From Hyphomicrobiaceae bacterium (GTDB taxonomy: Bacteria; Pseudomonadota; Alphaproteobacteria; Rhizobiales; Hyphomicrobiaceae): a stretch of 32,000 bases of DNA. The notes below the pieces were generated by a model. It saw only the letters and a program-made list of their open reading frames with translations. It was not told the origin of the DNA and did no database searches. Each line of letters begins with the position of its first letter. Positions within the stretch are counted from its first letter, which is position 1. Positions 1 through 32,000 of the stretch are shown in pieces. The translations under genes were made by a program, and so were the position numbers. Location of the stretch: assembly GCA_036821845.1 (NCBI GenBank), contig DAISIT010000002.1, positions 77,850 through 109,849 on the forward strand. Direction: 5' to 3'.

Positions 1-139
1 TACCGACGCGCCGTGGACCATCGGCACTGCCGTCTCGAAGGGCTGCATCCGCATGTACAACGAGGACGTGCTGGACCTCTATCCGCGCATCCCGACCGGC
101 ACGCGCGTCACGGTGACGTGGCAGCGCTTCAAAGGCTGA
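1..139 (+). CDS. L,D-transpeptidase (YkuD-domain) protein, C-terminal fragment; 5' end lies outside the window
   Basis: The frame from nt 2 reads TDAPWTIGTAVSKGCIRMYNEDVLDLYPRIPTGTRVTVTWQRFKG, then TGA at 137-139. The GCIRM catalytic-cysteine motif is typical of YkuD L,D-transpeptidases. Confidence 0.75.
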   Translation, partial: TDAPWTIGTAVSKGCIRMYNEDVLDLYPRIPTGTRVTVTWQRFKG

Positions 140-198
140 GCAGCGCCCCTTTCGCTCGGGACGTGCCGGGCAACCGTTAAATGCGCCAGGAATTCTGA

Positions 199-238
199 GA
201 AGCCCGCCGGGATCACCCGCGCGGGCTTTTCTTTTGCC
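199..238 (+). terminator. Rho-independent terminator after the transpeptidase gene
   Basis: Stem agcccgc (201-207) pairs with gcgggct (221-227), followed by ttttctttt. Confidence 0.6.
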
Positions 239-362
239 CGCGCCCTCCCATGTGGGAGGGCAGCCCGGTTGCGCGCTGTCGCGACAGGTTATAACGTAAC
301 GACAACGGCCCCGGAGATCGGACCGGACGAAGTCCGCCCCAAAACCAGAGGAACGCAAGACG

Positions 363-797
363 ATGCGCCTTACCACGCTGCTCAAGCTTCTCGCGGTGAC
401 CCTCAGCGCGGCGATCTCGCTCGCCAGCCCGTCGCTCGCGCAGTCCGGCCTGCTCAAGAAGAAGACCAAGCTCGACCCCATCACGCTGTCGGCCGGCAAG
501 CCACTGGCGGAGAAGCCCTATGAACTCGAGGCCGGCAAGTACTACTCGCTCGCCATCAAGGCCGACGGCTCGCAGGAAATCGCGCTCGCCGGCGCCGAGT
601 TCTTCCGCAACATGTGGATCAACGAGGTCGTCATCAACGACATCGAAATCCGTCCGCTCGGTATCGACTCGCTGGAGTTCGACGCGGCGGGCGAGGCGAC
701 CATCAGCTTCATCCCGATCCGTCCGGGCTCATTCATCCTGCAGATCCCGAAGACGACCGGCGAGACCCAGCGCGCCATTTTCAACGTCAAGGGCTGA
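363..797 (+). CDS. Secreted hypothetical protein (144 aa) with an N-terminal signal peptide
   Basis: ATG ORF. The N-terminus MRLTTLLKLLAVTLSAAISLASPSLAQS has a signal-peptide shape (AxA-like cleavage site). Amino-acid composition is balanced, unlike the overlapping Arg-rich frames. Confidence 0.7.
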   Translation: MRLTTLLKLLAVTLSAAISLASPSLAQSGLLKKKTKLDPITLSAGKPLAEKPYELEAGKYYSLAIKADGSQEIALAGAEFFRNMWINEVVINDIEIRPLGIDSLEFDAAGEATISFIPIRPGSFILQIPKTTGETQRAIFNVKG

Positions 798-906
798 AGC
801 GCGGACGCGTTCGGACGCGCGTGACGCCGCGATCGGCCGGACACCCGCAAGTTTGACCGCAACGAACGGGATGCGCCGGGCCAACGCCCGGCGTAGCCTT
901 GTGTGC

Positions 907-2055
907 ATGACCAACACCTCACCAGTCATCGGCAAACCTGCGCTCGGCGAAGACGCCATGTGGCAGGCCGTCGAAGCGCGCAACGCAGACTTCGACGGCC
1001 GCTTCGTTTTCAGCGTGCGCACCACCGGTGTCTATTGCCGCCCGTCGTGCGCGGCGCGCCGGCCGCTCAGGGCCAACGTCTCGTTCCACGCCAGCGCCGC
1101 TGACGCCGAGGCCGCCGGTTTCCGGCCCTGCAAGCGATGCCAGCCGCGCGACGCCTCTCATGCCGCCGTGACAGCGGCGCGCATCGCCGCCGCCTGCCGC
1201 ATGATCGAGATTGCCGAAAGCCCGCCGTCGCTGGCGGCCCTCGCCGCCGCGTGCGGCCTGTCGCGCCATCACTTCCAGCGCACCTTCGCGGCCGTGGTCG
1301 GTGTCTCGCCGAAGACATACGCGCAGGCCGTGCGTGCGGAGCGCGTGCGCAGGCTCCTGCCGGTATCGGCGACAGTGACCGAGGCGGTGCACGCAGCCGG
1401 CTACAACGGCAACGCCCGCTTCTATGCCGCCGCAAAGGACACTCTCGGCATGACACCCCGCGATTTCCGCGATGGCGGCGACAAGCTCACGCTGCGCTGG
1501 AGCCTTGGCGACTGCGCGCTCGGCAAGGTGCTCGTCGCGGCGAGCGAGACTGGCATTGCGGCGATTCTCATTGGTGAGAGCGGGGAGGCGCTGCGCAGCG
1601 ATCTCGTCCGCCGTTTCCCGCGCGCGCACATCATCGCAGCCGGCGCGGATCTCTCTGGCCTGCTGCAACAGGTGATCGACACGATTGCTGAGCCGCGCCA
1701 CGCCCGCCAATTGCCACTCGATATTCGCGGCACCGCCTTCCAGCAGCGAGTCTGGCAGGAACTGCGCAAGGTTCCCTGCGGCGAGACGATCTCGTATGCG
1801 GAGCTCGCGCGCCGCATCGGCGCGCCGAAGGCCGTGCGCGCGGTCGCCGGTGCCTGCGGTGCCAATCCGCTGGCGGTAGCGGTGCCGTGTCATCGCGTCG
1901 TCGGCAGCGACGGCAAGCTGACCGGCTATCGCTGGGGATTGGACAACAAGCGCCGTCTGCTGGAGCGCGAAACCGTCCAGCGGGAAGCCACAACCGATGC
2001 ATCGCCGCCGCAGCCTGCCCACGTCCGGCGCGACGGCAAGGGGCAGAAGCCTTGA
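907..2055 (+). CDS. ada: Bifunctional Ada: methylphosphotriester-DNA methyltransferase / AraC-type regulator fused to O6-methylguanine-DNA methyltransferase
   Basis: Contains an Ada Zn-binding segment (YCRPSCAARRP...FRPCKRCQP), an AraC HTH (LSRHHFQRTFAAVVGVSPKTYAQAVR) and an MGMT domain with the PCHRVV active site. I trimmed the track ORF 520..2055 to the in-frame ATG at 907, because the upstream part overlaps the 363-797 gene and is Arg/Ser-rich. Confidence 0.9.
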   Translation: MTNTSPVIGKPALGEDAMWQAVEARNADFDGRFVFSVRTTGVYCRPSCAARRPLRANVSFHASAADAEAAGFRPCKRCQPRDASHAAVTAARIAAACRMIEIAESPPSLAALAAACGLSRHHFQRTFAAVVGVSPKTYAQAVRAERVRRLLPVSATVTEAVHAAGYNGNARFYAAAKDTLGMTPRDFRDGGDKLTLRWSLGDCALGKVLVAASETGIAAILIGESGEALRSDLVRRFPRAHIIAAGADLSGLLQQVIDTIAEPRHARQLPLDIRGTAFQQRVWQELRKVPCGETISYAELARRIGAPKAVRAVAGACGANPLAVAVPCHRVVGSDGKLTGYRWGLDNKRRLLERETVQREATTDASPPQPAHVRRDGKGQKP

Positions 2056-2234
2056 TTTTCCACGCATTTCCGCGCAGCCGTGTCAGTTCGCCGCAGAGCG
2101 GAAATCGAGTTCCCCACAGGGTTGCCTGCGCACTACTGCGCACGACTCGGGCGGCTGCTATAAGCCCTGCCGATCAACTGCGGGCGTCAAGGTGCCGTCC
2201 GGTCCACCCCGCAGGCGCAACCCATTCAGGAGAT

Positions 2235-2420
2235 ATGCAGGTCATGGCACTCAAGGCACCGGGCATTCTCACGTTCGTATTCTCCATCGTCGTGACCGTC
2301 ACTGTTCTCCTGACCAAGAATTTCGGCGCGACGATCCCGCTGCTCACGGGCAACGAGTTCTGGGCGCTTCTGGTCTCCCAGATCGTCCTGCTCATGGGCT
2401 GTACGGTTCGCGGATTCTGA
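2235..2420 (+). CDS. Small membrane protein (61 aa, two hydrophobic helices)
   Basis: ATG at 2235 is preceded by aggaga (2228-2233). The product MQVMALKAPGILTFVFSIVVTVTVLL...WALLVSQIVLLMGCTVRGF is hydrophobic. The upstream part of track ORF 1887..2420 is Arg-rich junk. Confidence 0.55.
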   Translation: MQVMALKAPGILTFVFSIVVTVTVLLTKNFGATIPLLTGNEFWALLVSQIVLLMGCTVRGF

Positions 2421-2667
2421 ACTCCGGATCGATCCGGCACCTGCCTGGGCAGGGCGCCCGCAACTTGCGCGGCCACGGGGTACGTCGGAGCGCCGCTGGC
2501 GCGTGGGAGCGGGCTCTCCACGAGCGCCGCGTCATGACCAGCTTTTGCCCAATTCGCGTCCGGATGGCCGGCGAGCGAGCCCTTCCCTAAACGTAACATG
2601 TGCTGATCTGCCGCTGCGGCGTTGCGCGCTCTGGCGTGATGGCGCCGCCGCTGCGACCTAGGTCGGG

Positions 2668-2853
2668 ATGATGCGGAAAATTCAGACGAGCAGCGCCTAT
2701 TCCCGGCGTATCCAAACCTCGCGTCGCGAGATCGCGATCGCGGTGTCGCTGACGCTTGCGGCGATCGTGCTGACCATCGCTGCGATCTGGTCCGGCAGCC
2801 GCGACGATGTCGTGGAAACCGCTGACCCGACAGCGGTGGAGCGCACCAACTGA
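2668..2853 (+). CDS. Small single-pass membrane protein (61 aa), hypothetical
   Basis: ATG ORF with a basic N-terminus, then a TM helix IAIAVSLTLAAIVLTIAAIW. Third-position GC bias is consistent with the host. I recognised no homology. Confidence 0.4.
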   Translation: MMRKIQTSSAYSRRIQTSRREIAIAVSLTLAAIVLTIAAIWSGSRDDVVETADPTAVERTN

Positions 2854-2895
2854 GGCGGCTGCGAGACCGACTATGACGACTCCGGGTGAGGCGGC

Positions 2896-4773
2896 TCAGC
2901 GCTCGCCCGGGTGGATCAGCGGCGCCGCAGGCACGAGCCCCCGTACTGAATTGCCGAGATACACGCCGCCCTTCTCGAGATCGTCGAGTGTCAGCGGCGC
3001 CTCTACGGCACGGCCCGAGGCGAGCAACTCCGCACGCAGCGTCCCGGGCAACAGTCCGGCCGTCAGCGGCGGCGTCAGCAGCCGACCGTCACGTTCCAGA
3101 AAAATCGTCGTGCGGCTTCCCTCGGCCAACTCGCCGCGCTCGTTCAGGTAGATCACCTCGTCGGCGCCGACCTCGTCGTGAAACTTCTGCCACTCGCCGT
3201 CGTAGAGCTCCCGCCGCGTGGTCTTGTGGTAGAGCAGCGCGTCCGCCGAATTGAGCCGCGTCGGCGAGACGACGTAGCGCATGATCGTGCCGGCCGGCTG
3301 CGCCGGCTGCGGCACCGCCGTCACCGTCACGCGTCCATCCTCGGCGAGCAAAAGCCGCACACGCAACCGCTCCTCGTCGCGCGCCGCAACCGCGCTTTCG
3401 AGCGCCGACCGCGCCGCACCCTCGTCATACGGAAAGCCGAAATACTCCGCCGACGACTTCAGCCGCTCGAGATGCCGCGCCAGCAGCACGAAGCCATCGC
3501 CGCCGCGCTCGAACAGAAGCGTCTCGATCAGCTCGAAGTTCTTCGGCGGATCGGTGAGGAATTTGAGCTTCAGCAGGCACTCGGCATATTCCTTGTGCCC
3601 TTCCGAGTCGTAGACGACACCGGAGCCGATGCCCATTTCGCCGCTGCCGTCGCGAAACACCGCCGGTGTGCGGATGGCGACGTTGAACAGCGAGCGGCCG
3701 TCCGGCGAGATATGGCCGATAGCGCCGCAGTAGACGCCGCGCGCTTCGCTCTCGTACTCGGCGATCAGCTCCATGGCGCGGATCTTCGGCGCGCCGATCA
3801 CCGAGCCCGGCGGGAAGATCGCCCGCAGCAGATCGACCAGCGAGATGTCCTCGCGCAGCGTCGCACGCACGCCGGATGTCATCTGGTGCAAGGTGCGGAA
3901 CGTCTCGACTGTGAACAGGTCCGTCACTTCGACGCTGCCGACTTCGGAGATGCGCCCGAGATCGTTGCGCATAAGGTCGACGATCATCAGGTTCTCGGCA
4001 CGCTGCTTGACGTCGGTCGCGAGAATGCGGCGCTGCTGCTCGTCGGCCTCGCGGCGTCCGGCGCGCGGCGCGGTGCCCTTCATCGGCCGCGTCTCGATCA
4101 CGCGGCCATGCTGTTCGATGAACAGCTCGGGCGACGCCGACAGGATCGTCACCTTGCCGGTATCGACGATGCCGCCGTAGGCGACGCGCTGGCGCTGGCG
4201 CATGTCGCGATAGAAGGCGAGCGGCGAGCCCGACAGCTTGAAGCGCGCCTTGAAGGTGAGGTTCAGCTGGTAGATGTCACCAGCGCGGATCTTTTCGATC
4301 ACCTGGTCGAAGCGCTGGACGTAGTCCTCGCGGCTCCAGGCGTGCGTCACGTCGGTGAACGCATAGGTGTGGCTCAGCGTATGCGCGTCGAGCCAGGCGG
4401 CAACCTCGCTGGTCGTCATCTCGGCCGGCGCCGCGTAGAGACCCATCCACAGCAACGGCACCTTGCGCGCCTCGGGCATCAGCGAAGCGAGCTTGGGCTC
4501 CAGCACATAACCGAGCTCGTAGGAGAAGAAACCCGCCGCGTGCAGGCCTTGCGCGAGCCCGGCCTCGATCCGCTGCAACGCAGCCGCCACTTCGTCCGGC
4601 CTTTCGGCGACGACGATTTCAGCGGGATCGCGAAAGAACAGCGAGCGCGTGCTCTTGCCGGAGACGTCGCGGCCGGCGCTGTTGTCGAGCAGCACGAAGG
4701 CTTCGGAAAGCGGGGTGTGGTCCGCACCGGACATCTCTGGCGCGGTTGTCGGCTTCTTGTCGGCCGTTGTCAT
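2896..4773 (-). CDS. pabB: Aminodeoxychorismate synthase component I fused to aminodeoxychorismate lyase (class IV aminotransferase fold)
   Basis: The N-terminal ~450 aa show chorismate-binding enzyme motifs (GDIYQLNLT, PMKGTAPR, ENLMIVDLMRND, PPGSVIGAPK, RGVYCGAIG). The C-terminal ~190 aa are PabC-like (LLYHKTTRRELY...GLLPGTLR). The ATG overlaps the upstream gene's stop in an ATGA at 4770-4773. Confidence 0.9.
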   Translation of the reverse strand: MTTADKKPTTAPEMSGADHTPLSEAFVLLDNSAGRDVSGKSTRSLFFRDPAEIVVAERPDEVAAALQRIEAGLAQGLHAAGFFSYELGYVLEPKLASLMPEARKVPLLWMGLYAAPAEMTTSEVAAWLDAHTLSHTYAFTDVTHAWSREDYVQRFDQVIEKIRAGDIYQLNLTFKARFKLSGSPLAFYRDMRQRQRVAYGGIVDTGKVTILSASPELFIEQHGRVIETRPMKGTAPRAGRREADEQQRRILATDVKQRAENLMIVDLMRNDLGRISEVGSVEVTDLFTVETFRTLHQMTSGVRATLREDISLVDLLRAIFPPGSVIGAPKIRAMELIAEYESEARGVYCGAIGHISPDGRSLFNVAIRTPAVFRDGSGEMGIGSGVVYDSEGHKEYAECLLKLKFLTDPPKNFELIETLLFERGGDGFVLLARHLERLKSSAEYFGFPYDEGAARSALESAVAARDEERLRVRLLLAEDGRVTVTAVPQPAQPAGTIMRYVVSPTRLNSADALLYHKTTRRELYDGEWQKFHDEVGADEVIYLNERGELAEGSRTTIFLERDGRLLTPPLTAGLLPGTLRAELLASGRAVEAPLTLDDLEKGGVYLGNSVRGLVPAAPLIHPGER

Positions 4774-6263
4774 TTTTCTTTGTATCCCTCGAGGGCGAAG
4801 TAGGTGACGCGGCGCGGCTTGCCGGCGCCGGCCCGAAGCTCCACGGTGCGGATCTCGCGTACGGTCTCGAAGCGCCGCGTGATGTGATCCGGCTTGGGCG
4901 AGAGGCTGACCAGCAGAACGGGGCCCTTGATCTCGCTCGTAAAGGGCCGGGTCAACTCGAAGTGGTCTTGCGGGACCGGCCCCTCGCGCCAGGCGAGTAC
5001 GCGCCCCGGCTTATCCCGCATGTAGTACAGCAATTCCGCCGTAACAGATCTCTCGTCGGCGACGACGGCGGCATAGGGCGTGCCGGCACTCGCGCCCTTT
5101 GCATATTCGTCGGCCGTCGCCGCGCCGAGCGCACGCCAGCCGAGTGTACGCGAATAAGGGTCGACGCCCGACGGCAACGCGAAGCGCCCGGCGAAGATCG
5201 CCGCCGCCGCCAGCGCCGCCGCCAGCACGATGTGCAGGGCGAACGACGACTTGAGCCAGCCCCAATCGAGATTGCGCACCATGGTCGCGACGACCAGCAC
5301 GGTTGCAGCGACATACGACAACGCCGCCCAGTTGGCATGGGCGCGTGACACGAACGCCTGCGCCGTGATGACGACGACCACCGGCAGCGCAAACGACAGC
5401 AGCAGCCGGTCGGCGTCGGGCAGGCCGTCGCGCCACGCCCGCCACGTGACCACACCGAGGCTCGCGAACAGGATCGGCCCGAACACACCGAACTGCGCCG
5501 CGACGAACTCCAGTGCCTTCAGCGGATTGATCAGCCCGCCGTGCCATTTGGCATTGTCGGCGGTATGAGCGAAGGTGGCGAACTTGTGCGCCTGGTTCCA
5601 CAGCAGGTTCGGCGCGATCAGCGCCATGGCGATGACAACCGCCACCCAAAGGCGCGGGTCCCTCAGTAGGCCGCGCTCGCGCTTCGTCGCGATGAGGTAG
5701 ATGCCGAGACAGAGCGCGAACCACACCATTGCATACTTCGCGTTGAGGCCGAGCCCGAACGCCACGCCGAGCAGCAGCGCCGGCCACCACGCGCGCGTAT
5801 CGCGCATCGCCACCAGCGCGTAGAGCGACAGCGCCCAGAAAAACAGCAGCGGCACGTCGGTCGAAATAATGCCCGCCGAAACGCTGACGCCCGGCAGCGT
5901 CGCGAAGGCCAGCGCCGACAGCGCACCGGTGCGGGTGTCGTAAAGCCGCCGCCCGATCAGGAACGCGACCAGCGCCGTCAGTGTGTGCACGATCGGCGAG
6001 GAAACCCGGACGCAGAATTCCCCGTCGCCACACACCGCCGTCGTGCCGGCGATCATCCAGGCGATCAGCGGCGGCTTCGAATAGTAGCCCGCGGCCGGCG
6101 TCTGCGCCCACGACCAGTATTGCGCCTCGTCGAAGAACAGGTCGGTTCCGCTGAACTTCAGCGCGGCGAGGCGAAAGGCCAGCAGCGCACCGAGCGCCAG
6201 CAACAGCATCAGGCCCCAGCGGGCGTCGTTACCCACGCCGCTGGCGCGATCCGTCGGCGTCAT
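4770..6263 (-). CDS. ArnT/PMT-like polyprenyl-phosphate-sugar dependent glycosyltransferase (GT39/GT83-type, multi-pass membrane protein)
   Basis: In-frame ATG at 6263 (MTPTDRAS...) is followed by the DEAQYWSWAQTP...YYSKPPLIAWMI motif, about 10 TM helices and a soluble C-terminal domain. The upstream 364 codons of track ORF 4770..7355 overlap the real + strand GT2 gene and are Arg/Ala-rich, so I trimmed them. Confidence 0.85.
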   Translation of the reverse strand: MTPTDRASGVGNDARWGLMLLLALGALLAFRLAALKFSGTDLFFDEAQYWSWAQTPAAGYYSKPPLIAWMIAGTTAVCGDGEFCVRVSSPIVHTLTALVAFLIGRRLYDTRTGALSALAFATLPGVSVSAGIISTDVPLLFFWALSLYALVAMRDTRAWWPALLLGVAFGLGLNAKYAMVWFALCLGIYLIATKRERGLLRDPRLWVAVVIAMALIAPNLLWNQAHKFATFAHTADNAKWHGGLINPLKALEFVAAQFGVFGPILFASLGVVTWRAWRDGLPDADRLLLSFALPVVVVITAQAFVSRAHANWAALSYVAATVLVVATMVRNLDWGWLKSSFALHIVLAAALAAAAIFAGRFALPSGVDPYSRTLGWRALGAATADEYAKGASAGTPYAAVVADERSVTAELLYYMRDKPGRVLAWREGPVPQDHFELTRPFTSEIKGPVLLVSLSPKPDHITRRFETVREIRTVELRAGAGKPRRVTYFALEGYKEK

Positions 6264-6482
6264 GTTCCCCGGTTCTCCCGCTGCCGATAGCCGCGCCCTG
6301 CGGCTTCCCGGCCACGAACGCCTTTCTGGGTGATTTACTAGGTTGAGGGCCGCGCGGGAAGACTGGTAGTCTCCGCCGCGCCTGAAGTGCCGGGGCCGAT
6401 GCGGCTCCCCGGCCCATGGGTATTGGTGCCGCCGAAGTCTCGCAGCGTCAGCGCGGCGCCGGCCTGGCAACGAAGGACCGAC

Positions 6483-7289
6483 ATGCGCATCTCCGTCGTC
6501 ATTCCAGCTCTGAACGAAGCCGGCAACATCGGCCGGCTCGTCGAGGAGACCTACGCGCACGTCCCGGCCGACACGCTGGCCGAGGTGATCGTGGTCGACG
6601 ACGCCAGCACCGATGCGACCGGGGCCGAGGTGAAAGCGCTGATCGCCGGCGGCAAGCACCCCGGATTGCGCTACCTGCGCCATGGCACCCGCAGCGGCCA
6701 GAGTGCGGCGCTCCGTTCTGGCATCACCGCCGCCAGCAGCGCCGTCATCGCCACCATGGACGGCGACGGCCAGAACGACCCGCGCGATATCCCCAAGCTG
6801 GTTGCCCGCCTCGCCGCTCCCGGCACGCAAGGTCCGGCTCTCGTCAACGGCTGGCGCACCTCGCGCAAGGACACCGGCTCCAAGCGGTGGGCGTCGAAAG
6901 CCGCCAACTGGATCCGCGACTCCGTGCTGAAGGACGATTGCCCCGACACCGGCTGCGGTATCAAGGTGTACTGGCGCGAGGTGTTCCTGCGACTGCCGTT
7001 CTTCACCAGCATGCACCGCTATCTGCCGGCGCTGTTCCAGACCTACGGCCACGAGGTGGCCTACGTGCCGGTCAACGATCGGCCGCGTCAGGCCGGCGTT
7101 TCCAAGTACAATAACCTCAATCGCGCCCTCGTCGGCCTCTACGATCTGGTCGGCGTCACCTGGATCAGAAAGCGCACCAAAATACCGGCGATCGTCGAGG
7201 GTACGCCGGCTTTGGCAGCGAACACCGGCATGGCAGCGCCGCGCATCACGGAGACGGCGGACAGCGGGCGCGGCAGCGACCGGGGCTAA
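6483..7289 (+). CDS. GT2 polyprenyl-phosphate glycosyltransferase (ArnC / Dpm1-like)
   Basis: MRISVVIPALNEAGNI...VIVVDDASTDAT...MDGDGQNDP are the classic GT-A/DxD signatures of ArnC/Dpm1-type enzymes. The gene is divergent from the ArnT-like gene. The start is trimmed to the ATG at 6483. Confidence 0.85.
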   Translation: MRISVVIPALNEAGNIGRLVEETYAHVPADTLAEVIVVDDASTDATGAEVKALIAGGKHPGLRYLRHGTRSGQSAALRSGITAASSAVIATMDGDGQNDPRDIPKLVARLAAPGTQGPALVNGWRTSRKDTGSKRWASKAANWIRDSVLKDDCPDTGCGIKVYWREVFLRLPFFTSMHRYLPALFQTYGHEVAYVPVNDRPRQAGVSKYNNLNRALVGLYDLVGVTWIRKRTKIPAIVEGTPALAANTGMAAPRITETADSGRGSDRG

Positions 7290-7459
7290 CGCCCGTGCGC
7301 ATCGGGCGGGCGATCGCGAGCCTGTGGACTGGCCGGCAGCGGCGCGCTTTGGCACTTGCGTCGCGGGCGCGGTTGGCGCCTGACACTGGCGTCGAGAGGC
7401 TGAACATCGGCCCCGTATCTCTGGGCCCCGGGCACGCTCACGAGCGAAGTGAGGATCAC

Positions 7460-7837
7460 ATGGACTTCATCGCCGGCTACGGTACGCTTCTCATGGCGAA
7501 GATGTCGGCATGGTGGGGCGGCATGACCCCGCTCGACCGCATCTGGCTCGGTATCGGCATGTTCGGGCAGCTGATGTTCACCGGCCGATGGTTCGTGCAG
7601 TGGATCGCCACCGAAAAGGCGCGCCGCTCCGTGGTGCCGGCGACGTTCTGGTACTTCAGCTTCTTCGGCGGACTGCTGGTGCTCGCCTACGGCTTCTATC
7701 GCGCTGATCCGGTCATCATCATCGGTCAGTTCGGCGTCTTCATCTATGCGCGCAACATCTACTTCCTGCTGCGCAACCACCACGAGACCGCGGCTACCGA
7801 CAAGCACACCTCGCCGCCGGAACTGGCGGCGGACTAA
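7460..7837 (+). CDS. Lipid-A-disaccharide synthase N-terminal domain (LAB_N) family small membrane protein
   Basis: ATG at 7460 follows gagga. The product has GQLMFTGRWFVQWIATEKARRSVVPATFWYFSFFGGLLVLAYGFYRADPVIIIGQ, the duplicated LAB_N-type motif. Confidence 0.7.
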   Translation: MDFIAGYGTLLMAKMSAWWGGMTPLDRIWLGIGMFGQLMFTGRWFVQWIATEKARRSVVPATFWYFSFFGGLLVLAYGFYRADPVIIIGQFGVFIYARNIYFLLRNHHETAATDKHTSPPELAAD

Positions 7838-8078
7838 ATGCGGATCGTCGGAGGTACGCTCCAGCGCCAGCAACGCCATAATTCGGCAATCCCGACAAGG
7901 ACTTCAAAAAAACCGTCATCGAGGCTTCACAGCCGATCGTTCTGTGCTATAAGCCCCGTCATCGGCCGCCGGCAACGTGCGGCCGTTGACATTGGAGCTG
8001 GCGCTTGGCCGGCTCCGCTGCCGGATCGCCGACGGTGCGGGCACGCCCGCTCAGGCTTACCGGACCGGCAGTTGGTGA

Positions 8079-8155
<77 letters not shown>

Positions 8156-8186
8156 AAATCAACAAAGCTAATTCAACAGCTTATGC

Positions 8187-8224
8187 AAAGCCCCGCCTGG
8201 CTCCCGCCAGCGCGGCTTTTGCTT
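8187..8224 (+). terminator. Imperfect hairpin plus T-run downstream of the tRNA (putative terminator)
   Basis: In aaagccccgcctggc-tccc-gccagcgcggctttt, the inner 5 bp (ctggc/gccag) and the outer gc/ctttt arms pair imperfectly. It is followed by ttttgcttg. Confidence 0.35.
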
Positions 8225-8438
8225 GTGTCCGCACTGTGTCCGTTTTTAGGGCCATTCAGAAACACGCGTGCCGCATTGCGTCATCACTATGCATCTTCTA
8301 TCATCCACCAAATGATGTTATTCTGTCTAAGCTGCAAGGCTCGCTCAATCAGCTTGTTCAAGTATCATCTTTTTTCACCAACCGCTGTTCACTTGGTGGA
8401 ATGGTGCCTTAGAATAGGAACCAGGGGCGTCGTGTACT

Positions 8439-9308
8439 TTGAAGATAAGTGTTGTTATCCCTGTCTTTGAAAGAAAATTACAAATCCGCGAAGCGGTAAA
8501 TTCATGTCTATGTCAAACTTTGCCTCCGCATGAGGTGATTGTCGTCGATGATGGTTCGGCAGTGCCGATAACGTTCGAAATATTCGGTTCGTACTACGAA
8601 AGATTGAAAATTGTTCGACTAGAAGTAAATCGTGGTGCAGCTGCGGCTCGACAGGCCGGCGTGGATGCTGCGTCGGGCGATTGTATCGCTTTTCTCGATT
8701 CGGACGATATTTGGCTGCCGAATAAGCTTGAGATTCAGGTTTCCCGTTTGGAGCGAGAGCCTTACAGGAACGTCCCGGTGGCGATCGCCTGCGGGTGGCG
8801 AACGTTGCCTGAGGTCGGCGCACTATCCCAACAGGTGATTCCCCGCGATAGCGAAAGCTATTTGGATTTTGCAAGCGGTTGCTGGTTTGCGCCGGGAAGC
8901 ACGCTTCTAATTCCTCGCTGGGTGTTAGTTGCGGTCGGGCCCTTCGATAAGGACCTCAGGCGTCTTGAAGATTTTGACTGGTTCCTTCGCTTCGCTCTCG
9001 TCGGAGGGGCGCTCAAAGTTGTTCCTGAAACTTGCGCGATCATCTCTATTGGGCGGCGCAGTCGGCTGGCAGATGTGGAAAGCGCGAGTAAGAAAATTGA
9101 GGGCAAGCTTGCCAAGATCACGGAACCCTTGGTGAGCGCGCATTTTCGCCATTCCGCAAGGGCATACCTTTCGCTCGAGATGGCCAAAGCCGCCCAAAAT
9201 CAGGGCCACCTTGTCTTGATGGCTTTTTACATGATCAAGTCCCTGTTCCTTAGACCGCGCCTGAGGCTGGCCTTGAAACAGTGGTGGCCTGTTAGACGGA
9301 AGGTTTGA
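8439..9308 (+). CDS. GT2 family glycosyltransferase (289 aa)
   Basis: Apparent TTG start. (M)KISVVIPVFERKLQIREAVNSCLCQT...VIVVDDGSAVP...FLDSDDIW are GT-A fold signatures. The gene is low in GC. Confidence 0.8.
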   Translation: MKISVVIPVFERKLQIREAVNSCLCQTLPPHEVIVVDDGSAVPITFEIFGSYYERLKIVRLEVNRGAAAARQAGVDAASGDCIAFLDSDDIWLPNKLEIQVSRLEREPYRNVPVAIACGWRTLPEVGALSQQVIPRDSESYLDFASGCWFAPGSTLLIPRWVLVAVGPFDKDLRRLEDFDWFLRFALVGGALKVVPETCAIISIGRRSRLADVESASKKIEGKLAKITEPLVSAHFRHSARAYLSLEMAKAAQNQGHLVLMAFYMIKSLFLRPRLRLALKQWWPVRRKV

Positions 9309-9418
9309 GACCATGGCGCGGCTGCACAGGCATGCTTGATCAATTAAAATTCCTCGTATGAGGGAAAGAAGTCCATTACTTAATCGGTGCCGGTCCATCG
9401 GCTCGTGAGGAGTTCCCG

Positions 9419-10654
9419 GTGATGCTCATGCCAAACCCGCAGTACATGAAGCATCGTCTGCAACGTATCGTTTCGAACTATGGGCTTGGTGTTGCCCTTC
9501 GGATCATCGCGCACCGGCTTCTTTTGAAACCACTGATCCCTCTGATGCAGCCCTTGGCTCGTCGCCGGCTGTCGCGCTGGATTTCTGAAGCCGACTCGAA
9601 TCGCGTCATTCTGATCCGATCCACCCTGGACTTGGCTTATCCCTACCGGCAGCGGGTCCATCACATGGCCCTGGAACTGGCCCGGCAGGGCTGGCGCGTG
9701 GTGTTCGTTACGCCGTCCACGGGGCATGATCCCGTGCTTATCGCGGCGGGCGGCCCCAACGGGATCGTCGTCACACCTCACGGTGAGGTGGCGATGACGC
9801 TTGTTGACCGGCCAGCGTACCTCGCCCTATCGACCGACACGACACTGGGCCAGGCTGACATCGACCGCGTGCTCGCCCGTGGCGGGCGGGTGATATACGA
9901 CTACATCGACCATATGGACGACGCCGTCAGCAGCCATCCGATCCCGGTGGAGCGGATGCGACTGCACGAGCGGCTCTTGGCCGACGAAGAGAACGTCCTG
10001 GTGCTCGCGACCGCCGATGCGCTGATGCAAGACGTTGCTTCCCGGCGCCGGCGCAACATGCTGCTGGTGACCAATGGCGTCGATGTGGAGCGATTCAAGG
10101 GTGTCGCGCGGGTTGCGACGGGGCTTCGCGCTGACTTTGCTCGGATCGTTGCTCGCGGCCGCCCGCTGCTCGGCTATTACGGGTCGTTAGCGAGCTGGTT
10201 CGACTACGGCCTCGTGCGGGAGCTGGCCGAGGCCCGGCCGGGCTTCGACGTGGTGCTCGTCGGCCTGGATCTCGACGGCACCGGAACCGCCCTCGCCGGC
10301 CCGCCCGACAACCTCTTCGTGCTACCCGCCATGGCTTACGAGGATCTCCCCCGACATGCCGCCTGGTTCGACGTGTGCCTCGTGCCTTTCGTGGTGAACG
10401 ACATCACTCTCGCGACCTCACCGTTGAAGATCTTCGAGTACATGGCTCTAGCTAAGCCGACCGTGTCCACCGACCTGCCGGAATGCCGCAAGTACCGCTC
10501 CGTCCTCATCGCCGACGCGGACAGTTTCGCACATGCCTGCGACAGCGCGCTCTCCCTGAAGGATGACCCCGCCTTTCAGGCGATCGCGCTCGCGGAGAGC
10601 GAGAAGAACAGCTGGGGGCGGAAGGTGGGGGATTTCATCCAAGCGGCGAAGTAA
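9419..10654 (+). CDS. GT-B fold glycosyltransferase (GT1/GT4-like, 411 aa)
   Basis: The C-terminal motif SPLKIFEYMALAKPTVSTDLPE is of E-x7-E type. gaggag lies 6-9 nt upstream of GTG 9419 / ATG 9422. It is homologous to residues ~655-995 of the 1251-aa protein. Confidence 0.8.
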   Translation: MMLMPNPQYMKHRLQRIVSNYGLGVALRIIAHRLLLKPLIPLMQPLARRRLSRWISEADSNRVILIRSTLDLAYPYRQRVHHMALELARQGWRVVFVTPSTGHDPVLIAAGGPNGIVVTPHGEVAMTLVDRPAYLALSTDTTLGQADIDRVLARGGRVIYDYIDHMDDAVSSHPIPVERMRLHERLLADEENVLVLATADALMQDVASRRRRNMLLVTNGVDVERFKGVARVATGLRADFARIVARGRPLLGYYGSLASWFDYGLVRELAEARPGFDVVLVGLDLDGTGTALAGPPDNLFVLPAMAYEDLPRHAAWFDVCLVPFVVNDITLATSPLKIFEYMALAKPTVSTDLPECRKYRSVLIADADSFAHACDSALSLKDDPAFQAIALAESEKNSWGRKVGDFIQAAK

Positions 10655-10715
10655 GCGCCAGAAGTCGCAGAGGGACTATAGTTGACGTCCCTATGACGCG
10701 CTACCGCCATGAGCA

Positions 10716-13700
10716 CTACACAGGCGGTGGCTTCAACAAATTGATTTCACGATACCAAGAATTCCTGAATGTCTCAGAATTTCTTTTAAAAAGCGCTTGG
10801 TACTCCGCAGATCCCGAACCCGCACCCGTTGTTTGATGCGGCTGATGCCGGATACCAGAAAGGTCACGATAGGCGAGTTCGTACCCTAAACTCTTTATGC
10901 GCAAGGCAAAATCTGTATCTTCGAAACAAGTCGGGTCATATCGCTCATCGAAGCCCCCGGTCCGCATGAGAATATCTCGGCGCGCGAAAAGCCCTCCTGT
11001 TCCGATGTAGTGCACATCAGTACGAAATCCGCGCATCACATACTCGTGGTTGTCAGTTCCACGCTTTGGCAGATAGTCGACGATCGGTCCTCCGAGATGA
11101 TCTGCCTTAAGATCAAACCAGCCAGCTGCCCAGCCAACCGCGCCAATCTTATGGTTTTCTTGCAGAATACTCAGCGCTTCTGCAAAGCCGAACTCGCTCG
11201 TGAACCATTGATCGCTGTCAAAGAAAGCAATGAATTCTCCCGAACTCCGCGACAGACCGATATTGCGCCCGGACGAGCAGCCATTTTTTTCATTCCTTAT
11301 GAGGATGACGTCAGGATGTTTTTCGCGCACCATGGCGGGGCCATTGTCGTGACTGCAGTTATCAACAACAATTATTTCCTTTAGATATTTCGATGCATGC
11401 AGCTTTAAGGTGGTCAGGCACCGATCAATTATCCTCTCATTGTTGTGCATGAGAATGATCGCCGATATGCAGCTTACACCAGGAAGACGCGCGAGTTCTG
11501 CGGCGCGCTGCCCCCAAGTGTTCTCGGAAATGAAAAGATCCACTGAGCTCCGGATGGCGGGAGGCACTTGACACAGACGCGCGAAATGGCCGGGATCTTC
11601 CGCAAACGACACATTTGGATAGTCGGCAATCTCGGGTAACCTCGTCGCGATGACCGGCTTACCCATTGCAAGATACTCAAAGATCTTTATAGGTGACACG
11701 GCATCTGAAATTTTGCCTGGGATAAATGGTAGGAGCGCAGCGTCGCAATGCTGCAGATATGCTGGAAGCTGATCAATCAGCCTCGGACCAATAAGCTTGA
11801 CATTGCTCGGCATCGAAATGCCGGGAGGGATATCTCCAATCAGTATGATGTCAGTTCCGGGACATGCGAGCGCCGCTTCCTCAATGTAATTCCAGCCAAA
11901 CCACTCACCATATAGCGAGCCATAATAGAGAAGTGTCGGCCGAGCCGGATCATACTCAGACGGACGAGGCCAGAACCTATAATGGTCAAATATTGAATCG
12001 TTCACAGCATTCGGAAGGTAGAGTGCGTCAGCGCGCCCTTTTTCGACAAGAGAATCGACTAGTTTCCGTGCAGTTCCAACAACAACATCGGATTTCTGGA
12101 CAAATTCATCGTAGATTTCTTCACGGAACCAGTCTCCGCCTAACGACGTGTCCCACGCGTCGATGACCTCAAATACCGTCCGGTAACTACGGTTCCGCGC
12201 CTCTTCAAGCCAAGGGCGAAATCGATCGACTGGCGCCTGAAATATAACAACGGCATTTTCGCCGAGAGTCGAAAGCAAATTGCCCGGTTCAGTGTTGTCA
12301 AGAAACCGATGCTCAAGGCGAGGAAGATTGATGTCACTATCAACCTGTGCGCCGATCTCGAAATCGTACTTTCTAAATGCATGTAGATATACAACACGAA
12401 AACCTGCATTTAGTAGAACGCGTGTGATCTGAGCACTCCTCTGACCGCCTCCAACGTCATCAAATGGGAGGGTGGCAAGCATCAGCACGGTGACTGGATG
12501 TAAAATACGAACCGATTTATCTTCGGCGGCCGTCCAATGTTCATGATTATTCGAGCGTTTTGTTACTTTTATCTTATGGACGACCCTTTTGTAAACCCAA
12601 CGAGATGTAGCAAGCAAACCTGAGCTTCGCGTCTGGTGGTAGAGAAACTTCGTGACGGAGATCAAGCGTGAAAGGTGTGTCATAGCAGTCCGAACGGGAG
12701 CCGTTATCGTCCAAGACGTCGAGCGCTGAAGAGCACCGACGAGGTACTCCAGATCATTCCGCCGCTGGTCGACCGCAGCGAGCTGCATACGAGACGCTTC
12801 TAGGGCCGCCTGAACGGAGGACAGCGCGGCCTGAGTAGCGGAGAGCTGAGCCGTAGCCGCGGACAACTCGGATTGATATGCGGTCGCCGAAGCGGCTGCA
12901 CTTTCCAACTCGTCTTTAAGCTTCGCTCGCTCATCATCAGCCGTTCGAAGAGCTGCCTCAAGCTGATCGCGCTCCTCTTGGAATTTTTGGTGTGCCTCGA
13001 ACAACGCCTGAGACGCGACTTCGAGCTGTGCCTCAATACGTTCCTTGTCGCTTGCAGCCTCGGCGAGACTGGTACGGGCGGCCTCTAGATGCTCCTCGGC
13101 CTCTTGGGCTCGCATCGTTTCAACCTGCAAGCGTTGCGAGAACAGAGCCGCAGCCTGGATAACGTCGTCGCGCTCCGCCCTGAGGCCGTCACGGATCGCC
13201 GCGAACTCATCTTGAAGGTGGCTGATCTCTTGGTGGAGGGACGCGATCGCGGCTTGGTTTTGCGCGCGGGCGGCGCTCTCAGGGATCACGGGGCACCCCG
13301 TCAGCCCCTCTGCCAAGCGCGCCAACTCCTCGTCCGCCCAGACCGGCGCGTCCACGAGGCCGCGCAAACGAACGGCGTCGAGGAGCGCCTGGACGAGCGG
13401 GCTTTCGAGGGCCGGGAGAGTGTTGACGTAATCCAAGTAGGAGGCCCACAGCGCTCGCTCGTCCCGATGGGCCGCGATCCACGGGCGCAGGCGGTAACGC
13501 TCGGGATGACGCGCGAGCCCTTCCAAGTCGGCTGCAAGGGACGGATCGTCAAGCGTCGGCAGCCCTCGACCCGACAGGTTCCAGAACGCCGCCTCTTTAA
13601 GCTGCGCCTCGGCCAACAAACCTTTCACGCCGTCATAGCCGACCAAGAGGCACGGTTTGTCCCGAGCCGCCGCCTCCAGCAGCACGCGCCCCATGCCCGC

Positions 13701-14471
13701 CACTATCGAGTAATCTGCCATGACGTTCGGCAGGTCCGACCGCCAGCCGCATAAGCGGACGAAGGATGCCGCCGGTTCGACCTCCACCCGAGACCGCAAA
13801 GCCTCGATCGCCGGACCATCCCCGAAGACGTGGAGCGTTCGGCCAAGGGACTTCGCTCTATCGATGAGGTCGAGCAACCCCACGAGCTTGGCGTCATCGA
13901 TCCGGCCCGCCCACATCCAGGGCGCATCGTCTGCGGCTTGGACGAGATCCTCCGTGGGCAGCGCGACGCCATTGGGCAGCAGCAACGTATCGTTACTGCC
14001 GGCGGCCTTGCACAGCAGCTGAACCTCCGGGGAGACACAAAGGACGCCGCTGGCGCATCGGAGCGCGGCCGAGCGGAAGATCAGGTCCGGAAGCGATCCC
14101 AGCCCCCCCGAAACCGACAGAGGACCGTGCAGGGTGAGCACCAAGGGCAGGCGCGCTTGCTGCGCCACGAACAAGCCTACGAGCGTGCTGAAGAATGGAT
14201 GGGCATGGATCGCATCGGCGCCCTCGCTGCGGGCGAATGCCACGAGCCGGGCGATTGTCTCGCGCAGCTCAAGGAACGTGACGCCGCTCCCCATCGGCAC
14301 ACCGGTGATAGTAGCGACGAATATCCCGTCGGGAACATCGTCAGCCGAGGACCCGGTCGCGAGGACCAGATCCACTCCCTGCGAGGCCAGAACGCGGGCT
14401 TGCCCGGCGACCTGGCTTTCCAATCCTCCGCCTCGGAAGGTCTCGCTGATTACAAGGATTTTCTTTGTCAA
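10716..14471 (-). CDS. Multidomain polysaccharide glycosyltransferase: GT-B (GT4-like), ~185-aa coiled coil, GT-B, GT-A (GT2)
   Basis: aa 1-390 (MTKKILVISETFRGGGLE...) are GT4-like. aa ~398-583 are a proline-free Ala/Glu/Gln/Leu heptad-like stretch. aa ~655-995 are GT-B (SPIKIFEYLAMGKPVIATRLPE). aa ~1000-1251 are GT2 (IIVVDNCSHD, FFDSDQW, CFEDTDF). The TTG start lies 1 nt after the wzt stop. Confidence 0.85.
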   Translation of the reverse strand: MTKKILVISETFRGGGLESQVAGQARVLASQGVDLVLATGSSADDVPDGIFVATITGVPMGSGVTFLELRETIARLVAFARSEGADAIHAHPFFSTLVGLFVAQQARLPLVLTLHGPLSVSGGLGSLPDLIFRSAALRCASGVLCVSPEVQLLCKAAGSNDTLLLPNGVALPTEDLVQAADDAPWMWAGRIDDAKLVGLLDLIDRAKSLGRTLHVFGDGPAIEALRSRVEVEPAASFVRLCGWRSDLPNVMADYSIVAGMGRVLLEAAARDKPCLLVGYDGVKGLLAEAQLKEAAFWNLSGRGLPTLDDPSLAADLEGLARHPERYRLRPWIAAHRDERALWASYLDYVNTLPALESPLVQALLDAVRLRGLVDAPVWADEELARLAEGLTGCPVIPESAARAQNQAAIASLHQEISHLQDEFAAIRDGLRAERDDVIQAAALFSQRLQVETMRAQEAEEHLEAARTSLAEAASDKERIEAQLEVASQALFEAHQKFQEERDQLEAALRTADDERAKLKDELESAAASATAYQSELSAATAQLSATQAALSSVQAALEASRMQLAAVDQRRNDLEYLVGALQRSTSWTITAPVRTAMTHLSRLISVTKFLYHQTRSSGLLATSRWVYKRVVHKIKVTKRSNNHEHWTAAEDKSVRILHPVTVLMLATLPFDDVGGGQRSAQITRVLLNAGFRVVYLHAFRKYDFEIGAQVDSDINLPRLEHRFLDNTEPGNLLSTLGENAVVIFQAPVDRFRPWLEEARNRSYRTVFEVIDAWDTSLGGDWFREEIYDEFVQKSDVVVGTARKLVDSLVEKGRADALYLPNAVNDSIFDHYRFWPRPSEYDPARPTLLYYGSLYGEWFGWNYIEEAALACPGTDIILIGDIPPGISMPSNVKLIGPRLIDQLPAYLQHCDAALLPFIPGKISDAVSPIKIFEYLAMGKPVIATRLPEIADYPNVSFAEDPGHFARLCQVPPAIRSSVDLFISENTWGQRAAELARLPGVSCISAIILMHNNERIIDRCLTTLKLHASKYLKEIIVVDNCSHDNGPAMVREKHPDVILIRNEKNGCSSGRNIGLSRSSGEFIAFFDSDQWFTSEFGFAEALSILQENHKIGAVGWAAGWFDLKADHLGGPIVDYLPKRGTDNHEYVMRGFRTDVHYIGTGGLFARRDILMRTGGFDERYDPTCFEDTDFALRIKSLGYELAYRDLSGIRHQPHQTTGAGSGSAEYQALFKRNSETFRNSWYREINLLKPPPV

Positions 14472-14472
14472 T

Positions 14473-15798
14473 TCAGGAGCTCCGAACGAAGTCGATGCTG
14501 ACGGGAAGGTAGGCTATGCCGGTTGCCTTGATTCTGGGTTCGGATACCTTGAATATAATCGCGTCGCTTCGTTTGTCGAGATACTGCATCTCGGCTCGCG
14601 ATATCGGCGACGCTATCGCGAGGGACACAAAGTATATTCCTTCGCATAGCGATAGAACAACATCAAAGACAACAGTTATTGTTTCGCCAGATTTTATGTT
14701 TGTCTGGTTGTTATTGTGGTACAGCGTACTCGTGCCAAATCCGTGCACGCCCTCGACAGTCTTGATGCTCAAGCCGACCTGCATCTCGTCCAGATCCTTG
14801 AGGCATCTCACCTGCATTGTGATGCGGGCCTTGTTGCCTGGATGGAAGACCTCCTGCTGCTCGTCACGGGAATCGGTCATGGAGCATGAGACGATCTGCG
14901 CCCGGACTTCCTCGTGCACTTCCGCTGCGCCGTCCTCGGTTGGCGGGGTCTCGGCCGCAGAGGTGGAAACCTCAGCAGCAGGCGCCGCGTAATCGGCGAG
15001 CGCCTCTCGGTTCAGAATCTGCAGGTATGCTTTCTCATCGGCATAGAGCAGGGCGTGGTACTGGTCCACGATGATGTTGCTGGGTCCGATGCCGTGAACG
15101 ACCCCCTGATGCAGCAGAACGGCGCGCTGGCAGAAGCGTTCGATCGTCGTGGTGGAATGCGTCACCAGCAGGATGGACGCACCCCGCTCCCGGAGGGTCT
15201 CGAAGCGATCGAAGCACTTGCGCTGGAACTTCTCATCGCCGACGGCCAGCGCCTCGTCCACGATAAGGATATCCGGATCGATACAGGCCTGAACCGCGAA
15301 GGCGACGCGGACGTACATCCCGCTTGAGTAAGTCTTCACCGGCCTGTCGAAGAACGCCCCGATATCCGCGAAGGACTCGATCGACGCCATCCGATCCGCG
15401 ATCTCGCGATCGGACAGGCCGAGAATTTGGGCATTCAGGATGGCGTTCTGGCGGCCCGTGAATTCCAGGTTGAAGCCGGCGCCGAGTTCGAGCAGCGCGC
15501 CGATGCGACCGCGAACCGCCACATCGCCTCCAGTCGGTGAGAGGGTTCCGCAGATGATCTGCAGCAGGGTCGACTTGCCCGATCCGTTGCGGCCGATGAT
15601 CCCGACGGTCTCCCCCGGTCGCACGCTGAAGCTCACGTCGCGCAGCGCGTGGTGCTCCTTAAAGTAGGCTCGCGGCTCGCGCCCAATCGCCCGCATCAGG
15701 CGGGGCACGAGCATCTGCTTCAGGCGCGCGGAAGGGTGGTCATAGATGAGGTAGGACTTGCTGAGGTTCCTTACCTCGATCACGGCCTCAGAGGACAT
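14473..15798 (-). CDS. wzt: Polysaccharide ABC exporter ATP-binding protein with a C-terminal carbohydrate-binding domain (Wzt type)
   Basis: Has Walker A GRNGSGKST, signature YSSGM, Walker B ILIVDEAL, then an Ala/Pro/Glu linker and a ~145-aa beta-rich C-terminal domain like Wzt_C. It overlaps the wzm stop by 11 nt. Confidence 0.9.
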   Translation of the reverse strand: MSSEAVIEVRNLSKSYLIYDHPSARLKQMLVPRLMRAIGREPRAYFKEHHALRDVSFSVRPGETVGIIGRNGSGKSTLLQIICGTLSPTGGDVAVRGRIGALLELGAGFNLEFTGRQNAILNAQILGLSDREIADRMASIESFADIGAFFDRPVKTYSSGMYVRVAFAVQACIDPDILIVDEALAVGDEKFQRKCFDRFETLRERGASILLVTHSTTTIERFCQRAVLLHQGVVHGIGPSNIIVDQYHALLYADEKAYLQILNREALADYAAPAAEVSTSAAETPPTEDGAAEVHEEVRAQIVSCSMTDSRDEQQEVFHPGNKARITMQVRCLKDLDEMQVGLSIKTVEGVHGFGTSTLYHNNNQTNIKSGETITVVFDVVLSLCEGIYFVSLAIASPISRAEMQYLDKRSDAIIFKVSEPRIKATGIAYLPVSIDFVRSS

Positions 15799-16609
15799 CG
15801 GCGAAAGCCTTTCGTGTCTTGGCGAACCAGAGATAGCCCAGGATCGCGACCGCGCCGCCCACGCCGGCGTAAATCGCCAACCCGACCGCGTCGGGAGCCT
15901 GGCCGAAGAGCAGGGCGCGCCGCGCCTGCTCCATCGGGAACGTCAGCGGGTTGAGCCAGATCCAGGCACGAAATTCCTCCGGCAAGGTCCCGGCAGGGTA
16001 GAACAAGGGAGACAGGAACATCAGCATCGTAATGGCTATACCGACGACCTGGGCGATGTCGCGCACGAAGGTGCCAAAGGACGCGAGAAACCACATCAGC
16101 CCAAGCATGAGCATCACGAATGGCGCCAGGATGACAGGAAACCACAAGCCCACCCAGTGGAGGTCGACCTGGAGCAGGAAAGCCATGATGAGGAAGACCG
16201 CGATGCCTACCGCCAGGTTGAACAGTGCGACGAGCAGGGCCACCAGGGGCAGGATCTCGAGCGGGAATACCAATTTCTTCACATAGTTGGCGTTCGCGAG
16301 GATCAACGTGGGCGCGCGGCCGACGGCCTCGCTGAACAAGTTGTAAACCAGGAGACCAATGAACAAGGCCATGGTGAAGTTGATCGGGGCCTGCCCGGTT
16401 TCCGCCCACCGGGTCCGAAAGAGGGTCCCAAACACGAAGCTGTAGATCGCGACGGTCAATAGCGTCTGGACGACGTACCAGCCGATGCCGCCGAACGACC
16501 CCTTGTAACGCGCCTCGATTTCCCGTCGGGCCAGCGCCATGATGAGGGGCCAGCGGTTCAGGAGGCCGCTAATCCCCGTCCTCGCTTCGGCTGTTGCTTG
16601 CACGCTCAT
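15788..16609 (-). CDS. wzm: Polysaccharide ABC exporter permease (ABC-2 type, Wzm)
   Basis: Six-TM ABC-2 pattern with the ALARREIEARYKGSFGGIGWYVVQ motif. I chose the ATG at 16609 (MSVQATAE...) because it forms an ATGA overlap with the wecB stop and has ggagag upstream. The track ORF extends to 16654. Confidence 0.85.
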   Translation of the reverse strand: MSVQATAEARTGISGLLNRWPLIMALARREIEARYKGSFGGIGWYVVQTLLTVAIYSFVFGTLFRTRWAETGQAPINFTMALFIGLLVYNLFSEAVGRAPTLILANANYVKKLVFPLEILPLVALLVALFNLAVGIAVFLIMAFLLQVDLHWVGLWFPVILAPFVMLMLGLMWFLASFGTFVRDIAQVVGIAITMLMFLSPLFYPAGTLPEEFRAWIWLNPLTFPMEQARRALLFGQAPDAVGLAIYAGVGGAVAILGYLWFAKTRKAFADVL

Positions 16610-17736
16610 CTCTCCAGGCTTCCGTTGGCGTCCCGCGTCAGGAAGTTGTAGCACAGGTCCACGATACGGCGGGCCGCCTGCCCGTCCCCGTAGGGCGAAC
16701 CGCCCTTGGCCATTCTAGCGTATTCCGCCTCGTCCGTGAGCAGACGCTTCGTCTCGCGGACGATCGTCGCCCTATCGGTTCCAACCAAACGAGCGACCCC
16801 CGCCTGTACAGCTTCGGGACGTTCTGTTTCCTCACGCAAGACCAGAACGGGCTTGCCTAAGGCTGGCGCCTCCTCCTGTATGCCGCCACTGTCGGTGAGA
16901 ATCAACGTGGAGCGCTTCATCAGCATTACGAGATCCTGGTAGTCAGCCGGCGGGATTAGGTGCACCCGGTCCATGCCCGTCAGTGTGGCTTCAACCGGCC
17001 CGCGGATGTTCGGGTTGGGATGAACCGGATAGACAAACTCTAGATCAGGAAGACTGTCGTGGAGATCCCGGATCGCGTTGCAGATGGACAGGATAGGCTC
17101 ACCAAAGTTCTCGCGCCGATGCGCGGTCACCAGAATGAGGCGGCGGTCTGGCCTTGTCGGATAGGGGCATTGAATGTCGCGCTTCGCAACGTCCAGAAGG
17201 GCGTCAACCACGGTGTTCCCGGTTGTGTAAACGACGCTCTCCCGCACGCCCTCAGCAAGAAGATTGGCCCGTGCCTGTTCGGTCGGAGCAAAGTGGATAC
17301 CGCTCACCAAGCTTGTGACGACACGGTTCAATTCCTCCGGAAAGGGACGATGGATATCATGGGTACGAAGACCTGCCTCGACATGACCCACTGATATCTG
17401 CCTGTAGAATGCCGCTAGTGCTGCTACCATCACGGATGTTGTATCTCCCTGCACAAGCATCAGGTCGCATCCCTGAGAAGCCAATAAAGGATCAAACTTC
17501 GCAAATATCTTGCTGGTCAGCCCGGCGAGGCTTTGATTTGGTTCCATTACTTCGAGATCGTAATCAATCTGAATTGCAAAAAGTCTGAATATTTGTTGCA
17601 CCAATTCGCGATGCTGGCCAGTGCTCACGACAGTTACATTCGCCCAATCTTGTTTCAAAAACTCTTTGATAACTGGAGCCATCTTGATACACTCAGGTCT
17701 GGTGCCTACCAAACACACAACTTTAAATCTCTTCAC
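16606..17736 (-). CDS. wecB: UDP-N-acetylglucosamine 2-epimerase (non-hydrolysing)
   Basis: KVVCLVGTRPECIKMAPV, GLRTHD, HVEAGLRT and DSGGIQEEAPALGKPVLVLRE are WecB/MnaA hallmarks. I prefer the GTG at 17736 (aagga 9 nt upstream, giving 376 aa) over the TTG at 17796 in the track. Confidence 0.88.
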   Translation of the reverse strand: MKRFKVVCLVGTRPECIKMAPVIKEFLKQDWANVTVVSTGQHRELVQQIFRLFAIQIDYDLEVMEPNQSLAGLTSKIFAKFDPLLASQGCDLMLVQGDTTSVMVAALAAFYRQISVGHVEAGLRTHDIHRPFPEELNRVVTSLVSGIHFAPTEQARANLLAEGVRESVVYTTGNTVVDALLDVAKRDIQCPYPTRPDRRLILVTAHRRENFGEPILSICNAIRDLHDSLPDLEFVYPVHPNPNIRGPVEATLTGMDRVHLIPPADYQDLVMLMKRSTLILTDSGGIQEEAPALGKPVLVLREETERPEAVQAGVARLVGTDRATIVRETKRLLTDEAEYARMAKGGSPYGDGQAARRIVDLCYNFLTRDANGSLER

Positions 17737-17779
17737 GGTAAAAAATCCTTGCTTGTATTCATTCTTCAAGTTGGGTTGG

Positions 17780-17806
17780 ATTATACAAAACACCAAATGA
17801 ATTCAA
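17780..17806 (-). promoter_or_regulatory. Candidate sigma70-type promoter for the wecB-wzm-wzt-GT operon
   Basis: The minus strand reads TTGAAT (17806-17801), then 15 nt, then TATAAT (17785-17780), about 45 nt upstream of the wecB GTG. It lies in the AT-rich junction segment. Prediction by eye only. Confidence 0.3.
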
Positions 17807-17922
17807 TCACAAAATTGAATCTTTTCGCCCGGGGCAGCGCCTGCTTTGCGGCCAGCGGCGAAGATCGCCGCGGTGGCGACGACCACCGCGACGATGAGGG
17901 CCAGGGCGAACCAGCCGGTCAC
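17803..17922 (-). CDS. 39-aa single-pass membrane peptide (possible lysis accessory), below the ORF-track size cutoff
   Basis: The GTG at 17922 overlaps the upstream stop (GTGA). The product is VTGWFALALIVAVVVATAAIFAAGRKAGAAPGEKIQFCD. Its last ~6 codons lie in the AT-rich junction DNA. Confidence 0.4.
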   Translation of the reverse strand: MTGWFALALIVAVVVATAAIFAAGRKAGAAPGEKIQFCD

Positions 17923-18116
17923 TTGCTCGCCCCGGTGATCCCGGCGCGCAGGGTGCCGAGGCCGAGCGCGGCGAGGATCTGGGTGAGCCAGTCGGAACCG
18001 ACATCGACGCCTGGCACATCGATGCCGAGGCCCTTCTCGACGACGACCACCAGCACGAGCACGGCGGCGATGATGTAGGTGCGGTAGCCCGCACCGAACT
18101 GAAGAACGGCGTTCAT
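17919..18116 (-). CDS. Holin-like small membrane protein (65 aa, two TM segments)
   Basis: ATG at 18116 with aaggag upstream. The product MNAVLQFGAGYRTYIIAAVLVLVVVVEKG...WLTQILAALGLGTLRAGITGASK lies immediately downstream of the endolysin. The rest of track ORF 17919..18494 is Arg/Ser-rich antisense junk. Confidence 0.55.
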   Translation of the reverse strand: MNAVLQFGAGYRTYIIAAVLVLVVVVEKGLGIDVPGVDVGSDWLTQILAALGLGTLRAGITGASK

Positions 18117-18141
18117 GGAAATCTCCTTGGTTGGGGTTGGA

Positions 18142-18711
18142 TCAGGCCTCGTTGACGGAGAGGCTTCCGCTCGCGGCGAGGGCGATGGGTCGAACGTTGA
18201 CGGGCTGGGCGCGATAGGGCGGGCGGCGCACCGCCACGAGCCGGTTGCGCGACAGCCGCGTGATCGAGACGCGATCGGATTGATTGCCGCCGAGAACGTG
18301 GAAGGCAGAGGCGTCGTGGCCGACATAGAGGCCGACGTGCCCGCCGCCCTTACGCTTGAAGACGAGCACGTCGCCCAGCGCCGCAGCGCCCTTCGGAACC
18401 GACGTGCCGAACGCCGCCCATTCGAGCGCCGAGAGATAGAGGCGCGGCGGATTGCGCTCGGGGCGGCGTTCGATGTTGGCGCGGTGCGCGACAATCGCCA
18501 TGAACAGGCCGCACCACGGGATCGCGTCGTGGCGATAGGCGCCTGAATACACGCGGCCGATGCCGGCAGCTTCGAGTTCCGCTTGCCAGCCGATGATCTT
18601 CGGATTGTCGGCGTCTCCCGGTGCTTCGAGGATGCCGTAGTCCTTCAACGCCTCGACGATCATGCGCGGGCCGGGCTCGGCTTCGAGCCATCGGTATTGG
18701 GCAGGCAACAT
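18142..18711 (-). CDS. Phage endolysin, NlpC/P60-CHAP-like peptidase (TIGR02594-type)
   Basis: MLPAQYRWLEAEPGPRMIVEALKDYGILEAPGDADNPKIIGW...IPWCGLFMA...GGGHVGLYVG...VLGGNQSD gives the Cys/His catalytic pattern of this family. GGAGG lies 6 nt upstream of the ATG. Confidence 0.8.
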   Translation of the reverse strand: MLPAQYRWLEAEPGPRMIVEALKDYGILEAPGDADNPKIIGWQAELEAAGIGRVYSGAYRHDAIPWCGLFMAIVAHRANIERRPERNPPRLYLSALEWAAFGTSVPKGAAALGDVLVFKRKGGGHVGLYVGHDASAFHVLGGNQSDRVSITRLSRNRLVAVRRPPYRAQPVNVRPIALAASGSLSVNEA

Positions 18712-18721
18712 GGTGACCTCC

Positions 18722-18754
18722 AGAAAAGACGAAGCCCGCCGGAGGGGCGGGCTT
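18722..18754 (-). terminator. Rho-independent terminator between the tail-accessory genes and the lysis cassette
   Basis: A 9-bp GC stem aagcccgcc (18732-18740) / ggcgggctt (18746-18754) has a 5-nt loop. On the minus strand it is followed by cgtcttttct. Confidence 0.55.
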
Positions 18755-18789
18755 TCGGTCGGGTTGCGGTTGGGGTTGATGTCGGCGGA

Positions 18790-19122
18790 TCAGGTGTGTT
18801 TGCGGCCGTCCTCATTGCTTTCCAGGCGGTCGATGCGTTCGCGGAACTCACCCATCGTCGCTTTGATCTGGGCGATGTCGGTGCGGGCCTCGGCCACGAC
18901 CCTGCGCCCGGCGATGTCGTTCGAGACATCCTCCTTGATCGCGGTGATCTCCTTCGCGTTGGCGGCAAACGTGGCGTCAATCAGCGTGAAGCGCTGTGAC
19001 AACCACCACGCCACGCGGACGAGGAAGACGATCAGGATCAGAAGTTCGAGGATCAGGCTGCCGACAACGACCCACGTCAGCGTGAGCGCGTCGGCGCCGA
19101 CCGAGATCGGAGCGGCGGACAT
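18790..19122 (-). CDS. Membrane-anchored coiled-coil protein (110 aa), phage, unknown function
   Basis: ATG with aaggaa upstream. The TM helix LTLTWVVVGSLILELLILIVFLVRVAWW is followed by a charged helical region (ITAIKEDVSNDI...IAQIKATMGEFRERIDRLES). Confidence 0.6.
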   Translation of the reverse strand: MSAAPISVGADALTLTWVVVGSLILELLILIVFLVRVAWWLSQRFTLIDATFAANAKEITAIKEDVSNDIAGRRVVAEARTDIAQIKATMGEFRERIDRLESNEDGRKHT

Positions 19123-19146
19123 CGAGGGTTCCTTCTTTGGTAGGGA

Positions 19147-19845
19147 TCAGGACGAAGGCGCGGTGAAGGCGAGCGCGTAGAGCACGACGCGCACCTTTCC
19201 GCCGGTGAAGTTGCCGCCGGCCGCGGTGATGCGGATCGGCGTGTTGGCATAGAAGGCGGTCGGGCCGATCACGCCGATGTTGTTCGAACCGAGCGCGATG
19301 CCGAGCGAGCCGCCAAACTGGCTGGTGTTGCCGGCGACGCCGACGCCGTAGGATGTCGCGCCGGTGATCGCCTGCATGGTTCGCGAGGCGACAGCGAGAA
19401 CGATCATGCGATCGGCGATCACGGCGGTGGTGGCATCGACGAAGGCGCCGGTGAGCGTCAGCTCCTGTTCGAGCGCCACAAGCCGTATCGCGCCGCCATT
19501 GGCCGTGCCAACGATCCGGTCGCGCCAGGCGCCGTCGGTCCACACGACGGTGAGGCGCTCGTCCTCGACATGGACGCGCCAGCCGACGACAGGCACGAAG
19601 AACGCCCAGGCACCCTCGCGCCAAAAGGCGATCCTGTCGGTCTGGCCAGCCCAGACGCCGGTTGCGCCGGACGGGACGATCCAGCGATCGCCATTGGCCG
19701 GGCTTCCCGGCGGCGTCGCCAGCGTCCGGCTCTTGACGCTTGTTTGCACCAGCGCGTCGAGGCGCAGCAGCGCCTCGTTGTGGGCAATCTCCTTCTGCGC
19801 CTGCCCTTGCGCGAGCGTGGGCAGGCCGAGGTTCGGCGTCGGCAT
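19147..19845 (-). CDS. DUF2793-domain phage protein (tail fibre/receptor-binding accessory)
   Basis: MPTPNLGLPTLAQGQAQKEIAHNEALLRLDALV...GDRWIV...WAGQTDRIAFWREGAWAF matches the conserved DUF2793 N-terminus found downstream of GTA g15-like genes. Confidence 0.8.
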   Translation of the reverse strand: MPTPNLGLPTLAQGQAQKEIAHNEALLRLDALVQTSVKSRTLATPPGSPANGDRWIVPSGATGVWAGQTDRIAFWREGAWAFFVPVVGWRVHVEDERLTVVWTDGAWRDRIVGTANGGAIRLVALEQELTLTGAFVDATTAVIADRMIVLAVASRTMQAITGATSYGVGVAGNTSQFGGSLGIALGSNNIGVIGPTAFYANTPIRITAAGGNFTGGKVRVVLYALAFTAPSS

Positions 19846-19857
19846 TTTGATTGTCCT

Positions 19858-22800
19858 TCAGATGATGGCGGTGCCCGGCCAGCCGCGCCCGACCGAGGCG
19901 GAAAGCTGGTAGACGCGCACCGAGACCGCGCTTTGCGCTGATCCGAAATCCGCGACCTGCTGGGCGGCGGAGTAGCCGGCGGTCGGCGTGGTCGTAGCGA
20001 TGGTTCGGACGACGTTCGCGCCGTTCATCACATCGACTTCGTAGCGCTCGCTTTCCTCGTTGAGCGGAACATCGACGCCATCCGCCCAGACGCCGCCGAA
20101 GCGGGTGCGCCGAACCCATGTGATGGTGAGATCGCCGCCGCCATTGCGCGCGCCCGCGATCTGAACCGGCGACCACGGCATGCGGCCGACAGCCTTCGCG
20201 GCGAATGTGGTCTGTTGCCAGGCGGGATCGGCGATATCGAGCGCCTGCGGTCCCCACCGATAGAAGCGGGCCGCGAGGCGTTCGGCGGGCTTGCCGTCGA
20301 TCTTGGCGACCGCTTCGTTCAACAGAACCACCGGCGCGCCGATGGCCAGCGGCGAGCGGATCGCGTGCTCGGTGCCGAGGCGTCCGCGGAGCAGCTTCGT
20401 CAGCCGATAGGTCAGCGATCCGGTCAGGACCGCATCGGCGAACTGGACGATCTCCCAATCGCCGTCGGGCGTGCCGAGCGCCAGGCTGTTCGTGCCGCCG
20501 CTCAGGATCGTGTCGGGCGTCGCGCTCGCGAGCTCCGCGGCATAGAGCTTCACCTCGAGGACGGAACCTTCGTCCCAATACTCCGTCGGCCCGGCGGGAA
20601 ACGGCTGGATGGTTTCGCCAACGGTGGCCCGCACGGCGAGCGTCGTGTCGAGCACGAAATCGGACCCGGTGGCGCTGTCCATCAACACGACGCCGCCCCA
20701 GGGCGACGCCGATGCCGCGGCATAGGGCGAGAAGCCGTCGTCGGTGTCGCGCAGCAGCGGCAGGTCCATCAGCCGCAAGACCGCTGCGCCATAGATCGGC
20801 GGCGGCGTGAGCGTCGGCGGCGCGATGCCGTTCAGCGGAGGCGCATAGATCGCCGCTTCCGCGCGCACGGCTTCGGCTTCGCGCGCGCCCTTGTCGAGCA
20901 CGCGCGTCAGCCGGAACGACCGCGCCCTGCCGTTGATGACGAGATCGATCACGTCGCCCGGATCGAGTGCGATGCGCGAGGGCGGCAGCGCCAGTTGCGC
21001 GGTTTCGCGGGCAACCCAAGCTTCCACCAGCGAGCGATCGGCGATCGATTGCGCCTGAACCTGATCCATCACCAGCGCGAGCCGCAGATCGCTCTTGCGT
21101 TCGGAATAGCCGGCAAGGCGCGTCGCCGAGACCGCGCCGGATTTATATTCGTCCACGGCGTCGGTGAAGCCGACCGCCACCTCGTTCGGCAGTTCGGTTT
21201 CCTGGCCGCGCGTCAGCGTGATCTCTTCGCCCTGATCGGGAACAGCAAGTTCGGCCAAGGTCAGTGTCGCGACCGAGGCCCGCCCGCGCGGCACGAAGCG
21301 GATCACGCCGTCGGTTTCGACCGCATCGAAGGAATAGGCGGATGCCAGCGCTTCGATCTCCGCGCGCGGGCTCATCGGCCGGTCGCGCAGATATCCGGTG
21401 ACGACGCCGACCAGCGCTGACACATCGTAAGCCGTGAAGCCGACGCGCCGGCAGCGTTCGGCAACGAGTGCCGCCAGATCGGCGAGACCGACCTTGCCGT
21501 TCAACCAATGGCCGAGCGGATAAAGATCACCGTCCGACCAGAGATCGGCGCGACCCGGCCAGGCGGGATAGGGACGCGCGTCCCATGTCCAGATGCCGAA
21601 GGCCTCGATCATCCGGCCGCTATAGACGCCAGAAACCGGATTATTGGCGCCTGAAGGCGCCCAATAGCTCAAGACCGCTTCAAGCGCGCGGCGCTGAATC
21701 AGATCGTCGCGCGTGCCCTTCGAGAAGTAGGGCAAGAAACTTTCGGACGATTTCGGATCATAGAAGACGTTGGGCTGGTTCGCGCCCTTGTCTGCCGAGG
21801 GCACGCCGAGCTCGCAGAACCAGATCGGCTTCATCTGCGCCAGCCACGCGGTCGGCGATCCGCTTTCAACGCCGCCCGGGCGGTCGTAATGCCGGTTCAG
21901 CCACCAGTTCCGCAGATCCTTCGACCGGAACACCCATGGCTTGCCATAGGCGCCGTCGGTGATGGTGGTGCGGGTCTGGTTGTTGCGCGCCGTGTCGCTC
22001 GCATAGAACCAGCTGAAGAACTCGCCGCCCTCGATGTTCGATTGCAGATAGGCGCGATCATAGATCGACGGCGCGCCCGCGATGCGGTCGAGGTGCCCGG
22101 TGCCGTCGCGCCAATCGGCGAGCGGCGCATACCAGTCGATGCCGACGAAATCGATGTTGCTGTCGGCCCAGAGTGGATCGAGATGGAAGAAGACATCGTT
22201 CGATCCGTCGGCGGGCCGATAGCCGTTGTAGTCGGACCAATCGGCGGCGTAGCTCACTTTCACACCGCCGCCGAGAATGCCCTTCACATCGGCGGCGAGG
22301 GTCTTGAGCCGGGCGACGGCAGGGAAGTTGGTGGCGCTGTCGCGGACCGAACAGAGCGCCCGGAACTCCGATCCGATCAGGAAGGCGTCGATGGTCCCGG
22401 CATCGATCGCGTTCACCGCCGCGCAGAGCTTGGCATAGTGCAGGATGAACCGGCGCAGGCCCCATTCGGCCGGGCCGGAATAGCTGGTCGTCACTGTATC
22501 GGTGCTGGCGTTGACCGACACCGAGACGTGTGAGGCGAGGCAGGCGCCAAAAAAGGAAGCGACCTGCGTTCCCGCCGTCGCGGTCTTGTCCACCGTGCCG
22601 GGTTGGCCGGCGGCCGGGTGGCAGGTGATCCTCCCGCGCCAGGGATAGACGGGCTGGCCGGTGCCGCCATAAGGGTTCGGCAGCGCATTGCCGGCGGGCA
22701 CGTCCATGAACACGAACGGATAGAAGACAACCGCATAGCCGCGCGCCTTCAGATCGCGGATTGCGCGCACGACCGTATCGTCCGACGGCGTGCCGCCATA

Positions 22801-23799
22801 GGCGGGCTTGCCCGAGCTGAGCGACATCACGAGTGCGCCGGATCGCGCAAGGCCGTGCACCATCCAGGCATCGGGCGTCGTTATCTTGTTCGCGACTTCG
22901 ACCTTCGGGCGGATCGTGCAGGAGCCACAGCGCAGATCGTCCCCAAACCAGCCGACCACCAGAAACACCGTATCCACGCTGGGCAGAGAGGCTTTCAGGT
23001 CGTCGAGCGCCACCGACCAGTCGGAGGTCGAGCGCCCGGCGCTGTCGTTCTCGGGCGTGGTCGAGCCGCCGCCGAGATCGCGCTTCTGGACCTTGGTGTC
23101 ATAGCTACGCTCGCCTGCGCCGGGGATCATGGTCACGGCGCGCACGATGGTCTCAAGGCTGTCGCCGGATGTGGACGACACGCGCCGGAACACCTCGAAG
23201 GTCAGCTGCGGCAGGCGGTTGCCGAACTTTTCCAGCGCAAGATTGTCGAACACGACATAGGCCGTGCCGCGATAGGCGGGCGCGTTACCGGTGCCTTCGA
23301 CGCCTTCGATCAGCGGATCGGGCGACTGGCTCGTCGTGCCGCGATAGACCCGCATGGTGATGCCCGCGAGCGAGAGCGGCTTGCCGTCGGCCCAGATGCG
23401 GCCGATCCGGTCGATCGGCCCCTCACAGAGCCCGACCGCGAAGTTCGCGAAATAGGAATAGGTCGTGGACGTGACCGATCCGCCGCCACCCTTGCCGCCG
23501 CCAGAGCGCTGCGTGGTCGTGGTCGCCACCTCCTTGAACTTCGTCGCCCAAATGATCTGGCCCGCGATCCGCACCCGGCCGGCGATCTCGGGGATCGCCG
23601 CGCCTTCGGTCGAAGCCTGAACCTGCAAGCTGTCGAGGCGCGGCCCTTCCTGCGTCGTGTTGCCCATCGACGGGCCGAACAAGCGGTTGTCGATGAAACT
23701 GCCGACAGCGGTCGCCGCCGCCGCAGCCGCGATCTGGACAAACACAGAGGCGCCCGCCGTCAGCGCGGAGGCCGCGGCGGTGAGAAGCAGAACAGCCAT
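19858..23799 (-). CDS. Host-specificity / baseplate multidomain protein (RcGTA g15 'megatron'-like, with glycoside-hydrolase-like TIM domain)
   Basis: The 1313-aa product has a hydrophobic N-terminus (MAVLLLTAAASALTAGASVF...), then GPRLDSLQVQASTEGAAIPEIAGRVRIAGQIIWAT and FIGSEFR..., which I recognise as the g15 family. It sits after the NlpC/P60 gene as in GTA-type clusters. Confidence 0.9.
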   Translation of the reverse strand: MAVLLLTAAASALTAGASVFVQIAAAAAATAVGSFIDNRLFGPSMGNTTQEGPRLDSLQVQASTEGAAIPEIAGRVRIAGQIIWATKFKEVATTTTQRSGGGKGGGGSVTSTTYSYFANFAVGLCEGPIDRIGRIWADGKPLSLAGITMRVYRGTTSQSPDPLIEGVEGTGNAPAYRGTAYVVFDNLALEKFGNRLPQLTFEVFRRVSSTSGDSLETIVRAVTMIPGAGERSYDTKVQKRDLGGGSTTPENDSAGRSTSDWSVALDDLKASLPSVDTVFLVVGWFGDDLRCGSCTIRPKVEVANKITTPDAWMVHGLARSGALVMSLSSGKPAYGGTPSDDTVVRAIRDLKARGYAVVFYPFVFMDVPAGNALPNPYGGTGQPVYPWRGRITCHPAAGQPGTVDKTATAGTQVASFFGACLASHVSVSVNASTDTVTTSYSGPAEWGLRRFILHYAKLCAAVNAIDAGTIDAFLIGSEFRALCSVRDSATNFPAVARLKTLAADVKGILGGGVKVSYAADWSDYNGYRPADGSNDVFFHLDPLWADSNIDFVGIDWYAPLADWRDGTGHLDRIAGAPSIYDRAYLQSNIEGGEFFSWFYASDTARNNQTRTTITDGAYGKPWVFRSKDLRNWWLNRHYDRPGGVESGSPTAWLAQMKPIWFCELGVPSADKGANQPNVFYDPKSSESFLPYFSKGTRDDLIQRRALEAVLSYWAPSGANNPVSGVYSGRMIEAFGIWTWDARPYPAWPGRADLWSDGDLYPLGHWLNGKVGLADLAALVAERCRRVGFTAYDVSALVGVVTGYLRDRPMSPRAEIEALASAYSFDAVETDGVIRFVPRGRASVATLTLAELAVPDQGEEITLTRGQETELPNEVAVGFTDAVDEYKSGAVSATRLAGYSERKSDLRLALVMDQVQAQSIADRSLVEAWVARETAQLALPPSRIALDPGDVIDLVINGRARSFRLTRVLDKGAREAEAVRAEAAIYAPPLNGIAPPTLTPPPIYGAAVLRLMDLPLLRDTDDGFSPYAAASASPWGGVVLMDSATGSDFVLDTTLAVRATVGETIQPFPAGPTEYWDEGSVLEVKLYAAELASATPDTILSGGTNSLALGTPDGDWEIVQFADAVLTGSLTYRLTKLLRGRLGTEHAIRSPLAIGAPVVLLNEAVAKIDGKPAERLAARFYRWGPQALDIADPAWQQTTFAAKAVGRMPWSPVQIAGARNGGGDLTITWVRRTRFGGVWADGVDVPLNEESERYEVDVMNGANVVRTIATTTPTAGYSAAQQVADFGSAQSAVSVRVYQLSASVGRGWPGTAII

Positions 23800-23872
23800 A
23801 GCGGATCAGGTGCTTTTTCTGTTTTGTTACTGGGGCTATTGATTGAAACAACTAACGGGACGGTTTGAATGC

Positions 23873-24136
23873 ATGTTCAGGGGGTTCTTCGATAAGTGGC
23901 GCGCGAGCCGGGCTCGCTGGAGAGCTGACGCACGGCGCTTGATTGCGTTCGAAAAGCGAACGGCATTCCATGCAGCACAAGTCGAGATCGCGCGGGCGCG
24001 GCACCGTGGCGATCGATCTGAAGCATGGCACTGGGCGAAGGTTGCTGCCGAAGTAGCGCGCATTTGCCCTGAAGCCGACCTCGATGTCGAACGGAGCGTT
24101 GAAGCGATTCGGAAGGCTGGGTTCAATTACCGGTAG
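23873..24136 (+). CDS. Opposite-strand small ORF (87 aa from ATG 23873; the track begins at TTG 23843), hypothetical moron
   Basis: This is the only non-shadow-looking + strand ORF in the prophage. Its composition is balanced (W, F, H, K, E). It fills a 327-bp gap between the g14-like and g15-like genes. GC3 is lower than its neighbours and the RBS is weak. Confidence 0.4.
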   Translation: MFRGFFDKWRASRARWRADARRLIAFEKRTAFHAAQVEIARARHRGDRSEAWHWAKVAAEVARICPEADLDVERSVEAIRKAGFNYR

Positions 24137-24558
24137 TCGGGAAATCGAAACGCAAATCGCAGGCGGTTGCGCCACCACGGCACGAGCGAAACTTCCGCCA
24201 CCGGGTGGGACTCGATGGCGTGGATCATGCGATCAGGCGCGACGAGGATCGCGCAATGCTTGGCGGGCGCGTTGTCGTTGATGGCGAAGAGCAGGAGATC
24301 GCCGGGTTCGAAGGCATCCAGCGCCAGCGGGATCATGTGACGGCTGGCGGCATCGGCTAACGTCTCTTCACGCAGCGTCTCGGCCCAATCGCGCGAATAG
24401 GCAGGCGGGTCTTCGGGATCGACCCCATAGATCGCGCGCCAGACCCCGCGCACGAGGCCGAGGCAATCGCACCCGACGCCCTTGAGCGCCGCCTGATGGT
24501 GATAAGGCGTGCCGATCCAGGCGCGCGCTTCGGCGATGATGGTCTCCCGGATCGTCAT
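24127..24558 (-). CDS. Phage cell-wall peptidase, NlpC/P60 family (RcGTA g14-like)
   Basis: AEARAWIGTPYHHQAALKGVGCDCLGLVRGVW...HCAI matches the g14-type NlpC/P60 pattern. It has an ATGA overlap with the upstream gene. Confidence 0.85.
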   Translation of the reverse strand: MTIRETIIAEARAWIGTPYHHQAALKGVGCDCLGLVRGVWRAIYGVDPEDPPAYSRDWAETLREETLADAASRHMIPLALDAFEPGDLLLFAINDNAPAKHCAILVAPDRMIHAIESHPVAEVSLVPWWRNRLRFAFRFPDYR

Positions 24559-25442
24559 GTGATCTTGCCGCCGTCGTTTCCGGCGCCCTGGTTCGGATAG
24601 GACATCGCGAAGTCGGTGCCCGGCATGTGCGGGAAGCCGCCGAAGTTAACCGTGTTGGCGAAGCGATCCCGGCAGGTGGCAAACGTGCGGTCGCAACCCG
24701 CTGTGGCGCTGAACGTGTCGCCGACCACAACCGGCGCGCCCATCGGCAGGGCAATCGCGATCCGTGAGACGCCGGCGCTTGAAGAGTGCGCCTTGATCTC
24801 GACTGCGAGGCCGTTGTTCACGCCGGAGGTCCAGACCAGTTTGCCGCGCGTGAGCACGCCTGACGCGACGCCGGAAAGGCCGGAGGCGAGGAATTCGAAG
24901 CTATCCAGAACCTGCGTCACCGCCCCGGTGCCATTGCGCCCCGCCGCGTTGAGATCGATCCCGCAACGCACGTCACCCAAGTCCCAGGCGCAGGAGCGCT
25001 GGAAGATGCGGCCTGCCGGTTGATCGAGCTTGGCAGCGAGGCCACGCAATTCGGCGGAGAAGGCGAGCTTGCCGCGCGCGACTTGTCCCAGATTTCCGGC
25101 GCGCAGAATCACGCGCTGTGCCACGTCCGCCCAGTTCACCAGATAGATCGTGACGGCGGCGTCGTCGTAGCGCCCGCCATGGAGATCGTCCTCGGTGAGC
25201 GCGTCAGACGACAGCGCGCCTTGCACATCGAGGTTCGAGACCGCCAATCCAAGCTGGCCCTCAATCGCCGTCGCGGTGAACCCCGACGCCGCCTTGTAGG
25301 TGACGGCATCGAAGACGAGATCGCGGTCGAAATCTGTAAAGCCCATCACCACTCCATCGCGTCGGTCCACCCGCCAGCAGCAGCACAGCGTCGTGAGCCC
25401 GCCCGCAACGTGGGTTGCGAGCGCGGGAGGGAGAGTTTTCAT
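24555..25442 (-). CDS. DUF2163 (phage BR0599-type) tail hub protein (RcGTA g13-like)
   Basis: LTTLCCCWRVDRRDGVVMGFTDFDRDLVFDAVTYKAASGF... and the C-terminal CDRTFATCRDRFANTVNFGGFPHMPG are typical of the family. Confidence 0.85.
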   Translation of the reverse strand: MKTLPPALATHVAGGLTTLCCCWRVDRRDGVVMGFTDFDRDLVFDAVTYKAASGFTATAIEGQLGLAVSNLDVQGALSSDALTEDDLHGGRYDDAAVTIYLVNWADVAQRVILRAGNLGQVARGKLAFSAELRGLAAKLDQPAGRIFQRSCAWDLGDVRCGIDLNAAGRNGTGAVTQVLDSFEFLASGLSGVASGVLTRGKLVWTSGVNNGLAVEIKAHSSSAGVSRIAIALPMGAPVVVGDTFSATAGCDRTFATCRDRFANTVNFGGFPHMPGTDFAMSYPNQGAGNDGGKIT

Positions 25443-26029
25443 TCGAGGACTTCCACGAGGTCGATATTGTTGACGATCTGCAAGTCCCAGGCGTTCGCCT
25501 GAACCGGCAGGCTATCGGTGTCGAAGCGGACGGGAACGTCGAACTGGAACGAGGCGGTCGGCGCAGAGCCCGGCGCGGAGGCGAAGGTGATCCGGCCCGT
25601 CAGCGTATCGATTGCGGCAGGCGTAACCGGGCTTCCGGCAATCTTGACAGTAACCGATCCGGCAACCGGCTTGGTGATCGTGCGGACGTGCTCATAGCCT
25701 GAGCGGTTGTAGCGTTTGACGATCTGCCAGACAGTTGGCGTGATCTGCACCATCGCTTGATCGGCAGCGTCGAAATCGTTCCAGTCCTTGAAGCGGAACG
25801 AATAGGCCCGGCCCTTCACGACATGGAAATGCGCGATTACCGCGGCCATGTCGGCGCGGCTGCGGATGCCGGTCGAGATGTTCCAGCGGCCTCGGGCTTG
25901 CGACCAGTTGACGTTGCGCTGCTCGGCTCCCGAGGCGAGCGTGACGATCTGTGTTGAGAACCCCGGACCGCCGGTCGCGCCGCGCCCGACCGAGCCGGGG
26001 AAGGCGATATCGAGAAACGGTTGCGGCAC
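25439..26029 (-). CDS. DUF2460 (TIGR02217-type) distal tail protein (RcGTA g12-like)
   Basis: FPGSVGRGATGGPGFSTQIVTLASGAEQRNVNWSQARGRWN is the family's signature N-terminus. The GTG start shares one base with the tape-measure TAG stop. Confidence 0.85.
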   Translation of the reverse strand: MPQPFLDIAFPGSVGRGATGGPGFSTQIVTLASGAEQRNVNWSQARGRWNISTGIRSRADMAAVIAHFHVVKGRAYSFRFKDWNDFDAADQAMVQITPTVWQIVKRYNRSGYEHVRTITKPVAGSVTVKIAGSPVTPAAIDTLTGRITFASAPGSAPTASFQFDVPVRFDTDSLPVQANAWDLQIVNNIDLVEVLE

Positions 26030-29000
26030 TACATTCCCCTCATGCCGGAGCGAACGGCGCGGGCGAGCCCTGCCGCGATCTGGGTGCGGCTGGCATCGAA
26101 GGCGGTCGGGTTCGGCGTCTGGATCGTGACGTTGACGACCGCGCCGCTGGATCGCGGATCGCCGCGTTCATAGGCGCGGGCCTCCTTTCGGTTCAGCACG
26201 CGCTCGCCACGTTGCAGGATCGCCGGCACCTCGTCGGGCTTCAGATAAGCGCCGTCATGGAAGCGCGGCGCGCCCGCAAAGACGTGGAGCGGGACCATGC
26301 GGCCAACACCACCCGCGCCGACCAGACCGCCTTCGTGGAACAGCCGCGAGAAGATGCTGCCGAGGATGCCGCTGCCTTGCCCGAAGGTCGGCAGGTTCGA
26401 ACCGAAAAGCAGGTTCTTCAGGGGATTGAGCAGAGCGAGCTTGATCATCTCGCGGTTCAGATCCTGAAGCGCGAGGCGTCCCGCATCGGCCCATGATTTC
26501 CAGTCGAGTTTGCCTTGCGCCAGAACATCGGCGAAGCGATCGAGCGCGGAGCCGACTGCGGTTTCGATGGCGCGATAGGCCGCGTCCTGCCGCTGAAGCT
26601 CCTGTGTGAGCCGCTCGATCTTGCCGGCGTTTTCGACGATGGCTCGGCCTTCTTCGCTCGCGAGATCGATCCCGCGCGAGCGCAAGCCCTGCTCGGCGCG
26701 CAGCTGGGCAATGATGACCGAGCGCTCGGAGGCGCTTTGGCCGATCAGCCCGATCTGGCGTTGCAGAAGGGTGATCTCGTCCTTTTGGTTTTCGACGGCT
26801 TCGCGGCCGGCGAGTTGCCGGTTGAGTTCGTCGATCCGCCGGGCATTGCCGATGGCGGATTGCCCTTCCGGGCTTGCCGCATCGATCCCGCGCTGGCGCA
26901 ATTGCTGGATGGCGCGGAGGGTGGCCAGTTCTTCCGCGCGCTTGGCGACGGATGCGCCGACAAGCGCGACCTGCCGTTCCAGCAGCGTAATCTCGTCGCG
27001 CTGGTCGCGCAGCTGTTCCTGGCCGCGCAGCGTCCGGTTCAGGCCTTCGATCTGGCGGGCGGAGTCGATGTAGGCGCGGGCTTCCTCGCTCGCGAGATCG
27101 ACGCCGCGGCGGCGAAGCTCCTGTTCGGCGCGCATTACGGCCAGCGCATCGCCGCGCGCCGCGACGGTCGCATTGATCAGCGCCACCTGCCGCGTCAGAA
27201 GTTCGATCTCCCGGCGGCGATCCTCGTTCGCGGAAAGCGTTTGCGCGCGTTCCTGTTCGACGAAGAGCCGACCATAGGCTTCGCGCATCCGCTCAATGAT
27301 GCGGGTGAGGGTTTCCTTCGCTTCGCCCTCGGCCAGCGCCTGGGCCGTCAGAAGCGGGCGAAGCGCCTGCTCGACCTGCATCACTTGGCTTGCCTTGGCC
27401 GAAGCCAGCGAGCCAGCGGCGACCGCATCGTTGACGCGCTTCTGGGCGGAGGCTTCCGCCGTCAGATCGGCAACCTGCCGAGCGCCGGTCGCGGCCTGCT
27501 CGGCGATGCGTTCGCGCAGCGCCTGACGGGCGCGGGCTTCGGCATCGATGCCTTCACGCGCCTGTTCGATCACGCCGGTCTTGCGGGCCTCGGCCCGCTC
27601 GGCTGCCGCAGCGCTTTCGAGATAAGCGTTCGCCAAGGCGAGTGTCGCACGAATCGACACCTCGGTGACGGAGGATTGCGAAACAACGGCCTGCGTCGCC
27701 GCATCGACCGCCGGTCGGAAGCGCGCCAGTTCGGCCGTCACGCGCCGATAGGCGGCTTCTACCTCCGCCACATCGTTGAGCTTCGAGCGCGTCAGCGGAT
27801 CATCGAGCGCCGAGCGCAAGGTCGCCTGTTCACGGCGCAGGCGCTCAAGATCGCGCGCGCCGGGGATGATGTCGCGGGCGGCTTCACCTGCGCGAACCGA
27901 AAGCTCGTTCGCCCGGGCGTCGGCCGCAAGCTGAGCGGCGCGGCGCTGCTGATCGGCAAGCTGCGCTTCGATCTCGGCGATCCGCCGCTCGACCTGCGGC
28001 AGCATCAGCGGCACGGCATTACCGCGGATGTTTTCGCGGAGCCGATCCCGCTGCCACTTCAGGAGATCGAGTTCTTCCGACGGATTGCGGCCATCGACGG
28101 CGCGATCCACCGCCTTGCCGATGGCGTCGAAGGCGTTCGAAGCCTGCCGGGCGACATAATTCCAGGCGCGGCCGAAGGCGTTGGTCGCCTGTTCGGCATC
28201 GGCCAGCGCCGGCACAAGCGCGTTCAGGAGAACCCGCTGCGCTTCGGTGCGGTTGTTCTGATCGACCAGCGTGCGGATATACTGCCGCGTCCGGTCGTCC
28301 AGGAAAGCGAGGCGGGCATTGAGTTCGTCGGCGCCGCGCACCGGATCGGCGAGCGCAGTTGCGAGCTGCTCGGCTCCGGCCTTGGTTTCGACGCCCATCG
28401 TGACGGCGAAGTTGCGGGCGATGCCGATCGCGCGGCCCATTTCTTGCGCCCCGATCTTGCCGGTGCGGAGGAAGGCGACTTCCATCTCGCGCGCGGCTGT
28501 CACCGAGACCTTGCCGGTTTCGGCCGCGCTATGGGCGACCCGCTCAAGTTCGGCGGCGGTCGTGCCCGAGGCGCGGCCCGCGCCCATCAGCGCGGTGGTG
28601 ACCGCGCGCGTCGATGCATCGTTCGCCACCCAGGCGGCGGTGAGGCCGACGGCCGCGACGGTGACGCCGGCAACGATCCCGCCGACAACCCCGAGCGCCG
28701 AACCGAAGGCGGCGAGCGTTCCGCGCAAGCCGCCGAAGGCCTGCGTCACCTGACCGCCCTGCTGCATGAGGATGGTCATCGGCGACATGCCGGTCGACAT
28801 CGACGCCACCACGTCGTTGAACGTGTATTGCAGCGTCAGCAGCTGGTTGCGGGTGAGGCCGGACGCGCCGCCCACTCCCTTGATCGCCTGCGATGTCTGG
28901 TCGAAGCGCTGCTTCGCCAAGCCTTGCGCGGCGGCATGTTCGGCTGACGTGATCGCCCCTCGCTTGGCGAGCGTGGCGTATTCGGCGAGTTCCCGGTTCA

Positions 29001-29376
29001 GGCGGGCCTGCGCTGCGCCGAGCGGATCGATCGCGGCGCGCAGCGCATTCGCCCGAGCCGCGAAGCTTTCCGCGTCCCGCGCCGCTTCCTCGAAGACGCT
29101 CGCCGAGTCGCGGGCGGATTTGCGCGTAGGGCGGTCAACGTTCAGAACGGTGTTGAACCGCTTCTGCGAAGCGTCGGCTTCGCCGGCCATGCGCGCGGCT
29201 TCGGCCAGGCGCTTCAGCCGCGCGACCTCGCGGTCGGTTGCGGCGCCGGAGCGGTCCATCGCCTTTTCAACCGAGCCGAAGGCCGCTTGCCCGGATTGCC
29301 CGACCTCCTCGAAGGCGCGCTTGATCTCCGCCTTCCCCTCGATGCCGAGGCGGATGGAGACGTTGGTGGCGCTCAT
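26029..29376 (-). CDS. Tail tape measure protein (1115 aa)
   Basis: It lies downstream of the chaperone pair and is long and Ala/Arg/Glu-rich helical. It has a central hydrophobic block (GGLRGTLAAFGSALGVVGGIVAGVTVAAVGLTAAWV), internal tandem repeats and a C-terminal FHEGG...PAILQRGERVL motif common in tape measure proteins. Confidence 0.9.
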   Translation of the reverse strand: MSATNVSIRLGIEGKAEIKRAFEEVGQSGQAAFGSVEKAMDRSGAATDREVARLKRLAEAARMAGEADASQKRFNTVLNVDRPTRKSARDSASVFEEAARDAESFAARANALRAAIDPLGAAQARLNRELAEYATLAKRGAITSAEHAAAQGLAKQRFDQTSQAIKGVGGASGLTRNQLLTLQYTFNDVVASMSTGMSPMTILMQQGGQVTQAFGGLRGTLAAFGSALGVVGGIVAGVTVAAVGLTAAWVANDASTRAVTTALMGAGRASGTTAAELERVAHSAAETGKVSVTAAREMEVAFLRTGKIGAQEMGRAIGIARNFAVTMGVETKAGAEQLATALADPVRGADELNARLAFLDDRTRQYIRTLVDQNNRTEAQRVLLNALVPALADAEQATNAFGRAWNYVARQASNAFDAIGKAVDRAVDGRNPSEELDLLKWQRDRLRENIRGNAVPLMLPQVERRIAEIEAQLADQQRRAAQLAADARANELSVRAGEAARDIIPGARDLERLRREQATLRSALDDPLTRSKLNDVAEVEAAYRRVTAELARFRPAVDAATQAVVSQSSVTEVSIRATLALANAYLESAAAAERAEARKTGVIEQAREGIDAEARARQALRERIAEQAATGARQVADLTAEASAQKRVNDAVAAGSLASAKASQVMQVEQALRPLLTAQALAEGEAKETLTRIIERMREAYGRLFVEQERAQTLSANEDRRREIELLTRQVALINATVAARGDALAVMRAEQELRRRGVDLASEEARAYIDSARQIEGLNRTLRGQEQLRDQRDEITLLERQVALVGASVAKRAEELATLRAIQQLRQRGIDAASPEGQSAIGNARRIDELNRQLAGREAVENQKDEITLLQRQIGLIGQSASERSVIIAQLRAEQGLRSRGIDLASEEGRAIVENAGKIERLTQELQRQDAAYRAIETAVGSALDRFADVLAQGKLDWKSWADAGRLALQDLNREMIKLALLNPLKNLLFGSNLPTFGQGSGILGSIFSRLFHEGGLVGAGGVGRMVPLHVFAGAPRFHDGAYLKPDEVPAILQRGERVLNRKEARAYERGDPRSSGAVVNVTIQTPNPTAFDASRTQIAAGLARAVRSGMRGM
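26572..27219 (-). repeat. Three tandem 216-bp (72-aa) in-frame repeats inside the tape measure gene
   Basis: The three units start RRREIELLTRQVALINATVAARGDALAVMRAEQELRRRGVDLASEEARAYIDSARQIEGLNRTL..., QRDEITLLERQVALVGASVAKRAEELATLRAIQQLRQRGIDAASPEGQSAIGNARRIDELNRQL..., and QKDEITLLQRQIGLIGQSASERSVIIAQLRAEQGLRSRGIDLASEEGRAIVENAGKIERLTQEL.... Confidence 0.8.
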
Positions 29377-30037
29377 GATGGATCAGTGTTCCGACGATAG
29401 GCGTTGACGACGATGGGTTCGATCTCGGGCAGGACATCAACGAGAAGCGGGTTCAGTGCGCCCATGGCGTGGGCGAGCATCAGGATCGCCCCGAAATCGA
29501 GCGCATAGACGCCACCCATCACCGCGCGAACCTGCCCGGCCGAGCGGCGGACTACTGCCCAAGCCAGCGACCCTTCCGCAGTTGCGGGCTCGTGCTCGAC
29601 ATAGGGACAGCCCGAACAGCGCAACGGACAAGCGGCGCAGTAGCTTTCGCCGCCGTCGAAGTGCCATTCGGCCAGGGCGATCAGACGTTTTTTTCGTCAA
29701 GCCTCGTCAGCGCAGGGCCGACATAGAGCCGATCGATGGCGTCGAAGGCGGGCCAGAGTTCGAGCAACTGCTCGATGGCCTCCTTGTTTGGATCGATCGG
29801 CTTGCCCTTGGCGTCGCCGATCCCCTCCCAGGCCACAATGCCGGTCTGGGCGAGAGCGCGGGTGAAGGCCGCGCCCGCTTCGATCGTCGCCTGCTCGCCG
29901 CCGGCCTTCAGCGCTTCGCCTGCAGCGCCGCGCGCGATCAGCATCGCGGCGACCGAGACGGGGCGGAATTGGATGCGCACGCCGGGCAGCACATCGAGCC
30001 AGAAGGGTTCGGCTGATACGGGTTCGAGCTTGAGCAT
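29373..30037 (-). CDS. Tail assembly chaperone, predicted -1 frameshift fusion product (lambda GT-like)
   Basis: Track ORF 29373..29624 is in the -1 frame relative to 29681..30037. That frame stays open upstream exactly to the slippery site, with a TGA two codons before it. It has no ATG/GTG start or RBS of its own, and its stop forms an ATGA overlap with the tape measure start. Confidence 0.6.
29681..30037 (-). CDS. Tail assembly chaperone (lambda G-like short product, 118 aa)
   Basis: It sits between the tube and tape measure genes, the product is acidic, and the ORF ends GAC GAA AAA AAC GTC TGA on a slippery run. Confidence 0.7.
   Translation of the reverse strand: MLKLEPVSAEPFWLDVLPGVRIQFRPVSVAAMLIARGAAGEALKAGGEQATIEAGAAFTRALAQTGIVAWEGIGDAKGKPIDPNKEAIEQLLELWPAFDAIDRLYVGPALTRLDEKNV
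29687..29693 (-). promoter_or_regulatory. Programmed -1 ribosomal frameshift heptamer A_AAA_AAC
   Basis: The minus strand reads gac gAA AAA AAC gtc tga (T-run 29688-29694 on the plus strand). It is of X_XXY_YYZ type and sits 2 codons before the zero-frame stop. Confidence 0.6.
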
Positions 30038-30079
30038 GGTGGCTCCTTCGGGGTTGGTCGGATTGTGGGGAAGGGAAGA

Positions 30080-31351
30080 TCAGTAGGAGGCCACGTCGTT
30101 GGTCAGAACGACGGTGCAGGTCTTGTTCAGAACGGGATCGAGCGCGGCCTGCCAGGCGAACGGGATCTGAATGCCGCCCGGCCCCTGAATCTGCCGATTG
30201 CCGCGCGGCAGGAACACGCGGTGCGCGGTGAAGAGGAGCGAGCGGCTGGCGTCGATGGTCCAGCCGAAGGCGATCTCGCAGGGCGTGCGGGCGGTGGCCT
30301 GATCAAGCAGGCTCGTATCCTGAAACCGCGCATTGAGATTGCCCGAGCATTTGACGATGCCGGGATCGATATCGGCGATGCGCCCGTCGGAGCGGATGAC
30401 TTCGATCTTTTCGAGGTTGTTCGAATACATCAGTTCGGCCGAGACGATGTTGCCGAGCACCGCGCCGTTTCGGGTTATTGATCCCTGAAACTGGCTGAAG
30501 CGCTCGACATCGAGCGCGGTCGGCGTGCCCGCGCCCGTGGTGATAGCCGTCGCCTCGCCTTGCGCGATCACGTTGACGGTCGCCGACAGAAGCCCGGAGC
30601 GTTGCGCCTGGACGGACAGGCTGTTCGCCCGCGCGCCGTAGTTCATGCCAAAGAACGGTACGTCCGGAAGGCCGACCTCGATCGACATCGACGGCAGGTT
30701 CTGCGTGCCGGAGACGAAGGTGTGGCCGTTCGCCCCGCCGGTGAGTGTCGCGCCCGAGATCGTACCATTCGAGGCGGGCGTGGTTGACGCGGCGATCGTG
30801 AAGCTGTTGCCGCCAAGGCCGAGCGTGTCATGCGTGATCGTCAGCGTGTTGCCGCCGGTCTGGGCATAGGTCGCCGCAGCGACTGCCGGCACAACGCTGG
30901 CATTGAGGACGGTTACGGCATTGGTCAGCGTCGCGCCGAGATTGGCCCCGATCTGGATCTGGTTGCCGGTCGGTGCAGCAGAAACGAAGGTGAAGGCGGT
31001 TCCAGCGATCGTGATCGTCGCGTTCGCCGCGGGCTGGGCGGAGAACAGGATCGAGCCCCGGGCCGCGACCGACGCGGCGGTCGTCGGGTTGCCGAACAGC
31101 GCCTTAAGCCAGAAGCCGATGTTGCGGTGATCCATCGGAACGACGATGTCGCTTTCGTTCGACACCACGTCATAGGCCGGCGTCAGCGGATCGCGGCCAT
31201 AGCCGAGGAGATCGCTCTCGATCAGGGATTGCTCTTCGCCGAGATTGGCCGAGACGAAGGGCAGCTTGCGAAAGCCCGTGCCGGGCGTGACGCCATAGGT
31301 GGCTTCAAACACCGCAGCCATGACGGCGTTGGCGCCGCGTGCGCGTGCCAT
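30080..31351 (-). CDS. Major tail (tube) protein, unusually large (423 aa) with an inserted Thr/Ala/Gly/Asn-rich domain
   Basis: It lies between the terminator-like gene and the chaperone and has a strong aggag RBS. The N- and C-terminal parts look like a globular beta protein. aa ~95-215 form a low-complexity beta-rich insert (ANATITIAGTAFTFVSA... NTLTITHDTLGLGGNSFTIAAS...). Confidence 0.65.
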   Translation of the reverse strand: MARARGANAVMAAVFEATYGVTPGTGFRKLPFVSANLGEEQSLIESDLLGYGRDPLTPAYDVVSNESDIVVPMDHRNIGFWLKALFGNPTTAASVAARGSILFSAQPAANATITIAGTAFTFVSAAPTGNQIQIGANLGATLTNAVTVLNASVVPAVAAATYAQTGGNTLTITHDTLGLGGNSFTIAASTTPASNGTISGATLTGGANGHTFVSGTQNLPSMSIEVGLPDVPFFGMNYGARANSLSVQAQRSGLLSATVNVIAQGEATAITTGAGTPTALDVERFSQFQGSITRNGAVLGNIVSAELMYSNNLEKIEVIRSDGRIADIDPGIVKCSGNLNARFQDTSLLDQATARTPCEIAFGWTIDASRSLLFTAHRVFLPRGNRQIQGPGGIQIPFAWQAALDPVLNKTCTVVLTNDVASY

Positions 31352-31376
31352 GGGAATACTCCTGTCGTTGTTGGTT

Positions 31377-31454
31377 CAGTTCCAAAGGCCCGAGCGCGGT
31401 CGAAGGGCCGTCGATCAGTTCCAAAGGTCCGAGCGAAGTCGAAGGACCGTCGAT
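31377..31454. repeat. Two tandem 39-bp intergenic repeats (plus a partial third copy) upstream of the tube gene
   Basis: The units are cagttccaaaggcccgagcgcggtcgaagggccgtcgat (31377-31415) and cagttccaaaggtccgagcgaagtcgaaggaccgtcgat (31416-31454), 35/39 identical. They are followed by cagttc... overlapping the upstream stop codon. Confidence 0.85.
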
Positions 31455-31888
31455 CAGTTCAACGGATCGGTCGTCGCGTAGACGGCGAGGATCGCGAGAT
31501 CGGCGAAGCGTCCGGGCAAGGCACCGAGCGCTTCGATATCGTCCGTCACCGGCGCTTCGGCTTCGATCCAGTCGCAAAGCCCGCCGAGCGTCCGGTTTCC
31601 CATGACCGCCGCGCCGATCGCCCCTAGCATGGCGTCCACCACCTGCTCGCGGGTGAGGGTGGCGCTCTCATAGGCGGCGATCTCAAGCGGGATGCGGTGC
31701 GAATAGAGATAGGTTAGCGGCGAGAGGCTGATTTCCGGATCGCCGGGATCGCCGTCGCGGATCACGACCAACCCGCCGGGCGGAATGCGTTCGGCCTTGG
31801 CCAGATTGCGCTTCACCTCCGCGCCCGGCAGGGCAGCGGCGACAAGCGCCTTCACCGCCGCAAGGACGGTTTCGCGTTTCGAAGCCAT
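31454..31888 (-). CDS. Putative tail terminator / tail completion protein (144 aa)
   Basis: It lies immediately upstream of the tube gene. I chose the in-frame ATG at 31888 (MASKRETVLAAVKALVAAALPGAEV...). Size and the N-terminal pattern resemble gpU/DUF3168-type proteins. The assignment is by synteny only. Confidence 0.5.
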   Translation of the reverse strand: MASKRETVLAAVKALVAAALPGAEVKRNLAKAERIPPGGLVVIRDGDPGDPEISLSPLTYLYSHRIPLEIAAYESATLTREQVVDAMLGAIGAAVMGNRTLGGLCDWIEAEAPVTDDIEALGALPGRFADLAILAVYATTDPLN

Positions 31889-31901
31889 GGGTGACCAGCT
31901 C

Positions 31902-32000
31902 TCAGGATTGCGGCCAGTGTCGCGCAATCAACGAGGGCACGCGCGCGGCTTGCCGTTTGGCGGCGCTCTCGACATCGAGGCGCTTCTTCAGCGCGACCTG
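31902..32000 (-). CDS. 3' end of an upstream phage morphogenesis gene (head-tail joining region), partial
   Basis: The open frame reads ...QVALKKRLDVESAAKRQAARVPSLIARHWPQS, then TGA at 31902-31904. It continues past the window edge, and function is inferred from position only. Confidence 0.35.
   Translation of the reverse strand, partial: QVALKKRLDVESAAKRQAARVPSLIARHWPQS

Follow-up and report, generated by a model that had tools for sequence, protein, structure and literature searches.

A predicted coiled-coil ruler between a candidate GT4-like chain terminator and a polymerase unit in an ABC-transporter-dependent glycan cassette

Gene order and anatomy of the 1251-residue protein

The window, i.e., the whole 32,000-nucleotide stretch of DNA that was analysed, contains a cassette in which wecB, wzm, wzt and one large glycosyltransferase gene follow each other on the minus strand and are joined by two convergent glycosyltransferase genes on the plus strand, so that Pfam recognises five glycosyltransferase modules in the locus. 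The first gene encodes a WecB/MnaA-like UDP-GlcNAc 2-epimerase (16606..17796, minus strand; Epimerase_2, E 1e-115); gene calls in identical contigs give it 376 aa, and its true start probably lies ~60 nt inside the open reading frame. Downstream lie wzm for an ABC-2 permease (15788..16654, minus strand; ABC2_membrane, E 7e-26) and wzt (14473..15798, minus strand; ABC_tran and Wzt_C). The first-pass annotation had ascribed a carbohydrate-binding C-terminal domain (CBM) to Wzt, and Wzt_C indeed matches aa 298-429 with an E-value of 4.9e-24.

The large open reading frame (10716..14471, minus strand) starts with TTG, is preceded by GGAG ~9 nt 5′ of this codon and begins 1 nt past the wzt stop codon; it is translationally coupled to both wzm and wzt. 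The convergent genes encode a 411-aa TuaH-like GT-B glycosyltransferase (9419..10654, plus strand; Glyco_trans_1_4), which is a candidate adaptor or branching enzyme, and a 289-aa GT2 glycosyltransferase (8439..9308, plus strand; Glycos_transf_2, E 2e-29). The cassette is flanked by a tRNA-Met gene on one side and by phage lysis and tail genes on the other, and its GC content deviates. No close relative of the prophage side was found among sequenced phages.

The large gene encodes a protein of 1251 aa that is present, identical, in two independent assemblies. It begins with a GT4-like GT-B module and a heptad helix; a basic amphipathic segment joins these to a second GT-B module, and a GT2 module forms the C-terminus. 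Pfam matches Glyco_transf_4 at aa 15-169 (57.7 bits, cut-off 28.5), Glyco_trans_1_4 at aa 874-950 and Glycos_transf_2 at aa 1003-1116 (E 2e-21). The open reading frame, the three glycosyltransferase modules, the helical stretch and the CBM of Wzt described in the first-pass annotation were all recovered at the same positions.

The N-terminal module and its family

The N-terminal module (N-module; aa 1-395; 13287..14471, minus strand) is a divergent GT4-like GT-B domain and the proposed chain terminator. AlphaFold2 folds aa 1-400 as GT-B with a pLDDT of 93, and two Pfam models, Glyco_transf_4 and Glyco_trans_4_4, exceed their cut-offs; no Pfam model matches the C-terminal half separately. In Foldseek, the retaining GT4 enzymes SPS, MshA, HepE, BshA, PimA and WaaG rank highest (E 5e-15 to 1e-11), the best 50 matches are all GT4-type and related GT-B enzymes, and a profile of the module matches BshA with an E-value of 4e-13. 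Together, these results identify a GT-B fold with a GT4-type N-terminal domain.

Across sequences that are 30-48% identical, 36 residues of the module are invariant, including G15 and G16, H115, R190, K195 and E266, which are nucleotide-sugar-binding hallmarks. In GT4 enzymes, the Gly-Gly loop, the R...K pair and the second Glu of the EX7E motif bind the nucleotide diphosphate. This second Glu is E266, nearly all members have Ala (A258) in place of the first, and the motif of the region reads AGMGRVxLE. Because the first Glu is replaced by Ala family-wide, the chemistry of the module is perhaps atypical or the domain non-catalytic. In the latter case, a catalytically dead GT-B would serve as a sensor or docking site for the chain end, a nucleotide-sugar or a partner, and the cap would be made elsewhere or be absent. 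The missing Glu, the lack of a Pfam match for the C-terminal half and the occurrence of a Wzt without CBM at six loci (see below) all speak for a dead domain. We nevertheless consider this very unlikely, since the 36 residues, among them the diphosphate-binding Gly-Gly, R...K and second Glu, have been kept despite such low identity, and since the cassette was not found to encode a methyltransferase, kinase or Kdo transferase that could act as terminator instead.

We searched the profile of the N-module against 1.84 billion cluster representatives and obtained a family of ~524 clusters at 50% identity (E<=1e-30). Among the best 150 of these 524 matches, the module starts at about residue 1 in 149, and protein lengths are either ~340-560 aa or 570-1950 aa. 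The module either shares a polypeptide with varied glycosyltransferases or is encoded separately, in the manner of WbdD; stand-alone proteins of ~420-560 aa with a coiled coil and separate polymerases occur in Bordetella, Achromobacter, Aeromonas and E. coli. About 15% of the family representatives, such as a 399-aa protein of Chelativorans, are just 380-430 aa long, with a coiled coil that is short or absent. Further members occur in Gram-positive bacteria, where the one in Moorella adjoins an SLH-domain protein. Among plasmids the module had a single weak match only, and the split cassette borne by E. coli was not recovered from any of 5,426 complete E. coli genomes. A related gene pair sits among phage genes in locus L059.

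Predicted coiled coil, basic segment and putative polymerase unit

The spacer that follows the N-module (aa 398-584; 12720..13280, minus strand) is the proposed molecular ruler. Its aa 398-583 contain no Pro, two Gly (G429 and G579), 24% Ala, 12% Glu, 11% Leu and 11% Gln. By a heptad score of our own design, not a published predictor, aa 398-584 form the sole coiled-coil-like stretch of the protein, with only three register blocks and a score 7 sd above shuffles of the same residues (reached by 0 of 300). AlphaFold2, run on aa 380-1251 as a monomer, predicts an unbroken single helix at aa 398-582, where pLDDT is only 50-78, and SMC coiled-coil models of NCBIfam match aa 404-576. An extended coiled coil is therefore predicted for the putative terminator-bearing protein; the absence of such a prediction had been named at the outset as an observation that would tell against a ruler. 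A coiled-coil-like stretch follows the N-module in 31 of the 32 homologs scored, and its length ranges from 29 to 368 aa.

Between this helix and the polymerase lie the junction STSWTITAPVR and a basic amphipathic segment (aa 585-655; 12507..12719, minus strand) that is proposed to be membrane-proximal and may bind the membrane. It has 11 Lys/Arg and 1 Asp/Glu, is predicted by AlphaFold2 to form two helices and reaches a hydrophobic moment of 0.51 at aa 588-605, above the 95th percentile of the whole protein. The N-module is thus placed on one side of the helix, and the basic segment and polymerase on the other.

The middle GT-B module (aa 656-995; 11487..12506, minus strand) and the GT2 module (aa 996-1251; 10716..11486, minus strand) are the putative first and second polymerase modules. 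AlphaFold2 predicts a GT-B fold at aa ~661-994 and a GT-A fold at aa ~1002-1240, both mostly with pLDDT >90. The former matches an NCBIfam TuaH-like model below cut-off, has GumK as its best GT-B fold match and carries the motifs PFDDVGGGQ and SPIKIFEY, invariant in 29 homologs. The latter has GT2 matches in the PDB as well as GT-A fold matches and conserved FEDTD and DSD motifs, the DSD (within FFDSDQW) representing the DxD motif.

This two-module unit (MID+GT2) has homologs of 45-61% identity. Some are stand-alone proteins that begin with an equivalent basic leader; in about one third of the matches listed, the unit follows a SAM-methyltransferase that occupies the N-terminal slot of a 950-1060-aa protein. 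These fusions have the SWxxTxPxR junction motif in common with the window protein; the one from Stenotrophomonas contains a helical Glu/Ala/Gln-rich spacer and the same junction (SWRxTxPLR). Because orthologous units operate when the slot of the N-module holds a methyltransferase or is empty, this module is not needed for their polymerisation. The epimerase co-occurs with MID+GT2 under both terminator types; it was considered as the source of a ManNAc cap and rejected because it is equally present with MID+GT2 in methyltransferase-type loci.

Proposed cap recognition and mechanism, and relation to known rulers

We compared the Wzt proteins encoded at 60 N-module loci; the DNA retrieved contains a wzt for 46 of them, in most cases immediately upstream. 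A CBM of the window type was found in 38 of the 46, and 29 of these 38 have polymerases that are non-orthologous to that of the window. The CBMs of N-module loci match that of the window with 79-145 bits at 35-50% identity, and 18 residues are invariant across 37 CBMs. The remaining eight loci have a Wzt without a window-type CBM, and six of these, from Firmicutes, Bacteroidota, Legionella and a campylobacterial genome, lack any CBM. Among loci retrieved by polymerase similarity, all six with an N-module carry the window-type CBM, and all four methyltransferase loci with a CBM-bearing Wzt carry a different type. At the level of sequence covariation, the CBM type therefore tracks the N-terminal module and not the polymerase, as would be expected if its specificity were matched to the terminator over the repeat. 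When the CBM by itself served as query, a word-indexed homolog search returned just two matches.

Based on these sequence patterns, we consider it rather probable that the cassette encodes a ruler system in which one polypeptide polymerises, measures and caps an ABC-transporter-dependent glycan by means of a GT4-like enzyme. The C-terminal unit (basic leader, TuaH-like GT-B and GT2) would act on the cytoplasmic side of the membrane, where it would extend a primer linked to undecaprenyl diphosphate by polymerising a repeat. The ~185-residue coiled coil, which would span ~27 nm if parallel and fully extended, would keep the N-module off the membrane. Only sufficiently long chains would then reach the N-module, which would stop elongation by adding a sugar to their non-reducing end, and the CBM of Wzt would recognise this cap and thereby restrict export to capped chains. 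The polymerase/ruler/terminator reading of the first-pass annotation held up in each element open to checking and is supported by three independent comparative observations: the architecture of the family (an N-module almost always at the N-terminus, then a coiled coil in the members scored, then varied glycosyltransferase sets), the occurrence of the same polymerase unit behind a methyltransferase, and a CBM type that follows the N-terminal module.

Alternatively, the N-module could be an ordinary polymerising, branching or adaptor glycosyltransferase that adds a third repeat linkage or a side-chain sugar, with the helix serving oligomerisation or as a scaffold and the CBM reading a feature of the repeat unit. 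The module does resemble a standard retaining GT4 enzyme, some family members have no coiled coil, the linkages made by the five glycosyltransferase modules are not allotted one by one, and polymerases with three glycosyltransferase modules exist (PMC11127046). However, orthologous MID+GT2 polymerases function with a methyltransferase or nothing in its place, and a single CBM type across 29 loci with non-orthologous polymerases is hard to reconcile with a CBM that reads the repeat. Moreover, the N-module is always located at the helix end opposite to the polymerase and basic segment, the place of every proven terminator (PMC11231755). We therefore regard an ordinary glycosyltransferase as unlikely, albeit less so than a dead domain.

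A close functional parallel of the proposed ruler protein is WbbB of Raoultella terrigena and Klebsiella pneumoniae O12, which likewise combines a terminator glycosyltransferase, a coiled coil and two polymerising modules in one polypeptide, is partnered with Wzm and a CBM-bearing Wzt, and terminates with a sugar instead of a methyl or phosphate group (PMC11231755, PMC9587256). The WbbB terminator is a GT99 beta-Kdo transferase, whereas the N-module is GT4-like and shares neither sequence nor fold relationship with it, and the window polymerase is composed of a TuaH-like GT-B and a GT2 GT-A module. No WbbB or GT99 chain was found for the 1251-aa protein among PDB phmmer matches with E<=1 or for the N-module among profile matches with E<=0.01 and the best 50 Foldseek matches, and no WbbB chain was among the best 50 fold matches of the polymerase modules. 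The term WbbB-like, used in the first-pass annotation, thus holds as a functional analogy and fails as homology: the window protein would work like WbbB without being its homolog. The donor of the N-module is likely an NDP-hexose type sugar and not CMP-Kdo.

In Klebsiella pneumoniae O7, ORF6 is an experimentally proven terminator-polymerase (PMC11231755) that fuses a methyltransferase-kinase, a coiled coil and two GT2 modules. The window protein is, as proposed, likewise a fused terminator, ruler and polymerase, and its polymerase unit occurs in many genomes in such a fusion behind a methyltransferase. Unlike in ORF6, the putative terminator of the window protein is a glycosyltransferase, and the window CBM clade differs from that of methyltransferase-type loci. 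In WbdD/WbdA of E. coli O9a and Klebsiella O3, the terminator is likewise distal and set apart by a coiled coil from an amphipathic region near the membrane, and this split layout is mirrored by the stand-alone N-module proteins. The window Wzt matches Aquifex Wzt and the O9a CBD weakly (30 bits; O9a CBD, E 2.4e-6), indicating a distant relationship. WbdD is, however, a kinase-methyltransferase that is paired with a GT4 mannosyltransferase as polymerase, whereas the window protein is fused. ORF7 of Klebsiella pneumoniae O4, a GT137 Kdo transferase, is again a chain-terminating glycosyltransferase on a coiled coil, but it depends on CMP-Kdo, adopts a non-canonical fold and reportedly escapes recognition by the Conserved Domain Database (PMC11231755), in contrast to the canonical GT-B of the N-module that Pfam GT4 models recognise. 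The first-pass annotation set the GT4-like module apart from GT99, kinase and methyltransferase terminators and omitted GT137 from its list (PMC11231755). The O-antigens of Aeromonas O11 and A. salmonicida were rejected as products of an N-module system, as their clusters use genuine WbbB (PMC4413209, PMC4483657).

The product of the cassette is most likely an O-polysaccharide. The same mechanism could instead make a capsule-like, teichuronic-acid-like or phage-borne serotype-converting glycan with another role, as hinted at by the TuaH/TuaG-like modules in the cassette (NCBIfam), the Gram-positive members including that of Moorella, the position between tRNA-Met and phage genes with deviating GC, and the phage-associated gene pair in L059. 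Homologous cassettes of Aeromonas, E. coli, Stenotrophomonas and Luteimonas are nevertheless located in loci typical of O-antigens, marked by rml genes, a WecA-like gene or flanks that are conserved between alleles, and the N-module had no match in 50,697 phage records, which leaves this the least probable of the alternatives considered.

The overall design is known, and the capping enzyme family is probably new. To our knowledge, only a few terminators have been proven to control chain length through a coiled-coil ruler, namely two Kdo transferases and enzymes with kinase and/or methyltransferase activity; a census of such systems, reportedly provided by Mann et al. in 2019 (Glycobiology), may already list the N-module family. 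We tentatively suggest that the N-module founds an undescribed family of chain-terminating GT4-like enzymes that is spread over many phyla, adds a non-Kdo sugar cap and has its own co-inherited clade of Wzt CBMs. Cap-writer and cap-reader might then be exchanged as a unit among polymerases by recombination within the coiled coil, sometimes on mobile elements near tRNA genes or prophages. If true, this would widen the cap repertoire to an ordinary nucleotide-sugar-derived residue and yield a sequence signature predicting capped glycans in Bordetella, Achromobacter, Stenotrophomonas, Comamonas, Aeromonas and some Gram-positive bacteria. The predicted coiled-coil-like stretches of 29-368 residues would then form a natural ruler set that, together with swappable modules, could serve the engineering of glycans of defined length.

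The sister cassette L142 shows how new combinations originate, through a sharp mosaic break within the large gene. Identity between the two cassettes is 94% for the nucleotide-binding domain (NBD) of Wzt, 89% for its CBM and 88% for the N-module, and it amounts to 57% for the coiled coil and 60-63% for the polymerase. Within the large gene of the window, GC3 drops from 0.79 to ~0.5. The separate 411-aa TuaH-like glycosyltransferase is kept in L142 at 80% identity, and the 289-aa GT2 enzyme is present there at 59%.

Layout of the protein and its helical segment

The large open reading frame next to wzt (10716-14471, - strand) encodes 1251 aa; its TTG start lies 1 nt past the wzt stop codon, GGAG stands ~9 nt upstream of that start, and the identical protein is present in two independently assembled public data sets. 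Pfam matches are a GT4-type N-terminal domain (aa 15-169), Glyco_trans_1_4 (aa 874-950) and a GT2 domain (aa 1003-1116). AlphaFold2 gave a GT-B fold for aa 1-400 (pLDDT 93) and, when aa 380-1251 were modelled, a GT-B module at aa ~661-994 and a GT-A module at aa ~1002-1240, both mostly with pLDDT >90. The first-pass annotation of a single 1251-aa frame with a GT4-like, a second GT-B and a GT2 module was confirmed by both approaches, and we regard this architecture as certain. The neighbouring wzt (14473-15798, - strand), for which a carbohydrate-binding C-terminal domain had been claimed, indeed encodes ABC_tran and Wzt_C domains (Pfam), and the large gene is very likely coupled to the ABC transporter.

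The N-terminal module (N-module, aa 1-395) is followed by a stretch (aa 398-583) with 0 prolines, two glycines and abundant Ala, Glu, Gln and Leu. Using a heptad-register score of our own scheme, which is not a published predictor, we found aa 398-584 to be the sole coiled-coil-like stretch of the protein; three register blocks suffice, and the score lies 7 sd over 300 same-residue shuffles. SMC coiled-coil models (NCBIfam) match aa 404-576, and in the AlphaFold2 model of aa 380-1251 a single unbroken helix spans aa 398-582 with pLDDT 50-78, as expected of a lone monomeric helix, followed by two more helices at aa 587-641. These results bear out the proline-free helical coiled coil that had been proposed.

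At the junction of helix and middle module lies the motif STSWTITAPVR, and the stretch behind it is strongly basic (11 Lys/Arg versus 1 Asp/Glu) and contains one amphipathic window that exceeds the protein's 95th percentile; we infer that it would be the membrane-proximal part. In the general form S-[ST]-S-W-[RKT]-[ILV]-T-x-P-[LIV]-R, the motif ends the helix in the window protein (aa 584-594, nt ~12690-12722) and in many homologs, ~70-90 residues ahead of PFDDVGGGQ, and is common to methyltransferase-type and N-module-type fusions.

The N-module and its proposed terminator slot

The best fold matches of the N-module were retaining GT4 enzymes (sucrose-phosphate synthase, MshA, HepE, BshA, WbnH, PimA and WaaG), to which it shows 15-19% identity and a TM-score of ~0.65. 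Its family profile matched BshA with an E-value of 4e-13, and no GT99 chain was among the profile matches. Across 23 members sharing only 30-48% identity, 36 residues are invariant, among them a Gly-Gly loop (G15 G16), H115, R190 and K195 as SRxDxxK, and E266; the family also conserves two motifs of its own, GYDGVKG and NFSGRG, and in the GT4 EX7E motif Ala stands where the first Glu would be. The middle module is a TuaH-like GT-B with GumK as best GT-B fold match, and the C-terminal module is a standard GT2.

A full-protein search found the N-module at the very N-terminus of all 32 close-to-distant homologs, with varying C-terminal parts, and 31 of the 32 homologs scored carry a coiled-coil-like stretch of 29-368 residues behind it. 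Searching 1.84 billion cluster representatives with an N-module profile returned 524 proteins at E<=1e-30; the module begins at ~residue 1 in 149 of the best 150 matches, which are either ~340-560 or 570-1950 aa long. The short form, in the stand-alone cases with full sequence examined, consists of N-module plus helix, a layout like that of WbdD, and these stand-alone proteins have a short basic tail with Trp at the end. Little or no helix is found in ~15% of family representatives. When one genome per species was scanned, 51 N-module loci were found, spanning Alpha-, Beta- and Gammaproteobacteria, Bacteroidota, Firmicutes, Acidobacteria, Myxococcota, Campylobacterota and others.

When the C-terminal 611 residues served as query, the middle and GT2 modules proved to form a common, well-conserved unit (45-61% identity) that exists in three forms: alone (~640-700 aa, e.g. 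in Citrobacter, E. coli and Aeromonas), behind an N-terminal SAM-methyltransferase in about a third of the matches listed (950-1060 aa, e.g. in Stenotrophomonas, Lysobacter, Pseudomonas and Cupriavidus), and, as in the window, behind the N-module. The Stenotrophomonas fusion, available in full sequence, has a helical Glu/Ala/Gln-rich spacer and an SWRxTxPLR junction as in the window protein. Because the terminator-polymerase of Klebsiella O7 is proven to have the methyltransferase-first layout (PMC11231755), the N-module can be placed in the terminator slot.

The window protein had been called WbbB-like. It shares with WbbB of Klebsiella O12 a single chain with glycosyltransferase terminator, ruler and two-module polymerase (putative roles in the window protein), as well as coupling to a Wzt with a carbohydrate-binding module (CBM) (PMC11231755), so that the analogy of layout stands; homology does not, because the GT99 domain that defines WbbB is absent. 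We would class the protein as a variant within the known coiled-coil ruler systems. In the literature consulted, the terminators with experimental proof are GT99, GT137 and enzymes with kinase and/or methyltransferase activity (PMC11231755). A GT4-like terminator, if true, would mean new cap chemistry. Further terminators are expected in the field; for this candidate, the family is clearly defined, a CBM clade matches it and the predictions can be tested directly. No experimental study of any member was found in the literature searched, and a 2019 bioinformatic census by Mann, Kimber and Whitfield may mention the family. We rejected the clusters of Aeromonas O11 and A. salmonicida as instances of this system, as genuine WbbB is used there (PMC4413209, PMC4483657).

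The protein most closely related to the polymerase half in the window (637 aa, 61% identity) lies in homologous locus L059 (8837-11914), directly after a 386-aa N-module protein without coiled coil; this pair sits between phage lysozyme and pectate-lyase-like genes at a local GC of ~0.47-0.55, and neither wzm nor wzt lies near it. The system is split in L057 (E. coli GCA_054820305.1) and L060 (Aeromonas rivipollensis), where it comprises rmlBDAC, wzm, wzt with CBM, N-module plus helix (471-473 aa), polymerase (669-671 aa) and wecB. The E. coli cassette adjoins RepA_C and IS66 genes and had no match in 5,426 complete E. coli genomes.

Covariation of the Wzt CBM with the N-module

We annotated all fetched loci by phmmer with the window proteins as queries. 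Wzt was present in the fetched DNA of 46 of the 60 N-module loci, mostly directly upstream, and in 38 of these 46 its CBM is 35-50% identical to that of the window (79-145 bits); against the window CBM (Wzt aa ~290-441), the E. coli O9a domain, whose structure is solved, reaches only 30 bits. The window-type clade (37 sequences) has 18 invariant residues, among them E349, Y360, Y389, Y406 and D408, and in 29 of the 38 loci the polymerase is non-orthologous to that of the window. When loci were collected solely by similarity of the polymerase, the window-type CBM was found in 6/6 N-module loci, and another CBM type in 4/4 methyltransferase loci with a CBM, where the polymerase is orthologous. 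None of the annotated loci had a window-type CBM without an N-module. The type of CBM therefore goes with the N-module rather than with the polymerase. Such covariation is expected if the N-module writes a feature that is read by the CBM, and it lends good support to the putative role of the N-module as chain terminator, which we consider probable.

Eight N-module loci have a Wzt without the window-type CBM, six of them without any CBM. The short Wzt proteins lacking a CBM (L003, L008, L020, L033, L037 and L046) come from Firmicutes, Bacteroidota, Legionella and a campylobacterial genome. Together with the members that have little or no helix, the eight loci indicate that the N-module can occur outside the full ruler-and-reader setting. 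Locus L050 has two tandem wzt genes, only one of which carries the window-type CBM.

UDP-GlcNAc 2-epimerase is encoded in 33 of the 60 N-module loci, and ManNAc was considered as cap sugar on this ground. This candidate was rejected: because the epimerase accompanies the polymerase unit equally in methyltransferase-type loci, its more likely role is in the backbone or adaptor.

A mosaic gene and its genomic setting

We compared the window with a sister cassette (L142) that has the same six genes. Identity is 94% for the nucleotide-binding part of Wzt, 89% for its CBM and 88% for the N-module, then 57% for the coiled coil, 28% for the post-helix segment and 60-63% for the two polymerase modules. 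GC3 within the large gene falls from 0.79 in the N-module to 0.65 in the helix and ~0.5 in the remainder, and the break in both measures lies near 12700-13300 within 10716-14471; there is thus a recombination joint within or close to the helix. On these sequence comparisons, the putative cap-writer and cap-reader move together and the polymerase is exchangeable.

In L142 (1155-2759), the sister cassette (P0002) adjoins a DUF3987 gene, typical of mobile-element replication modules. The low-GC cassette of the window (8400-17800) lies between tRNA-Met (8079-8155) and a same-strand prophage-like block (17900-31400) with an NlpC/P60 lysis-like gene, a small holin-like ORF, GTA_TIM host-specificity, BR0599, DUF2460, tail tube and a 1115-aa tape measure. 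The glycan cassette may be island or prophage cargo; the N-module was absent from all sequenced phages searched.

Beside the cassette, the - strand ORF at 4770-7355 (861 aa) is probably over-extended, because its PMT_2 match is limited to aa 426-586. The + strand frame at 6387-7289 encodes a bona fide GT2 (Pfam 1e-26) and is followed by a LAB_N membrane protein (7295-7837); together, the genes in 4770-7837 look like a Gtr-like three-component periplasmic glycosylation set.
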